Part shown: in pieces, positions 1 to 64,000 of the stretch
Numbering within the stretch: position 1 is the first letter of the stretch
How the letters are laid out: each line of letters starts with the position of its first letter
The notes under the pieces: model-generated
Told to the model about the DNA's origin: nothing
Database searches by the model: none
Seen by the model: the letters and a program-made list of their open reading frames with translations, nothing else
Source of the DNA: Tubiluchus corallicola
Lineage: Eukaryota; Animalia; Priapulida
Length of the DNA stretch: 64,000 nucleotides
Assembly (NCBI GenBank): GCA_030141605.1
Contig: JAQGDQ010000928.1
Span: 1-64,000 of the forward strand
Reading direction: 5' to 3'
Position numbers and translations under genes: made by a program

Positions 1-2440
1 ATCTGCATACAAATTTTGTATTAACAGTAACACTGCATGAGACTTGTAAATTTAAACTCCCATGCTGACGGCAAGGCGCAGCAATTTTAACAGTCAATCT
101 TCGAATAAGAAATTTAAGCAAACTTTTGGTGAGCTAGTGAGTTTTTTGGTGCACACTGAAATAGCGAGCCAATGACGTTTACATGAGCATTTTAAATTAA
201 TAAGAATTTTCTTTTCTAGTTACATATGTTTTTCAAGCTTGTAAGCATAATATTTAATAATATAATTTTGTGTAGAAAGTGTATAAACATGATTATTAAT
301 TTTTCTTGACAGTGTCCTTACCTTTAGTTGTGCAGATAGACACATGATTCTTTCTAAGAATTGGGTAATAGTAGTTATGAACAATGCAGCCACACGTTGT
401 AAGCATTTTGTTGACAATGCAATTTTCGGTGCAAGCCTAAAAATGTTATCCAAAATATTGTAAAAGTTCTTCATAAACAAGAAGGACCAACAACAAGTAC
501 ATGTTTCAGAAGAGAAATCAAGTTTCTTTAAAAAATGCATCTATTTTAAAAGTCTGATCTAGGCACGAAAGTCACACAGCTATAAATTGATTTTATGATC
601 TCATCAGAGAGGGCACTTTAATTTGGGCATGCAGTGGACACACTGTTTTTCATAATTATCAAATTCAAACAGTGAAATAAATATCACGATTAAAGGTATT
701 CTTTTCAGAAAGGAAAAGCTTTATATATTATTTATATTCACACCTTTTGAAAGTGCAACTCTTCCTTATAAAATAGAGGTTGTTGAGTTGCTATGACTGC
801 ACATGCTGTTCTCATGCAGCTAGGTCTTTTAGAGTATATTGCACTGCATTTGCATGAATGAGCATGCAATGTACTGCCGCACAGCAATATGTCCTGCTGC
901 AGGGAGGGCAATGGTTACTATTAATGACACTTGTTTTGATCTTTTATGTTTCTATGTTTTGTAAACAACACAAATTTTGTCAGTTATTCAATCTACTTCA
1001 AAAAGAAATGTCTGCAACCGTTTTGATCAAAAAATTAATACAAATTGCCATTTTTGGCAGTAGGCCTATTATTGGTACAGACGTATATTGTTACAATAAT
1101 GTAAATATTTATATCTTGAGTGCATTTTACCTGATGATCAAATACATTTTACAAATAAAAGACTCGGTTTGAGCTAGACAACCAGAATAAAGGACTGACT
1201 GATTCTTAAAAGTTGAAGTACACTAATCCGAAAAGTAATCATATCCGTTTCGCCATCATTCAATTTTAAAGAACTATTTGACAAACACGAATTTCACAGG
1301 CACAATTTTGCAGAATTTTCGGGATGTGTTAACATCATCTGAATTACTGGTTTCTACACAAAGATATAACTCCGAATTTCATCCACATGAAAATGGAGAG
1401 CAACACCGTAGAACCTGCGAATCTGAAAAAGTAGGGCAGTGTAAATGGAAAAAAGCATATAGGACCTAAAACCAATTTAAGTAACAATCTCTGTGCAGCA
1501 CGCCACTTCCGAATCATTTCAGGAGATCTGGTTCCACTAATACTAACCAAGTGTTTTCTATTAAACAGGTAAGACCTGCAGTGCCTCTTATGTGACACCT
1601 ACTGTGAAGTCTGCTCAGAAGCACGCCAAGCGGCTGACAAATCCAATGTTAAAAGCGCAAAAGTTAATGCTTGCTTGCTCCATTTGTTGTAATAGCAAAT
1701 TTTCGTTTGAGATGAATATGCTAATTTGTTCGATTAATAAACATGTCAACGCTCTAAAGTGATGCTCTTTTCCGAAATTATCTAGCAAAGAATTGGCCAG
1801 TGTAATTAAATATCTCTTCTACAGGAACAACAAGAAGGTATAGCCTTGTCTCTGACACAGCTCGGTTGCTAATGCTGCTAGGTTCAAATAATCTTTGACG
1901 CTTTCATTATAATCACCATTGGTTTAAACTCTAAAAAGTTTATTGGAATATTTGTTCAATGAAAGAAAACAAGAGAAAGGAGACCAAAAAAAGAAAAGAA
2001 GATGCAAGAGGAAGATAAAAAACCTAATGATTTGCAGAAGTACTACAAAGGGACATGGCCAGGTTTGAAAGTTAAGGTGATCAAGCACGTAATAACGATA
2101 ACAGTGACACGTGCCAGACAATTTTTAATGCCTTGATTATACATTTTAATTTTGTGTCTAAAATCAAAACAGGGGGAAGACACAACATTAAAGGAAGTAC
2201 ATAATTGCTATTTTGTACTTAAAATAAAACGCAGCAAAAAGTATTACAGTAAGCTCTTAGATCTCATAATATAACAACATTTGTGTTATTATTATTATTT
2301 GCAAAAGTGAAATTAAGAGTTAAAAAATTGTTAAACAGGATTGTTAATTCTGAAAAATGTGCTTGGAGAAGCGATAGCTCTCCTTGCTCCTATAAAGGCA
2401 AAAGCAAATTTAGACAAAATAGTTTATTCAGACTTCATAC

Positions 2441-2542
2441 CTTAGTGTTGTACTGTTCTTCAGGAAAAAGGGTAACATTATCATAAATATCACTTCCATC
2501 AGTGCAATTACCATAGGGAATTTTCTCCAAAGAGACATTTGT
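2441..2542 (-). CDS. DEG/ENaC exon 5; gene presumably continues beyond the left window edge
   Basis: TNVSLEKIPYGNCTDG...QYNTK (PYGxC motif), CAG acceptor and GTATGA donor, 102 nt. No thumb or TM2 exons were recognised in 1-2440. Confidence 0.85.
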
Positions 2543-2818
2543 CTGAAATATAAATCTGCAGATTGTAAAAAATCACCGTGTTCGTAAGTAATTGATATCA
2601 ATTAAAGGCCAAGCAGAAATGAAAGGTATGAAAAATAATTTAAAATTAGCCTCATAGGAGTCCTTTCAGCAGAGTGTTTCGTAAGTTTACCTTTATTCAA
2701 TTTAAATGTCTGATAAAAAAAACAAGAGGCAGTTATAGCCTGAATCACTCACTGTTTTCAATGTAAATCGCTAAAAAAATTAATTTCCAACTGTGATGTT
2801 GAGAAAGGTTTATTTTAC

Positions 2819-2979
2819 CATTGTAAGACCAGAAGCTGTTGCATATCCAGGTGGGATGTCGAAACCACTTTCTGCTGGAAAAGGTGTGTTCCCTGGATTG
2901 TGAATCACCACGTGGACTCCAGATTCACTAACTGATTTCAGATAATCATATACATTGAGAAAAAGAGTCAAGGATAGCC
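2819..2979 (-). CDS. DEG/ENaC exon 4
   Basis: GLSLTLFLN...SGVHVVIHNPGNTPFP..GFDIPPG is a typical ENaC/ASIC extracellular motif; splice phases are consistent. Confidence 0.92.
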
Positions 2980-3180
2980 CTAGCAAGATTAAAGTAAATG
3001 CTGTTTTTATTACGAATCTTTTTTGCATACAGTACAGTAATTTCAAATTTCAGAATTTTCGTTAAAAGGTGCTTTAAAAACGTTAAATGGGCCTACTTGT
3101 GGCGCAGCTCTGAAAATCAATGAGATTTTTGTAATTTGAAACTTATCATGCAAAAAATCACCTATTGTACCCGTCATTAC

Positions 3181-3299
3181 CTTTATTTGCTCCTGCCCTT
3201 CTCACGCTTCTGGTTTTAGTAGCACGTGGTGTGTTGCTGTATCCATCATTGAATGTAAAACATCTGCCAAAACTTGGGTCATCTATTGCTTTAAAATCT
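3181..3299 (-). CDS. DEG/ENaC exon 3
   Basis: Phase-compatible with exon 2; DFKAIDDPSFGRCFTFN...RRAGANK carries the GxCxTFN motif; G|GTAATG donor. Confidence 0.9.
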
Positions 3300-4230
3300 C
3301 TGTAAGAAGTTACACAGACTATACCTAGCACACTACAGAAGTTTATCATTGGTACAGATAAAAGTTAGTGCAATAAGAGAAAGAAAGTAGCGGGATAATC
3401 TTTTAAGGCAATGAAAATAGATGTAGAGAAACCAAAGACCACGCTACAGACTGACACAAACAGGCTTAGAATAGGCCGAGTAGGGGTGCATTGAAGGCAC
3501 ATTTTTATCAACTAAATTTTCTTTAATTCCAATTGATAAAATTATCATCTCTGTAATGCTTTATCGTTAGTGGCGATCGATGAGTAACTGTGGTGACTGA
3601 CAGTGTAGAATTGTTCTGATTACTAAATCTGTGTCTTTATTTAATGGGTATTAAAAGCAGACCCAATTCTTTCAAAAGCTGTATAAAATTTATTTTGTAC
3701 AATGAATAAAAACAGCATTTAAGCAAAACTGCAATAGTATATAATTGTTTACTGTGACTAGTTGAGGTTTCATGGTTTATTCCATCGTGTATAAGCAAAT
3801 GCAGCACCGCCACGCCATTGCGACGACTTGTGCACTGATGGTGCATCACATTCTTTGATTTGTAAAACAAAAACAGAAGACAAGATATCAGCTGTTTTAT
3901 CGTGTTCGCAATTTATCATCAGCATTTTATGATAATTTTAGCATATAGCGAAATATTCAGGTTAATATAATTTTTACATAATGCGACAGTTATTAAAAAA
4001 GTAACTTCAGTAAATCTCTTAGTGATTACAACCGAAGTTCAGCAGATCGAACTTTTACTGATATTTGGGGAAAGAAGTCGGTGCATTCTGAATATTCGGT
4101 GCATCCCTAGGACCCAACTTGAAAGGAGCAAAAACATAACATAGTGAGAAAATAAACTAGAGAATGTAAAAAAGAGCATAACTCTTATGAATGTTACACA
4201 AATTAAAAACTAAATAAAATTGGAAACTAC

Positions 4231-4406
4231 CTTGGTATGTCACAAGCAACGCCCATCCAAGTGCAGTTAATGATAAATTGCTGCGGCGAGGCACTAACAA
4301 TGTCTTTTAGTGTTATATTCGTATTAACTTCCATCAGAACCTCTGCAACATCGGTAACTTCCTCGTCAAAATACAATACAGTCGTTTCCTCATAATCACT
4401 GTCAGT
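4231..4406 (-). CDS. DEG/ENaC exon 2
   Basis: TTTTCCAG acceptor, phase 0; TDSDYEET...FIINCTWMGVACDIP; ends AG|GT, phase 2. Confidence 0.85.
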
Positions 4407-5262
4407 CTGGAAAAAATTATAAAATAAAATTTTAATTAATATACTAAGCTGATAGCCTGCTAAGTTTGTTTGTGTACAATATTTGGAATGTCTAGACAAA
4501 TAAAAAATTCAATGTCAAACACTGCCTCTATTATTTAGTTCTTAATTAACTATACCTTAATTACTGCAACTGTCAAAAGGTGTGTGATTTAATTAAACTG
4601 ACCAGGGTCAACTTAACAGGAATGTACCACTCTACGCAGTATAATATGCTGTTGCAACCTAAAATGTAAAAGTTACCAATTTTGTATCAACTCACTACAT
4701 TTGTAGGAAAACTAACCACTTTCGTAAAAATGTCACCAATTTTGTAAAAAAATCTTACCCACTATTGGATAAAAGCAAAGCTACTGTTTTTGTCAAAAAG
4801 TTTCCTCCTTTGCAAAAAAATTACATCACTAATTTTGGAAAAGCATTAACAACTTTTGTCAAAACAGTATTTTTGCATTGCAGTGTTCTGACTTGACTGT
4901 CTTTTATAGCATAAGTAATCGGTAAGCAACAAATGCAGATATTAAAATTTCACTCTCATTTCTGTAAGGTACAGCAAACTCCACCTAGTTTTTTTTCTGA
5001 CTTGTTTTCACACGTTCTGTTGGGTTGCGATTCTCTTCTTATCCAGGTGAGTAGTATCTAATGGGGGTTCTCTTGTGATACTCTGCTTGTGGACAAGTCC
5101 AATGAACAAAATGATTGATGTAACTGTTATCACTGGAAATAATTACTAAGTAAAACATACTTATTGGCGTCTCATACATCATTTTACACAATTACTATCA
5201 AGAAATTACATTTTTACATTATCACAAATGTATATGTAGGTATTATCACGAAGGTGTGAGTG

Positions 5263-5463
<201 letters not shown>

Positions 5464-8087
5464 TCACACAAACAAAATTCTTAAAAATATCATTATGGTA
5501 CATTTTGAAAATGATGTTATGAAGCAATTAATACATACAAATAACAAATTCAAGTAGTTTATTGCTGTAAAATTATGAATATCACCTGCACATGCAAAAT
5601 TGTGGTAAAGTTGCTGGGGCACTGGCTTCAATAAAAACTGTTTATTTTTATAAAAACATCAGTCTTAGTGCACTAATTTTTCACGTTGTCCTAATGCGAT
5701 ATTCAAATACAAATTCTGTAAGTTTGGATTCTAGGATTTAAAATCAAATATCGAAAAATCTTATGATATCTCATCACCAGATTCCTGGAACGTTTATACT
5801 ACTGTCTCATGTGGAACTGTCTTATCACAATATTCATGATGACAAAGCATTGTACCATATTGTGCCATCATGATCATGCAATTCCCATGCTGCATGTGTT
5901 TTGATATCTGGTGTAAATTAATGTGCAAAGGGACAATACTTAATACAAGTGGCAAGTTTTACAAAAGCGGTTATTAGTGTTTTTAAAAAATTGGTGGCTA
6001 ATCTTTTTTTGCAAAAGCTGGAATTTTTTTAACAAAAAAGTAGCCCCTACTTTTTTGTAGTGAATGGATTTTACAAAAGTGGCTACTATACTATTTTTGT
6101 AGAAATGGTATATTTTACAAAAATGGTTGATGTTTTTACAAAATTAGTGACCTGGTTTTTTACAAAGGCGGGAATTTTTTGACAAAAACAGTAGCCTCTG
6201 CATTTACAATAGTGGGCAAGACTTTTTTTTACAAAATCAGTGACCTTTTCACGAAAGTGGCTACTTTTTTTTACAAAAGTGGTGGTCTCTTACAAAATTG
6301 GTAATTTTTATACTTTAGGCTGCTATATATTTAAACTAGTGTCACCTTTGCACCATATTTACTTGCAATTTTGAATACAATTCTTTATCTTTTTTAGATA
6401 TACTGCTTCTTCATGATCAGGACAAAATGTCTACATCTGTTTTTGAGAAGAATACGTTTACAGGTCTGTGTGCTGATTTTGAATCTTTCGCTTGCAAACA
6501 GTTTAAAAGCAAATCTTATTTGAACTTTAGTACACAGATCTTTTTGTATTTCATCAACATATCAGATATTTCACGAAGAAGTTACTACTGTGAAAAGTTT
6601 TTTTAATTTCTAATGGGTTTCCAATTTGGTTAATTCGCCATCAAAAATATCTTGATAAAGTTTTTTTCAAAAGAAATCACAGTACTGTCTGTTTCCAAAA
6701 AATAGTGTATTTACCTATTTTAGTTCACTGGTCCTCAGTCTTTGCAAGTGAAGAACAAAATCATTCCTATGGTTGAGCAACTTTACCCTCATATTCAATT
6801 TGGCAATTTTTGGGCTTTTTCTTTCCAATATTTAAAGCACATTCTTACAATCTGGTATTGTTTACAGATTTCAGTATAGCAGCTGTAATGCTACTTACCA
6901 TGTCAAAACGTCCAGACATTTTAAAGATAAAATGTTTGAACATCTGGGATTTCCTGTAAAACAGGCAAGAAACTAAAACTTCCTCCTCAATCTAGCATTT
7001 ATGATCACATTTGTGCTTTTAGCCACAAGGCTGATTTTAATAATTTCAGCAGTGTGACCAGAGCTACAAATAACTGGTACCTATTAACAAAAGAAAGCTT
7101 ATCCATGTACCATAACAAGCCTTCTCTTAATGTACAAAGCAGTTCAATTCCCTTAACCTTGTTTTCAAATACCTAGCTAAAACGTTACTGAATATCTTTT
7201 TCTGCAGGCCTGTTTTCATTACATCTTTGGATTCCTTGTAGATACATAATTAGTGAATATTTGTACTGTAGAATCTGCCTATAAAACTGGTTGTTTTTTA
7301 TGCAGTCAATCACACAGAAAATGACTGCTAGACTCGGCATAACATGTTTGTAACATATTTTATATTTTAAAGTTTTGACAAAAGTTGTTTCTTTCGATAA
7401 CTTCAATATATATTGCTAAAGTTGTATCTTTGCATAATTTGACCTTTAAACATTAGTGAACATTCTGCAGGAAAACAAAACGTCGTGTTAATATGCCAGA
7501 ATTAAAAAAAATGAAAATTCTTAATGTTCATTATCTATTTCCAGTGTAACCTTTGCCGCTATATTTTTCCAAAAACATAATCTACGTATTTCACCAATTC
7601 ATCAGTTCACTGCTAACGAACGACCTGCTGGTTTATTCGAAATTGTGCACCAAGTTGCCTTCGCACACCGGAGTTTATAATTTACCTGTGTGACCCAGTT
7701 AATTTAATTCTTATAGAGGCTGAAATAATAACGGCTGTTTGAGATGACAGTTTTCTGGCAATTTTGTTTTATTATTTCGTTATAAACTGATAAACTAATT
7801 AACAATGTGGCAAACACAAGTGATTTTTTGAGCTATTTCAATTGATAATAATCAACTTCTGCTATTTCCCCATATCGGGAGTTTACATTTAACAACGTAC
7901 ACATGCAGTTTACTCGTGTATAGAAAAGTACAGGCATTGGAAGGAGAAACAGCTCAAGATTCATGTACAAGCTAAGAAATGATGTTTTGCTGCTTTCGCT
8001 CCACACAAACCACACGACAAGAAACAGATTGCTGTCAGCAACAACAATGAAAAAAACAACAATTGTTTATTGAAAAGGTTAACTTAC

Positions 8088-8474
8088 CCATCCGAGGTAA
8101 TCATAATAATAGTAAGGCGAGTATGACCAGTTACTGTAATCAGGGTAACCATCATCTGTTACATTTGCAGCAGCTGTTAGATTCTGTTCTTTGAAGTATT
8201 TCGACGAAGACACTGGATTTTTGTTGCAAATTGTCACAGCGGGAAAGTTCAGCTTACCATCGTTGCGCACACCTATTGTAACTGTTTTCGGGGAACTGTT
8301 AAACTTGACAGCAATTTGGTAAACCTGTATACCACTATAAACAAATACACCAATAAACAGAAGTATCCATGCTAATCGAACTGTCACATGAGGTGAAAAA
8401 AAAGCTCTGTATATTCCATGAGCAGAAGTGCTAGCAGCAAAATACTGCAAGGGTTTATTCAACTGATCATCCAT
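8088..8474 (-). CDS. DEG/ENaC (amiloride-sensitive channel family) subunit, first coding exon
   Basis: MDDQLNK...TSAHG (pre-TM1 HG motif), hydrophobic TM1 (LAWILLFIGVFVYSGI), FPAVTICNKN motif; ends TGG|GTAAGT, phase 0. Confidence 0.92.
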
Positions 8475-10899
8475 AATTAACAATGCAAAAGCTCATGTGC
8501 ATTAAGTTTATAACAGTATGGCGGTATAACTCCTGTTCATTTAATTTTACAGCAAAAACTGAATAACAAAAGCAACCAACTAACTACCAAGATATAACGC
8601 CTTATGCCCAAAATCAATTTTATAGTGCCTCATTTTTCAATTGCCAAAGTTCATCATAATCAGTTGAGATGGATACACCAGGGGTTGTCTAGCAATGGTG
8701 ATTAATATGGCCATACTGGTTTCATAAATAAAACAGCTGCAGTTGTATGTATAGGTATATGCATATAGGTTTATAAAAGGTATATGCAAACACCAAAACA
8801 AAGACTAGTACTGGCCTAAGTGCTGTAATAAATTAAAACTTTGGCTAATGTTGTCATAAATGAATAGCAACAAACGTATACCATAAATGAATTTTTGATA
8901 ATGTCAAAGTAAAATAAATTACAAATATATAAAATATACACTGCTTATATTTTCCAGTTGTAAATGCATTTAAACACCAATTGTAAAAACGGACAGGAAG
9001 ATTGTATTAATTTAGTCATATACGAACATAACTATTTCTATAAAAAAAACTTAAGCTAATTAGTTAATTCATGAAGTCCATGTTCCATTAGTAGAAACTC
9101 AACTACGAAAATTAGTCGAATCAAAAGACCAGAATTGACAATACTTGTGCACTGAGACACGACTTACTTACAAATCTGTGCATTCTTTTGTCAGCTTTTA
9201 ACATCAATGTTTACAGTCTTGCATCAAATGAACTTGTACGTTTGTTCCTGCACGGGAACCATACCCTATATAATTCTGTGAACACTCAAATTTTTGTTTT
9301 ATTGCAATCTTTTATTTCAAACACCAAGCGTTTTAAATAGTATTAACTTTGTTACTCTTGTTACATAGTAATGCTCATGTTTATTGCAATATTTTTGTAC
9401 ATTGTGGTCACCATTGTTCTGCATCTGTCAATTCATAAATTATGTTTAAACCAAACACCAGAATAAAGACTATTATTGGGCTAAATGGCGTAATAAATTG
9501 CAGTTTTGGCTAATGCTGTCATATAAATGCATAGCAACAATGTTTGCTATAAATGAATTTTTGATAAAGTATATACACTGTTTAAATTTTTTGGTTAATA
9601 CAATATGAATGCATTTAAATAGTTGTAAGCATGGACAGGAATACCGTGTTCCTTTGGTCGTATACGTACATAATTATTTCTATAGATAAACTAAAGGAAA
9701 GTACGGCCACTAACTAATCAGTTAATTAATGAAATCCACGTTCCATCTGTGGAATGTATTAGCAGAAAATCAACTACCGGATAGAATTTACAAATACTGG
9801 ATGGTTAACTAATATAATCCATGACTTACTATTAATTTTCTAAAAAGACGGAGAAAGTAACGAAAACAAGATTGAAATAGGTAAAAAATAAACAAATTGT
9901 GAAGGGTGAGCTGCAATGGTGATTTAGTATTGGCAAGCCGTAAATAGAAACGTATTGTGAGCAATTCTGACATAGCTTAAAAATTCAAATTATCAATGTT
10001 GCAAACAAGCTTATACAATATTAACAAAATACAAATTTTTTGCGTACTCAACAATGCTGACCTCTCTTGTGTGTGAGAGTTAATTGATTATGCACTGATG
10101 GTAACTAAATAGAAATCAAACAATGGGAAAACAGCTAATTAATTATTGGTTTTGAGGAGCCTCATAGATTTGTTTCACTTGATTTTATTACTCACATAGT
10201 TTACGCTATTGATTTTCACACTAAAAGTAAATTATATGGCGTTATTAAACTCGTGCTAAAACCACGTAATGTTACATTCCATGTAATAATTATGTATGAG
10301 ATTAGCGTACGTACATTTCATAGTGGGTGTGATAGACAAATACTACCTTTTCTGTTTTAGTGTATTCATTTATTGTGTATTCATTAGTGTACTCATGCTT
10401 CATGAGACTGTTATTCGTGAGAATGAAGCCCGATTTTGGCAATTTGTTGTTGTGTCTAATTTTATACAGAAATATCTTGTATGTTACATGACAATATCAT
10501 CAGGAAATAACAGGCGACACCTGGCCATAAAAATAAAAAGTAACCCTCAAAACACATCAATGATAAAACATACGTATGATCCTTTTTTATTGTTATACGA
10601 TATCTTTTGTTTTCTATAACACCATCAGGAAAACAAAACAACTTAGTTATAGTCAGAAAGAAACTCCGACTGCAATTGTATTCTTGTATGTAATAATTAT
10701 GCTATTACATAAAACAGTGTTACAAATCAAAGCTTCTCTTGTGTCAAAGAAAGAATGAGAAAGGGTGTTTCTGTTAGGAGAACCGGACACTGATGAAAAG
10801 TGGCAGCACTTAGTTACAATCTACAATAAGAACACTGACAAGAAAACCTGTATAGATTTGATATAGAAGCACTAAGTGAGGTACAGTGTGCATTAAATT

Positions 10900-11420
10900 T
10901 TAGATTTAATAGCTTGAAAGCACAGTTATCGAAGCGTTTATGGCACTACTTCATTAAAGAAAAACAGGCCAGTTCCTATCCTGCAAACATGGAATTGGAG
11001 AAGTAATCTGTTGGCAATAGCTCGTGCATCCTGCAAATGGATTTCGCCGAGAACCACAAATGCCTTTACGAAGACGAATACAATTAGCCCAGTACCATCA
11101 GCGGCAGCTCTCTATTTACTCCATAATGATGTACCCTGCAGAGAAGAGCCTCAATTATGTTAATTGTGACCAGACAACAGAGATGACAAATTAGCTGTTG
11201 CTGCATATTATGTCCAACATGTTGAGGTATAACAAAAGCCGAGTCGTCCAAAAGTAGAAAGATTTTAGAAACAGTAAATATAGAGGTTGGTGCATCAGGC
11301 CAATTTACATGCTTGCCTTCCTTCAGAGGTTAAAAGATAGCTACAACATCGAGTTGGCATGAATTACTTCACAGAGAGCCATCGGACAAGCCCAACGATT
11401 CTCTAACAGGAAGTATAAAA
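10900..11420 (+). mobile_element. Highly decayed DNA-transposon transposase remnant (possibly Sola-like)
   Basis: Fragments CILQMDFAENHKCLYEDE, GASGQF and NYFTESHRTSP resemble the DFAENY / DGxxxQ / SHGKGPxD motif series; many stops and frameshifts. Confidence 0.4.
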
Positions 11421-11704
11421 AGAACTACTCACAGAAACATTACAGTTTATAGTCATAATATGACTGATGTGTTTGGCTTTCAGCAGGCGGTTTGAGATGC
11501 ATATAACAAAAAGGATACTATTGATAAATGAAAACAAAATAAACAAAGGGGTTATAAGAATATAGATTTAGAGCAGTTATGGATTGTACCGAACCCTTTC
11601 ATGGTACAATGGCAACCCATTACATGTAACTACAAAGCAAAAATGCAATCGAGATTATGTACAGTGGCAACATTGAAATATCAAAAGTTCGAAAGATGGA
11701 ATAT

Positions 11705-13900
11705 TTTAGATTTAATAGATTTATTTTCGCAATAAACATATACATATACATTACATGTGCATCGATAATCAGTTTTTGTTAATATAAAAATATGATACAA
11801 TTCATGAATTCTGCGCTAGAGACCTAAGAAGCTAGCTTATGGTAGGCCTCTAGAATTAGTTACGAAAAAAATTACAATATATACAGATACAATATTACAA
11901 TATATACAAATATGAATACGGGTGGGAAGTAATAAAAATATTATTATACTAGCGGGGAAGTTTTTGAAAATGAAAAACAACAAATCATGATTGAGTGATC
12001 AGTTATATGTTTCAAGTAAGTTTAATTTATTATTTTTTTTAAATATGGACAGCGAGTTGGCATTTTTAATAGCTGGAGCAATTGAATTCCATATGTAAGG
12101 GCCATTGTATTTAATAGGAAATTTTCTAACATTTGTGTTGCACTGTATGTAGTGATAGTTAAGTCTATAACATGTGCCGTAATTATGTATCTCGCCATTC
12201 AAACAAAAATAATCAGTAAATAAGGGAGGCGATAATTTATGAGATAATTTGTACATGAAAATGGCAGTTTGGAACTTATTAATGTCATAAATGTTTAGAA
12301 AGCTTAGTCTTTTAAATATTGGTGGTGTACGGTCCTGATAACCGGCAAATGTTATAGCTCGCACTATTTTCTTCTGAATCAGATGAATTTTTTTCAATCG
12401 ATTGGTGTATGTGCTTCCCCAAATAATGTTTGAATCATTAAGATATGGTAAAAAAACAGAATTATATAATAATACAAGTACTGATTTAGGCAATATGTGT
12501 CTAACTCTGTATATAATACCTATGGTTTTTGAGATTTTGCTTTCGATAAATCTAAGATGTTCTTGCCAAGTTAGGTGTTCATCTATGATGGTGCCTAAGA
12601 ACTTAGTATATTTTACTTGATTTATTGGGACTTCATCGATTTTTACTGTAAGATTACTAGGGATTCTTTTATTTTTATTTGTGAATACAATAAATTTGGT
12701 TTTTTCAATATTCAGCGATAACTTATTAGCTTTAAACTAGGTGGAGAGGTGTACAAGTTCTTGGTTTACAGTATTTATCATTGATTCATAGTTTGAGTGA
12801 CTATAGAATATGCTAGTATCATCGGCAAATAAAATGAAGTCTAGCAGAGTGGAGACATTGTGGACATCATTAATATAGAGAAGAAAAAGCAATGGACCTA
12901 AGATTGAGCCTTGGGGAACACCATAGTTAATTTGCTTCAAAGAAGAAAATGTGTTCTCAATTAGTACGGATTGTTTTCTGTTGTGTAAATAACTTGTAAA
13001 CCACTGTAAAGGTAGACCTCTGTCTGACACCATAGTTGTTTAATTTATCTAAGAGTATTTGATGGTCAATAGTATCAAAGGCCTTAGATAAATCAATAAA
13101 AATACCAATTGTAAATTCATTATTGTCAATTGCATTTGATATTAAATCAAGAAGTTCAAGTAGAGCCATGTAAGTGGAGTGGTTTTGTCTAAAGCCTAGT
13201 TGTTTGTTATATAATGTTTTTTTAATGAAACTTAGTAGTCTATTATACATTAGTCTTTCAAGAATTTTGGAAAAACAGGGAAGAATTGAAATGGGTCTTA
13301 TCACCAGTTTTAAAAATTGGATTAACCTTAGCTATTTTCAGAGAGTCTGGGACTATACCTGTTGAAAATGACTTGTTAAACATATAAAGTAGAGGTTCAG
13401 CAATACAGTTGATGGATTTTTTAAGGATAATTTATGATATACCATCATATCCTGTACTGTTTTTATTTTTTAAATTATTTGCCACATTTAATAGCTCCGT
13501 TTTGTCAATTGGAAGCAACTGCATTGAATTGCTACATGCATTTGGTAAGTATGAAAAATATGATGTATTTGTAGTGGGAATTTTTCCTGCTAGAGTTGAT
13601 CCTACATTTACAAAATAGTTATTAAAGCCATCCGATATTTCTTTTGATGTCATTAGGTTATGGTGTGATTTTTTGAAATGTGACTGTTCTATATGAGAAG
13701 TGTCTTTTTTATTAATAGCTAAATTTATAATTTTCCACGTTTTTCTCATGTTATTCACATTACTTTTAATTGTATTGGCATAATAATCTTTTTCGGCTTT
13801 TCTTAGTATTGACGTTAAGTTATTTCTATAAGTTTTATAAAGGTCAATGTTCAGATCAGTAGGGTTTTTTAATTTTAGTTTATATAATTTATTTTTGTCA
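11705..13900 (-). mobile_element. 5'-truncated, frameshifted CR1/L2-group LINE (reverse transcriptase ORF2 remnant)
   Basis: RPISILPCFSKILERLMYNRL, DLSKAFDTIDH, GVPQGSILGPLLFLLYIND and FADDT spread over several frames; AATAAATCT-type 3' tail near 11705-11725. Confidence 0.93.
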
Positions 13901-14834
13901 AAACAAACACAAATTCTAAACCTTCAACGCCATGTAAAATGAAGTTAAAAAACCTGCGAGGGCATGTCTAGGTTGAGGGTGTGAAAGACCAAAGTATGGA
14001 TTAAGTGCATGAAGTGGAGTCACAACTTATGTGCTGGAGATGAAAGCGATAAAACTATTGTATTTTCTGTGAAAGATGTTTTTATTGTTATCAAACAAAA
14101 TTGGCAAGTTCTTGTTAAATTTAATTGAATGCTAAATATCGCTTTGTATCAGCTTGTGTTATTTTAGGCTTAATTATCTATCTTTGATTCTGGATATGAA
14201 GAAATGTTTATTCAGACAGACGTTGACGGATGCAAGATGCGTTGTTTTTCGATACTGCCGGGTGAACAAAACATTGTGCATCTCTTTAGCAAAGAACATA
14301 AAATGGCTGCTAGATGTTGGCCGCACTCTTATCTCTTAGCAGGCACCCAGATAAAAATCTCAGATTGCCTGAACCCACTCCTATAGCTTACATACTATAC
14401 TGGTTAAGTTTCACATCTCTACTTTGTCACTTTTTGGCTGCCGACTAGTTTATGCACATAAAGACAAAGCTTGAGTTACAGAGTGGATACTGGGAGTTGG
14501 GAATACGTTACACCCTTTTCTACAGCGAAATGATTAAATACTAGTACTTGAGCATTGAAATTCAATCTTCAAATCAAGAAAATGTTTAATCTATTATTTA
14601 ATCATGATAAACGCTTTTCCAGTATTAAGTGTTTTAAAATGTATAATTTTTATCGGACTTGAAAATGGAGTAGTGTATGAAAAATCATCTTGTCTTCTTT
14701 TAAGCTTTACTAGCTCTGTATGCATTGCAGGAAATGTGTCTCTATAATAACTCTCTTTTAAATTTTTATTAATGGTCTATGTAAAATTGTGTTCACTTAA
14801 TAGCATTTTGCTTACAGTTTTATTTTGTTTGCAG

Positions 14835-14969
14835 TAGTGAATCAGTGATGTATCGCACGATGAAAGCTCATGTAAAAAGTTTATATTCTTGATATGAACT
14901 TTATAGATTGGACTTTGTTATCGACAACAATCTCAAGCCATGGCTACTGGAAAACAATGCTGGACCTTT
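14835..14969 (+). pseudogene. TTLL4: Tubulin polyglutamylase TTLL4-like exon remnant (ATP-grasp core)
   Basis: TTTGCAG acceptor, then SESVMYRTMKAHVKSLYS*YELYRLDFVIDNNLKPWLLENNAGP, resembling TTLL4 [29 protein letters not shown]; in-frame TGA and lost GFD/ExN motifs. Confidence 0.75.
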
Positions 14970-15400
14970 GTAATAAAATTTATTTATTACTGAAAGAATG
15001 AGAGCAAAATCCTTTTTTGTTTAGCCTCACGTACAATCATATTGGAGAGGGTGTTGACCTCACCTACGTTCTAAATAATGTTGTGTAGAGTCACTCACCT
15101 CAATGTGTTCGGGATATTGTTTTCGTAGGGAGGTTCTAACTTAAAGGTCAAATACAGCGTGCTTTATGAAGTTCAGTTTTATACAAAAACGGAAAGAAAA
15201 TGCTCTAATTAAGATTTACTTATATTTTTAGCTATTTCTTGGTGGTTTATGTAAGAGAAAATCCGGTTTGAATGTGTCATATCATTCACGTCCCACAAGT
15301 GCGCTTGATCAACCCCTGCCCATTTGACCAATCAGAGTCTTATTACATCTGATCAATCAGATTTGGCTGATTTTAGGGCAGTAACCTAACGGTTAAATAA

Positions 15401-15883
15401 AGGAAAGAAAAAGTCACTTAGTATGTTGGGTTTATTTTACTCTTATCACTTAAACTTAGAAAAATTTAACAAAGAAATTTGCAAAGAACTGTCTATAAAG
15501 AATAAATTTAAAATATGCCACTTCTGAATAGAAATCTCAGGCGTGGTCGTTGCCGCCATTCACCTGAAAATCATGACGTAACTGGGGAGACTGTGTGGCT
15601 TTCCGTAAGCGCTCGCTGCTTAAGCTAATTCAAACTTCTGCAGCTTACCTAATGTTTACGTAAAAATATTACAAAATTTGCTATCTATTTTTTGTAAAAA
15701 CTTATACTTTTGGAAGAAAATGGGCGTTCAAAATAGGAGCGCCGTAGCATGAAGTGATCGTGACTTTAAGGTGATTTTACTAATTACACGAGGCGCTTAT
15801 TGCAGTTTTATTACTTAAACCCTTCTTACATTTTTTACGAACATTAAAATAAACCTAAATTCCTAGAAGGCTTCGCCTTTCCT
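15401..15883. mobile_element. Non-autonomous TIR element (Kolobok/T2-MITE-like)
   Basis: Left end ATAA|AGGAAAG and right end CTTTCCT|TTAA give short TIRs with a TTAA-like target site; no coding capacity. Confidence 0.45.
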
Positions 15884-16509
15884 TTAATTAGCCCTTCATC
15901 CCGCCAAGAAAAATCCACTTCTCAAGGGATATATAAGCAGAGGCGCCGGGATTTAACGGTTACTCTTGCTCTGATGTTTATTGTTTAACTTTTGTGTCGC
16001 TACTTATGATGTTAGCTGGATATTATACTACATGCATATACGGTCAATTATAGCTTTAGTATTACAACATTCAACTTTATTAGTTTGGTGTTTTCATTAT
16101 ATAACCAAACAATAAAAACCAATATGACATCAACCTTCATTACTGTCCTAAGTACTCGCAAATTTAATGGTTTGGTAGACAGCCAACAATACATGTCAGA
16201 GGTCAAGAAACATGACGAGATGATTTAGTCTTTTACCAGTTTCCCCTATAAGTGTCGATTATAAGTGATCTCTTTACACTGACATCCAGCGACGAGACAA
16301 ACGTAGCCTATTGATTTTAATGAATCGTTAATTTTTATAAATAATTATTTTGCGTGCTACAATTGGTATGTGAACTCACCTTTTCTCAGTAAAGACCACT
16401 CGCTAATTTAACCAATATATTACGATTCCGTAAATATCTTGAGAGTTCTACAGCAGGAATAAGCATTGATTTTTTTTGTAGTTTGTATGACGGGGAAATC
16501 AGTGGAAGA

Positions 16510-16697
16510 ATGGCCCGCGACACCTTAATTTTAGCTGGTTATCGAATACCAAAGAAATCAGTGGTAACGGCTTCGACGAATAATATTGTTTCGAGGAAAC
16601 ATTATGTGAAAGAGTGTGTCGCTTCAAGGAAACGTATTACTACGAGGAAACGTGTTGTGAAAGCAAGGAAACGGTTTGTTGATGCAAACCTGAAAAG
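16510..16697 (+). CDS. Uncharacterised coiled-coil/Ser-rich protein, exon 1 (basic N-terminus; may start at the acceptor at 16482)
   Basis: MARDTLILAGYRIPKK...RKRFVDANLK, AG|GTGAG donor, phase 2 matches the exon at 19404. Confidence 0.6.
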
Positions 16698-17224
16698 GTG
16701 AGAGCACAAAAAGTGAACAGACCTTTAGGCCGTTGTGTTTTATTCTTATACTGTTTCTTGATAATTGCAATCATTATTGTGATTATTACTAACTGGCCCT
16801 TATGTTCTTATACACGCCGTTTGAAGATGATGTCACTATTTTAACGAACTTTAAGATACTTAAAGGACAAGAAAAGGGGTACCTGAACTATGTTTCAGAA
16901 AAATCGCTTTGAAAAATTTCAGACAATAAAACTTCACAGTCGTCAGCACTGAAGATATGCCACATTGCCGGTAAAAGAACGTCACAAACTGATATGTAAA
17001 TGAAATTTTCACTTTATTTGAACTATTTTAGCCATGATTTTTCAGCGGTTTTGACATCTAGGAAAAAAGAAAAGGTTTTTTGGATAAATACTAGAAAAAC
17101 TTCGAAAAAGTACTACCGAAAATTATCTGAAATTTCGGTTACGAAGCTAAATAAATTTCGTCGAAACTGAAACCTAAACTGAAAGTGCAGTTATCTGCAA
17201 ACCGAACCGGAAATTTCATTTTGA

Positions 17225-17315
17225 TAACATCCCTGCTTATAGTTGACAGAAGGTAATTCTTTATAAATTTCAACTTAGAAAAACTTTGCTTACAGCTAGC
17301 CACACTGATGGCTTT
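17225..17315 (-). mobile_element. hAT transposase C-terminal dimerisation domain remnant
   Basis: ISVASCKQSFSKLKFIKNYLLSTISRD resembles the hAT motif SVASxERSFSKLKLIKNYLRSTM. Confidence 0.75.
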
Positions 17316-18649
17316 AGGCAAACTTTTCTCTTTTAGACAATTGAAGAAAATTCCTCAGTCTCTTTTTCTTGATCTTGTCTTGTGCCATATTGGCATGAGG
17401 TGTGTCATCATATCGATTAACAACTTTCACATTCACGGATATTTCACATTGCGGGACAGTGTGACAACAAAACAGCACCAAGAAGCCAACTTCAAAATTT
17501 AGCCATTTTGGAAAAGAATCGACAAAAAGTACCTCAAATCACAAGAAAGTAATAAAATTATATCAAGTGGCACAAAAATGCGCCAAAGTTTTGATCATGA
17601 TATTATAAGAAGAAAATAACGGAATCTCTTGAAAATTGCTACGATGATGCAGCAGGCCATTTTGTATAAACAGTAAAAATGTGCCATTTTCTTAGATTTT
17701 TCAAAACATATAGCAGTTTTAGAACAAAAAGTGATAGAAATAAATGCCGGAATAAATTTTGTACGTCACTATTAAAGAAATTTACTTTGTGTCCAAAATT
17801 TTCTGAAAATGCTATCATTTATACTTAAGATTATATTAAACATTGATGCATATCTAGTTTTTTTATCTACCTGTCTATTTTTGTGCAATGCATTCTTTAG
17901 AACTGTCATGAATGAGCATTTGAGCATTGTAGAATTGTTGCAAAATATTTCACTATGCAATGGCCGCAAAAGGGATGGACGATAGATCAGGAATATTATG
18001 AATATTTATTGATGGTGTAATTATGTGAAGAGCTTGTGTTATAGGCTTATTTTAGTGATACAACAACGAATTAAACATTGAATTGAGTGAAAATAGTTCA
18101 AATGACTACCATAAGGATGCATACAAATTAGTCCAATCCAGATGAGCTCTAGTCTCAGCTCCCAGTGAGCTCCAACTTGGTAAACTTTACATGTTAAGCC
18201 TTTTTCATTTAATACAAGAATTCATAAAACCCATGTGGACCTGTAAGTGTATTGCGGAGTAGGTCCGAATGTGATTAGATTTTCGAGTTTTTCGTCTTCT
18301 TTCAGCCTTGCACAGAGGAAGAAAAAATCTGCTGCGACCCGAAAATTTAGGTTTAATAACTTACACTCACTTTCAAACTATACCTAACAGTTTGTGCTTT
18401 AGGGCCTACTTTAATGTGCTGCTTTCCTTTTTTGTTTGAAAGCGTATAAATGGACCCAATTGGCTCTTCAAATGTAGAGCGTTTGTGCATTATGGATTAT
18501 AGTTTTGTACTAGCAAAAGCCAAAAACAGAAGGTCGCCTTGACTTTTGCATTGTTGCTCATCTCCTCTCTCGCTCTCTCTTTTGCACTCACTCACTCTCT
18601 ATCTCCCTTTTCCCCTCTCTGTCTTAAATTTCGTACACATATACAAGCG

Positions 18650-18655
18650 CGCACG

Positions 18656-18686
<31 letters not shown>

Positions 18687-18795
18687 TTCTCTCTTACTCT
18701 CTCTCTCCCCTGGTTTTTCCCTGCAATTTCTCTCTCTCTCTCTCCCCTGGTCTTTCCCTACAATTTTCCTCTCTCCCCCCTGGTCTTTCCCTGCA

Positions 18796-18894
<99 letters not shown>

Positions 18895-18940
18895 TTTTTC
18901 TTCTCTCTTTCTCTCTCTCACACACACACACACTCTCTTA
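18650..18940. repeat. (CA)n/(CT)n compound microsatellite
   Basis: Direct inspection. Confidence 0.97.
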
Positions 18941-19403
18941 TTTCCAATATAGTCATTCACCTTTGCCCTGTGAAATCTATATTTATTAAGCATTGCTCAT
19001 TAGAAGTGTCTGTATCTAATAACTCTAATAAGCCCTTTCACAGTTCCAGCCATTGATGATGATCTTGAAAAGGTCAAACTGATGAAAAATAAAAACACAG
19101 TAGACCATGGCGTAATTTGCAGTTAAACTTAAGTTGCCTTAACTGTATAATGCATTCAGATCTTAACAAACCAAGACTTTTGAAAATTGGCTCAATATGA
19201 GCAAGATATCGAGTACCTACAACGACGCAAATTGATATTTATAATCAGTATCACTATTTAGCATTTATGACAGCCCTTCTAGAGCCGTTGCTGCTTAGAA
19301 AGTTTTTTCTGCTTGTCTTGTTTTTGGTTTGAGTTTTAGGCTGTTGTGTAAAGTTTGCTGTAAAAGCTTGCAATGGTTATTAATAAAATTTACTTTTTTC
19401 TAG

Positions 19404-19525
19404 GGAAGCACAGCGGTTGATTTTGCCACGAGAAAGTTCACCAGCTGTTGATCTCACACTAGTAAAGCAGTTGCAACATCTACAGCGAGCGGCTTCTCTT
19501 CGTTTATCTTACGGCCACATGCTAG
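19404..19525 (+). CDS. Coiled-coil gene exon 2
   Basis: TTTTTTCTAG acceptor, open frame EAQRLILPRESSPAVDLTLVKQLQHLQRAASLRLSYGHML, G|GTAAA donor. Confidence 0.7.
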
Positions 19526-21248
19526 GTAAATTTTTTCTCTTGCAAATGTGTTTTGTGCTTGCTTATTAGGTGAGCCACTGTTTAGATGGGTTTAGTCACT
19601 GTAGTGTGGTTTGTTGTGGTTTGGTAGTGTAGGAATAGCTGTGGTGGGTTTGTGTGCAAAATTCTTTTGTGGGGTTTTGCTAGTTGTTTCTGCTGATGTA
19701 TGTCTGGACAGATTCATTTGCATATATGTGGTTTTTGTGGCCAAGAAAGATCTCAATCTAATGTGGTCCCAGTGATGGTTTATGTTTTGAATTTGAGCTG
19801 CGGGGAAGTGAAGGGGTGAAAAACCACCAAAAATTGCTGTTTTTCACTTGCTTTTACACAAAACTTATGTTCCATAATTTGAGAGAATGGAAAAGCATCA
19901 GTGGTGCGGCCAGTAATGGTTAGAAAGTCCGTACGATGGTGGTTGTAGTAGGCAACTTTTCCAAAAAAATTGTGCAAGCAGACACCAAAAAAAATAAATT
20001 TGTGCAAAAGTTTGACATCTTTGGAAAAAATTAGACCATTTCCAAAAAGAGGAGACAGCCCACATCTATAATCGTTCAAGGTGTCCACTGGATGAAATGG
20101 GAAGTGCATATTTCAAAGCTTTATCACCTCCCCAGTGCTGCTTGCTATTTGAAATACCTATTATTCTTGCCTTTCGAAAATTATTCAGCCATTCTAGGCA
20201 TTGTCATCACCCAGCATTTTACTGTGTCATAGAGAGCGATATGTAAGTTGAATCTGTTAGGCTGTTATCACCTGTGAATTAGTAAGCAAAGTAGTAAGCA
20301 GTAGAAATGTTATTGATTTTTATTGAATGGGTCTAATAGCATTTGTCATTGCACACTATAATGCTTTATTATAACTTTCTGTAAAATGTTTTTGCATGGT
20401 TTCTCTATGCTGCTGTGAAGCTGTATTGTTGTTGTTGTTGTTACTTTGGTGGTAGTGGTGTTGTAGGTATCTTCATCATCATCATCTTCATTGTGTGGTG
20501 TAATGTGGTGAGTGTGGTATGATGCGGTGTGGCGTGTTGTTGTGGTGTGGTGTGGTTTGACTTGTTGGTATGGTGTGGTATGGTATGGTATTTTGTGGTG
20601 TGGTATAGTCTGGAGTGGTGTGGGTTGGGCCCTATTGTTAACTATTTCTTGTATGTACAAATTTTATGTATGTGATGATTTGTTAGTGATATGAGCCATG
20701 CCATTCTTAAATGTGCTGTTAGTTGAAACATGATATTCTAACAAATATTAACCATTTGTATTTAATCAAAGTATGTCATCCGTTCATATTTCTGTTAACT
20801 AACTAATGCAGTATGTAATATCTCTAAAATCACCGTTCTTGGTGGGAAAGTGGTCTGACCACTATAATGTGTCAAACTCAAGCCTTGCAGACTGCGAATA
20901 TACCTGAGCACAAACTTTTTACAGGGGGATCAAGCAATGTTAGAATTATTATTGAAACTTATGAATGTAAAGATATTAAAGTTAAACTATGTACGCATCT
21001 TTTCAAGAGTGGACATAATGAGTTTGAGTTGTTTAATCTATCCAGATAGTTCATTGGCTAGGATCGTGATGTGACTGTTGCGACACACGGTGTGATACAT
21101 TTCACCCTTTGTGATGAACATTAGCTTTAATGTTTAGCACAGCTGCTTACCTTTTCAAAATCTTTGCATTGTTTAAAATTATAATGGTGTTAGATTATGA
21201 TTTTGGATTAAATTTTTTTTGCCCAAATTTTGTATTTTTTTACTGCAG

Positions 21249-21332
21249 AGGAAGACAATATACCAGCAGCACGTTCCATATCTCTCCCAGCTGTAGATAG
21301 CAACCAGGGAACTACCAGCAACTCAGGAACAG
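21249..21332 (+). CDS. Coiled-coil gene exon 3
   Basis: TTTTTACTGCAG acceptor, EDNIPAARSISLPAVDSNQGTTSNSGT, G|GTAGG donor; phase 1 in and out. Confidence 0.65.
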
Positions 21333-22602
21333 GTAGGCAATGTACATATAACATTGTATATAAAATTAACATTAACTTACCATAAAATGAGGTTACTTGA
21401 GTCAGCAGGATTAGTTGAAGCAAAACTGGGGACAAGATTTATGCGCTGGTTTATAAACTTTGCCCACAGTTTTATCTCAAATAATCCAGCTCGCTTCAAT
21501 TAACACCATTTTCTGGTACGTCTTATATTTTATTTTTTGCGTTGTACAAGCAGGCTATTGCAAAGATATGCATGAGTTCACAGTCCAGAATCACCTTAAA
21601 TATACAAAAAAACAGAAAATTCTCATTTCCCATTTTTTATCTGTTCAGGTGTCATTACAAGATGATTATAAAATAAGAACTGAATACAAAAATTTAATCA
21701 TTTAGGTGTGAATTGCAAAAATGTTATAAATTAAAACAAAATTGTAAACGTAGTGTTACAAGGTAGAAATGTTACATCAAATAGAAATTGCACTTCTCTT
21801 TAACTTGTCTAAAAATAATCCATTTATCTAATGAATTTATCTCCAACAGTGGTATTCCAGATTTCAAATTTAAATATTCAAGCAGCGAAAAGATAGTTTT
21901 GTGTCAAGCAGTAAGTCCTGTACACCAAGTAATTTTGTGTCAAAAGTTAAGTATGCCTAACTTCATAAAAATGTTAATTTTGCTGAACATCTATGATAAT
22001 GCCTAAGGACTCTTTTTTCCTGTTATTGTGACATTAGTAAATTATTTTTGTATTTAAGTAAAGCGACACATAAATCCTGCATTATTCTCACTAAATGCAG
22101 AAAAGTCCTACAGACAGTATATTATTCATGTGTTTCTAGCAGAATATAGGAATTAGGAATGCAGAAGTAACAAAATGCCTACTACTCATTGATTTCTATT
22201 GTCAGTATACCTTAGAGTCATGGTAATAAAATCTCAACTGAAAAGTGCAACGATCACCCTGTAAACTTAGAGCGTAGGTAGCTGGACGAAAACGACCACA
22301 TTCGAGTGAATATGGATCACGCATCACACATTGCATCTAATTGCGCATCATGTTGCACATGGAAACATTTTCATGTGTTCAAATACAAACTTTTGTACAT
22401 ACGCATTACGGAGCACGCATCACGTACTAATGACCACCATTAATGAACAAAAATGCTGTAAGAGCCAAAAATAAACGTGTTTTCATACAACTGCCTATTT
22501 TTGGCAAATAAGTATAAATTTTTCAAAATAGAATTTTACTGCTGATAGGTTTTGAATAATTACTGCTCATTTGCAAGGCATCTAAGAAGCAAAAGAGTAG
22601 CC

Positions 22603-25045
22603 GATTGTAGAAACAACTTAGAAGTAAAGTATAGGAGTATTTTCATACACATGTTTCGCAGATTGTAGAAACAACTTAGAAGTAAAGTATAGGAGTATTT
22701 TCATACACGTGTTTTGCAGAGTTGTAGAAACAACTTACAAGTAAAATATAGGAGTATTTTCATACACGTGTTTAGCTGATTGTAGAAACAACTTAGAAGT
22801 AAAGTATAGGAGTATTTTCATACACATGTTTAGCCGATTGTAGAAACAACTTAGAAGTAAACTATAGGAGTTTTTTCATACACGTGTTTCGCAGGTTGTG
22901 GAAACAACTTAGAAGTAAAGTATAGGAGTATTTTCATACACGTGTTTCGCAGATTGTAGAAACAACTTAGAAGTAAAGTATAGGAGTATTTTCATACACG
23001 TGTTTTGCAGATTGTAGAAACAACTTAGAAGTAAAGTATAGGAGTATTTTCATACACGTGTTTCGCAGATTGTAGAAACAACTTAGAAAAAAAACAACAG
23101 AAGTAAAGTATAGGAGTATTTTCATACACGTGTTTCGCAGATTGTAGAAACAACTTAGAAGTAAAGTATAGGAGTATTTTCATACACGTGTTTCGCAGAT
23201 TGTAGAAACAACTTAGAAGTAAAGTATAGGAGTATTTTCATACACGTGTTTCGCAGATTGTAGAAACAACTTAGAAATAAAGTATAGGAGTATTTTCATA
23301 CACGTGTTTTGCAGATTGTAGAAACAACTTAGAAGTTAAGTATAGGAGTATTTTCATACACGTGTTTCGCAGATTGTAGAAACAACTTAGAAGTAAAGTA
23401 TAGGAGTATTTTCATACACGTGTTTCGCAGATTGTAGAAACAACTTAGAAGTAAAGTATAGGAGTATTTTCATACACTAGATTGTAGAAACAACTTAGAA
23501 TAAAGTATAGGAGTATTTTCATACACGTGTTTCGCAGATTGTAGAAACAACTTAGAAGTAAAGTATAGGAGTATTTTCATACACGTGTTTCGCAGATTGT
23601 AGAAACAACTTAGAAGTAAAGTATAGGAGTATTTTCATACACGTGTTTCGCAGATTGTAGAAACAACTTAGAAGTAAAGTATAGGAGTATTTTCATACAC
23701 GTGTTTCGCAGATTGTAGAAACAACTTAGAAATAAAGTATAGGAGTATTTTCATACACGTGTTTCACTCACAGATTGTAGAAACAACTTAGAAGTTAAGT
23801 ATAGGAGTATTTTCATACACATGTTTCGCAGGTTGTGGAAACAACTTAGAAGTAAAGTATAGGAGTATTTTCATACACGTGTTTCACTCACAGATTGTAG
23901 AAACAACTTAGAAATAAAGTATAGGAGTATTTTCATACACGTGTTTCACTCACAGATTGTAGAAACAACTTAGAAGTAAAGTATAGGAGTATTTTCATAC
24001 ACGTGTTTCACTCACAGATTGTAGAAACAACTTAGAAATAAAGTATAGGAGTATTTTCATACACGTGTTTCACTCACAGATTGTAGAAACAACTTAGAAG
24101 TAAAGTATAGGAGTATTTTCATACACATGTTTTGCAGATTGTGGAAACAACTTAGAAGTAAAATATAGGAGTATTTTCATACACGTGTTTCGCAGATTGT
24201 AGAAACAACTTAGAAGTAAAGTATAGGAGTATTTTCATACACGTGTTTTGCAGATTGTAGAAACAACTTAGAAGTTAAGTATAGGAGTATTTTCATACAC
24301 GTGTTTCGCAGGTTGTGGAAACAACTTAGAAGTAAAATATAGGAGTATTTGCATACACGTGTTTCGCAGATTGTAGAAACAACTTAGAAGTAAAGTATAG
24401 GAGTATTTTCATACACGTGTTTTGCAGATTGTAGAAACAACTTAGAAGTAAAGTATAGGAGTATTTTCATACACGTGTTTCGCAGATTGTAGAAACAACT
24501 TAGAAATAAAGTATAGGAGTATTTTCATACACGTGTTTCGCAGATTGTAGCAACAACTTAGAAATAAAGTATAGGAGTATTTTCATACACGTGTTTCGCA
24601 GATTGTAGAAACAACTTAGAAATAAAGTATAGGAGTATTTTCATACACGTGTTTCGCAGATTGTGGAAACAACTTAGAAGTAAAATATAGGAGTATTTTC
24701 ATACACATGTTTCGCAGATTGTAGAAACAACTTAGAAGTAAAGTATAGGAGTATTTTCATACACGTGTTTCGCAGATTGTGGAAACAACTTAGAAGTAAA
24801 GTATAGGAGTATTTTCATACACGTGTTTCGCAGGTTGTGGAAACAACTTAGAAGTAAAGTATAGGAGTATTTTCATACACGTGTTTCGCAGATTGTAGAA
24901 ACAACTTAGAAGTAAAATATAGGAGTATTTTCATACACGTGTTTCGCAGATTGTGGAAACAACTTAGAAGTAAAGTATAGGAGTATTTTCAAGATTGTAG
25001 AAACAACTTAGAGGTGAAGTAAAGGAGTATTTTCATACACGTGTT
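22603..25045. repeat. 58-bp minisatellite, about 42 copies (intronic)
   Basis: Unit GATTGTAGAAACAACTTAGAAGTAAAGTATAGGAGTATTTTCATACACGTGTTTCGCA, head-to-tail with no unique spacers. Confidence 0.98.
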
Positions 25046-25704
25046 AGAAACAGTGTGTGAAAGATGACACAAGTGCAAGAAATTGTTTACAACACAACAA
25101 GTCACTGGTTAACAGGTTTATTATGAGTAGATTTAAAACAGTAGATTATCTTCACATCGACAAAACCGATTAGCGGTTATAGAGTGCAAAGAAACAGAAA
25201 TTATAGCGAAATTATCAGCTTAAACAGAAAATACTTCACAGCAGATTGCCATTTGCATTTCATCTCTGTACTGAGTACACATGCAGACACGCAAAAACTG
25301 AAACAACAAGATAGTGAAATCGTTTGGATTAGTGCGTGAAAATAAGAAATCGAAACGGGAATAAGTGCGTTAACAAACGAAGTCAAATCAAAACAAATGT
25401 GTGAATGTGCGGAACTCACACAGTGACTGCATTTAATTGTTTTCTTCAAGGCTAACTTCATTTAATATAATATATCAATAATAGGCATTTGGGATGATGG
25501 GAACAGCCACTTTCATGGAGTTTGCTTAACTACAGATTTGAAGCAGCGTCAAGCTTTATACCTATAACTTCAGGTTCTGTATAAAAAAACAAGCCGTAGT
25601 GATTACCACTTGTATAGATACAAAATTCCTAGATTGAGAACTCACCACAAACTGCAGTTCAATTTAGTACAGTTTTATTGTGAGACACATTTTTTCTTTT
25701 TTAG

Positions 25705-25932
25705 TGAACAGCTTGAACGTGAATGTTCTAAGTCAGCATCTCAAGCTCAGAAGTTGAGTGTGGAACTGGAGCGTGTCCGTCAGACATTGGCGATGAAAAA
25801 TACGGAGAATAGTCGCTTGCAGGAAGAGCAGCTTGATTTGGAGAATCTGCTCAGAGATGTACAGACTCAGCAACGATGCGCTGATGAAGCTGTGAGGTTA
25901 GAGAAGAATTTGCAGGACACTCTTATCACAAG
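25705..25932 (+). CDS. Coiled-coil gene exon (heptad-rich)
   Basis: EQLERECSKSASQAQKLSVELERVRQ...LEKNLQDTLIT with canonical AG/GT boundaries. Confidence 0.85.
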
Positions 25933-27321
25933 GTATTTAAACGATTCTCTTGTTTTATCGGTTTGATGCCAGATACCTTAATGTTAATTCGATAATGATA
26001 CAATGCCATACTTTTTTGTAACGATACGATAACGACAAACTACTTTCTAGATGATATGATACGATAAATTATTTCAAACAATAAAAAGGTACTAAAGTTA
26101 GACTATATATGCAATAACAAAAGTATTATTAATAATAAAAATTATTAAGTGCGTTCAGTGTTGTATACATAAATGGTTGCTAGTTATGAAACACAAGTTT
26201 GATTGTCATAATGATTTATTATTAAGTAAGCTGCAACAATTAAATATATTACTGAAATAAAAATATTTGTCTAATTGAGCTGCACATGACTGAGGAACTG
26301 ACACTAAGATACAGTACAGTGTATTTGATATCGGCACATCAGTATCAAAGCCACTATACTTTGTCAGTATGATTCAGAATGAACATAGACATTATTGCGA
26401 GGCAAAAGTACAAGAAAATGATTTACCATCTGACGAGCTTATAATTTTTGCAACGTTACGTGCCAAATTTGATACGATAATGATATTCCCAGAATATTAT
26501 TGAAACTATAGTGACAAAACTGTTATAATGCCCTCATTTACAAAGCTAACTGCTCCTTAGTGCCCAGATCTTTAGCAGAACAAAACAGGTTAGACATGTA
26601 AATATTAATCCACCTCGGCATATTACCAACTTTTTTGCAGTGTCGGAATAGGCGGTATAAAAAGATTTGATTGTATGCAGGACAGTAATTAGAGAGAGAA
26701 AGCTTTTTAAATAATAATTAAAATGAAAGAGACGGAGAAAGGGAGAGAACGAAAGAGAGTGTGAAAGTGAATGATGAAAAGAGAAGGAAGTAAATGAGGA
26801 AGATGTTTCTGAATATTTTATGTGTAAACCTCCAATTATATCCTGCAGTTCTGTAAAGAGATTTTTCTAACGATTTGCTGAGGAAATTTCATATTTGTGA
26901 AAATTCTTCATCTAGTAACATGGCGAGAACTTTTGCTGTATAGGTGGCTGAGCTTGAAGGCGATGAAGATAAAATCTTAGAAGTTCCAGCAAGTGAAGAC
27001 GAAGTGGATGTCGCAGAATTAAAGAGTGAACATCATTAATCTGTTCGAAGTATTGCCACAAGACTTGATAAACAATATACTGCAATGGTGGGGAACACCT
27101 CATTTTGTTCTTTGTGTCGTCATAGATTTATGCCAACTTATATACTAACTAACTATTTATGCCATTTTGTACTAACTAAGCACCTCGATTACGAGTGATT
27201 CTATCCAGTTAGTAACACATATTAAGGAAAACTTTCATGGAGTAATTTGTTACCCATTTGACCTTTATCTTAATATAAAAATTCCATAGTCAGTTAAGGG
27301 TTAATAATAATTTTTTTTCAG

Positions 27322-27405
27322 AATTCAGGAATTGGAGGCTGAATTAGTGAAACTGACAACAGTATACACAGAGCAGAAACCAGCGGAGGTATCTGTGTCC
27401 AGCAG
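27322..27405 (+). CDS. Coiled-coil gene exon
   Basis: TTTTTTTTCAG acceptor, IQELEAELVKLTTVYTEQKPAEVSVSS, AG|GTTAGT donor; phase 2/2 consistent with neighbours. Confidence 0.82.
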
Positions 27406-28211
27406 GTTAGTCAATCTGACATTTTGAGTTGCCATTAAGATTCCGGCTTGCATTGTGCCATACTCTAGAAAAAATATACTAATACTTTTATAATGGAAAA
27501 TAGTATGATTTGTCACATCCTTCCTCATTTTGAAATATGGTAAAATGCTTACATTTTAACTCATATAATAATGCAAAAGTATTTCTGATAATTAAATAAT
27601 AGATTAAAAACTTAATTGACAGCAGGCGAGCCCTAATGATGATGACTTCACAACTGCACACATTCCACGAGCGTCTTGCACGTGTTTCCGAAAGGAAAAA
27701 TTGAAGTACAGTGCTACTGTAAAATATTTAGTTTGATATACAAAAACTCGGCAAATTTTAAGTTTACATTTGTGCTCACGCATGAGCTCTCGAACGTATG
27801 CAGTACGTCGCAGCTGAATACCTCTGAACTGAGAGGTACAGAACCTGTTTTTTGTGCATCGTGCTTCCTGCCAGAGAAGAAATAGCCGCAAGAATGCGAA
27901 TTACATTTCTGTGGTAATAATTTTTTCTTGTAAATCATTCTTGAAAAAAAGTACTTTCCCTTTCAATAAATAGAATAGATTGCTTTGAACTATAGTTTAA
28001 GCTTGGGTCCAGTTTTCCATTAAGATCACTATAAGAACGAAGCTTTGATCAATGACACAGTTACCTTTTTTGATTTTATATATCGTTTACAAAAAGTGCT
28101 TTTTAATTTTGCCTTCCTGATGGAAAAATTACGCCATTCTCCTAGAATTTTGTTTGTTCAGTTTGTCATTCTGACAGACTGTTTACGATGTAGATGATTG
28201 TTGGTTTTCAG

Positions 28212-28326
28212 GTCAGAGGTCGCCTTGCTGATGCAAGATTTGAAGAATGAAATACAGAGACAGATTGACACTTCACTATCACATTTGAATAGTGAGAGCA
28301 GTAATGCCACCACATTGCAAAGACAG
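28212..28326 (+). CDS. Coiled-coil gene exon
   Basis: SEVALLMQDLKNEIQRQIDTSLSHLNSESSNATTLQRQ, CAG|GTTAGT donor. Confidence 0.82.
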
Positions 28327-29152
28327 GTTAGTACAGTTGAGATAAATATCATAGTAGTAAATGTTTCGCAAGTTGAACCTCTTGATACGAAGTGCACAAA
28401 AAAGTTCTGATTTTGAGGGTTGATAAACAGATATTAGAGAAAAATGGATTTTCTTTGCCTTTTTTCACATCTTTTCAAAACTAAAACCAAAGAGAATTGA
28501 AAATGTCAACACTAGCATTATTACGATAATCATCTTTATTATCAGAAATTGATTCACCCTGGAGAGCCAAAGTGTTTCAGATTAATCCTGTATCATCTTC
28601 AGGCAGCACAAAATAAAAAAAACAGAGTGATGGATAGAATCAACATCAATACCACCCAAATTCACAAGGGGAGTCAGTAATGCTAAAAAGAGAGCTGAAA
28701 TGGTTTTGTACAACATGATGTATCAGACAAATGCAAAATTGTAATAGTAGATCTCTCACTTTGCCTAAGCGATTACAAAATTTTGCTATAAAACATAGTC
28801 ATCCGATCAGCTTAATGGGATTTATCCAAAAAGTTTTGGCTGATCGTCTATGGAGCAATTTCTGATAACAAAGATGACTTTCTTATTATTGTTAGTGTTG
28901 ACAAATGGAGCCAAACCTTGTGCAATGAGAATTTGTTTTCCAAATGTTTTAGATACACAAGAAGCCTGAGATAGTCCTGTGATATAATGGGTGGTGATTA
29001 TTTTTATCGTGTATGTCACTCATCATACATTTTGTACCTGTGTGCCACTTGCAGCCAGAAAAACAGAAAATTCCCAGTTTTTCCCATTATTCCCAGTTTT
29101 TTAGATTACTTGGAAACTCTCACATTGTGTGAATCGATCAACCAATTCTGTC

Positions 29153-29657
29153 GACTTCCACAACAATGATTACAGCAACATAATCTAGTCTCCGTTGGAA
29201 ATAAAGCAGACTTCCACAACCATGATTACAGCAACATAATCTAGTCTCCGTTGGAAACAAAGCAGACTTCCACAACAATGATTACAGCAACATAATCTAG
29301 TCTCCGTTACAAATAAAGCAGACTTCCACAACCATGATTACAACAACATAATTTAGTCTCCATTGCAAATAAAGCAGACTTCCACAACAATGATTACAGC
29401 AACATAATCTAGTCTCAGTTGCAAATAAAGCAGACTTCCACAACCATGATTACAACAACATAATCTAGTCTCAGTTGCAAATAAAGCAGACTTCCACAAC
29501 CATGATTACAACAACATAATCTAGTCTCAGTTGCAAATAAAGCAGACTTCCACAACAATGATTACAGCAACATAATCTAGTCTCCGTTACAAATAAAGCA
29601 GACTTCCACAACAATGATTACAGCAACATAATCTAGTCTCAGTTGCAAATAAAGCAA
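29153..29657. repeat. 56-bp minisatellite, about 9 copies
   Basis: Unit GACTTCCACAACAATGATTACAGCAACATAATCTAGTCTCCGTTGGAAATAAAGCA. Confidence 0.96.
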
Positions 29658-29686
29658 AGAATTTACATTTCTTTTTCTGCAAATAG

Positions 29687-29844
29687 TTAGCCAGTATTGA
29701 GCAAGCACTAGACATCGAAAGGGCTGAGCGTCGAATTGAACATGCAGAAATGCAGACATTGAAGGACAATAATGAACGACTTCGTGAGCAAGTGACTTCT
29801 CTCCGCAAGCGTTTCTTAAGCAGCAGTGAAGAAGCTGCTCAAAG
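29687..29844 (+). CDS. Coiled-coil gene exon
   Basis: LASIEQALDIERAERRIEHAEMQTLKDNNERLREQVTSLRKRFLSSSEEAAQ; phases 0/2 consistent with neighbours. Confidence 0.85.
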
Positions 29845-30197
29845 GTACATTGTTAATAAAACCTGTACGCTATATGCAGTGGCAGCTCGTAGCTAAAATT
29901 ACTGGGGTGCTGCTTCAGAAAATTTTTGGTCATTGTTTTAAAACTGTGTCAAACGAAACAAACATATGTGATTTTCATGTTGTAACTTGTAATTGTAATT
30001 TTAAACAAACAAACATGCGAAAATTTTTGCATAAACTTGGTAAAATCCTAAACACAAAATATTGTTTGCACTTACAAATAGTCTAAATTGTCACAGTTCA
30101 AGAATATGCCAGTACACGACTTTCAACACACACTGCGAGAGCAACAGTACTCTTTCTACCCAAAGAGCAGCATCGTATCTCAGACATGTTCGCATGG

Positions 30198-30927
30198 CCT
30201 CATGTGCTCAACAGCCACACACCATGTTGCTTGAGCTGTGAACGCTCTGTGCTGGGCTGTGAAGCAAACAGTACTACCCTCACATGCACAACAGCCACAC
30301 ACCATGTTGCTTGAGCTGTGAATGCACTGTGCTGGGCTGTCAAGCAAACAGTACTACCCTCATGTGCACAACAGCCACACACCATGTTGCTTGAGCTGTG
30401 AACGCTCTGTGCTGGGCTGTGAAGCAAACAGTACTACCCTCACGTGCACAACAGCCACACACCATGTTGCTTGAGCTGTGAACACACTGTGCTGGGCTGT
30501 GAAGCAAACAGTACTACCCTCACGTGCACAACAGCCACACACCATGTTGCTTGAGCTGTGAACGCACTGTGCTGGGCTGTCAAGCAAACAGTACTACCCT
30601 CACGTGCACAACAGCCACACACCATGTTGCTTGAGCTGTGAACGCTCTGTGCTGGGCTGTCAAGCAAACAGTACTACCCTCATGTGCACAACAGCCACAC
30701 ACCATGTTGCTTGAGCTGTGAACACACTGTGCTGGGCTGTCAAGCAAGCAGTACTACCCTCATGTGCACAACAGCCACACACCATGTTGCTTGACCTGTG
30801 AACACTCTGTGCTGGGCTGTCAAGCAAACAGTACTACCCTCATGTGCACAACAGCCACACACCATGTTGCTTGACCTGTGAACACACTATGCTGGGCTGT
30901 CAAGCAAACAGTACTACCCTCACGTGC
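30198..30927. repeat. 80-bp minisatellite, about 9 copies
   Basis: Unit CCTCACGTGCACAACAGCCACACACCATGTTGCTTGAGCTGTGAAC...CAGTACTAC. Confidence 0.97.
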
Positions 30928-31793
30928 TCTGGTTCCATACAAGTACAAAGAAAGAACTAAAGAAAAAAGACTTATTATATTGAATATTATAAATAATATT
31001 GAGTGAAAATAGGGGCTGCTGCAGTTCCACATACACGAGCCGCCAATGGTGTTATTATGCATAACATTCACAACAATGTTATGGGGAATTAAATGTTTAC
31101 TAAGCTTGTAACCATTTGTCACCTATAAGCCATTTGCTAGTCTTTAAATGCCTTTTAAAAATTTTGGCTTCAGTGTAGCTATGCTCTTGTTTGGAAAATG
31201 TTACACCTGATACCCACCTGAGAAAAATGTTTTGGTCAGGTGATGCATATTGTAAAAAAAAGTGAATGAAAAGGTGCAATATCAAATAGAACCTAGTAAA
31301 TAACTTGTTCATGTGATGCAGCGACTTGTTAACATCACAAATGCATATATATCACATTCAGAAGTTTGTATTTCCCTTGGAAAACAGCTACTAATGCGTG
31401 TGTTTCAACACACGTTTTTGTTTTTAAAGTATTGTACTTTCTTTTTTCAAACGTCTTGCATTCCTAAATTTGTACAATTTTGCTTTTAACTGTAGTAATA
31501 AGACAAACATAAACTGCACAAATCACCCTACCAAAGTATTCCTGACATCAAACTTATGAGTGTTACTGACAAACTTTCATTAAGAGCAAATTATGCGGTA
31601 AATTTCCTGTCTTTCGCCAAACTTACTAAATGGAGAGAATATAATGAACGACAGCACAAAGGTTTTATCTAATAAAAATGATCACTAACATTAGTGGCAT
31701 AGCTAGGGAGGCAGAGGGGGCAGTCTGTGCAATATGTGTAAATAATAGTTTGTCTTTGCTTTTAACGTTTCTGTGCAGCATACTTTTCAGTTA

Positions 31794-32603
31794 CCTTGAT
31801 AAATTGTCATGCCTAGACCTCAATAAATTATTATGCCTAGACCTTGATAAATTGTTATGCTTAGCCCTTGATACATTGATATGCACTAACTCTCGATAAA
31901 TTGCCATGCCTAGACCTCAATAAATTATTATGCCTAGACCTTGATAAATTGTCATGTCTAGACCTTGATAAATTGTTATGCCTAGCCCTTGATACATTGA
32001 TCATGCCTAGCTCTCGATAAATTGCCATGCCTGGACCTCAATAAATTATTATGCCTAGACCTTGATAAATTGTTATGCTTAGCCCTTGATACATTGATCA
32101 TGCCTAACTCTCGATAAATTGCCATGCCTAGACCTCAATAAATTATTATGCCTAGACCTTGATAAATTGTCATGTCTAGACCTTGATAAATTGTTATGCC
32201 TAGCCCTTGATACATTGATATGCCTAGCTCTCGATAAATTGCCATGCCATGGACCTCAATAAATTATTATGCTCTAGACCTTGATCACAATTGTTATGCT
32301 TAGCCCTTGATACATTGATATGCCTAACTCTCGATAAATTTTGCTACATCAGGAACCTAGACCACTCAATAACATTATGTATGCTGCTAGGTAAACCTTG
32401 ATAAATTGTCATGTCTAGACCTTGATAAATTGTACTATTGCCTAGTCCCTATGATACATGTGATATGCCTAGCTCTCGATAAATTGCCATGCCTGGACCT
32501 GCAATAAATTATTATGCCTAGACCTTGTATAGAATTGTTATGCTTAGCCCTTGATACATTGATATGCCTAACTCTCGAAATAAATTGCCATGCACTATGA
32601 CCT
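31794..32603. repeat. About 21-bp tandem repeat with higher-order structure
   Basis: Variants of CCTTGATAAATTGTTATGCCTAGA recur in ordered blocks; the distal part is indel-rich. Confidence 0.92.
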
Positions 32604-33208
32604 TATGCACTAATTTGGTTTGTAATAATAGCAAAATAGGAGTATTTCTTAAAGAATATTTTTGTTGATAACCAAACAATTAGCTAGTCTAGTTTAGTTA
32701 AAGAATTTTCAATAAGTTTACTTCAAGCTGTGAAAATGTCACATTTTACAACACATCAGTAAGAAAGTAAAAATATTCAAGACCAATGCTTGCAACTTAG
32801 AAGGTGGCTCCATCTGAGGAAAACCCATAATTTCATTAGCCTAGAGGCCCCAGAAGGTGTGATCCGGCCCTCACCATAAAGGAACAATTCGTCTTTTGTA
32901 TTTATATTACTTGAAACCATGAATGAATGTACTAACACTAGTAAACTAAACCTTACATACATGTACCCATGTTTACGCAACCTAACAGCAAATTTGCACT
33001 TTAGTCTTTTAGCTTATTTCTGTTTTGTCGTGGTGTGGTCATCTTCAAATTTAGTAATTTGCAAGAAAGTTTTGTAATATACTCTCCGTAAGTCCAGTTT
33101 TGACTTTTATTTCTTACACAAAATGAATCAAACTAGCCTCTTCCGTACAGCGTGTGTGTTTATGTAGCTAGCTTAGTAAACTCAATGATTATAATTCTTA
33201 TCCTTCAG

Positions 33209-34184
33209 GTCACCAACGAGATCAAGAACTGAAGAAATCAACGAGATAATCTCTCGAGCACAGATGCATGCCAATGAGTATTTAGCGTCATCAACTAGAC
33301 CGACTGAACAAGATGATCCATTTCGAAACCTCACTGCTTCTCGAGATTTCCAAGTGCCTAGCTTCTCATCTTCATTGAAGGCTCCACATAACACCCCAAT
33401 ACAACAGCTTAGTCAAGCAAGAGTTCACAACTCTAAAGTACTTGATCTTGAGTGTTCATTGAATATTCCTTCTAGCCTAGCTTTGCAACGGCCAAGTCAG
33501 TCAAGGGGTTATTCCATTTCTCGTGACTCTCAAGTGCCTAGTTTTGTATCTTCATTAAAAAGTTCTTCCAACGTACCCATGCAGCAGCCTAGCCAGTCAA
33601 GGGATTATTCAACTTCTCGGGATTCTCCAGTTCATGGCCTTGAATCTTCATTGAAAGGTCCTTCTAGCACACCCATCCAGCAGCCTAGCCAGTCAAAGGA
33701 TTATTCAACTTCTCGGGATTCTCAAGTTCATGGCCTTGAATCTTCATTGAAAGGTCCTTCTAGCACACCCATGCCACAGCCTAGCCAGTCAAGGGATTAT
33801 TCCACTTCTCAGGACTCTCAAGTACATGGTCTTGAATCTTCATTGAAAACCCCTTCTAGCACACCCATGCCACAGCCTAGTCAGTCAAGGGATTATTCCA
33901 CTTCTCAGGACTCTCAAGTACACGGTCTTGAATCTTCATTGAAAGGTCCTTCTAGCACACCCATGCAACAGCCTAGTCAGTCAAGGGATTATTCCCCTTC
34001 TCGTGATTCACGAGTGCCTAGTCATGTATCATCGTCAAAAACTTCTACTAATGTGCCGATGCAACAGCCTAGCCAGTCAAGGGATAATTCCCCTTCACGG
34101 GATTGTCCAGTGCATAGTCGTGTATCTTCGTTGAAAACTTCTTCTAAATCACCCGTGCAACAGCCTAGCCAGTCAAGAAATTAG
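33209..34184 (+). CDS. Coiled-coil gene terminal exon with Ser/Pro/Gln-rich 32-aa tandem repeats
   Basis: TCCTTCAG acceptor, phase 2; 325-codon open frame; 96-bp unit (SRDYSTSRDSQVHGLESSLKGPSSTPMPQPSQ); AATAAA at 34313. Confidence 0.85.
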
Positions 34185-34416
34185 TCCCCTTGCCTGAATG
34201 GATTGTAGTTTTCTGAACTTCTGACACATAATCCAAATGCCAAAAATGTAAATAGTGATATTTTTAATTTTGCTCAATGTATGCACGAAAGGTAATGAAA
34301 AGTTCAAATATGAATAAATGTCTTGTGTGTAATTTGAGTGTTGCTTTTGCCATTTATTTCTTATTAGCCTAACTGATCACCGATTATCATTTTGTTATAA
34401 TATTGCCATCATAACT

Positions 34417-34929
34417 GTTGGATCACGTGACATCAGCATTGGATCACGTGACATCAGTGTTGGATCACGTGACATCAGCATTGGATCACGTGACATCAGC
34501 ATTGGATCACGTGACATCAGTATTGGGTCACTTGACATCAGTATTGGGTCACGTGACATCAGTATTGGATCACGTGACATCAGCATTGGATCACGTGACA
34601 TCAGCATTGGATCACGTGACAGCATTGGATCACGTGACATCAGCTTGGATCACGAGGCATCAGTATTAGATCACGTGACATCAGTATTGGATCACGTGAC
34701 ATCAGCATTGGATCACGTGACATCAGTATTGGGTCACGTGACATCAGTATTAGATCACGTGACATCAGTATTGGGTCACTTGACATCAGTATTGGGTCAC
34801 GTGACATCAGTATTGGGTCACGTGACATCAGTATTGGATCACGTGACATCAGTATTGGATCACGTGACATCAGTATTGGGTCACGTGACATCAGTATTGG
34901 ATCACGTGACATCAGTATTGGGTCACGTG
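34417..34929. repeat. 21-bp tandem array, about 24 copies, nearly all containing TCACGTGAC
   Basis: Unit TTGGATCACGTGACATCAGTA/GCA. Confidence 0.97.
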
Positions 34930-36856
34930 GTCTTTTGTACAGTTTACGAACTATTGGCAAATTAAGAGCTGAGATTTTATAATTATTTGTCGTGAAAAAG
35001 CATTGCACTTTATTGCACAATTTCAGAACCATATTCAGAGAATGCTGTACTATAATAACAAACATAATTGCTCTTATAACATTTAATAGTTTAGATCTAA
35101 TGTCTTTCAACTCTTACATGCCTTGTTACTTTTGTTTTACTATTATCATATAAAGACAAGTAAATAATTTAAGGTAATAATTTGTAACAAGCGAGAAAAA
35201 GCGTCTAAAAAATGAGGTGAGCTGAAGCCACACTGTGACAAATGAGGTAGTGATACGACTATCCCCAAAATGTCCTGCAAGTCAAGTGTTTAGGGACTGA
35301 TCTTAAAAGTGAAGGAAAAGGGGAAGAATAATGTAAATAGGTATCTTAAAAAGTCAAACTGTACAAAAGGCAGAACAGCAAAATATTTAAAGTAAAGGAA
35401 ATTTGTCCCACGAATGTTGAAAGTATAAGAGAAAATCATAACAGCTGGCAAACCAAACAAAGTGGTGCTGTGAATTACATAGCATCCATTTCACAACTGG
35501 ATTTTGAAACTATCTAGATAATCTAAGATAACAAATTGGTATAATCTTCATCTCTGCTGATAATAGGACCATTTGTTTCATAAAGCGTCTCTCCTCGAGT
35601 ACTGTCAACTTTCAGTCATGTTTCTTCACTGAGTATTTTATTATTTATTTATTGACGATTTACAAGCCATACAAATAGAATTGCAGTTACAAGTTACAAA
35701 CATTACATAAACAATGCAATACATTACAATGAGGAAAAAACTACGCAGACAAAACCCCGCACGTGGGGTATAATCATCAACATGATACACAATAAAACAC
35801 AATAATAATAGTAAACGGTGTTTACAGTGGTAAAATATTATAATTATGTTATATTATGTTAACTTATTTTACAATGTTTAGTACACAACAAATTTTAGAA
35901 TTGCAATTACATGTTTCAACAAATTTATACTGTTGAACATAATTATATTAAAATGTATTATATTAAAATTACATTTTACAAAATGGTAACATACATTTAA
36001 AGTGAAGCGTTAGAATTATTGTATATAATGAAGATCTTACACTACTAAATAAAACAACAGGTATTATAACTGTGTCGTCCAGAATTGGAATGGTTCATTG
36101 TTTTCTATGTGTTTCCCTGCTTTGCAGTGCATTTCTAATATTTCCCACCCTGAAAATCACAAAAATCCCATGTTATGTACATAAAAACAATTCCATGGGC
36201 TTATATGGAAAACTTGTTTTTTTCAGCCAGCCAGTTTACAGAACACTGATACTAAACATTTCACATAGAGTAATAGGTTTAAATAGAATAGAAATTTATG
36301 TTTTACTTGGATGCATAAGAATTACACTTACAAGTAAAACGTGTGATAGATTTTGTACTTTAAACTAGTTTAAATAAGCTCAAAAAATCAGCAGAAGCTC
36401 TGAACTAAAAAAAGAAAAATTACCCAGATAAATGTTGATATCCATACCAGAATTTGTGTGCTATTATTAACTCTTAAAATGCGATATCTGCATTAACTAA
36501 AAAGTCACTAACATGTCTGTTGCTATTGGCAGCAGCTCCTGACCCACTCCGGTCATTTCTTTTTTTACTTCTGCCATCCAGTACAAGCTGTCTGGCACTC
36601 TATATGGACTGGATTCTGAATCTAAATCTGAAATCTATACGGTTGGGACAACTTTTTTCAACGTAACTGCAATAGTTTTTATATCCCACAAAACGGTAGA
36701 ATGTCAGAATGTGTATATAATTAAAGTCAAACTAAGCCCTCACTAAAAAAACCCTCAATGTCTGTTAGGGTTGTATAGACCTTTAAGTGGTTCTTACTGG
36801 AGTGCTTTTTTATAAACTCTATAGTAAAGTTTGCCTAGGTCTAACTTAGTCTATAC

Positions 36857-37066
36857 TTTCTCTGGATATGTGTTATACTTCCTGGTCCAAGCATCTAATA
36901 GTAAATTGCTGTATCTTTTTTTCTCAAAGTATTTTAAATATCTATGAGATACTAAGCTGGGAAAGATCCGTTCAAATCCTCCTCGTCTGTGATATTCATC
37001 TTCTGCTTCTACTAGTTCACGTACATCAGCTGATGTCAGGTCATCTAGAATATTTGAACTCACATC
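36857..37066 (-). pseudogene. TTLL4: TTLL4-like exon (post-catalytic region), isolated
   Basis: TTCGCAG acceptor, then DVSSNILDDLTSADVRELVEAEDEYHRRGGFERIFPS...RYLKYFEKKRYSNLLLDAW, resembling TTLL4 VLDVLTPDDVRILVEMEDEFSRRGQFERIFPS; frame open, but flanking exon-like segments contain stops. Confidence 0.75.
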
Positions 37067-37282
37067 CTGCGAATAAATGAAGAATTTTATTTTCTTTCAA
37101 GATATTGTTGATTCACGGCTTAAAAAGCCGGATGAATTTGGTATAAGTACTACAATTCAAAGCTAAACTGAACATACTGTTTCATCACATGTGTTAAGTA
37201 TAGTGTGTCATGTAATCATACTGCAGGCAATTGTCATGTCGTGCCAGTAATAAAGTAACAGGAAAAGTCACAATTGTGGCTA

Positions 37283-37790
37283 GAAAAAAATCACAGGAAA
37301 GCAGTCGCAATTAATTTATGGTGCCTGGTATTAGAATATTGAGAAAAAAGTCACAGGAAGGCAGTCGCAATTAATTTATGGTGCCTGGTATTAGAATATT
37401 GAGAAAAAAGTCACAGGAAGGCAGTCGCAATTAATTTATGGTGCCTGGTATTAGAATATTGAGAAAAAGTCACAAGAAAGCAGTCCCAATTAATTTATGG
37501 TGTCTGGCAATAAGATCACGAGAAAAAGTCACAGGAAAAAAGCCGCAATTAATTTATGGTGCCTGGTAATAAAATCAGGAGAAAAAAGTCACAGGAAATA
37601 AGTCACAGTTAATTTATGGTGCCTGGTAATAAGATCACGATACTAAACTCACAGCAAAGAAGTCAAATTATTTTACGGCGCCTGGTAATAAGAACACGAG
37701 ACTAAAGTCACAGGAAGTAAGTCACAATTATTTTATGGTGCCTGGTAATAAGATCACGAGAAAAATGTCACAAGAAAAAAAAGTCACAAT
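37283..37790. repeat. About 60-bp minisatellite, about 8 diverging copies
   Basis: Unit GAGAAAAAAGTCACAGGAAGGCAGTCGCAATTAATTTATGGTGCCTGGTATTAGAATATT. Confidence 0.9.
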
Positions 37791-39375
37791 TTTGGAAAGA
37801 AAGTCAGTTAGTCAAAGAAAAATGTCCAAGTCAGTAACAATATATTTAATTACAATAAACAAATAAAGTAGAAAATATTTTAAATCAGTTATTATTTGGC
37901 AATACATGACTTGTATATGTTGACAACAGTATTCTGTATGATGGCATTACATCATGTTTTGTTCAATATCTTAGACTTAGAGTTAAAATTATTTCTTTTT
38001 TCCTGCGAGTTTTCCATGATTTTTGTCTCAGTATCAATATACTTGCCATTGAATTGGTCTCTGAAGTCCTTGAAGTCCCTGAAAAGAGTAGGAGAAATAG
38101 CAGAGCCTACTAGTATAGTAGTTCTTTTTAGATTTTCATATAATCTGAGAAAAAGAATTGGCCAAGGTTTTGTTCATATATGCCAGTTTTCAAACTTTTT
38201 GTTTTGTTTGCTAAAACTATAGAAAATGTAAAGTGCATAGTGACTTACGAGACTGAGACTGTACCCAACGGTAATGTTACTGCCAGGTGCCAAGTACTTG
38301 AGTTGGTGTCGTCTTCGTGGTTAATTGTACGCTCACTTGATAAAAATGCTAATGTTTTCTAATGAACGGTCAGATCACGATCAGATCTGGTAGACTTGTA
38401 CAGAGATTTGGATTCTTTAGCTCGATTTTCGCCCTTTAGAGAGGGTACTTTTGTGAGTAACTCCCAAAAATTTCAAACTGCTGCTTCATCGCCATTTCTT
38501 TGTGAAATTGAACTGAAACTGAAATTAAGCTAAATTGCACAATATGACATGATAATAATAACAATTACGAAAACAGAGTAGATGTATTTAACTCAATATT
38601 AAAACGTAACGGTACTGCTTTACCATAACAGAGCTGTTGAAAAAAATCAAACAGACTAGAAGGAAATCCTGGAAAGGTGCTTCGATAAAGTTCTGGGGAC
38701 ATTTCTTTCTAGAATGGTCAACAAACCAGACTTATCGATTTGATTATGCTGTTTCCTGTGGAAAAGGTCAAAATGCAAACAAAACAAAATGGCTGGAAAG
38801 TTTTTGCACAAAATGCACAAATCAAAAGAAATTCAAAGAAAATTAATATTAGGAGACTATTATGGCATAACTTTTTTTCTACGCTAGCCTTTCTCTGATG
38901 TTTCATTAGCCTGTCCCTGGTAAAAATTTGCATAATTTGCATTTGCAGTAAAAAAATGAACGCTTTTGTTTTTCGTGTGGTGTAAGAGTAGCGTCTATCA
39001 GCGGCGGTGGCTCTAATACTGGTCCAATGAAGTCGCCAGGCGTAATGGATGAATTACTGAAACAGATTTAATTATGTAAATACAAGTACCGGAATTCTTC
39101 TTTGGACAGATCACTGACTGAAGTGCTTTGGCAGCTTTGTGGGTTATTGTGATAATGATGGGATATGTGAGAACACATTGAATTTCGAAAAATGCCACGT
39201 GATAGACCTACTAATACATGGTGAATGGACGAGATTAGTAATGGTATAAAATGGCGTTTTTCGGAGAAAATAACGGATAAGAAATAGATGAAATCGGTTT
39301 ATGTTGTTTTCAATGCACCCGTTTATACTCTACAAATGTGTTGTAGAGTAATACAATTTCATGTAAATGTTGTTG

Positions 39376-39406
<31 letters not shown>

Positions 39407-39693
39407 TGTTGCTGTTGCTGCCGCTGCTGCTGCCTTTGTACTTGTCGTGGTCGTTGTTGCAGCTGTTGTTGTTGTCATTGTAGTTACTTTTGTTTTTGTT
39501 GTGTAGGCAGATGCATAATTTTCGACTTACGATGTATCATAGATTACAAGATCTCGAAGTGCAAGTTTATTTATGTACAACAGTTAAAACACACAATGAC
39601 AAATCTACTATGTCCAGCAACTACTACTTTTGTGTAAAGCAAATAGTACATAGAATTGCGTAGGTAATTATGACCTTATTTGTTTGTATCAGA

Positions 39694-39830
39694 GGGTTTA
39701 GTCTAGTGAAAACGCGCCCGCTTTCTGCCAGGGAGGTCGTGAGTTCGATACAGCGGCCGAATCATATACAATCTCTAAAAATGGTGCCTGCTATTGCCCT
39801 GCCTGGCGTGGTGTTTATGGTAAAAGTGGG
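39694..39830 (+). mobile_element. tRNA-derived SINE fragment
   Basis: A-box-like TAGTCTAGTG and B-box GAGTTCGATAC at tRNA spacing, followed by a non-tRNA body (AAAATGGTGCCTGCTATTGCCCTGCCTGGCG); no closed acceptor stem. Confidence 0.6.
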
Positions 39831-41041
39831 TATCTCTGTTATGTAGCAGTAGTTTGTTATTTACAATCCGCCCAAAAACTCTTTAGAGCTCATGTTAATT
39901 GCTCATCCTAAAATCCGAGTTTAAATAAAAATTGTTGTTGTTGTTGTTGTTGCTGTTGCTGTTGCTGTTGTTGTTGTTGCTGTTGCTGCTGCTGTTGTTG
40001 TTGTTGTTATTATTTTTATAGGGAAGTTCAACAGTTCCAATTGGTGAACAGGCAGCATTAGTATGAAAACCAACGCATTTGCAACTGAATGTTTGCAGAA
40101 CTCTATTCCCATATTACGTCCACATGCCAGGTAAAGAATATAGTAGTGCTAAAAACTAAAACACTTGTAATAAGTGGTCCAACGTTGCAGTTTGTTAAAT
40201 GGTGGCAAGAAAGCGAGGCAAGACAAAAGTACCACCTGTGAGAAAAATGGCCATTTTGATGTCTGACGCTCTCGCAAACTGTTACCTGCAGATGGCGTGT
40301 GATCTTGACCTAAAACAGCTCAAGTGCTTTCATTTGCCAAACATGTTGTGGTACCCCAGGTCATCAACCATCAACCAACCACCCTCTCCCCCTCCCTATC
40401 AAATTATTTTTGTTGATGAAACTATAACGTGTGCAGTAGTAGGCCGAGGGTCCCCCAAAAATAGCAGTCAGTCTTTGGAATACAGCCCAACTCAAACTTA
40501 AATCATCAGCCAGCCCAAGAAGCTACAAAAAAGAAATTAAAAGATACTTTGCTAACAAATTATTCAAGACCAGCCTATAAAAACGATAAACTAATCAATC
40601 CTAGAGACTATCCTTTTATATTACCGGCAATTTAAAATATTAATTTTTTTATTTTACAATAAATTTTAGCAACTGACGATCTAAAACAAAAAACAATCAG
40701 CCAACTCAATCGAAATTAATTCTGTCATAGTCTTTAACCATGTAAAATTAAACGCATGCAAATATAAATGTGATTAAATTTATTTATAAATTTGCGTATT
40801 ATACGTAAACTTAAATTTAAAAGTATTTTTAACTGTATGTAAAAATTTCCGAATTGTAAACCTTTTAAAGTATTTTTCTATTTACTAATATCACTTCATC
40901 AATGTTTTTAATCATGTATAATTTACTAATGATCGGACACTATTGTAAAGCATCAGTTTAAAGACAGAACATACACATTATTTATATGTATTGTGATTTT
41001 GTTACTGTACATTTTGTGTATGTTTTATTACAATAAAGTAT

Positions 41042-41076
<35 letters not shown>

Positions 41077-41883
41077 TATATATATACGACATACCAAATA
41101 TCGTGGCTCACGCTCGAAAGCTTTTAAAGGAAAATACTAGCCAAAGAAATTTTAGCAGCGCCAATGACCAGTACGAGCAAATACTTTATGAAGATATAAA
41201 ACCTTATCGCTTAACTTTAACGTTCTTCGTGTCTTTCTCAGGGTTGTTAATATGTCAACGAGAGAATCACGTCTTAGTGATCTTAAAGTTGTCAGAGAAC
41301 ATCTTCTATCACCTGGTCTTAATGAACAAATCGCCATGAACATCGCCAATCAATTTCTAAAGTAAGTGTTTTACATTCCACTATGAAAAAGCATTTACAC
41401 TAGCAGAACATAACTATGCTACGTTCGGAAAACTTTCATCTTTAATTTCCATGCAATATGCAGATGATATTGCTTGTATATCAGCCGCCGTTTAGAGAAA
41501 TATGATCTTAACGTCAGCAATACAAAAATATCATATTCGAAGAGGAGTAAATGATGAAAAAGCAGAGAAGTGGGGTCCAAATAAACAAAACGGTTTCTCA
41601 AGCTCGAGATTATTAGGATTCGCGCTTTTATTATTTACTTCTGCGTAATCTACACAATACACATTTATCTCAGAAAATGATTTCATTTTATTATAATGTA
41701 GGGAGTAATTAGTTCAGCTGAATCAAGTTTTTCTGTAAATGCCAGAAAGACTTTTGAAGTCTTTGTCAGCTATTCATGTGTTTGGCAGCGAGCAGCCTTT
41801 CTTTGATATCACATGCGCTTATTGTCATTTCTGCCTTTACGAACGTCTTCTGTGGCCGTAGTTAATAAGCTATTGTAACAAGA

Positions 41884-42116
41884 ACAGTTGGGTTGCATTA
41901 CTGAGACGTTCAAACGCAACCGTGGATAATAGCATTAGCACAATTTAACTCCACATCAGATCAGGACCGCGCCACCTACAATATCTGCAACGGGACAAGA
42001 GCAGTTGGGTTGCATTATTGAGACGCTCAAACGCAACCGTGGATGATAACGTTAGCACAGTTTAACTCCACATCAGATCAGCACAGCGCCACCTACAATA
42101 TCTGCAACGGGACAAA
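41884..42116. repeat. About 116-bp tandem duplication (2 copies)
   Basis: CAGTTGGGTTGCATT...GCCACCTACAATATCTGCAACGGGACAA occurs twice. Confidence 0.9.
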
Positions 42117-42515
42117 ATCTGCAACGATTAAAATCCTCAGTAATCCGCAAAAAAACGAAAAAAACTTAACTGTCAATAAATTATATCTTGTTCTTTTGTG
42201 TTTAGCTGTTGCTGACTCCGCGAAATCCTTGAAAAGAAAAAAAATCCGCGTGTTAATCCGTTTTAGTAAATGTGTAACATTTACTCTTAATTTAAACTCT
42301 TAAACCCTGTTTCGCTTAAAGTTCGCAAAAATTCGTGGACTTCCGGAAAAAACTCCCGTGGACTTTGACTCCGCTAACATGTGATTAAGACTCAATTTCA
42401 GAAACATATTGTTATCAATCATAGTTGTTCTTTTGGTTGCGTTATCGAGACTCTATGACTCTAGAACAAATCAACTGAAGACTATAACTAATTTTTTACA
42501 CTAACAGTGTAGTCC

Positions 42516-42608
<93 letters not shown>

Positions 42609-42679
42609 TGTAGTGGTGGTGGTGGTGGTGGTGGTGGTGGCAGCGGCGGCAGCAGCAGCAGCAGTAGTATTAATATTAA

Positions 42680-42713
<34 letters not shown>

Positions 42714-42908
42714 TGTAGTAGTAGTAGCAGTAGTAGTAGTAGCAGTAGTAGTAGTAGTAGCAGTAGTAGTAGTAGTAGTAGCAGCAGCAGCAGCAGCAGC
42801 GGTAGTATTAATATTAGTAGTAGTAGTAGTAGTAGTAGCAGCAGTAGTAGTAGTAGTGGTAGTAGCAGTAGTAGTAGTAGTAGTAGTAGCAGCAGTAGTA
42901 GTAGTAGT

Positions 42909-42997
<89 letters not shown>

Positions 42998-43057
42998 CAG
43001 TAGTAGTAGTAGTAGCAGCAGTAGTAGTAGCAGCAGCAGCAGCAGCAGTAGTAGTAA
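42516..43057. repeat. (AGT/AGC/GGT)n compound trinucleotide microsatellite
   Basis: Direct inspection. Confidence 0.98.
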
Positions 43058-46000
43058 TGTTTTTTCTCCAAATTTCATAACACCTAGTTTAAATATTACA
43101 TAACAATTTTTTTATTTACAGAAATACATATGTAGCATTTATTACAATTTCGTGACACATACCTCGTGAAATCTGCACCCTATAGTTTTTTAACAAATTA
43201 TGAATGTAATTACAGGCAACTAAAGAAACCCGAATACAAAGCAAACATTCAATGAATTTGTATATATCATCAAAATTACCGATTAAATCTCGAAAGTTAC
43301 AAATTACAAAATTACATAATTTACGTGCCAATGCTGTTCTTTTACAATTCAAAATGAAATGTTTTCAACCCTCAATTAGTAACACAGGTTTACTAAACTC
43401 ACACAATCTATCTTCTCTAGGTTTATGTTGCCAACGACATTTTTCGATAGATAAATCGTGAGATATTAATTACAAGCGTACAATGTTTTTATAAGCATCA
43501 GTAAAGAATTTTTTCTCATCGCAAAACCCTGACTTTAAATCTGGATTAATATTTACATAGTTACACGTATTTTGATTTTCCTTGAGAAACCCGTAAGCGT
43601 AAACAATTCTTTAAATCTTCTTTTCCGATTCGCTTTCTAGTAACTGCAGTTCTGTACTTACCAACAAGAGATTTATAATTTACTATCTTTCCTATTCCGT
43701 TACATGATACTATTCCAAAAAATGAATTTCGAGTTGTTCACATCTTTGTCTAAAACACTGATAATGTACAAGCAGCTGGAGAAGTTTTGCACTGTTCTGC
43801 AATTTTTAATCACACTGTGTCTTCTCCAGAAAAGCTGGAGCTGAAAAGGGGTTATGGTTCATAAGATATTTCGCTTAGGTAACGTTATTATGGGTTTCAC
43901 ACGAATTCTGTATGCAAGCCCTATTATTCTCTATTATGGGGAAATACGTAACACCTAATCAACAACGATCATGGCAATGCAACAGCTGAATGAGATTGCC
44001 CTATTCAGGCAAGTGTTATGATAAGTCTTTATTAGCCTCTCTTTGCAGGCAAAAATATTTGTACCAACATTATACAATTTTACATAGACACTATACAGTG
44101 TGAATTCTACAATATTACATTTACGGATTCTGTAATTAGCTTTTCTAATTTGTGCATATAACATTTCTTACAGTGATATTAAACAAGAAGTATTGAAGTG
44201 CGTGCTAAAATCAAGGTTATTAATGCAGCAAGTTTCCTGTAAGGTAACGTAAAAATGCAGATGAATCGATATGCCAAATTATTAAATTCCAATTCAATGT
44301 TTAAATCCATAAGAGTTACAATAAGTAATCTCTAGAACTACACAAATTTAATCACTATTTTACTAAAAATTAACAGCAGGATCTTAAAATAAAAGGGTCC
44401 TTTACAAAGTAGGTTAGTGCCGATACTAAATTTTTATTTTTGGTCCAATACACAAGATTTAAATTTTCATTTCCCAGTTCGTTTAGTAGTACATTTCGCC
44501 TATTGTGTGTGTTAGGCAATCTGTACTGGACAGTGCTGCTCTCTGAGGCCAGCAGGTAGTTACCTCAACTTACCTGTCAGGTGATTTCATGGTTGATGAC
44601 TTCAGGTACCTGGCTTTGTGAAATACTGCAGACACTTGGCCTTGATATTTTGGGTCTGGTCACATGTAATTTATAGATTTGTGTCTTGTTCAGTAAATTA
44701 TTGTTTCCTGCTGTCTGCAGTTACAATTGGTGTTTATTGTCTGTTACAGTTTTCTAATGGTGCTCTAATGTTTGGGCAAGGATGTAAGTTGCTTTTATTT
44801 AAATTAAAAATGTTTGCAGTTTTGATTAGCTACTGAAATTAACTGTATATGTGAAATATTACTTTATGTAATTTGTTTGTGTATGTACTAATTTTAAGTT
44901 ATTATTTCCATAAAATATGCAACAATTTATTTACTTACATATATGTCTATATTTTTAACAGAATAAACAACTAATTTACACACTTATGTCTGGACTTGAT
45001 GTTTGGATTGGAGTATTTGAGCATTCTTGGTCATTCGTGATGAAATGGGTCATGCATGCTATACAATCTGAATATTCATTAAGGCAGGCTCGCCCTAATA
45101 TTTCTGCTCTGCGTTACTTCAAATGCTGCAAAACTGCCAAAACATGTTAGATCAGCATGGGTGTTTCACGTACTAGTAAGAAGACACACATGTTATTCTG
45201 TGTATGTAGGCGTGGTGTGTGTTTTAAGCCTATGTAACAACAACGCGTCCGGCCTACACATCAGCATGTATATGGATGCGTAGCGGAAAGGGCTATTCTG
45301 GCTGGGACGGAATCAATCAGGCATGCCACATGTGCCAGTAATGGTGATGATATCGGACTGGGTGGGTTGAGGACCCCCGGGGTTAATCCCGTGGGTTGCG
45401 GGATTAAAAGCCGGGGTCCCTCAACCACTCATTCCGGTAACATCACTACTACTTGTGGCGGGTAATGTTTTTACCCTCCCTAGAATAAATTTTCTGTATT
45501 ATTGATTAGTAACTTGAAAACATTGGCTGTTATTGTCTATTGCGTGCACGACGGTCATCTCCGGTTAATTAATGCAACAACATCAGTGGATGAACAAGGC
45601 GTTTCGTATTAGTCAATTGTTTAGTGAGAGGATTCAATACGTGTGGGCGTCACGAAAAACTAATATGTAGCTGATGCCTTGTCTGAGGCAAAAGTTTTTA
45701 AAATGTCACTTTTGTAATCAATTTTACTTTTCTCTTTCAAAAAACTTGTTTTGTTAATTTTGAGAGTAGACTGAAACTTTATATTTCTTTGATCTTCAGT
45801 AATAATAAAACACGATATGCTGGCTGACACGGATTTCACAATAGGCAGGTGCTGAATTGGTAATTAACACGCTGGGGATTCTCGTGGAATAAGAGGCAGC
45901 TGGCTACCTGCGCACAATTCTAGCTAGATGTCATTAATTGATGTTCACATGTCAAACGATTCGTATTACATGACATCTAAGAATTGCCAAGCATAGTGAT

Positions 46001-46110
46001 AATAAGTCATTACTGCAAAGGTAATAATATAAGGAGACTATTACACCTACACATTGTGTTTCTTTAAGGTGATTAGGTGAAGAAGATGGACAAAAGAGGA
46101 CGGAAAACTG

Positions 46111-46267
<157 letters not shown>

Positions 46268-46379
46268 CCACTTTATTATGAATTATTTGAACATTAATCA
46301 AAACAGTGTCTGAGTTTACTATAAAATGGTAGTGGATAAGCATGTGACTAAACTAACTAAAACATGTAATAGCGAATAC

Positions 46380-47010
46380 TTTCAGCAACATAAGTTAAAG
46401 TAGATCAGAATATTTCTTAATGAAATCTCTACTCAAACTCTGCCTCACTCTTTCGGGACGTCGCAGACTGATAACTGTAACATTCTTCTTTATAATATTC
46501 TGGAGAATCGGTTAGCTAAGCAATAGCAAACTCTTGCAAACTCTGCAGCTAGATTAGTGTCATTTCCACTCAGATTTGAGCATACTATACATATTCTGGT
46601 TCAATTATACTGGTCTTCGTAGAGTTTTGTATAGGATTTAAAATCTTACTTATTGTTTTTAAAGATCTTCAAACTTGTGTCAGCGTACAATATGTAACTT
46701 CCTTTAACCGGTTAGAAGCTCAAAGTTTGGTCTAAGATGTAATTACAGTAAAAAATTTGCCCCTAAAAGTAAATTACCACTTTTGGTCACAAGTCATCAC
46801 TGTAGAACGACCTACCCATTGAACTTTTATTGATTAGATTCTGTTGATAATTTCAGGTTAAACGTTGTTTGAAAACACAATTTTAAACAATTTTTAGCCT
46901 AAATTAACGCAATTTGCATTTTTATCTGTATTGTATGTAACTGTTGTTAGTTTAGTATGTATCACTGTGTAAAGTGCACTAAAATATTGTAACGATAATT
47001 AATGCGCTAT
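46380..47010 (+). mobile_element. Decayed 3' end of an L2-clade LINE
   Basis: Fragments SQTDNCNILLY, NSAARLV...FEHTIHILVQLYW and GFKILLIVFK resemble L2 ORF2 C-terminal motifs (SRLDYCNSLL, QNAAARL, LHWLP, FKILLLVYK). Confidence 0.7.
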
Positions 47011-47789
47011 GAAATTTTTGTTTAATGTAATGTGTCACTTACCGATTAAAATTCAGTAGTCAAAGTGTGGAATAAATTAGAATATTGCGTATAAACAGAG
47101 CCGCATGTTCAAGCTTTAAACGCGTCAATATATTTTCTACAGAACAATACATTGATCTTTCCTGGTGGGACCACATACAATTTTGTGCCGAGAGTTTGAC
47201 CAAAATGACTGTTGTTGATGATGGTGGTGGTGGTGATGTTGGGGAACGACCTAATTTGTATAGACCTTCATGAAACTTTATACGAACACGAATTCTGCAT
47301 CGATTTCAAATACAGAACTTGAATTCTACAAAAATTGCCGATTGTTGCTAATTATTGTCTGTCAAAATGAGCGAGGATGAGTGTATAAATCAAAAGTGTC
47401 TTTGTCTTTTTGACTGACAAAGTCGGGAAACCTATCAGTCGTTTTGAATTCAAAATGGCAGCTATAACATCATTTTCGAAAAAAGCCTAAAGCTCCAATA
47501 GCTAGTCATGAAACTTTACAGGAATATGGCAGACAGAAAAACGGCATTTATCTGCTATCAGTAATAACACCATTTCCGAAAAAATGTATTGCCCTGCGGA
47601 ATTGCAAAGGATCGTCATGAAACTTTATAGGATACTGTTGTGGGTTAAGTTGCAAGCTGAGGCACCTACGCAGTTGTGACATCAGTCCACAAGGTTCCAT
47701 AAGATTTGTAAAGTTTCTGGAGTTAAGTAATTACGATCACAACACAAATATTCGACCGCCTGCACTGTAATATCTGTGTAGTAGATAGG

Positions 47790-48262
47790 AGTAAAGAGAA
47801 GATGATAATTGTATGATTAGTATTAGCAGTTCAGTAATGAAACGACTCTATGAAGGGGATATGAGAGATATGTAGAAATGAAGCCATGATTTTAGGTGCG
47901 GCTGTCATGTGACTGAATTCCATATACGGACATTGCCCGTCTGAATTGTCAGACTAGCAACAATTATAACGCATGCGCTGTGAGTCCAAAAAGCTGAAGG
48001 AAGCCAAGTGGAATGGGAGATCAGATCACGGGGGAATCTCGAGGAAGCAGGAACAGATCTTGGGCGGTTCGGCAGAGCTATGATATGTACTTTACCATGT
48101 AATATATTATTGTGAAATAAATGTGTTAGTCGCTCATCAATCCAGGTCTTATAGCTTTGTCACCACCTCACGTCAATAAACGGCTGCGGCCTCCTCAATA
48201 ATCCACCAACAAGTACTACCACTATACGACTCAGCTCATAAACATAACATATAAATTTTACT
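47790..48262 (+). repeat. 5' LTR (473 bp)
   Basis: Starts AGTAAA and ends TTTACT (terminal inverted repeat); AATAAA at 48116; followed by a TGG-starting PBS; start repeated at 63954. Confidence 0.9.
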
Positions 48263-48279
48263 GGTACTTGTGACCAGTT
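48262..48279 (+). other. Primer binding site (tRNA not assigned)
   Basis: TGGTACTTGTGACCAG overlaps the last T of the LTR; TGG is complementary to tRNA CCA. Confidence 0.65.
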
Positions 48280-48690
48280 CCGATTTTTCTACACGGAGAG
48301 AGATTCTAGTAACCTGGCTTCATTGCGTCCACAACCGCGCTGATCCAAGCAAACATGAATAAAGCTGTTTATTGACGTAATTGATCTGCCACACATCTTG
48401 ACGTCTACAACTTTGTCGTGAGTACATGCACGTTCTTTCTCCACCCTAATATTTTACTTATGTACCTTTCCTGGTTGTGTCAGTGAGTGTAAGAGATAAC
48501 GGTTGCTTGTATTTTAAAGTCAAGGAGGGTTGTAGATAAACTCTAACTTGTATATCAAACATTTTGGAGGGTTGTAACTCTAACTTGAATATCAAGATAT
48601 TGGAGGGTTGTAAAGATTAATCCTATAATGCACTGTAAATTGCGCAGCGCAAATAGATTTCTTAAATTTAATCTCTATTAAACTTTCTCA

Positions 48691-50019
48691 ATGGCGACTA
48701 AATCTCCAGCACCTGAAGCTCAGCATGTGTCTATTGATACCTATAATGCTTTAGCAAATCAATTTCATGAGTTGAGTCAAAGATGCGAGAATAGTGATAA
48801 AATCTTACAAACCCAAGCTGCTCAGATTTTAAAACAAGGAGAAAGAATAGGTGATTTGAAACGGGCTAGTGATCAGACCCAATTTTTATGTGAATTGGGC
48901 ACTCATCTAAAAGACACTAAAGTACAACAAACATTAATCCACCAAATTCAACACTTACCGAAATTTTCAGGAGAACCCGGCACTCTCAAATATAGAGATT
49001 GGATTGATAATATAGAGCAGTCTCTAAACTTAACTCCTACATTATTGACATCAAGGGACACCGCCTACAAGCATTTAATTTTGGGCACTATTACAGGGGC
49101 AGCCGCAAACTTTGTGAGTAAATACCCAAATCTCGAGACGAGAACAGCACAGGAATTACGAAACGCCCTAAGAGACCTATACGCGGACCGACTAGAAATT
49201 AATAAGGCTTTCATTGGATTAACTCGAGCTAGGCAACAGAAGGGGGAGACCATACAGGCTTTTGGCGACAGGATACTCAAATTAGCAAGAATAGCAAAAA
49301 CGTCAGAAGATGAAATAGTAGACCCAGCCTTTCAATCATTTTTGGTACAATTATTTACACTGGGTATACGAGGGGACCAGGCACGTCAATACTTACTTAG
49401 AGAGCCTCCCCGAACTCTAACTTTGGCAATCACAGAAGCCGCTAACAGGGGAGCCCCCGTGGAGATGTGCCAATATCTTAGATCGTGTTTTCCAGATAAT
49501 TCAGAACCTATGGAAGTTGATCTAATTTCACAAGAACTTCATGAAGACCCCTCAGACATGACTCCCCATACATTGCAGCTGTTTGCAGATTCATTACTTA
49601 AACAGGGACAAGTTTTAAGCAACGTACAAGAATCGGTATGTTCTCTTAATAAAACTGTCGCTACTTTGGCAAAACCAACACAAAATCAACAAGCAAGATT
49701 CGGTAAAGGACGTCAATTTGTACCAACGGGTTTTAATAATAATAATAACCGACAATTTCGGACAACCAATCGACCTAACGCTCCATTTCAACGTAATTTT
49801 AATAACTTTAATAATAGACAGTTCTACAACGAACGACCGAACACAGGTTTCAGGTTTCAACCGCGCGCTACGAATAGAAATAACAACTTCAATCAACGCG
49901 CGTCATGGATGCCTAGAGAAAACGCCCCGAATTTCAGATTTCAGAATAATAGACCATTTATTCCTAGGTTTAATAGGGAAAAACAATCCGGCAATTTTAA
50001 TAGGAGAACGGCAAACTAA
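48691..50019 (+). CDS. gag: Gag protein (442 aa)
   Basis: N-terminal coiled coil, LPKFSGE...WIDNIE capsid start, QKGETIQAFGDRI (MHR-like), EPMEVD motif, N/R/F-rich C-terminus without a CCHC knuckle. Confidence 0.93.
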   Translation: MATKSPAPEAQHVSIDTYNALANQFHELSQRCENSDKILQTQAAQILKQGERIGDLKRASDQTQFLCELGTHLKDTKVQQTLIHQIQHLPKFSGEPGTLKYRDWIDNIEQSLNLTPTLLTSRDTAYKHLILGTITGAAANFVSKYPNLETRTAQELRNALRDLYADRLEINKAFIGLTRARQQKGETIQAFGDRILKLARIAKTSEDEIVDPAFQSFLVQLFTLGIRGDQARQYLLREPPRTLTLAITEAANRGAPVEMCQYLRSCFPDNSEPMEVDLISQELHEDPSDMTPHTLQLFADSLLKQGQVLSNVQESVCSLNKTVATLAKPTQNQQARFGKGRQFVPTGFNNNNNRQFRTTNRPNAPFQRNFNNFNNRQFYNERPNTGFRFQPRATNRNNNFNQRASWMPRENAPNFRFQNNRPFIPRFNREKQSGNFNRRTAN

Positions 50020-51357
50020 AAGCGACCATTCATGAAAATTATCGGTCGTCAGAGTGGTCGCATGATCCTAGACCGAATTATTCCAATTCTTCTTTTAATG
50101 CACCCGACAAGTCTAAATTTCAACAAACTGTTTCAGAAACAAAATATATTTCTATTGCATCCATAGAAACGACGGCTCCATTTTGTAATATTAAAGTTCA
50201 TGATTATCCTTGTACAGCTATCTTAGATACAGGAGCAGAAGTTAGTGTTTTAGATAGCACCACTTTCCATAAACTCCCAACAGAAGTACAAAAAACCCTT
50301 ACGTCCCCTGAAGATAATTTTGTTTTAAATACTGCTTCAAAAAGCACGTTAAAAATATTAGGTAAATGGCATTTTAACTGTTACCATAGGAAAACAGAAA
50401 TTGGAAAATTTGTTTTATATCGTAGATCAACTTTCAAAACCTGTAATTTTAGGTTATAACTTTTTCAAAAACACCCAAGCAGCAATAGATATTGCCAACG
50501 GAATTTTAGTCATAAATCAAGAGGTACTTAAATTAGCTCCCCCGAGCGAAAAACGCATCTTTTTGGTCAAAGCCGCCACTGCTTTATTAATTCCCCCAAA
50601 ATCTTGTGCACTTGGCAAGGCGTATATCACAGGAAATTTTCATAAGAATGATGAATGCGTTCATACTTTAGAACTCCTTAAAGCGAACGTATTACCTATT
50701 TATAAAGAAACCACATGTGACATAGTTCCCAGTATTGTGAATATGTATAAGAAACAAGTTTATGTACCCTTATACAATGACGGTGAAAAGGATGTAATTG
50801 TATCTCGGAATGACATTTTAAGTCTTGCAGTTGAACAAGACCCAACAGTTATGTATCAAGTTTCAAATATTGCTAAATGCACGGAAGTTATGAACTCGAT
50901 ACAACAAATAGCTTCGCAACTTCAGAATGAAATTTTCCCTAAAATAAATACAACGGATAAGGGAAATTCCTTGCCAAAATATGTTCGTAGACTTCACGTT
51001 CAGACACTGGACCATGTGACGAAATACGGACCACCACAAGATTACAGATTACAACAGACACCTTACAAGACTGAAGCCATCTTGTATAATACTCCAAATA
51101 TAATACATTCCATTGATGAAAATATAGAAGCTAAACCTACTTCAAATAAACGAAGACGGAAACGGCTACAAAAGCATATTAAACAACAATTCGTTCGTAT
51201 GATGTCATCGGAAAGCTTACTAAAAGAATTAAAATTAGATAACATTACAGATCCCGTACTTAAGGAAAGACTCACTAAATTGCTTCTTAAATATGCAGAT
51301 TGTTTTGCTGAAGATCCCATAGACGCCCCGGTACGTCGGAAATTGAATTTAAAATAA
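50004..51357 (+). CDS. pol: Pol N-terminal part: aspartic protease and spacer, interrupted by indels near 50370 and 51325
   Basis: CTAILDTGAEVSVL (DTG at 50226) in one frame; the continuation ENLFYIVDQLSKPVILGYNFF (ILG motif) is in the next frame. Confidence 0.85.
50010..50079 (+). promoter_or_regulatory. Putative -1 ribosomal frameshift signal (G_GCA_AAC plus pseudoknot)
   Basis: The protease frame is -1 to gag and overlaps it by only 16 nt; heptamer 50010-50016, 5-nt spacer, stem 50022-31/50052-61, second stem 50037-47/50071-79. Confidence 0.75.
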
Positions 51358-51359
51358 GA

Positions 51360-54300
51360 ATGACAGATTATACACCTTATCACGCTAAACCGTACCCTAT
51401 ACCTATAAATTTGGAATCAGTGGTTAAACAGGCTATAGACACTATGTTAAAGGCAAAAGTCATAGTCCCAGCTGAGAATTCTAGTTATGCAAGTCCCATT
51501 CTGTTAGTTCCAAAAAAAGATGGAGGGAAGAGATTATGTGTAGATTTGAGACAAATCAATGCACGTACACTCCCTGACCCCTACCCACAACCGAACGTCG
51601 AAACATTATTTAAAGAATTAAAAGGTGCTAGTATATTCTCCTCTCTAGATATGACAAATGCATATTTTCAGATACCAGTTGAACCCGACAGTCAACCTTT
51701 TACAAGCTTTGTCAGCCCGTATGGCTTATTCCAATTTACAAAAATGCCCTTTGGTTTGAAGAATGCACCAGCTACATTTTCCAGATTAGTAGACCGCCTT
51801 TCACGTGACTTAATAACACCCACGGGTAGGAGACGCTTAATTGCTTATCTAGACGACCTTGTCTGTTGCAGTCCGGATATTGAAACCCATTTTTCCGATT
51901 TAGAAGATTTATTTTTGAGATTACGGAAAGCAAATTTAAAATGCCGACCCAGGAAATGTTTTTTCTTACAAAAATCTATTAAATATTTAGGCCACGTTTT
52001 GTCTGAACAAGGCATTGCCACAGATCCGGCAAAGGTGTTAGCTATTAAGAATGTTTCACCACCCACAGATATTAAAAAGCTAAGAACTTTTTTAGGTCTA
52101 GCCACTTATTATCGCAAATTCGTCAAAAATTTTGCGATAATAGCTGAACCATTATTAATGTTATTAAGGAAAGAAAATTCGTTTAAATGGACACATTTAC
52201 AACAAGAGGCTTTTGACAAACTGAAAACAGTTTTAACTGAAGCACCAATCTTGAAATATCCGGAGACTAATACAGGTTATATTCTCCATACCGATAGTTC
52301 GAACTTTGGCATAGGCGCTGTTCTTTCGCAAGAAGATGCAGCTGGAAATATCGGAGTGATCGCGTACATGTCGGAAACACTAAACAGCTCACAAAGATTA
52401 TGGCCTACATTTCAAAAGGAAGCATACGCCATCGTAGCTAGCTTTAGAAAATTTAAAACATATCTATATAACGCGCCAAAAATCGATGTTTATACGGATC
52501 ATGCACCGTTAATTTATTTGTTTACAGGTGCTAAATTAATGAATCAATTACTGTCTCGATGGGTAGTTGAGCTATTACAGTATAATATTAATATTTATTA
52601 CCAAAAAGGTTCAGAAAACACAGTTGCAGACGCGTTAAGTCGACTACCTGCATGTCCAGATTTTATAGGAACGCTCCCAATATCCTTTAGGGATTTTCAA
52701 CAACAGTTTCTACAATATAATTCGCCTGAAAGATTAGCAGAGAAATATAAATACTTAGTAGATCAGAAATCTACTTCAGAGCGCAGTAAAGGTATTAAAA
52801 CTACAGAGATGATTGCCCAAATCAGCCAACAAATGTCAGGTCAAACTGAATTAGAAAACTACTCAGATCAGACAATAATTAAAAAGGTACTACCTATAGA
52901 GGGTAACATTTTAGAAGAAAATATTTGGACAGGTGAAGACCCATTGTTAAACAGACCAACGGTCGAATCAGCTGGCAATGAAAACGCTCCAACTCAAATT
53001 CCATTACCAGCACAAGAAACCTCCTCATCGGACAACCCAGCCACTCAATTAGAACAAGGTGAAACTGAACATGACCTGGACGAATTCGATGGATTACCTT
53101 TAGATCTAACGACAGTACAGCAATGGCAATTATCAGATCCTAAATTAGCACCAATTATTCATGCCTTAACCTCACCTACAGAAACTGATATTCAAACAAA
53201 ACATGCAGAAAATTTCTACATTGATGAGCAGGGATTATTGTATAAAGTTGAAAATGACTCCATTAATTTAGAACAGGAAAATTTACGGTTAGCCATTCCA
53301 GCGAAATTAACAAGTATTTTAATTAGAGGCTTTCATGACGAATTTGCTGGACATTCTTCAGTAAAAAGAACATATGAGCGTCTGAAGAAACGATATTACT
53401 GGCCCGGCATGTTTGTACAAATTAAGAAACATGTAGATCAGTGTTTGAACTGTCAAACACGGCGTATGAGACCGCATCGTAAACCTTTAGGTATCACAGA
53501 ATTAGCCAGTAAACCCTTTGAAAATGTATATTTGGATATCTTAATTTTACCCCAGACAGAATCTGGTTATAAATATTTACTAGTTTTAATAGATCAATTA
53601 AGTAGCTGGATAGAGGCCTTTCCTTTAATTGATAAATCAGCTAACTCAGTTGCTAATGTCATCCTTACAGAATATTTCTCTCGTCACGGAGCAAGTAAAA
53701 CCTTTTTCAGTGATCAGGGAACAGAATTCAATAATGCTTTATTAAAAGCTTTACTAAAAGAATTCAGGGTTGTTCAAGTATTAGGAACACCGTACCACTC
53801 GAATTCACAAGGCCAAGTTGAACGCGCTAATCGCACTATTATCCAACAATTAGCATATGTTTGTCAACAAAAGTCCACAGATTGGATTAAATATCTGCCG
53901 CATGTATTATTCGCCCTTAGAACAACTCCAAATTCAATAACGGGGTACAGTCCATTTTTTTTAATATATAATCGCCACTGCGATTTGCCACTCGATAATA
54001 TCCTTCAACTTAGATCTAAATATTACGGATCTGATCCAATTAGACTGGATCTAAATCGTTTGCATGAAGCCTTTCTGCAAACCCGACAACTGATGCATAA
54101 AAATCGTCTAGCCCACAAAAAACGCTATGATAAAAATACGCATATACCTCTTTTCAAAATTGGTGATCCAGTTTTCTTACGTAAAGGTAATTTAGACCCT
54201 GCTGAATCACATAAACTATGTCGACCGTGGGCCCCATATTATGTAATAGTTAATAAAATTGATGAATCCCGTCTTAGAATTGTCCATAATAACACAGGCA

Positions 54301-54819
54301 AGTTTAAAATAGTGCACCCAAACCGGTTACGAAAGGCAAATTTGCAAGGAAATCAATGGCTGCTACCAACAGGAACGTCGTCGCATTCCAAGCGAACTTC
54401 AAAACGAAAATCCACATTACATTACGTCCCGGAAACTCTTTCAGACACTGATTCAAATAACCTAATAAATGAGATCCAACCTGACCAAACCCCCATCGCA
54501 ACCCCGCCCCCGAACTTGGATTTCTATGAAAATGAACCCCAACCTCAACCTAACATTTCACCCAGTTCGTCAAATTCTACACTTCATTCTTTGCCAACTT
54601 TAGAACGTATAGATCCGATGGAAGAGGAGAATTTAATTCAAACCGAAACAGATTATGCAATGCCAGTAGACAACTTAATTCCCCCCCTCGCAAACCGTTC
54701 TATAAAACGCTCATCAGACGCCGACACGCNNNNCTGGTAAGCGTGCCAGAATTAATTTAATTAAGTTGCAAAAACCAGGCATCTTTAAAACATTACGCCG
54801 AAAATTTTGCAAACAATAA
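51360..54819 (+). CDS. pol: Pol: reverse transcriptase, RNase H, integrase
   Basis: RLCVDLR, MPFGLKNAPATF, YLDD; TDSS...TDH...VADALSR; HHCC zinc finger, DDE core (LDIL, SDQGTEF, QVERANR). There is an NNNN gap at 54730-33; the likely true end is ...GKRARINL...FCKQ* at 54819. Confidence 0.96.
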
Positions 54820-56592
54820 CTAAAATAATATTAATGTTACAGTTAAAGTTACCATGTATTATAAGGTCATACTTTAACGTTTAATATTACTGTTACAATC
54901 AAAGCATTTTTATATTATAAGGTAATACCTTAGTGCTATAAAATAGAATAGTACCATTTTAAGGACGAGAACGTCATCAATCATGTTTCTTTATGTATAA
55001 GGTAAGTACAAGTTTTATGTATAACGAAAGTGTTTAGAGTATGAACATTTTTCGATTCCCGGGAGAGCATTTCCCGTGTGTGACGTTTAAATGTCACATA
55101 CGGCATGCTTATGCATATCGAGGCTGTTCATGCAACTATTTTATTAAAACATTTAGTACGAGTTCAAAACATTTAGTACCAGTTCAAGCCCGGACACGAC
55201 TTAACACCACAAGAATATATATCGGTAAGTACATTACGAACATTAACATGAAGCCGTCCCCCCCCCTCACTCATGACTTTACATAGAAGGCGATCAGACT
55301 TTCATTTTCTTAATTTATGACACGCGGACTCTTAAGAAGTTTCACTAAGAAACCGCGCTGAGCCACGCAGGCGTCGTGTTTCATTCATGACTTTCACTTT
55401 CGTAATTTACGACCCAGGATTCCCAAGCTTTAAGAATACTTCTCTCCTAGAAGCCATATAAAGATCGTGTTTCATTCCTACTGATACATGCTGGGTACAT
55501 ACACGGCAACGAACCATATGAGCGCTAAAAGTCTTAGCCCATAAAATGGCCCCCCGTGAATGACGCCCAATGTTATGCTTCTAAACGTCACATAAACTTA
55601 CACTGGGGCTTACCACGCCTAAAGACACTCAGAGACTTTTATTTAATGCGCTTCCCTTCAGATAATGTAGCGTATAAATTTACTTAACAACTACACAAGT
55701 TCCAGAGAGGGATATTGCTTAAATGATTCAAGAATATTTGCACAACGTTCTAATGATTGACAGAATAATTGTGTATTGCTGTAACGATTTTAAAGAATAT
55801 TTCAAAAAGAGTATTTAGATATTGTTTTATCGACATTAGGAGGATATCTTACGGTATATCACTAAGTGTAATTAAATAAATACTTAACACAGCAACGAAC
55901 ATTTACGCTGTATTACTCTATAAAAAGAATTTCTATTCAACAAGCCCCATTGAAGTACTAGAACGAATAACCAACATATTAAACTAAGATTATAGCTAGA
56001 TTAAACTCGGAATTTCTAATTCAGATAACCGACTTGAATAAATGTATTGATCAAACGTTTTAGTCTAGAGTTTTAATTACTACAATCATTTCAAAACGGA
56101 TAAAAATGACCATTTATAACTTATACATTTTAAATTCTAACGACCATTTACGAGAAAGTTAAAACCAACTAACTGTCAGAAAATATAATCCATCTCACGT
56201 TTAGCTATAATTCAACTCACCCCTAGTTAATTACGGCAAATTACGCGCATCACTAGACAATGATAAAAGATTATATATAGTCTAGACAAGTGTCTGTTAA
56301 AACCGAACGCGCGGACTCATCAACGCAGAGTATTATCACCAAATTAGTAATTCTTCATGCAGTAGAAAAAAAAAGGTATTTTCCTTGTAGACTCTAATCA
56401 GCGAATATTCGATTATTGTATAATGACTTATGATGCTAAATACAAACATACCTTCCTTGCGATCCGCCTTGATCCATAATGCATAGTCACACTTCTATAT
56501 ATATATGATATGTCCACATAAAGGATAAATATTTTTTTTTCTTTTCAAATTTTAGGATTTTTTTTAAATTTTTTTTTAATTTTCCACTTTTC

Positions 56593-57147
56593 TTAGCACT
56601 TCACCGCTAACCACCTTTCTTCCGTTCCCTCCTCCCAGTTGCGTTTATATACTCTCATCACCCGTGCCAGGTCCCATATTGTTATTATGTTATGTGCCGC
56701 GGTGCAGATACAAAAATTCTCTCGGTTGATAAAGCGGACCCGGCCGGGCGCGTATTTGGTCAGTAAATTTGCCATAACTGGCATCCCATGAATACTGCTC
56801 AGTTTTAGCACCACTAGTTCTTCCTGTAAAAGGAATATAAATCTTTATTAAAAGTCCTCGAGACAAATTTTCTTTTAACTGCAGAATTAGCAATCTAGTG
56901 ATTTTAACATAATAGTCCTTACCTCAAAAAAAAAAAACAAAACAAAAAAAAAACCATTACTTACTCCATCAATGATGGACTTGCCGCAGAAAAGCTCGCA
57001 TGTGCCAGGCAAGTACGTCATTTTTAGAGCACGACTAAGTTGGTCATGCAACTGTGCCCGTTCATCCAAAACATCGTAAAAGTTCCCGCTCGTAATTTCG
57101 AGCTCTACTGCCAATAAGTAGGCATCTCTCGGTACTTCACATTCCAT
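56593..57147 (-). CDS. Putative two-exon antisense gene inside the element (exons 57147-56965 and 56823-56593; 137 aa, unknown function)
   Basis: AAAATGG start, GGA|GTAAGT donor, TTCCTTTTACAG acceptor joining in frame; GC-richer coding blocks between AT-rich flanks. Confidence 0.6.
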
Positions 57148-57970
57148 TTTTATTATTATTTTGAAACTAGTAAAACTGGTGAAACTAGAAAAAAAACTGA
57201 ATACTTTGCACAACTGATTAAGACGCCTTGACCACACGAACAGAAATTACGAAGAGGGACTGACCAACAACTGCAAGTCTCTTTTATGTGAGAGGCCTGG
57301 GAACTTTCGTATACTGCGTATAGAATTTGACTCCGTTTGGGCCCCAATGCTCATTACTAAGCGATAAAAGTACTAATAGTGAAAACCCTAGACGCAAAAC
57401 CGAAGCTTAACGACCATTCTGATCTACAACTTATCCTGAGAAAGGGGACTGCAAAATCTTTTCCCACGGACATTAACTGGCTTTAAGAAGAAAGATGAAT
57501 TGTTTTTACTATTAGCTGTCCAGGCCAAAATTATTGCAAGTGGACACGTGCTTCACTCGCCCCCCTTTGATCAACGCTGATCGGATTTCAAGACTCACCA
57601 AATAAGTCGAGATTGTTAATTGAGCCACACTTATTTACGCATGCGCACATGCGCCAGGGATACACCTTTAAAATAACTGTCCGTTACCTACTAAATCCAT
57701 TCATCCAGATTTTTCTTATAGTAAGGGACTCTGAATAGACGTTAAGATAATTTTGCCTTGAATACACATTAATCTTAATAATTTTTGCTGTGAATACATG
57801 TTAATCTCACCATCTCATAATTTGAATTTTTGTGAAAAAAAAAAGAGTATGGAACTTTCAGGAAATACGTAAGTTTATCTTAAATTTATTCTAACCTTAC
57901 TAATTTAGAGTCATAGAAATGATCTGTATAGGACAACCTGAATAATATTCCTTTTGAATTTTTTTTCCAG

Positions 57971-60586
57971 GACCAGTACTACAAACCTTTTATACAAAAT
58001 CCTAATATTGGCAATATTCTTAAATCTGTACATTCTAATTCCTTACAATCATTCCCAAATCCAGCTCCCTTTAAAACAGGCCCAGGGGTTATATTTAAAC
58101 AGAAATTAAATACTCCAGTTTCTAATGCAAGATGGCTACTTATTGCGCCGATACAGTTGGACCACATTCAAGAATTTCTCACTAGAACGCTTTCCGAAAT
58201 TCAACAATTAAGATTAATTAAAAAACCTGTCACAGTGATTAAAGCCTTTAAAACTGCTATTAAAAATAGAATCAGAAATCAACAATTTCGTTTAAATTCC
58301 ATTAAGAATTTAATAGCCTCGTCTGCCCATGAATCTCACGTCGTCAAACGAAGCATTTTTCCGAATCTAGGAAAGGCATTCAAATTTTTAATCGGAACCG
58401 CGAGTGAAGAAGATCTTCGAAATCTTCAAGATCAGATTACGAGTATCTTTAATACGCAACAAAACACGCAAGATATTTTAGAAAATAACCTAGCCCTTAT
58501 CAATAGCTCGCTAATTCGCTCTGCTAGAAATACAGAGTTAATTTATGACTTAGTGAACGCATCAGTTCAAACTCGACATTACATTAACAAACTGTCAAAA
58601 CAGTTTACTGATGACTTGACTAAAACTCAACATAAATTGTTTACATTCTTGCAAACAAATTTGCTGTTTGATCACTTTATCTATAGCTTAGAAATCATTG
58701 ATCAAGAATTGAATTCGTTATCCCAAGGTTTACATCAACTAATTCTTAATAAATTACCCCCAACTTTAATAACCCCTATACACCTTCAAAAGTCTCTTAA
58801 ACAAATTGAGGACCAGCTACCACAGAGCCTAATATTTCCAGCCGATATAAATAATCAATTATTCTATTATTACGAAACAATGTCGGCATTACCTATTCAA
58901 ATTCCCGGAGGGTTTGCTATCCTAACAACATTAGATTTATATCATGTCAATCACATCTATCAAATTTTTGAAGCAATATCGATCCCAGTCCGTCGGACAT
59001 CAACCAATATTAATAAACCTGTTTATCTATATAACCAAATTGATCATCAGTATATTGCTACGAATATTGAGCAGTCACTATATTTTTTCCCAGCCAAAGA
59101 TGAAGCCTTTGCTTGTATTCAAAGCCCAAAACGTATCTGTAAGTTAGCACCAACGCCAATTTTTCCTGCAGATAGAATAGAATCATGTACAGCGGCATTG
59201 TTTTTCAAGGACACTATTAAAATAGATTTATTTTGTGATCAACGAGCAAGAATTATTAATAAACTTGGACCAGTTATTATACCTCTAACTGAGAATACTT
59301 ATTATATTAGCCCGAGTTTTGAAATTCAAGCCATAAAATCTTGTTACGTACCCCGCCAGGCTCATAAGATTGGCACCCCCCTCACCATCAAGAACCCGAT
59401 GATCCTGCAGTTAGAATCAGGGTGTGGCCTATCTTCTAAATATGCAAATTTACCAATATATTTTAAGAATCATTCAGACCTTACTTTAACTCAAACGGAC
59501 ATCCAAACAATCTTAGATACGGCACTTAATTTAAGTACTTGGAACGTTGATTTATTAGGAAGTAATTTTACGATAGGAACACTTCAAACACTGCAAGCTC
59601 TGCCGTCACGAATGACAGAGGATGAACCACTTGACTTTTCTCTTAAAGGTAGTCAAAATCTCTTATTAAAACGACAGAAGTTTTTGGACCACACTGATGA
59701 ATTATTCAAAACCAAACCGGTTGACTTTTCCAATCATAAGGGTGCATCATTGACAACATACTTATTTATAGCACTTATTATAATCTTTATTATAATTTAT
59801 GTGACTTGTCGTACGAAAATTAAGACAGCATGTTGCCCCCGTCTTATAAACACCAAACCAACTTCTACCAAGGCTAAACCACCCCGCGGTACCCATTCTA
59901 ACAAACCCAATACTCCGCCTATGACACTTCACCCTAACCCAATGACCCGTAATAGACTTCCTCAATACCAGCCTCCCAAGGAATTTATCAAAAAACCCGA
60001 ACCACGGGAACCAATTGTTCGTTATAACCCAAATAACGATTCTGTTGATTTCGTATCCGTCTTTACATTCCATTCAAGAACAGTAAAACTTCGTTTATTT
60101 CTTTTATTCTATAGTTTTACCCACGAGGCCGAAGATCACCTTTCGAAAATAGATGACAGCATAGATAAATTTCTACAAGAACTTAACGAAACCTACGAAG
60201 TCAATTATAACTTGATTCGTAACCTTTCAACACCTGAGACACCCCAAACGCCCCAATCCAACTCCACCTATGAGAATACTGAACAAATTATGCCTTTAAC
60301 CTTTTCCCTCGCACCAGACACTCCGTTATCTCCCCAGGAAATATATCACTTTTTAAAATCACCACTTCCACCAATCCCAGACTCGTTAACAGCTGCTTCC
60401 AAAGACACACAGACTGACTTGACTTGTCAACCCAGCGAAAAAATTGTTTTTACTACAACTAAACTGTCACCCACTGTTTGTACTAAACAGACACAGACAG
60501 AATTTTCGTTTCCACCAGATCTTCTTGTTCTTGTGAAACGCCCTTTATCGGAAAACGAGTTCTTTCATAAATTCGCTCCCATATAA
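57971..60586 (+). CDS. env: Envelope fusion glycoprotein (baculovirus F / errantivirus env-like), probably spliced at its 5' end
   Basis: The frame opens after a TTTTTTTCCAG acceptor; GVIFKQ...WLL N-terminal motif; KR|SIFPNLGKAFKFLIGTASEEDL cleavage site and fusion peptide; heptad region, Cys-rich region, TM LFIALIIIFIIIYV, long cytoplasmic tail. Confidence 0.88.
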   Translation, partial: DQYYKPFIQNPNIGNILKSVHSNSLQSFPNPAPFKTGPGVIFKQKLNTPVSNARWLLIAPIQLDHIQEFLTRTLSEIQQLRLIKKPVTVIKAFKTAIKNRIRNQQFRLNSIKNLIASSAHESHVVKRSIFPNLGKAFKFLIGTASEEDLRNLQDQITSIFNTQQNTQDILENNLALINSSLIRSARNTELIYDLVNASVQTRHYINKLSKQFTDDLTKTQHKLFTFLQTNLLFDHFIYSLEIIDQELNSLSQGLHQLILNKLPPTLITPIHLQKSLKQIEDQLPQSLIFPADINNQLFYYYETMSALPIQIPGGFAILTTLDLYHVNHIYQIFEAISIPVRRTSTNINKPVYLYNQIDHQYIATNIEQSLYFFPAKDEAFACIQSPKRICKLAPTPIFPADRIESCTAALFFKDTIKIDLFCDQRARIINKLGPVIIPLTENTYYISPSFEIQAIKSCYVPRQAHKIGTPLTIKNPMILQLESGCGLSSKYANLPIYFKNHSDLTLTQTDIQTILDTALNLSTWNVDLLGSNFTIGTLQTLQALPSRMTEDEPLDFSLKGSQNLLLKRQKFLDHTDELFKTKPVDFSNHKGASLTTYLFIALIIIFIIIYVTCRTKIKTACCPRLINTKPTSTKAKPPRGTHSNKPNTPPMTLHPNPMTRNRLPQYQPPKEFIKKPEPREPIVRYNPNNDSVDFVSVFTFHSRTVKLRLFLLFYSFTHEAEDHLSKIDDSIDKFLQELNETYEVNYNLIRNLSTPETPQTPQSNSTYENTEQIMPLTFSLAPDTPLSPQEIYHFLKSPLPPIPDSLTAASKDTQTDLTCQPSEKIVFTTTKLSPTVCTKQTQTEFSFPPDLLVLVKRPLSENEFFHKFAPI

Positions 60587-60646
60587 TTTATATAAAGTTT
60601 GATTCAACGCTAATTTGTGATGTATAGATATGTTTCATTTTGCAGC

Positions 60647-60805
60647 ATGAATACGCTACGATCTAACCCCCCTACCGACGAAGTTATATCACGTCGCGCG
60701 TATATTACAGTCGTACTTTTGACACTACTTGTATTCTGCATAATAATAACGGGAATACTGTTTGCAGTCTGGGAAAGAAAATGTGAACTGCTGGGAAAAC
60801 AATAA
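60647..60805 (+). CDS. Small single-pass membrane protein (52 aa), putative accessory ORF
   Basis: ATG directly after a TTTCATTTTGCAG acceptor; hydrophobic segment YITVVLLTLLVFCIIITGILFAVW flanked by basic residues; AATAAA overlaps the stop. Confidence 0.55.
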   Translation: MNTLRSNPPTDEVISRRAYITVVLLTLLVFCIIITGILFAVWERKCELLGKQ

Positions 60806-61256
60806 AAGGGATGAAGAATTGAAATGTTGCCTTGAATAATATATGAGTAATTGTATAATGAGTATGACTGGATACCTTAACCTATTTTCCATATATCATT
60901 CTTTCCTTTTTTACCTTAACCTTAAAACCCTGCCTAGCACGTGCAAGAAGCCAGCCGGCTTCATCTCAACAAGACAGCTATCGACCGCCGGAAGTCAGCA
61001 CGGAAATCCATCGTACACACCGAGCGACGCAGCCAAGCCAAGCCAGTGATCATAGTAGTACACAAACTTTGCAGCTGTCTTTGCTAATGTTTGCTAATCG
61101 CTCTAGAACTAGTCTACGTAAACTACAGAACAACTATTTTGTGAAATTGTGTAAACCAGAGCCCTAGTTGATATATGGTGAACAGCATCAAAGAAAACTT
61201 TGTTCCGGTGAACAGCATTAAAAATAACTTCGTTCTACGTTTCATTTACCAGTGCA

Positions 61257-61616
61257 ATGAAACTAAATATGAAACTAAATATTCGAGTATTAGCAACTTA
61301 CACATATCAAAAACCACCTTTCAGGAAAACCTACTACCTCGTAAATTATAAAGGAGCTCAGTTTATTATCTTAGAATTACTACATACGAAATATTTTAGA
61401 AGATATCCGTTGAGTGTAATTAACTTTAAACCGTACTTTGATCGATATTTAACAATGAGGATGATTAAACATCGTGTTTCGCAAAATGTGAATCAAGCAA
61501 CTGTACCTACTATAAATTGTCAGGACTTTATAAATTGTCAGGACTTTATGCGCTGTCAGAACTATTTTAAACACTTAATGGGAGAACCACATATTTGTGT
61601 CGACGATATAATTTAA
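61257..61616 (+). CDS. Orphan 119-aa ORF
   Basis: ATG-initiated ORF between env and the receptor ORF; RKTYYLVNYKG weakly recalls the chromodomain YLVKWKG motif; internal INCQDF duplication. Confidence 0.4.
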   Translation: MKLNMKLNIRVLATYTYQKPPFRKTYYLVNYKGAQFIILELLHTKYFRRYPLSVINFKPYFDRYLTMRMIKHRVSQNVNQATVPTINCQDFINCQDFMRCQNYFKHLMGEPHICVDDII

Positions 61617-61711
61617 AAGAAACCTTTAGACTAACATATGTTGATGGTGCAAGAACATTCGGCCTTCGCTACATTATAAAGACGTTTAAAACGTTGTGTA
61701 ATTGTTTAGCC

Positions 61712-62578
61712 ATGTCAGACACGGTTATACAAAGCTGCCTAGTCTGTTCTGCAGCAGCTTTCATTAAACACTATGGCAAATTAACGTGTAACGCGTGCCG
61801 CTATTTTTTTTACAGAAAGCAGCACGTTAAAAATGTATGTTCTAAACGTGGCTGTGTTGGAAATTGTCGTATTACCCCAGACACCAGACGTCATTGTCAA
61901 CTTTGTAGATTTAACAAATGTATAGCCGTTGGTTTACAGCCAACTTCACCTCGTTTTGGGAGGTCATCTAAATCTCGTCAGAATCGTCTCAAAGCTAAAC
62001 TTAATTATCGGGTCAAATCTATTAACCGGATGGCAAACCAACTTCTACCTGTCGCCGTAAGAATCACAATTCAGAAGGCATGCCAACAACCCGAATTACA
62101 AACATTACCTGTCGAAGACCAGAAAATTCTACTAAAATCTGGCGCTCCAAGTATAATTCTAATTTGGCTAAATACACTTATTAATTTCGTGTCGCTTGCC
62201 CAAGAATTAGTGCCGCAACATCAACTCAGTGATTTCGATGAGTTTACACAACAACTTTATAGAACTGCACAGGCGATTATGCTAGTTAGACCAACGCAAG
62301 ACGAGTTGGAAATCTTAACAAACATCTTACTCTATGACTCAACTTGCCTTAATTTACAACGTCCAGACCGAGTGGCTCATTTTCACTCTCGGTGGATAGA
62401 ACGATTTAATTGTGAAATAGCACTTCACTGGCCTTCTAGATTCACCTCGCAAATGGGGGCTTTAAGCAACTTCCAGGCTTTATATCAAGCAGTAATCGCT
62501 TTTGCGACACGACTGAAGTCTGTTCAGCTCAACTTGGATCAAAACACTTGTTTTCAGACAGAGGAAGAGAATGAATGA
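61712..62578 (+). CDS. Intronless nuclear receptor (C4 zinc-finger DBD plus shortened LBD), NR1-like, 288 aa
   Basis: GCCATG start; C-x2-C-x13-C-x2-C with HYG; C-x9-C-x2-C-RFNKC-x3-GL; RFGRSSK C-terminal extension; LBD signature LPVEDQKILLKSG and H8-H9-like TQDELEILTNILLY. Confidence 0.92.
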   Translation: MSDTVIQSCLVCSAAAFIKHYGKLTCNACRYFFYRKQHVKNVCSKRGCVGNCRITPDTRRHCQLCRFNKCIAVGLQPTSPRFGRSSKSRQNRLKAKLNYRVKSINRMANQLLPVAVRITIQKACQQPELQTLPVEDQKILLKSGAPSIILIWLNTLINFVSLAQELVPQHQLSDFDEFTQQLYRTAQAIMLVRPTQDELEILTNILLYDSTCLNLQRPDRVAHFHSRWIERFNCEIALHWPSRFTSQMGALSNFQALYQAVIAFATRLKSVQLNLDQNTCFQTEEENE

Positions 62579-62579
62579 A

Positions 62580-63290
62580 AAATGAATAACATTACTGTAT
62601 ACTTATATTTTGAACTTTAAGAATAATGTTCAACATTTTGATCATTTTGATACAATTTTAACATGGAGATTCAATGAATAAATGAATAACATTGTGTGTT
62701 CAATGTATAATATGATGTTAAAGGAATAATATTGAATAACCGTGTGTATTCATATATGATGTCAAATGAAAGATATTGAATGACACTGTGTACTTATATT
62801 ATGGATGAAATGATGAAATATTGAACAACCGTGTGTACTTATATAGGATGTCAAATGAATGATTGTGTATGTATATTATGAAATGATGAATAACGTTGTA
62901 TACTTATATTTTGAAATGCGTCCAATAATGTTGTGTTCCTGTATTTTGAAATGAAATGTTGGATAGTATAATGTTGATTTTGCACGACGTGTGTATTTAT
63001 ATTGTATAATGATTGATGATTCATCGATGTCAGATTGTCATTTATACTTTTATGACCGTGATGGATGACGGATGATTTATTGATGCAGATTGTCACTTAT
63101 ATTTTATGACGGTGACTAATGATTCAGATTGTCACTTATATTTTATGACGGTGACTAATGATTCAGATCGTCACTTATATTTTATGACGGTGATTGACGA
63201 CTCAGGTGACGACTCAGGTTGTCATTGATATCGTTTGATAATGATTGATGATTCAGGTTGTCAGCTGATGACTTATAGCTGATGACATAT
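62580..63290. repeat. AT-rich degenerate tandem repeats in the element's 3' untranslated region
   Basis: For example the 39-bp unit GATTCAGATTGTCACTTATATTTTATGACGGTGACTAAT, about 3 copies at 63086-63195, and recurring GAATAAC..TGTGTA units. Confidence 0.75.
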
Positions 63291-63942
63291 ATATATATCT
63301 ATTTTGCCTTGATTTACGTAAATTTATATCCTGACTTGACTTGTATTCGGAATGGTATTTTAAATGGTATCAGTTGAACTCATATAATTACTCCTATAAC
63401 TATATATCTCAATAGCATAGTTGATACGATAAAGAAAATCGATTAGGATAGTATACTGCATGATTGGACCTATACACTCGTATATTGTGCGCTTACTTAT
63501 ATAGTTTGCATATATATATTAGAAACTCTGATAAATGTTACACGTATGTATCAACTGTGTGTTTAATAATATTTGTATATCTCATTAGCCTAGTTATACT
63601 TACTAAGGATGATAACATGATAAGGAAAATTGCTTGCTATACTAGATTTAACCGGTATACCTCACCTGTCCATATTACTGTTATCAATGTTGTAAATGTA
63701 TAGTTTAGTATAAGGACGAGCAAGCCTCGTGCCTCCATACTCACAAGGACATTCGGATTGCCTAGATATTTTAATTAGATATTTTAAATCAGATATTTTA
63801 CTTAGATATTTTAACTGGATATTTTACTCACATATTTTAAAAATCAGATATCTTAAATCACATATTGGTCATGTATTTTAGACAGATGATATAATATTAA
63901 AATTATCTAATCTGCCAGCCCCGAGGGAACTAACTTCCTTTT

Positions 63943-63953
63943 AGGAAGAGAGG
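63943..63953 (+). other. Polypurine tract
   Basis: AGGAAGAGAGG, preceded by a T-run and immediately before the 3' LTR start. Confidence 0.8.
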
Positions 63954-64000
63954 AGTAAAGAGAAGATGATAATTGTATGATTAGTATTAGCAGTTCAGAA
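63954..64000 (+). repeat. 3' LTR (first 47 bp)
   Basis: 46 of 47 nt identical to the 5' LTR start. Confidence 0.9.

What the first reader, a model, noticed from the sequence alone, without database searches (positions are those of the whole stretch)
47790..64000. Unusually large (about 16.6 kb) complex-retrovirus-like gypsy genome with several accessory ORFs
Seen: besides gag/pol/env there is a 3.1-kb pol-env spacer holding an antisense ORF pair, and a 3.4-kb post-env region with three more ORFs. Established: typical errantiviruses are roughly 7-9 kb with three ORFs. Inference: the organisation parallels complex vertebrate retroviruses (accessory, regulatory and antisense genes) but in an invertebrate Metaviridae lineage. 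Long open ORFs and near-identical LTR starts suggest a recent insertion.
Basis: partly seen in the sequence, partly recalled or inferred. Interest (0 to 1): 0.85.

Follow-up and report, generated by a model that had tools for sequence, protein, structure and literature searches.

The report
Retrotransposon carrying a nuclear hormone receptor
A roughly 16.6-kb envelope-bearing jumping gene in an animal genome carries an intron-free nuclear hormone receptor gene whose copies differ mostly by silent changes, so the element likely makes its own transcription factor, predicted to work without a hormone and to read an unusual DNA site.

Summary
The element is real: a Ty3/gypsy retrotransposon with an F-type env. 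The 5' LTR is 47790-48262 and the 3' LTR starts at 63954, giving about 16.6 kb if both LTRs are equal. It has a zf-C4 domain (E 2e-14) and a ligand-binding domain that scores 1e-12 against a host-only profile; the AF2 model (pLDDT 81) matches solved receptors. All zinc cysteines are kept, the P-box is atypical and no AF-2 helix is seen. Among 40 listed differences between copies, 26 are silent (11.5 expected) and none is a stop. Spacer, env and receptor lie at the same contig depth as gag-pol, and a second sample holds them too, so they are not private nested insertions. The 'antisense pair' is likely one spliced gene. Against: one diverged copy is broken in the receptor, a deletion variant lacks it, no RNA was available, and pro-pol is in three frame pieces in the window. 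Extra genes in gypsy elements are known; my searches found no report of a nuclear receptor in one. Its closest analogue is v-ErbA.

The parts
47790..48262 (+). 5' LTR (473 nt; AGTAAA...TTTACT ends; AATAAA at 48116 and 48175)
   Evidence: loose ends at 48262 in X4
48262..48279 (+). primer-binding-site-like motif (TGG, overlapping the LTR by one base); tRNA not identified
   Evidence: no matching PBS row found in one supplement search
48691..50019 (+). gag-position ORF, 442 aa, Asn/Arg/Gln-rich C-terminus, no zinc knuckle seen
   Evidence: only weak PNMA (E 0.098) and Retrotran_gag_4 (E 0.21) matches
50004..50459 (+). aspartic protease piece (LDTG), overlapping gag in the -1 frame
   Evidence: Pfam RVP 9e-5
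50362..51357 (+). middle pro-pol frame piece (break on each side in the window)
   Evidence: codon score like gag/pol/env
51312..54740 (+). RT (YLDD) - RNase H - integrase frame, gypsy domain order; NNNN at 54730-54733
   Evidence: Pfam RVT_1, RT_RNaseH_2, Integrase_H2C2, rve; closest listed relatives 32-44% identical
56965..57147 (-). antisense gene, predicted exon 1 (61 codons; GTAAGT donor at 56964)
   Evidence: both listed copy differences in it are silent
56824..56964 (-). predicted 141-nt intron, 25% GC, in phase
56593..56823 (-). antisense gene, predicted exon 2 (76 codons); weak WD40-like features
   Evidence: ESM Atlas 0.94 with 144-156 shared features; PDB E 1.4; no Pfam
57932..60586 (+). 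F-type env frame: acceptor at 57970, basic cleavage site + fusion peptide at residues ~137-160, six Cys, TM at ~607-625; both ends of the true ORF uncertain
   Evidence: Pfam Baculo_F 1.6e-4; PDB fusion protein 9w4d E 0.0013; table 4
60647..60805 (+). 52-aa single-TM ORF directly after an acceptor at 60645 (61 aa from the upstream ATG at 60620)
   Evidence: not tested for selection
61257..61616 (+). 119-aa basic/aromatic ORF after an acceptor at 61252; no family
61712..62578 (+). intronless nuclear receptor, 288 aa: C4 DNA-binding domain 8-76, RFGR T-box, short hinge, LBD about 110-269, no AF-2 helix seen; weaker acceptor at 61709; AATAAA at 62677
63030..63263 (+). 39-nt tandem repeats in the AT-rich 3' untranslated region
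63943..63953 (+). polypurine tract
63954..64000 (+). start of the 3' LTR, cut by the window end

Best explanation
This is an env-bearing Ty3/gypsy element whose 3' region carries an intronless nuclear receptor gene with mostly silent differences between copies; the gene was likely captured long ago from a spliced host mRNA and is predicted to make a hormone-independent transcription factor with a new DNA specificity, most likely tuning the element's own expression. Shown: receptor identity, intact zinc ligands, atypical P-box, presence in several copies, excess of silent changes. Inferred: capture from an NR1-group gene (RFGR T-box; the tree does not resolve it); trimming of the N-terminus, hinge and helix 12; expression as a spliced subgenomic mRNA from the 5' LTR, like env and the two small 3' ORFs; a repressor-type, ligand-independent action as in Rev-erb or v-ErbA. 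Target: because three of four base-reading positions differ from the canonical receptor, I favour sites of its own (LTR or internal promoters, about 40%) over host AGGTCA elements (about 35%). A second, likely spliced gene lies antisense in the pol-env spacer.
For: Identity: Pfam zf-C4 2.3e-14; 88 PDB sequences matched, the 60 shown all nuclear receptors, PPARgamma and NR1D1 first. A profile of 23 host receptors built without the query hits the LBD at i-E 1.2e-12; 0 of 479 scored shuffles (500 made) reach it; hhalign 96%. AF2 pLDDT 81; Foldseek rows are full-length receptors and LBDs. Nine Cys are invariant across 28 sequences. The P-box reads CNACRYFF; CNAC..FF occurs in 3 of 150 hits, none with these residues. 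No AF-2 motif: the profile match stops at residue 269 and the model ends in coil. Selection: 26 of 40 listed differences are silent against 11.5 expected (0 of 100,000 permutations); 25 of 40 at third positions (P 0.0002); 0 stops against 2.0; pN/pS about 0.15; 4 of 4 silent in the DBD. GC by codon position 0.49/0.39/0.34 matches gag 0.48/0.40/0.32. Integral to the family: dominant contig depth in X2 is 916-1041 (gag), 805-929 (pro-pol), 807 (spacer), 939 (env) and 1078-1144 (receptor), against about 170-260 for flank contigs; X4, another sample and study, has receptor pieces with 0-1 differences. One diverged receptor contig also joins upstream element sequence (61652 to 61705, side 33). Acceptors: of 159 ATGs in 54741-63953, 4 have a strong YAG within 6 nt upstream, and two of these start the 52-aa and 119-aa ORFs.
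Against: No expression data: no RNA holder was listed. Only 40 of 163 differences were shown, they come from several contigs, and they are not independent lineages. One diverged copy in X2 is 16 nt short within the DBD (302 against 318 letters), so it is broken. An 859-nt deletion (61658-62516) removing most of the receptor stands in X2 and X4, with short sides of 30-32 nt. The receptor's acceptor is weaker than the others (7 of 12 pyrimidines), and its codon score against gag/pol/env is about zero. AGGTCA-like and TGAC motifs are not enriched in the LTR; the 3' UTR TGAC excess comes from tandem repeats. The AF-2 pattern is found in only 10 of 23 host receptors, so its absence alone is weak. 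The tree leaves the protein on a long branch. X1-X3 are one sample and may be the window's source; contig depth is not copy number. No related element with a receptor was found elsewhere.
Confidence: 0.62

Rival explanations
1. Host-manipulating cargo: the captured receptor acts on host genes, as a v-ErbA-like dominant negative or co-repressor/RXR sink, or benefits the host as Burro1's IAP does, and is not an autoregulator.
For: LBD helices 3-11 and the LxxxDQxxLLK signature are kept while helix 12 is not seen. No binding motif is enriched in the LTR. Precedents: v-erbA dominant-negative activity (PMC6834155, passages); Burro1 B-IAP (PMC13465017, passages).
Against: The changed P-box argues against occupying canonical host elements. 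No host target or partner was tested.
Confidence: 0.3
2. Passenger: the receptor was selected in the past (in the host or an ancestral element) and is now dispensable and decaying.
For: A broken diverged copy and an 859-nt deletion variant in two samples. Several canonical DBD residues are changed.
Against: The silent excess is measured between element-like copies about 85-90% alike, long after divergence from any host receptor (21-34% identity). No stop among 40 differences; the ORF is open in the dominant copies.
Confidence: 0.1
3. Nested insertions or assembly chimera: the spacer and 3' region are unrelated insertions in this one copy.
For: No listed contig spans the whole element. The window has NNNN at 54730 and small length differences from the runs. 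The antisense exons have high GC3 (0.49-0.55), unlike the element's genes, with A-rich tracts behind their stop.
Against: Even depth over all parts, in two samples. No terminal direct or inverted repeats bounding either region. Contigs bridge pol to spacer (X4, 53977-55080) and the TM ORF to ORF119 (X1, 60668-61381).
Confidence: 0.05

Closest known systems
'Ancient errantiviruses' with F-type env (Chary & Hayashi, eLife, PMC13524379; abstract, sections 5 part 1, 6 part 1, 7 and 14, supplement 1 part 1 of 34 read)
   Same: gag-pol-env order, gypsy pol domain order, F-type env with basic cleavage site, fusion peptide and TM; several near-identical copies
   Different: About 16.6 kb with a 3.2-kb pol-env gap. 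That survey allowed gaps up to 1 kb (3-5 kb extension in manual steps) and regions up to 10 kb, so it could miss this. Its main text has 0 hits for 'nuclear receptor', 'antisense' and 'accessory'.
v-erbA of avian erythroblastosis virus (PMC6834155, passages; further details recalled)
   Same: retroviral element carrying an intronless, altered nuclear receptor; predicted ligand-independent
   Different: v-ErbA is a close derivative of TRalpha, fused to Gag in a defective vertebrate retrovirus (recalled). This is a free-standing ORF, only 21-34% identical to sampled host receptors, in an endogenous Metaviridae element that keeps gag, pol and env.
Burro/GYPSM1 giant gypsy elements of planarians (PMC6431247 and PMC13465017, passages)
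   Same: large animal gypsy element with env homology and captured host regulatory domains
   Different: Burro carries BIR/RING, BCL2, MATH and ankyrin domains inside a giant polyprotein and exceeds 30 kb. No nuclear receptor is named in the passages read.
Bdelloid LTR elements with ORF3 (PMC5408684, abstract) and Drosophila MDG1-group sORF1/sORF2 (PMC11952523, passages)
   Same: extra ORFs in invertebrate Metaviridae, including a small TM protein and a nuclear protein
   Different: Those are esterase, exonuclease, env or FAST-like proteins. The 52-aa TM ORF here lacks an N-terminal Gly and a long basic tail, and sits beside a full env.
Antisense accessory genes of plant Tat/Grande-type and fungal gypsy elements (PMC8220671, passages; earlier finding e1-7653156)
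   Same: antisense gene in the internal region, likely spliced
   Different: Animal host, position between pol and env, no detectable sequence family.

Membership tests
Ty3/gypsy (Metaviridae) | LTRs, PBS and PPT | tested here: met
   3' LTR seen for 47 nt only; tRNA not identified
Ty3/gypsy (Metaviridae) | pol order PR-RT-RNase H-IN with gypsy-type RNase H and H2C2 integrase | tested here: met
   listed relatives are gypsy-type pols at 32-44%
Ty3/gypsy (Metaviridae) | target-site duplication | not testable with these tools
   window ends in the 3' LTR; no genome held
Errantivirus-type (env-bearing gypsy) | F-type env after pol with cleavage site, fusion peptide and TM | tested here: met
   Baculo_F 1.6e-4, below the curated cut-off; 9w4d E 0.0013; motifs; single-sequence fold failed
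Errantivirus-type (env-bearing gypsy) | placement in the insect or ancient errantivirus clade (RT tree, bridge domain) | not tested
Nuclear receptor superfamily | two C4 zinc fingers with conserved Cys, FF, R and KC..G | tested here: met
Nuclear receptor superfamily | helical ligand-binding domain with the H3-H4 signature | tested here: met
   shortened, with hinge and helix 1 region reduced
Ligand-activated canonical NR1 receptor | EGCKG P-box and AF-2 helix 12 | tested here: not met
   P-box NACRY; no AF-2 motif
NR1 C/D/F subfamily orthologue | groups with PPAR, Rev-erb/E75 or ROR/HR3 in a tree | tested here: inconclusive
   RFGR T-box; highest identity to ROR (34%), Rev-erb and PPAR (32%), but long branch outside them
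Complex retrovirus (Retroviridae) | retroviral pol and env; regulatory genes from spliced mRNAs | tested here: not met
   pol is gypsy-type and env is F-type; splicing is predicted only. It works like one by analogy.
sORF2/FAST-like fusogen (52-aa TM ORF) | N-myristoylation Gly, TM, polybasic tail | tested here: not met
   TM present; starts MN with an 11-residue tail; criteria

The most novel reading that the evidence does not exclude
An invertebrate lineage of complex endogenous retroviruses that encodes its own nuclear-receptor transcription factor with a re-engineered DNA specificity, together with a spliced antisense gene and small spliced 3' genes, and uses it to time its expression and spread within the host's endocrine and developmental programme.
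Probability: 0.35. Interest if true: 0.9.

Novelty: new variant of a known kind. Interest (0 to 1): 0.78.

Why it matters
If confirmed, it is a selfish element that has kept a nuclear receptor under selection: an invertebrate, endogenous counterpart of v-ErbA. It would show that Metaviridae can reach complex-retrovirus organisation on their own, with a DNA-binding regulator, an antisense gene and alternative 3' acceptors. It gives a natural receptor with a rewired P-box that can be assayed alone. It also suggests that surveys of env-bearing gypsy elements, which filter on short pol-env gaps and total length, miss a class of large cargo-carrying elements.

Tried and rejected
No whole genome is held, so there is no TSD, copy count or insertion-site test. 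Relatives of the receptor: the word-based search found none of 421 candidates; viral contigs and metagenome contigs gave none. The HMMER search of 1.84 billion representatives gave 4,125 hits at E<=0.001 and none at 1e-30, matching mainly the DBD; P0234 is alike in the DBD only. Env in viral contigs: none. RT in metagenomes: one distant locus, L001, 32%, not followed up. The single-sequence env fold failed, pLDDT 35. The receptor tree (24 sequences, 127 columns) is uninformative. No RNA holder was listed; X6 (guessed RNA) laid nothing and X5 covered neither the element nor most of the flank: none of this bears on expression or absence. Host phylum from the DEG/ENaC exon: no hit, so the host is unplaced. 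WD40 for antisense exon 2 is a lead only. The 81-aa ORF 55041-55286 and the 68-aa ORF 60843-61049 were rejected as likely chance (negative codon scores, atypical GC by position for the former). Response elements in the LTR: no enrichment. Literature searches for a receptor in a retrotransposon (also 67, 86; listings only) showed none. Subscription papers, Repbase entries and 33 of 34 parts of the eLife table were not seen and could hold one. Earlier scan notes: nothing by place or sequence. No complex prediction was run.
Full report
Observation. The region is one LTR element. The last 47 bases of the window repeat 47790-47836 with one mismatch. The 5' LTR has 6-bp inverted ends (47790-48262), followed by a TGG motif, and a purine tract precedes 63954. 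With equal LTRs the length is 16,637 nt. A gag-position ORF is followed by protease, RT, RNase H and integrase in gypsy order. In the window pro-pol lies in three frame pieces with an NNNN near its end. The dominant contigs of the runs differ in length from the window at these breaks and at two places in env (table 4), so the breaks are private to this copy or to the assembly, and both ends of env are uncertain. The closest listed RT-RNase H relatives are 32-44% identical (best 120 of 1,873). Env is F-type: Baculo_F E 1.6e-4, a PDB fusion protein at E 0.0013, a basic cleavage site before a hydrophobic peptide, six cysteines and a TM.

The main result. ORF 61712-62578 (288 aa, no intron) is a nuclear receptor. 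Pfam gives zf-C4 at 2.3e-14. The 60 PDB matches shown of 88 are all receptors. The ESM Atlas returns zf-C4 plus Hormone_recep clusters at 0.96. A profile from 23 host receptors without the query aligns residues 110-269 to LBD helices 3-11 at 1.2e-12, and none of 479 scored shuffles approaches it (hhalign 96%). The AF2 model (pLDDT 81) matches receptor-DNA complexes and LBDs. The zinc cysteines are invariant, but the recognition helix reads CNACRYFFYR where hosts mostly read CEGCKGFFRR. That these are the base-reading positions is recalled knowledge. The RFGR T-box points to the PPAR/Rev-erb/ROR group, but the tree does not resolve it. The N-terminus is 8 residues. The DBD-to-helix-3 distance is 46, against 42-320 in the 16 of 23 hosts where the pattern was found, and no AF-2 helix is seen. 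The helix-3 lysine position is Cys in the window and varies between copies.

Is it part of the element, and is it selected? Four runs from two samples and two studies hold 60-84% of the sampled words of 54800-63900. Laid on 46500-64000, X1, X2 and X4 cover 30 of 30 bins. Dominant contigs have similar depth in gag, pol, spacer, env and the 3' region, about four to five times that of flank contigs. The tool warns that this is no copy number, and X1-X3 may be the window's source. No terminal repeats bound the extra regions. Diverged receptor copies exist (16 of 51 laid X2 contigs under 90% alike). Of the 40 differences shown (of 163), 26 are silent against 11.5 expected, 25 are at third positions and none is a stop; pN/pS is about 0.15. 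For comparison, 11 of 17 listed differences in pol are silent. Against this, one diverged copy is 16 nt short in the DBD, and an 859-nt deletion removing most of the ORF stands in X2 and X4. It leaves the ORF's last 62 nt, so it is a loss and not the pre-capture state.

Other accessory genes. The two antisense ORFs are joined in phase by a GTAAGT...pyrimidine-TACAG intron of 141 nt, and a second donor is also in phase. The exons are the GC peaks of the spacer (46-48%, against 34% for the rest and 25% for the intron), and both listed differences in exon 1 are silent. This predicts one 137-aa protein; no family was found beyond weak WD40-like features. Its high GC3 suggests a different or later origin than the receptor, whose codon-position GC matches gag. 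The 52-aa TM ORF and the 119-aa ORF each start within 6 nt of a strong acceptor, which is true of only 4 of 159 ATGs in the region. The receptor has a weaker acceptor 2 nt before its ATG. Neither small ORF was tested for selection.

Mechanism. Shown: identity, integrity, multi-copy presence and silent excess. Inferred: capture of a spliced host NR1-type mRNA between env and the 3' LTR, trimming, a changed P-box, and expression by alternative acceptors from the LTR transcript. I commit to a ligand-independent, repressor-type factor that reads a new site, most likely on the element itself; action on host genes is the close rival. No motif enrichment in the LTR supports either, and no RNA run was listed.

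Comparison and novelty. It files as an env-bearing Ty3/gypsy element of the kind surveyed in PMC13524379 (sections and one supplement part read), whose gap and length filters could exclude it. It is not a Retroviridae member. Large size and cargo have precedents: Burro and 17-kb fish foamy-like ERVs (PMC6431247, passages), Burro1's IAP (PMC13465017, passages), rotifer ORF3s (PMC5408684, abstract), MDG1 sORFs (PMC11952523, passages) and antisense ORFs (PMC8220671, passages). A nuclear receptor in a retro-element is known from v-erbA (PMC6834155, passages). Four searches for one in a retrotransposon (listings only) showed none, within an open-access library. Verdict: a new variant of a known kind, interest 0.78.

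Noticed in passing
window 8079-8492 (-): Exon of a host DEG/ENaC (amiloride-sensitive channel) gene, Pfam ASC 1e-19; the homolog search found no relative.
   Followed up: partly
window 11999-13923 (-): Frame pieces that look like a decayed L2/CR1-type LINE reverse transcriptase (label recalled, not tested).
   Followed up: no
window 47783-47789: The 7 bases before the 5' LTR match the end of the PPT at 6 of 7: chance, target preference or a remnant of a tandem copy.
   Followed up: no
window 47442-47631: A short dispersed repeat just upstream of the element, present in all four runs laid, including X5, with many joints and loose ends.
   Followed up: no
window 60114-60586 (+): A strong acceptor-like site lies inside the long Pro/Thr-rich env tail, the tail has a coding-like codon score, and the runs differ in length just upstream. 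The last ~157 codons may be a separate spliced ORF; no Pfam match.
   Followed up: partly
window 47668-48251: Summed LTR depth is about ten times that of the internal region in X1, X2 and X4, suggesting many solo LTRs or related families.
   Followed up: no
run X4 on window 50500-53500 and 59000-59900: RT and mid-env lie at much higher depth than integrase, spacer and receptor in this run, whose kind is unknown.
   Followed up: no
window 22500-25000, 29040-34980, 37225-37780: Several minisatellite arrays (58, 56, 80, 24, 96, 21 and 60 nt units); the 96-nt array lies in a 329-aa open frame (33195-34184).
   Followed up: no

Follow-up and report, generated by a model that had tools for sequence, protein, structure and literature searches.

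A probable antisense accessory gene, predicted to be spliced, between pol and env of a Ty3/gypsy element of Tubiluchus corallicola

Invertebrate gypsy elements that carry an env gene are treated as simple gag-pol-env genomes. Extra genes on the opposite strand have been reported from gypsy elements of plants and fungi, where antisense open reading frames termed aORF-3R lie between pol and 3' LTR; described cases are gene23 of Grande, the ORFs of rice RIRE2, the TRP28 ORFs of Retand, ORF2 of PvRetro13 and brtn of Boty (PMC7264820, PMC11963269), and gene23 is described as driven by a promoter of its own, located upstream, and as giving a product found in the nucleus (PMC7264820). Antisense protein genes are also reported from env-carrying LTR elements, namely HBZ of HTLV-1, a deltaretroviral bZIP factor whose transcription starts in the 3' LTR and which acts in trans as a regulator, and APH-2, APH-3 and APH-4, and spliced forms exist among HBZ and the APH genes (PMC10186651). 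Small additional proteins in the elements of animals include CERV of the Caenorhabditis elegans element Cer1, which is reported to be made from a spliced mRNA and to regulate RNA export (PMC10309623), and the element-specific sORF1 and sORF2 of the MDG1 group (PMC11952523) and ORF3s of bdelloids (PMC5408684). The 'ancient errantiviruses', env-carrying Ty3/gypsy elements of invertebrates, are described with the organization LTR-gag-pol-env and an F-type env; their survey applied a first filter of 1 kb between pol and env and 10 kb overall, and later manual steps of 3-5 kb downstream (PMC13524379).

We analyzed a stretch of 64,000 nucleotides of the priapulid Tubiluchus corallicola (here called the window) and found an antisense gene that lies between pol and env, on the strand opposite to them and inside matching LTRs. 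The additional antisense ORFs known from gypsy elements in plants and fungi resemble it more than HBZ does. Like the aORF-3R genes it is antisense to gag-pol and located between pol and the 3' LTR, it has no clear homologs, and it is conserved as coding sequence among copies (13 of 21 listed exon variants silent, p = 0.002, with exon 2 alone not significant). Unlike them it has an animal host, an env gene in the same element, a position between pol and env, a predicted intron in its coding sequence and a product of only 137 amino acids; the TRP28 domain of Retand (PF04195) is absent from it, as is any other Pfam domain. The brtn gene of Botrytis Boty presumably has many exons. With HBZ, to which an earlier reading made from the sequence alone had likened it, the gene shares the antisense orientation and the predicted splicing, but that likeness does not extend to a bZIP domain, to the position (the ATG lies 5' of env, at a distance of 6.8 kb from the 3' LTR) or to the element class, which is Ty3/gypsy. 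No sequence likeness to CERV, sORF1/sORF2 or the ORF3s was found, and it differs from them in being an antisense product without a membrane segment; CERV and the bdelloid ORF3s are presumably encoded in the sense orientation. The sORF2-like candidates are all described in the forward orientation (PMC11952523). With the surveyed errantiviruses the element has in common the LTR-gag-pol-env order, an env that is probably of the F type and an animal host, and it differs from them in its length of more than 16 kb and its pol-env spacer of 3.2 kb (PMC13524379). The words 'accessory', 'nuclear receptor' and 'reverse strand' are absent from the main text of that survey (PMC13524379), and the openly accessible main texts searched contained no description of a spliced antisense gene in an env-carrying gypsy element of an animal.

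The gene sits antisense in the 3.2-kb pol-env spacer of this Ty3/gypsy element of more than 16 kb, in which two LTRs, a PBS and a purine tract are present. The 5' LTR (47787..48261, plus strand, about 475 nt) is identical in 49 of 50 nt to the start of the 3' LTR, and a TGG motif resembling a PBS comes next, at 48262. The 3' LTR begins at 63951 behind the purine tract and runs off the window at 64000, so that only its start is included. A gag-like ORF on the plus strand (48682..50019, 445 aa from stop to stop) was assigned from its position and open frame, and no Pfam family matched it at the cutoff. The pro-pol region (50004..54740, plus strand) is distributed over three frames in this copy and matches the Pfam families RVP, RVT_1, RT_RNaseH, Integrase_H2C2 and rve in the order PR-RT-RH-IN. 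Its matches are Ty3/gypsy-type polyproteins, and the RT relatives are 33-46% identical among the 120 matches listed; judged by these comparisons, there is no close family member in the protein collection. Four N at 54730-54733, at the very end of pol, are the sole gap in the window, and it is across this gap that pol is joined to the spacer. The spacer also contains, on the plus strand at 54993-55286, a mini-exon-like ATG TAT AAG|GTAAGT with a donor at 55002, followed by a Cys/His-rich frame from an ATG at 55041 with a donor at 55225, which could possibly be a spliced sense accessory gene.

Downstream of the spacer, the env-like ORF (57932..60586, plus strand, 884 aa) is probably of the F type: residues 100-642 match Pfam Baculo_F with an E-value of 1.6e-4 and a score of 20.8 bits, which is below the cutoff of 24.1, and there is a hydrophobic stretch near the C-terminal third. 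The tail after the predicted membrane segment (59800-60586) is an unusually long Pro/Thr/Ser-rich region of about 250 aa. The ORF is without its own start or signal peptide near the 5' end (57440-57980, plus strand), and around 57500-57545 there is a hydrophobic, signal-like stretch whose frame differs from that of the nearest ATG in this copy. A donor-like site at 57869 and an acceptor-like site ending at 57971 suggest that env may be expressed from a spliced message. A nuclear-receptor-like ORF follows on the plus strand, shortly before the 3' LTR (61571..62578; zf-C4 E-value 6e-14, Hormone_recep E-value 0.02, below the cutoff); of its 421 word-sharing candidates none matched at E<=0.001, and the literature search gave no precedent for it. 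This ORF is possibly more surprising than the antisense gene. A 119-aa ORF with an ATG at 61212-61616 (plus strand) overlaps the start of the receptor-like frame and is a further candidate accessory gene, without a Pfam or PHROG match. Elsewhere in the window are a host gene for an amiloride-sensitive sodium channel (DEG/ENaC) with exons on the minus strand (4227-8492; Pfam ASC E-value 1e-19 for 8082-8492), the broken reverse transcriptase of a non-LTR retrotransposon, spread over several frames (11999-13923, minus strand; family assigned by eye), a host exon that contains a Ser/Pro/Gln-rich repeat of 32 aa with a 96-nt unit (33195-34184, plus strand), and many other minisatellites between 22.5 and 37.8 kb.

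On the minus strand, the predicted coding exon 1 (57147-56965, 183 nt) consists of 61 open codons in phase 0 that start at an ATG at 57147, which is preceded by an A-rich context. A predicted GT-AG intron of 141 nt (56964-56824) is T-rich and in phase 0, and the predicted coding exon 2 (56823-56593) contributes 76 open codons and a TAA. Read from the sequence, the exons would join in phase 0 into a product of 137 aa; these coordinates, the acceptor at 56824 and the product length agree with those of the sequence-only reading. That reading had called the donor perfect, which holds for the intron half at 56964 (GTAAGT, the consensus) but not for the exon half, which ends in the non-consensus GGA. 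The acceptor CAG ending at 56824 has 11 of 14 pyrimidines, and a motif like a branch site, TTAAT, precedes it by 23 nt. The intron length is divisible by three, so that both exons lie in one frame, and four in-frame TAA codons occur within the intron. GC content changes at the predicted boundaries (0.46 in exon 1, 0.25 in the intron, 0.48 in exon 2 and 0.30 in the flanks). A pattern of an ATG with at least 55 open codons, GTRAGT, 60-300 nt, a pyrimidine-rich YAG and at least 70 open codons, with thresholds that were chosen after the gene had been seen and lie just under the observed values, occurs once on the minus strand of the element, at the antisense gene itself. The same pattern occurred in none of 1000 Markov spacers and none of 200 Markov 16-kb elements, and it is absent from both strands of 47.7 kb of host DNA. 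The Atlas recognition scores of 2814 and 2490 exceed the line at 2300, a score that does not prove a gene to be real.

Copies of the element allowed the reading frame to be examined for selection. Four DNA runs from two studies contain the stretch, and no run containing it is recorded as RNA. Four of the six runs listed were compared over 56000-57900 (1901 nt), to which 119 contigs from run X1 and 31 from run X4 aligned, from more than 99% to less than 90% alike. No contig from runs X5 and X6 aligned, which is no proof of absence. These two runs bear the same species label as the best-matching run, yet they contain next to no words of the element (54800-62600); the element is possibly present in a patchy manner among such samples, absence again not being proven. 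From 153 variant places we analyzed 40 picked by support, bearing in mind that the contigs are unphased and the events non-independent. The exons, which make up 414 of the 1901 nt, contain 21 of these 40 variants (p = 2e-5), all of them present in both studies. Third codon positions account for 14 of them, first positions for 6 and second positions for 1 (third-position excess, p = 0.002), and 13 of the 21 are silent where 6.3 would be expected with transitions and transversions weighted apart (p = 0.002). The crude pN/pS over the exons is about 0.2 for the listed variants. The two shifted minus frames would have 5 and 3 silent variants of 21. The plus frame that has its third positions in common with the antisense frame also has 13, but it is interrupted by stops and shows a 6:1 ratio of second over first positions, unlike coding DNA, although this last contrast is not significant (p = 0.125). 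A single variant, at 56647, appears to create a stop; it equals the variant at 56649 of the same codon in depth and contig count in both runs, from which we infer that the two changes are linked and together make a sense codon. None of the 12 listed indels (of 50 in all) lies in the exons (p = 0.052). Judged by these listed variants, the frame on the minus strand is under purifying selection. The claim of the sequence-only reading that this is a real antisense gene is supported by the copy variation together with the GC contrast and the chance test, and we consider it very probable that the gene is coding.

The predicted protein has no relative in the libraries searched, and by sequence it is an orphan. 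HMMER over 1.84 billion representatives found no homolog; its sole match, a repetitive 1571-aa protein in which one 25-residue stretch was matched ten times, was rejected. A word search with exon 2 gave two candidates, none at E<=1, the PDB sequences gave no match at E<=10, and no Pfam family matched the antisense product at E<=10, the best PHROGs match having an E-value of 0.035. The viral contigs yielded one locus of 17 stretches, which was rejected as a phage ORF with a short common word, and none of 7 with the RT as query. Among metagenome contigs the antisense gene was found in none of 592 stretches; the integrase query gave 33 loci at 22-36% identity, and at E<0.7 neither the two exons nor env nor the receptor ORF has a match in any of them. 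Rfam gave one match, below the gathering score, and no tRNA was found.

The gene might be real but a nested passenger, derived from a host gene or from some other mobile element, inserted backwards and carried along, and selected for its own or former role, independently of the element's cycle. The base composition agrees with such an origin, since GC3 is 0.49-0.55 in the antisense exons versus 0.29-0.33 in the sense ORFs, and so does the nuclear-receptor-like ORF, which shows that the element takes up cargo. Moreover, no listed contig bridges the antisense gene to pol or env. Against this, no host homolog was found among the 1.84 billion representatives, the gene is not flanked by terminal repeats or a duplication, depth is similar over the exons and the flanks, and in both studies the gene is present in copies that range in identity from about 80% to 99%. 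We regard a nested passenger as unlikely.

The second alternative concerns the extent of the coding sequence, and it arises from an uneven distribution of the silent-site signal. In exon 1, 8 of the 9 listed variants are silent (p = 8e-4), versus 5 of 12 in exon 2 (p = 0.21), where 6 variants fall on third, 5 on first and 1 on second positions; the conservation that the sequence-only reading proposed to check was found over the gene as a whole and in exon 1, but exon 2 alone does not reach significance. A score of amino-acid composition, for which the sense ORFs of the element served as training set, places exon 1 above 167 of 180 stop-free host segments and exon 2 at an ordinary 103 of 180. 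Only exon 1 might be coding, either as an unspliced frame of 86 aa, or through another donor or acceptor, or as an internal exon reached from an upstream exon through the acceptor-like T8-CTAG that ends at 57186, 38 nt 5' of the ATG, the frame of exon 1 being open upstream as far as 57246. In-phase splice sites for such forms are available: a second donor, GAG|GTAAGG, lies inside the intron at 56922, and at 56879 the previously proposed alternative acceptor (8 of 14 pyrimidines) is indeed present. It opens a 62-aa tail with a high composition score (above 168 of 180), which belongs to an ORF at 56690-56923. In copies from both studies, however, a variant at 56728 puts a stop into the frame of this tail (depth 31.7/57.9 and 17.8/51.8), and although this stop removes only about 12 of the 62 residues, a second product with this tail is not supported by the sequences. 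The unspliced tail crosses an indel-prone T tract, and exon 2 has the GC content of an exon and is still aligned by diverged contigs down to about 79% identity; ungapped pieces of about 79%, 84% and 92% identity align on the exons (16 pieces listed, 141 more exist). One contig departs from the window inside the intron, at 56906. Contig boundaries at the donor carry no information, because 56917-56960 was skipped as a repeat in the contig comparison. A gene restricted to exon 1 is slightly less probable, in our view, than a passenger, and judging from the sequence the predicted junction of 56965 to 56823 is likely to be used. That the region makes no protein, being kept as an RNA or DNA element or as a chance pair of GC-rich open frames whose antisense transcript, if any, acts as RNA, would fit the lack of homologs in any library searched and the antisense non-coding transcripts reported for micropia, TART and IAP (PMC7264820), but the variants point to coding by their three-base periodicity and their excess of silent changes, and no Rfam family reaches the gathering score. 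This is the least probable of the three alternatives.

Neither a membrane segment nor a leucine zipper is present in the product of the two joined exons, in which at most two leucines per exon are in heptad register. Single-sequence AlphaFold2 models are of low confidence (pLDDT 31 for the frame read through the intron and 48 for exon 2), and in both of them helices alternate with short strands. Inspection of these models by eye suggests a possible alpha/beta plait with a C-terminal helix, in which the intron would fall at a strand-turn-strand. The fold comparison called for by the sequence-only reading was carried out with the exon 2 model, and its matches stayed within background, the best viral match having an E-value of 0.32 and the best PDB match a Z-score of 6.6, with none at 8 or above. 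Many of these background-level PDB matches are small alpha/beta plaits (ribosomal S10-like, HMA, IS200 transposase), and another, judging by the title of its entry, is adenovirus E4-ORF3. Among Atlas look-alikes, WD40 matches to exon 2 at 0.94 were rejected, as they have only 144-156 of 256 features in common with it, Pfam is blank and there is one WD-like dipeptide context only; rubrerythrin-like matches to exon 1, below 0.9, were rejected as weak.

Taken together, we favor on balance a working antisense accessory gene of an env-carrying Ty3/gypsy element, which is predicted to be spliced and to encode a soluble protein of 137 aa that may well act in the host cell as a regulator. The gene would be transcribed from integrated DNA by a promoter of its own, most likely inside the element, at about 57.2-57.6 kb, and directed away from env. 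Motif scanning places a likely 5' leader and promoter region at 57148..57620 on the minus strand, with the initiator-like TCAGTT at 57200 and 57217 (53 and 70 nt before the ATG), CCAAT at 57344, CACGTG at 57545 and a donor-like GTGAGT at 57598. A GC-richer stretch separates the antisense ATG from the env region, the two being arranged head to head. Comparable promoters have been reported for gene23 of maize Grande, which has its own antisense promoter (PMC7264820), and for Tor elements, in which env is expressed from a promoter in pol or in the pol-env space (PMC4402516). The acceptor at 57186 would leave room for a non-coding first exon farther up, even in the 3' LTR. The 141-nt intron would be removed from the antisense mRNA only; because the sense genomic RNA has no intron at this place, it would be copied at every reverse transcription, and the survival of an antisense intron, as proposed earlier, indeed follows from established retroelement biology. 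Finally, the protein may act in trans, probably in the nucleus, to regulate expression of the element or handling of its RNA. Action in trans is proposed because the protein is without a membrane segment and looks alpha/beta; this is the weakest step of the scheme, it draws on analogy with the described systems, and provided that the gene is coding we judge a regulatory role to be about evenly balanced against other roles.

A more far-reaching proposal is that of an 'invertebrate complex retrovirus', a 16-kb env-carrying gypsy element in which a spliced antisense gene of an undescribed family stands back-to-back with env and is driven from an internal two-way promoter, together with a captured nuclear receptor through which signals of the host would reach the element; this is speculative and we consider it rather doubtful as a whole. 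The first filters of the errantivirus survey would pass over an element with such a spacer and such a length (PMC13524379). The orphan protein may found a new small family. If the favored reading of a working antisense accessory gene is true, env-carrying gypsy elements can hold regulatory accessory genes, as complex retroviruses do, and the antisense strand would be a place where a retroelement keeps real introns and new genes.

Follow-up and report, generated by a model that had tools for sequence, protein, structure and literature searches.

Ty3/gypsy elements are held to depend on transcription factors supplied by the host, and the locus described here raises the question of whether one of them has come to carry a transcription factor of its own. 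It lies in a 64,000-nucleotide stretch of the Tubiluchus corallicola genome (assembly GCA_030141605.1, contig JAQGDQ010000928.1), which we refer to as the window. A first-pass annotation, made from the letters alone, described a nuclear receptor gene inside a retrovirus-like element and proposed that a host receptor mRNA had been captured long ago and kept under selection. Is the receptor part of the element, is it maintained there, what kind of receptor is it, and what might it do?

Results

Architecture of the element

The element is of the Ty3/gypsy kind and measures about 16.6 kb; its receptor open reading frame (ORF) is located downstream of an F-type env and upstream of the polypurine tract and 3' LTR. 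The features of the element are as follows.

47790..48262, + strand: 5' LTR, 473 bp, starting AGT and ending ACT, with 6-base inverted ends
48262..48279, + strand: primer-binding-site-like stretch, starting TGG and overlapping the LTR end by one base
48691..50019, + strand: ORF of 442 aa in the gag position, named by that position
50004..54740, + strand: pol, with protease-like motif, reverse transcriptase (RT), RNase H and integrase
57932..60586, + strand: env, F-type, open from stop to stop, with no early ATG
61696..61711, + strand: short block ending AG-CC just 5' of the receptor ATG, a weak acceptor-like site
61712..62578, + strand: nuclear receptor ORF, 288 aa, intronless
61736..61921, + strand: two-finger C4 DNA-binding domain (DBD), Cys9 to Cys70, with P-box CNACRY, followed by an RFGR extension
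62024..62551, + strand: predicted compact ligand-binding-domain (LBD) fold, about aa 105-280
62579..63942, + strand: 3' untranslated stretch of 1.4 kb, with degenerate 39-bp direct repeats at 63078-63256
63943..63953, + strand: polypurine tract, directly before the 3' LTR
63954..64000, + strand: first part of the 3' LTR, which the window end truncates; 46 of its 47 bases agree with 47790-47836

The order of RT, RNase H and integrase, together with two direct LTRs, makes this a Ty3/gypsy element. Its length is 16,637 bp if the 3' LTR is taken at full length, and the LTR pair is spaced 16.2 kb apart. Loose contig ends in public sequencing runs stop at 48262, the end of the 5' LTR. The start of this LTR is uncertain by about 7 bases because its flank is similar to the purine tract. 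Positions 47770-47789 in this flank and 63934-63953 at the purine tract are alike at 11 of 20 bases, including 6 of the last 7, a resemblance that could be due to chance, to target preference or to an LTR that starts slightly earlier. Comparison of the two LTRs covers the first 47 bases of the 3' copy, all that the window contains. The single mismatch (47835) is a variant present at high depth in LTR contigs of all four runs. The first-pass annotation had placed the receptor inside the transposing unit, and the purine tract at 63943-63953 and the near-perfect LTR match agree with it. Its expectation that a full LTR runs from 63954 onward holds for the bases that can be compared, but the window ends within that LTR. 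Primer-binding sites begin TGG, as does the stretch at 48262..48279, for which no tRNA was matched.

Pfam domains in pol follow in the order RVT_1 (aa 50-213, E 2.7e-32), RT_RNaseH (277-408), Integrase_H2C2 (646-702) and rve (718-814); the protease-like motif was recognised by eye. Relatives of pol show 32-44% identity, and the homologues returned by the protein search are named gypsy/412-type. The reading frame of pol changes twice in the window copy, at ~50.36-50.46 kb in the protease region and again near 51.3 kb. Close to both changes, and at two places in env, contigs of all four runs are not the same length as the window, and the pol frame breaks may be private to the window copy or assembly errors. 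The 442-aa ORF in the gag position gave no significant match to a gag family in Pfam. In env, a Baculo_F match covers aa 87-628 (~540 aa; E 1.7e-4, 20.8 bits, below the curated cut-off of 24.1), and a strong pyrimidine-rich acceptor-like site ends at 57970. The element thus has the F-type or gB-type env after pol by which errantiviruses are recognised in the available part of PMC13524379.

The spacers measure 3.2 kb between pol and env and 1.1 kb between env and the receptor, and 3.4 kb separates env from the 3' LTR. Between pol and env (54741-57931) there are only four ATG-initiated ORFs, of 62-86 aa, along with several acceptor-like and three donor-like sites. A CG-rich patch at ~56690-56760 in the same spacer may act as an internal promoter or form a small 5' exon of env. 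An AATAAA lies at 60801, directly after the env stop. Further downstream, the env-receptor spacer holds a CG-rich patch (60940-61050) carrying a CCGGAAGT motif, which we take to be ETS-like; this patch is a possible internal promoter for the receptor. The acceptor-like block at 61696..61711 did not pass the pyrimidine filter. GC3 is 0.34 in the receptor ORF and 0.29-0.35 in gag, pol and env.

Elsewhere, the window contains minus-strand exons of an amiloride-sensitive (ENaC/ASIC-type) channel gene at 4227-4508, judged by eye, and at 8079-8492, where 8079-8489 matches Pfam ASC (E 1e-19). Such window genes, the amiloride-sensitive channel exon in particular, mark the host as an animal. A broken non-LTR (LINE-type) reverse transcriptase, also judged by eye, lies on the minus strand at 11999-13923. 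Many tandem arrays are found at 22500-25000, 29000-34980, 37200-37800 and 42450-43100, with units of 58, 56, 80, 24, 96, 21 and 60 bases in addition to triplet runs. The 96-base array sits in the open frame 33195-34184.

Assembly and depth in public runs

Four public runs (X1 to X4) cover the stretch. They represent at most two samples, X4 being the second, and one of them is possibly the window's own source. Each of the four runs covers every one of the 30 bins of 47000-64000, and depth is even in X1-X3. Contigs with 0-3 differences from the window overlap across the env-receptor spacer and the ORF. The sole N run in the element, at 54730-54733 near the end of pol, is crossed by contigs and is therefore not a false join; there is no N from 54733 to the window end. 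Among the contigs listed, no single one spans env to LTR. The first-pass annotation had named misassembly between env and the receptor as grounds for abandoning its reading, and this tiling, with the N run bridged, speaks against it.

The run data are contigs, so that depth does not give copy number, and the flank that serves for comparison is partly repetitive. Read in that way, receptor depth is about 3.5 times that of the flank and tracks the element in X1 and X3, the two of the three runs of one sample in which the flank is clear. In X1, ORF-identical contigs have depths of 41-54, gag, pol, env and spacer contigs 46-65, and the flank 14.6-15.8. The corresponding values in X3 are 18.8-22.4 for the ORF, 21-29 for gag, pol and env, and 6.0 for the flank. 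X2 gives 1078-1144 for the receptor against 805-1041 for the element, with an ambiguous flank (264-902). Depth in X4 is very uneven, with receptor bins at 12-21 against 150-230 over parts of pol and env. Two stretches there, 50482-53056 in pol and 59046-59897 in env, have roughly ten times the depth of the receptor region. An uneven library would explain this pattern in X4, as would an internally deleted relative that has been strongly amplified. In all four runs the depth of LTR contigs is several times that of internal contigs, more than two LTRs per element would give, which suggests many solo LTRs.

A form of the element with most of the ORF removed (61658-62516, joint 61657->62517) occurs in X2 and X4, two of the four runs. 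This form keeps the 3' end of the ORF and therefore derives from a gene-bearing copy that later lost the gene. The first-pass annotation had proposed to test whether the receptor always lies between the LTRs; its depth is at element level in X1 and X3, but the deleted form shows that not every copy has it.

Diverged copies and selection on the receptor

The public runs also contain contigs about 87% identical to the ORF, of at least two kinds in X1. Examples differ from the window by 35 differences in 279 and 32 in 243. A diverged pol contig lies at about the same distance (31 differences in 247), and this likeness of receptor and pol divergence fits whole elements diverging with the receptor aboard. 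The diverged contigs traverse the whole DBD without an intron (61705-62022) and stand at about single-copy depth (5.5-13 in X1, X3 and X4). Upstream of 61529 they do not fit the window sequence, and they regain the match at the acceptor-like block 61696..61711 (joints 61618->61696 and 61652->61705; one contig starts at 61696). Variant contigs also occur in the 3' untranslated part (joints 62588->62885 and 63641->63682). One diverged contig looks frameshifted, its gaps at 61814-61826 not summing to whole codons. Among the contigs listed, no diverged receptor contig is joined to env, pol or LTR, so the diverged copies could be host genes.

To ask how the ORF varies, we relied on the 40 variants listed of 171 rows, setting aside two that lie upstream. 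These rows are pooled over several copies and four runs of two samples, and the silent ratio obtained from them is not a formal dN/dS. Twenty-five of the 38 variants in the ORF are silent, where 10.9 would be expected from the same mutation types (P 5e-6), giving an omega-like ratio of 0.21. None of the 38 creates a stop, and 24 fall at third positions. The excess is seen in both halves of the protein, with 13 of 17 listed variants silent in the DBD (codons 1-100), where 5.2 would be expected, and 12 of 21 in the LBD (codons 101-288), where the expectation is 5.7 (P 0.003). When six rows at 61978-61987 near alignment gaps are left out, 22 of 32 are silent against 9.0 expected. In a frame control, one antisense frame also had 20 of 38 variants silent, which we take to reflect shared third positions and not a second gene. 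As far as pooled variants can indicate, the silent excess shows purifying selection among the diverged receptor copies, and the earlier proposal of a receptor retained under selection gains support from it.

A compact receptor with altered functional motifs

The ORF encodes 288 aa with no internal stop and needs no intron. An intact, intronless receptor ORF between env and the purine tract and 3' LTR was the central observation of the first-pass annotation, and it is confirmed by a clear Pfam zf-C4 match at aa 8-76 (E 2.3e-14; score 54.1 bits, cut-off 21.1). Hormone_recep matches weakly at aa 119-153, with E 0.014 and a score of 15.4 bits that stays under the 23.5 cut-off. The HMMER comparison that the annotation had proposed thus bears it out for the zinc fingers and falls short for the second domain. 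The zinc ligands C9, C12, C26, C29, C43, C52, C62, C65 and C70 are invariant in all 36 alignment rows.

Despite its sub-threshold Pfam score, the C-terminal half is, on profile and model evidence, a predicted LBD. A two-sequence profile of this half matches receptor LBDs down to E 6e-14. In an alignment-based model (pLDDT 88) the fold resembles that of solved LBDs, with Z 12-15 against 7.9 for the best unrelated row, although the model was guided by a receptor alignment and the fold match is partly circular. Examples are 4ozr_E (Z 15.1, rmsd 3.4, 159 aligned) and 3cqv_A (Z 13.8, rmsd 4.1, 165 aligned). The model is all-helical, with no strands predicted, and one helix runs from the DBD extension into helix 3. 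A fold model from the single sequence was unreliable (pLDDT 35.6). A language-model search placed the receptor with nuclear receptor clusters at 0.96, the nearest feature clusters being divergent host receptors of nematodes, arthropods and rotifers.

The protein lacks an A/B domain and nearly lacks a hinge: Cys70 to Asp136 covers 66 aa, where the median is 185. Position 124 is Cys, where 32 of 34 ordinary receptors have Lys; we take this alignment column to be the helix-3 charge-clamp lysine. Position 122 is Lys, where all 34 ordinary receptors have an aromatic residue. Codon 124 of a diverged copy encodes another residue, and members of the family therefore differ at the clamp position. No AF-2 motif (hydrophobic-x-E-hydrophobic) was recognised in the acidic tail; the model has a short, low-confidence helix at aa 283-286. 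The tail after Glu198 is 91 aa long against 76-79 in Rev-erb-like rows, which leaves room enough for helix 12.

Relatives of the receptor

In the PDB, the best sequence match is PPAR-gamma (60.4 bits), followed by Rev-erb-alpha (52.3) and ROR-gamma (50.5); among named LBDs the best match is an amphioxus ROR. The first-pass annotation had read the RFGR extension and the LLKxG motif as hallmarks of NR1D and NR1F receptors. Both (RFGR/KFGR and LLKxG) are present, but they occur in PPAR as well and hence are not specific to NR1D/F; as sequence signatures, they point to the broader NR1C/D/E/F group. The P-box is CNACRY, against CEGCKG as the commonest form among the 150 best matches, and the named ROR and Rev-erb rows carry CEGCKG. 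DBD identity is at most 51% to any of 35 aligned relatives. In a tree of 36 rows only, where long-branch attraction is possible, the receptor falls outside both NR1D and NR1F, on a long branch shared with a sister protein, P0139 (UFBoot 100). The NR1D/NR1F label was rejected on account of the P-box and this placement, and the receptor is best described as an NR1-like protein not nested in either clade.

P0139, a protein of 316 aa on a 2046-base contig, is the nearest relative of the receptor, with a full-length alignment at 24% identity. Of 150 matches, it scores best against the C-terminal half (E 6.9e-7). A shortened LBD core is common to the two (Asp136-Glu198, 58 aa in the receptor and 62 in P0139, against a median of 69). 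The P-box of P0139, CTPCRT, is odd too. A 369-aa protein (P0116) combines a receptor DBD with a C-terminal half that matches no Pfam family, and is a single ORF on 2-3 kb contigs.

Wider searches returned little. Among 1.84 billion protein representatives, no match reached 1e-30, and for nearly all listed matches the best-matching stretch was the DBD. A word-indexed protein search with the ORF found no relative among 421 candidates; with the two-sequence profile, it returned P0139 and six ordinary NR1I-type proteins among 1570 candidates. Neither the viral contigs scanned with the ORF nor the metagenome contigs scanned with the two-sequence profile and with P0139 held a related locus. The protein collections contained no near-identical cellular parent of the receptor.

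Discussion

What the receptor may do

We hold it very probable that the receptor is selected cargo of the element. With the diverged copies so far unlinked to elements, this reading of the sequence data is well supported but not proven. Somewhat better than an even chance attaches, in our judgment, to the full proposal, that of a selected accessory gene captured from an NR1-type mRNA and acting as a ligand-independent, DNA-binding regulator of the element's own expression. The element would have acquired an NR1-type messenger RNA from its host long ago, and this would have become a compact receptor encoded by a separate fourth gene, which selection on the element would keep. Because the receptor is the last of four genes, it would need a sub-genomic RNA, produced by splicing or from an internal promoter. 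The changed P-box would give the protein a private binding site in place of host AGGTCA sites. With the hinge, the clamp lysine and the AF-2 motif lost, the LBD would serve dimer or co-repressor contacts instead of a hormone switch. Taken together, the kept fingers, the changed P-box and the lost co-activator features suggest a ligand-independent factor on a non-standard site. Action in trans would let copies lose the receptor, and the deleted and frameshifted forms fit this.

If the receptor is selected cargo, the chances lean slightly towards its acting mainly on the element's own promoters. Self-regulation is favoured because the changed DNA code fits its own promoters better than host response elements. 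Under the same condition, we give a smaller though appreciable chance to its acting mainly on host genes. The 5' LTR contains no canonical RGGTCA half-site where 0.4 would be expected, which is weak evidence either way, and scans for RGGTCA, RGKTCA, RGNTCA and AGAACA found no enrichment in any part of the element. The absence is uninformative because it is what a changed P-box would lead one to expect.

The accessory-gene strategy is known from complex vertebrate retroviruses. A more far-reaching reading, which we regard as doubtful, would have an old, unnoticed family of element-borne receptors that includes P0139, the captured receptor being the element's own trans-regulator with a private DNA code; as part of that same reading, regulation in the style of complex retroviruses would exist in an invertebrate Ty3/gypsy lineage.

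Other explanations must be weighed against self-regulation by a selected cargo. The cargo could be selected for acting on the host in the manner of v-ErbA, binding host genes or taking up a host partner or co-repressor, so that infected cells are held in a state that favours the element. Such a receptor would have the same anatomy and leave the same signs of selection, and here its co-activator features are lost, as in a dominant-negative receptor, and the 5' LTR is without a canonical half-site. In addition, v-ErbA (UniProt Q64895) was the only significant viral fold match, being the only BFVD match with E <= 0.001 (5e-9). v-ErbA is the transduced receptor of avian erythroblastosis virus and helps block differentiation (PMC8061683, in the part available). 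However, the P-box has diverged from CEGCKG, which makes the protein a less likely competitor for ordinary host response elements, and an inherited element would presumably gain less than a tumour virus from harming host cells. We consider this host-directed role unlikely, though it is the strongest of the alternatives.

It is also conceivable that the gene is a passenger, belonging to a fast-evolving, intronless family of host receptors and only recently picked up by one element subfamily, in which case the silent-site excess would reflect selection on host paralogues and not on the element. The single-copy depth of the diverged contigs, the lack of any bridge to env or LTR among those listed and their misfit upstream of 61529 are all compatible with this, as are the deleted and frameshifted forms, the divergent nematode, arthropod and rotifer host receptors that form the nearest feature clusters, and a P0139 that comes without genomic context. 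Yet receptor divergence is similar to that of diverged pol contigs, the variant contigs extend into the 3' untranslated part, the DBD is crossed without an intron, and receptor GC3 matches that of the element genes; we find the passenger explanation improbable. A join of an unrelated host receptor between env and LTR during assembly might be suspected from the frame breaks, the N run and the length differences from run contigs in the window copy, and from the lack of a single listed contig spanning env to LTR. Against this stand the complete coverage of the region in four runs with even depth in X1-X3, the bridged N run and the near-identical contigs tiling the spacer and the ORF, which leave an artefact very improbable indeed.

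If the receptor is carried and kept, then an inherited retroelement can take up and remodel a whole transcription factor. The element offers a direct test of whether receptor cargo controls the element or the host cell, and the protein is a natural minimal receptor, with no hinge and a new P-box. There is also a warning for annotation: in invertebrate gene sets, transposon cargo may account for some of the odd “lineage-specific” receptors that have no introns.

Comparison with known systems

Env-carrying Ty3/gypsy elements, or errantiviruses, are widespread in invertebrates and carry an F-type env (available part of PMC13524379). The element described here resembles them, as they are presented there, in its LTR-gag-pol-env-LTR order, its F-type env and its several near-identical copies; it differs in having a fourth ORF, a length of about 16.6 kb and spacers of 3.2 and 3.4 kb. 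The LTR search in that study dropped pairs more than 14 kb apart, so the pair reported here (16.2 kb) would have been dropped. The terms “nuclear receptor,” “hormone” and “zinc finger” do not occur in the available text of PMC13524379, nor do receptor-cargo terms in what is available of its seven supplements. The first-pass annotation knew of no described Ty3/gypsy element with receptor cargo, and a literature search that took in few subscription papers and was conducted outside Repbase likewise found none.

Among receptors, the closest likeness is to the NR1C/D/E/F group (PPAR, Rev-erb/E75, E78 and ROR/HR3), which shares the C4 fingers, the RFGR extension, DQxxLLKxG and the best sequence matches. 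The protein departs from that group in its P-box, its DBD identity of no more than 51%, its missing A/B domain and nearly missing hinge, its missing clamp lysine and its position in the tree, where it is not nested among these subfamilies.

Host-derived domains kept by a retrotransposon family have been described before. CopiaMBD is a retrotransposon with a captured methyl-DNA reader fused to its integrase and a role in chromatin (PMC6673714), rotifer retrotransposons encode ORF3 enzymes (PMC5408684), and other retrotransposons bear a DNMT (PMC5890265). In the available parts of these sources, the cargo is an integrase-fused reader or an enzyme, whereas here it is a whole sequence-specific transcription factor behind env. 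The element is errantivirus-like with a host-derived accessory gene, a type of cargo for which we found no precedent in such elements.

The nearest parallel is v-ErbA, likewise a host nuclear receptor in a reverse-transcribing element with its ligand response altered (PMC8061683, in the part available). The two cases differ in age and in organisation. The capture of v-ErbA is recent and its sequence is close to chicken TR-alpha, while the receptor described here is far from any known receptor. v-ErbA is a Gag fusion in a replication-defective tumour virus. Transduction of that oncogene type, with a Gag fusion and loss of viral genes, was considered for the present element and set aside, as gag, pol and env are all present and the receptor is a separate ORF beside them. 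Here the element is inherited in several copies, and its receptor shows an excess of silent changes.

Follow-up and report, generated by a model that had tools for sequence, protein, structure and literature searches.

A remodelled nuclear receptor gene in a probably env-bearing Ty3/gypsy element of Tubiluchus corallicola

Among viral proteins, the closest described counterpart of the receptor gene discussed here is v-ErbA, which is likewise a nuclear receptor aboard an enveloped retroelement and which has also lost AF-2. In BFVD, v-ErbA from the gag-erbA-erbB protein of avian erythroblastosis virus (Q64895) is the only match with E <=0.001. The two cases differ in genetic context. v-ErbA is a gag fusion, whereas the receptor in the 64,000-nucleotide stretch of DNA analysed here (the window) has its own ORF after env, in a multi-copy invertebrate Ty3/gypsy family with an excess of synonymous variants. 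In contrast to v-ErbA, it also has a rewritten P-box, lacks helices 1-2, and is at most 30% identical to any host receptor tested.

Cellular receptors offer partial parallels. With Rev-erb/E75 (NR1D) the receptor has in common the absence of a helix-12 motif, an RFGR extension and a similar ligand-binding domain (LBD) fold, but it lacks CEGCKG and the helix-11 His, which in Rev-erb is a heme ligand, and its groove residues are changed. The distance from the last Cys in the DNA-binding domain (DBD) to the LBD signature is 56 aa, versus 242-284 aa in the Rev-erb-like proteins P0099, P0129 and P0134. PPAR (NR1C) is closest to the receptor in sequence among PDB entries (3dzu_D, E 4.7e-15). Its RFGR and DQ..LLK.G motifs are found in our receptor too, and the C-x3-C spacing is possible, but the AF-2 helix 12 is missing and the P-box is different. 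In SHP, TLX and PNR, the LBD starts from helix 3 and helix 1 is absent, according to the available text of PMC4335298, and the same is predicted by the model of our receptor; the ties at the head of the VIA comparison include 4nuf, 4log and 4xai (Z 14.7-15.0). The same text describes helix 12 as necessary for autorepression by SHP, TLX and PNR, whereas our receptor has no helix-12 motif.

On the side of the mobile elements, the errantiviruses, which are env-carrying invertebrate Ty3/gypsy elements, have gag-pol-env order, LTRs and multiple copies, as is the case here, and an F-type env, to which the env-like ORF of the window is a putative counterpart. In its available sections, an errantivirus survey nowhere mentions a nuclear receptor ORF (PMC13524379), and the extra ORFs of bdelloid elements, as far as the accessible part of PMC5408684 describes them, encode env-like proteins, esterases and exonucleases. 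Among the matches listed by full-text literature searches outside subscription papers, there was no retrotransposon-borne nuclear receptor. The capture of a host gene is a known kind of event, but a rebuilt receptor under selection, kept as an accessory gene in its own right, seems to be a novel form of such capture. A multi-copy invertebrate retroelement family keeps the receptor as a separate gene with signs of purifying selection, and the viral precedent in the structure library is v-ErbA alone. The locus amounts to a natural experiment in receptor design, with a minimal DBD and helices 3-11, without helix 1, helix 12 and RXR markers, and with three of the four base-reading residues changed. 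It bears on how a receptor may act without the standard coregulator surfaces, and on whether retrotransposons encode sequence-specific regulators of their own.

The LTR retroelement fills the window from 47790 to 64000 (Table 1). LTRs, a primer binding site, a polypurine tract and protease, reverse transcriptase, RNase H and integrase in this order are those of an env-bearing Ty3/gypsy element; of the 3' LTR, 47 bp lie inside the window. In this copy, gag-pol and env are spread over several frames. The env-like ORF aligns with Baculo_F over 540 aa (E 1.6e-4), with a score of 20.8 bits that is under the cut-off of 24.1. In the reverse transcriptase search, the best relative was at most 46% identical, and no close kin was found. 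Pol and env are separated by a 3.1-kb gap with short ORFs only (54741-57930), and a donor-like site (57869) and an acceptor-like site (57970) are present just 5' of env. Between env and the receptor gene there are two further small ORFs. One (60647-60805, 52 aa from the second ATG) has a single transmembrane-like stretch, is directly preceded by a strong acceptor-like site at 60645, and could encode an accessory protein. The other (61257-61616) is an ATG ORF of 119 aa, which follows an acceptor-like site at 61252 and has no Pfam match.

Table 1. Features of the element and of its receptor gene, in window positions
Feature	Position	Strand	Remarks
5' LTR	47790..48262	+	473 bp, AGTAAA...TTTACT ends
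Inverted GTCA pair	47904-47915		In LTR; 2-nt spacer; sole such pair; reached in 15 of 300 shuffles
Primer-binding-site-like TGG motif		+	Shares last base of 5' LTR
gag-like ORF	48682..50019	+	Assigned from position; nothing above cut-off in Pfam
Protease, RT, RNase H, integrase	50004..54740	+	Ty3/gypsy order; several frames in this copy
F-type env-like ORF	57932..60586	+	Furin-like VKR site, transmembrane stretch
Candidate splice acceptor	61695..61711	+	TAG ending at 61709, 2 nt 5' of ATG; weak
Nuclear receptor ORF	61712..62578	+	288 aa, no intron; between env and polypurine tract/3' LTR
Zinc finger 1	61736..61798	+	His12-Tyr13-Gly14 retained
Recognition helix	61787..61816	+	CNACRY and FFYR; Asn19, Arg22, Tyr23, Tyr26; Arg27 retained
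Zinc finger 2	61838..61906	+	Three Cys (43, 48, 52), two expected
C-terminal extension	61937..62020	+	RFGR and basic helix, predicted continuous with helix 3 (helix 87-124)
LBD core, helices 3-11	62021..62548	+	Helices 1-2 missing; beta-turn/helix 6 region shorter
Tail	62528..62575	+	16 aa, no AF-2 motif
Tandem repeats in 3' untranslated part	62710-63291	+	44, 35, 39, 12 and 14 bp; GTCA/TGAC-rich
Polypurine tract	63943-63953	+	
3' LTR start	from 63954	+	Feature 63943..64000 with polypurine tract; 46 of 47 bases as in 5' LTR

Misassembly does not account for the receptor ORF. Apart from base 62011, the stretch 61560-62604 is covered by four contigs of run X1, with zero differing letters and zero gaps; X1 is possibly the source of the window itself, and hence this tiling tests the assembly only. 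We also considered whether an artefactual frameshift had altered the C-terminus, and rejected this, the contigs being gap-free and the other two forward frames over the tail also being without an AF-2 motif. The original prediction had the ORF start at 61736, but the ATG is at 61712, and the N-terminal region of the receptor comprises 8 aa only. Contigs in X1, X2 and X4, the last from a second study, represent divergent sister copies with an identity of about 85-90%. Among the best-supported 40 of 162 variant rows, 26 of the 40 listed letters are synonymous, where 22-28% are expected (p <=1.4e-6), and in a stricter tally, where all unlisted changes in two contigs are set as non-synonymous, 20 of 40 remain synonymous (p 0.0001-0.003). 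The receptor copies thus bear signs of purifying selection on the protein. When contig depths are added up, the ORF has about the depth of the remaining internal region and more than that of the flank; since depth does not equal copy number, this can serve as a hint at most. Not every copy is intact: 16-17 nt are missing between the zinc fingers in one divergent contig, and an element variant without 859 bp of the receptor ORF (61657-62517) is found in contigs of both X2 and X4, and hence in two studies. The presence of such ORF-deleted copies would fit a trans-acting factor. Third-position GC content (GC3) is 0.34 for the receptor and 0.29-0.32 for the element's own genes. The candidate acceptor upstream of the ATG has 8 pyrimidines in 14 positions, and a comparable YAG precedes 16% of ATGs. 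Similarity to divergent sister contigs resumes at 61696 and 61705, and the acceptor-like TAG near this point weakly suggests that the receptor is made from a spliced RNA.

The DBD is that of the nuclear receptor superfamily, with a PF00105 (zf-C4) score of 54.1 bits against a cut-off of 21.1, and it retains the zinc ligand positions, Tyr13 and Arg27. The NR1 recognition helix, CEGCKGFFRR (PMC2045677), is not matched by the CNACRYFFYR of our receptor. The unusual P-box CNACRY, pointed out before, is indeed present at 61787-61804, and is unique to the receptor within a set of 244 DBDs, which were parsed from the query together with the 150 hits that match it best. According to the available text of PMC2225407, half-site bases are contacted by positions 19, 22, 26 and 27, counted from the first Cys. 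The receptor has Asn, Arg, Tyr and Arg at these positions, whereas the references have Glu (31/32), Lys (31/32), Arg (29/32) and Arg (32/32). Tyr26 is thus a second changed base-reading residue, which the original prediction had missed, and position 23 has Tyr instead of Gly. As three of the four half-site-reading positions differ, the DNA specificity is likely to be altered, which upholds the earlier proposal, with changes at positions 19, 22, 23 and 26. Asn19 accompanies relaxed reading in FAX-1, with a context-dependent effect (PMC2225407, available text).

The second finger has the predicted C-SKRG-C-VGN-C arrangement with one surplus Cys (61838-61867). The D-box had been called odd, and its spacing does depart from the x5 norm described in the accessible part of PMC10497141, but it is not unique. 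Among the 244 parsed DBDs, 63 are without x5 and 14 have x3, and the C-x3-C carriers include PPARs and the first DBDs of CLPCKS-type two-DBD receptors. With Cys48 as the ligand, the spacing would be the PPAR-like x3, and with Cys43 as the ligand, it would be x8. Cys43 aligns with P0123, a distant relative discussed below, and is invariant in alignment A2, and judging from the alignment the x8 loop is as likely as C-x3-C. Superposition on ROR and Rev-erb, which had been suggested as a check, brings the model DBD to within 1.3-2.8 A rmsd of the ERR-gamma, RXR, ROR and Rev-erb DBDs. DNA binding is therefore likely to be retained, as far as sequence and model can tell.

The connection between the domains is short, as had been noticed: the final Cys of the DBD and the P-x-L in the LBD signature are 56 aa apart. 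This distance is at least 133 aa in 35 of the 40 signature-bearing hits and 52-95 aa in the other five (156 hits examined). The hinge, described as deleted, is absent, and helices 1-2 are absent as well, but the link of 30-35 aa is a retained C-terminal extension, the RFGR and basic helix of which match those of PPAR-gamma and Rev-erb. An LBD is nevertheless recognizable. A custom HMM of host LBDs (six of 36 references were left out, as the signature pattern was not found in them) aligns residues 112-257 with an E-value of 2e-16, and hhalign gives 99.9%; PF00104 scores 15.4 bits, under its cut-off of 23.5. In the VIA comparison, an LBD match has Z 15.4 and rmsd 5.7 over 180 aligned residues, and the PXR, NR2F6, PNR, Rev-erb-beta, SHP and TLX LBDs are tied at the top with Z about 15. 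Most of the top alignments begin at helix 3 or just before it. For helix 11, the VIA ranges and the sequence alignment are in conflict, so that these ranges were not applied to single residues.

AlphaFold2 with 46 sequences gave a model with mean pLDDT 85.6 and pTM 0.66; the sequences are mostly host receptors, and the fold is therefore biased toward these. A single-sequence fold reached pLDDT 36. In the AlphaFold2 model, residues 87-124 form a single helix, the beta-turn is replaced by helices, helix 11 extends to residue 279, and the tail is of low confidence (pLDDT <50 for residues 280-288). The receptor is thus predicted to be a folded DBD joined through one long helix to a core of helices 3-11. 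The hydrophobic core is retained, but many conserved LBD residues are altered. The LBD half has a pI of 5.2, and the tail ends in EEENE. The tail is without the hydrophobic-hydrophobic-x-E-hydrophobic-hydrophobic motif of AF-2, in agreement with the original prediction, and an intact helix 12, which would have contradicted it, was found neither in the model nor in the tail frames. The C-terminus had also been called truncated. This holds for the loss of AF-2, but not for a shortening of the Rev-erb type, since a degenerate tail extends 16 aa beyond helix 11. Ligand independence, which had been proposed earlier, and the absence of AF-2 activation are both likely in view of the sequence and the model.

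The helix 3-5 groove is common to coactivators and corepressors (PMC3315023, available text), and Rev-erb-beta is described as holding NCoR via a conserved helix-3 Lys in the accessible part of a preprint (bioRxiv 10.1101/2020.05.05.079277). In our receptor, the FAK..F part of the signature is lost, as had been stated, and reads KAC..L, with Lys122 in place of Phe and Cys124 in place of the helix-3 Lys. We take this Lys to be K421 of Rev-erb, from the alignment and the protein length. The residue after DQ is Lys138, where 32 of 32 references have a hydrophobic residue and P0123 has Arg. Lys142 and the D-Q-x-x-L-L-K motif are retained. A TR-beta groove mutant that is said to have lost coregulator binding altogether carries no weight in this reading. 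Sister contigs carry C at 62081 (depth 13/64 in X1, 31/46 in X4), and sister copies therefore probably have Arg at residue 124, in the helix-3 clamp.

The surfaces for partner receptors have changed as well. An E42-R62-R105 triad has been tied to RXR heterodimers (PMC9535869, available text). The corresponding residues are Ser147, Cys212 and Gln255, whereas E, R and R are present in 24/25, 20/25 and 20/25 references, and the class II markers are thus lacking. P0123 keeps R62, and a single transition would turn Cys212 into Arg. Together with the probable Arg124 of the sister copies and the kept Lys142, this indicates that the copy studied here may have undergone some of the losses recently. At the position of the Rev-erb helix-11 His, the receptor has Val261. 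SHP binds EID1 at the site of the missing helix 1 (PMC4335298, available text), and by analogy this site may be a candidate for alternative docking. The receptor had been suggested to be a repressor or dominant negative with altered specificity. Ligand independence, lack of activation and altered specificity fit the data, but the analogy to Rev-erb and v-ErbA is weak. Dominant-negative action would need shared sites or RXR and is unlikely, given the changed base contacts and the changed E42, R62 and R105.

The one relative of similar design from the searches is P0123, a Logan protein of 316 aa on a single Logan contig of 2046 nt, which is 24-27% identical to the receptor. Its P-box reads CTPCRT, followed by FFYR, its beta region is short, and it ends straight after helix 11. 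Arg22, Tyr26, a basic groove residue and the absence of AF-2 are common to both proteins. P0123 has 13 rare residues in common with the query, and every other row of the alignment has at most 7. In the trees, from which P0124 was left out as the signature pattern was not found, the two proteins group with support of 100/97 when both domains are used and of 100/98 with the LBD by itself, subject to a long-branch warning, since two long branches are united. Beyond P0123, the tree supports no grouping and hence no placement within NR1. AU tests allow PPAR, Rev-erb, ROR/HR3, CAR and NR2E each as the sister of P0123 and the query (p 0.125-0.31); a grouping with PPARs is rejected if the query is placed there without P0123 (p 0.005), whereas with P0123 included it is allowed (p 0.125). 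As P0123 has most of the same remodelling at about 25% identity, the remodelling is probably shared and old. Searches for close relatives gave none. One had no hit among 376 candidates, and another gave seven hits among 1570 candidates, namely P0123 and six proteins of the CAR type. In a further search with 3300 hits, the best 150 match chiefly via the DBD, and the Atlas LBD matches include NR0B clusters. No named host protein of the same design turned up in the homologue searches, and locus scans of viral and metagenome contigs detected no such receptor. Divergent P-boxes are frequent among the parsed hits, and are common in nematodes (PMC3908500).

Possible target sites were sought within the element. 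A scan of 47766-48250, which is slightly off the final LTR edges, detected no AGGTCA-type response element in the 5' LTR. The tandem repeats downstream of the receptor ORF, which include a direct-repeat pair at 63029, are possible regulatory sites or a possible enhancer. The excess of GTCA in the 3' part (24 versus 12.5 expected, reached in 0 of 300 shuffles) was discounted, since the copies sit inside these tandem repeats.

We favour, with somewhat less than even confidence, the view that the receptor is an element-encoded, ligand-independent and non-activating DNA-binding regulator with private sites. The protein would be made from a spliced subgenomic RNA, and its recognition helix and RFGR extension would bind a half-site other than AGGTCA. 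LxxLL coactivators and RXR would not be recruited, and NCoR/SMRT would dock poorly. Given the N-terminus of 8 aa and the missing AF-2 motif, there would be no activation domain. Transcription might be damped through occupied sites in the LTR or the 3' enhancer region, or at a few host genes, both target and sign being putative, and a partner could bind at the site of the missing helix 1, as EID1 does on SHP. It is a more speculative, and rather doubtful, extension of this view that an enveloped Ty3/gypsy lineage domesticated the receptor long ago as a private switch for its own expression, which reads a new DNA word and responds to neither ligand nor RXR nor the usual coregulators, and that P0123 is a distant, element-borne member in another animal.

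A receptor that behaves like Rev-erb or v-ErbA, recruiting NCoR/SMRT via an open helix 3-5 groove and repressing or dominantly blocking the targets of host receptors, seems rather unlikely. The missing AF-2 motif, the RFGR extension as in PPAR-gamma and Rev-erb, the retained D-Q-x-x-L-L-K, the probable Arg124 of the sister copies, the place taken by the Rev-erb-beta LBD among the VIA ties (Z 15.0, rmsd 3.6, 167 aligned) and that of v-ErbA as the sole BFVD match at the chosen threshold all point in this direction. However, Lys138 and Lys122 lie in or beside the groove, this copy has Cys124, the triad tied to RXR is lost, and Val261 replaces the helix-11 His. Moreover, the helix-3 Lys is required by Rev-erb (available part of bioRxiv 10.1101/2020.05.05.079277), whereas P0123 has Gln at both Lys positions, and sharing of sites with host receptors is unlikely given the changed base contacts. 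It is unlikely that the receptor instead transactivates the element's own promoter in a non-canonical manner, through its acidic tail or through a novel surface on the LBD. Complex retroviruses encode such activators, Tas and Tax, and self-activation would presumably bring the element the greatest gain. The acidity of the LBD half, the EEENE end and the several small ORFs after possible acceptors would suit this model, but both the AF-1 region and the AF-2 motif are missing, and the acidic tail is absent from P0123 and predicted at low confidence.

The remodelling might also have been inherited, if the element took its gene from a host receptor family that had diverged beforehand, like the expanded ones of nematodes and other lineages, and has altered it little since. 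The features in common with P0123 and the strong grouping with it speak for this origin, as do the divergent P-boxes among the hits and in nematodes (PMC3908500). Yet the searches gave no named host protein of this design, the base composition is that of the element's genes, and the grouping with P0123 unites two long branches, so that we consider this origin quite unlikely. This reading concerns where the gene came from, and the receptor could still act as the regulator favoured above. That the gene is a decaying captured retrogene without function is very improbable. Deleted and frameshifted copies do exist, and many conserved LBD residues have changed, but the 288-aa frame is open, synonymous variants are in excess, the zinc ligands and the hydrophobic core are retained, and the model is confident.

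Upstream of the element, the window contains three further features. An exon of an amiloride-sensitive sodium channel (PF00858, E 1e-19) is present on the reverse strand at 8082-8492, followed at 11999-13923, also on the reverse strand, by the broken remains of a reverse transcriptase of LINE-like type, one piece of which matches RVT_1 with E 8e-16. On the forward strand, a Ser/Pro/Gln-rich frame of 329 aa with 96-nt repeats (33195-34184) is probably an exon of a host gene.
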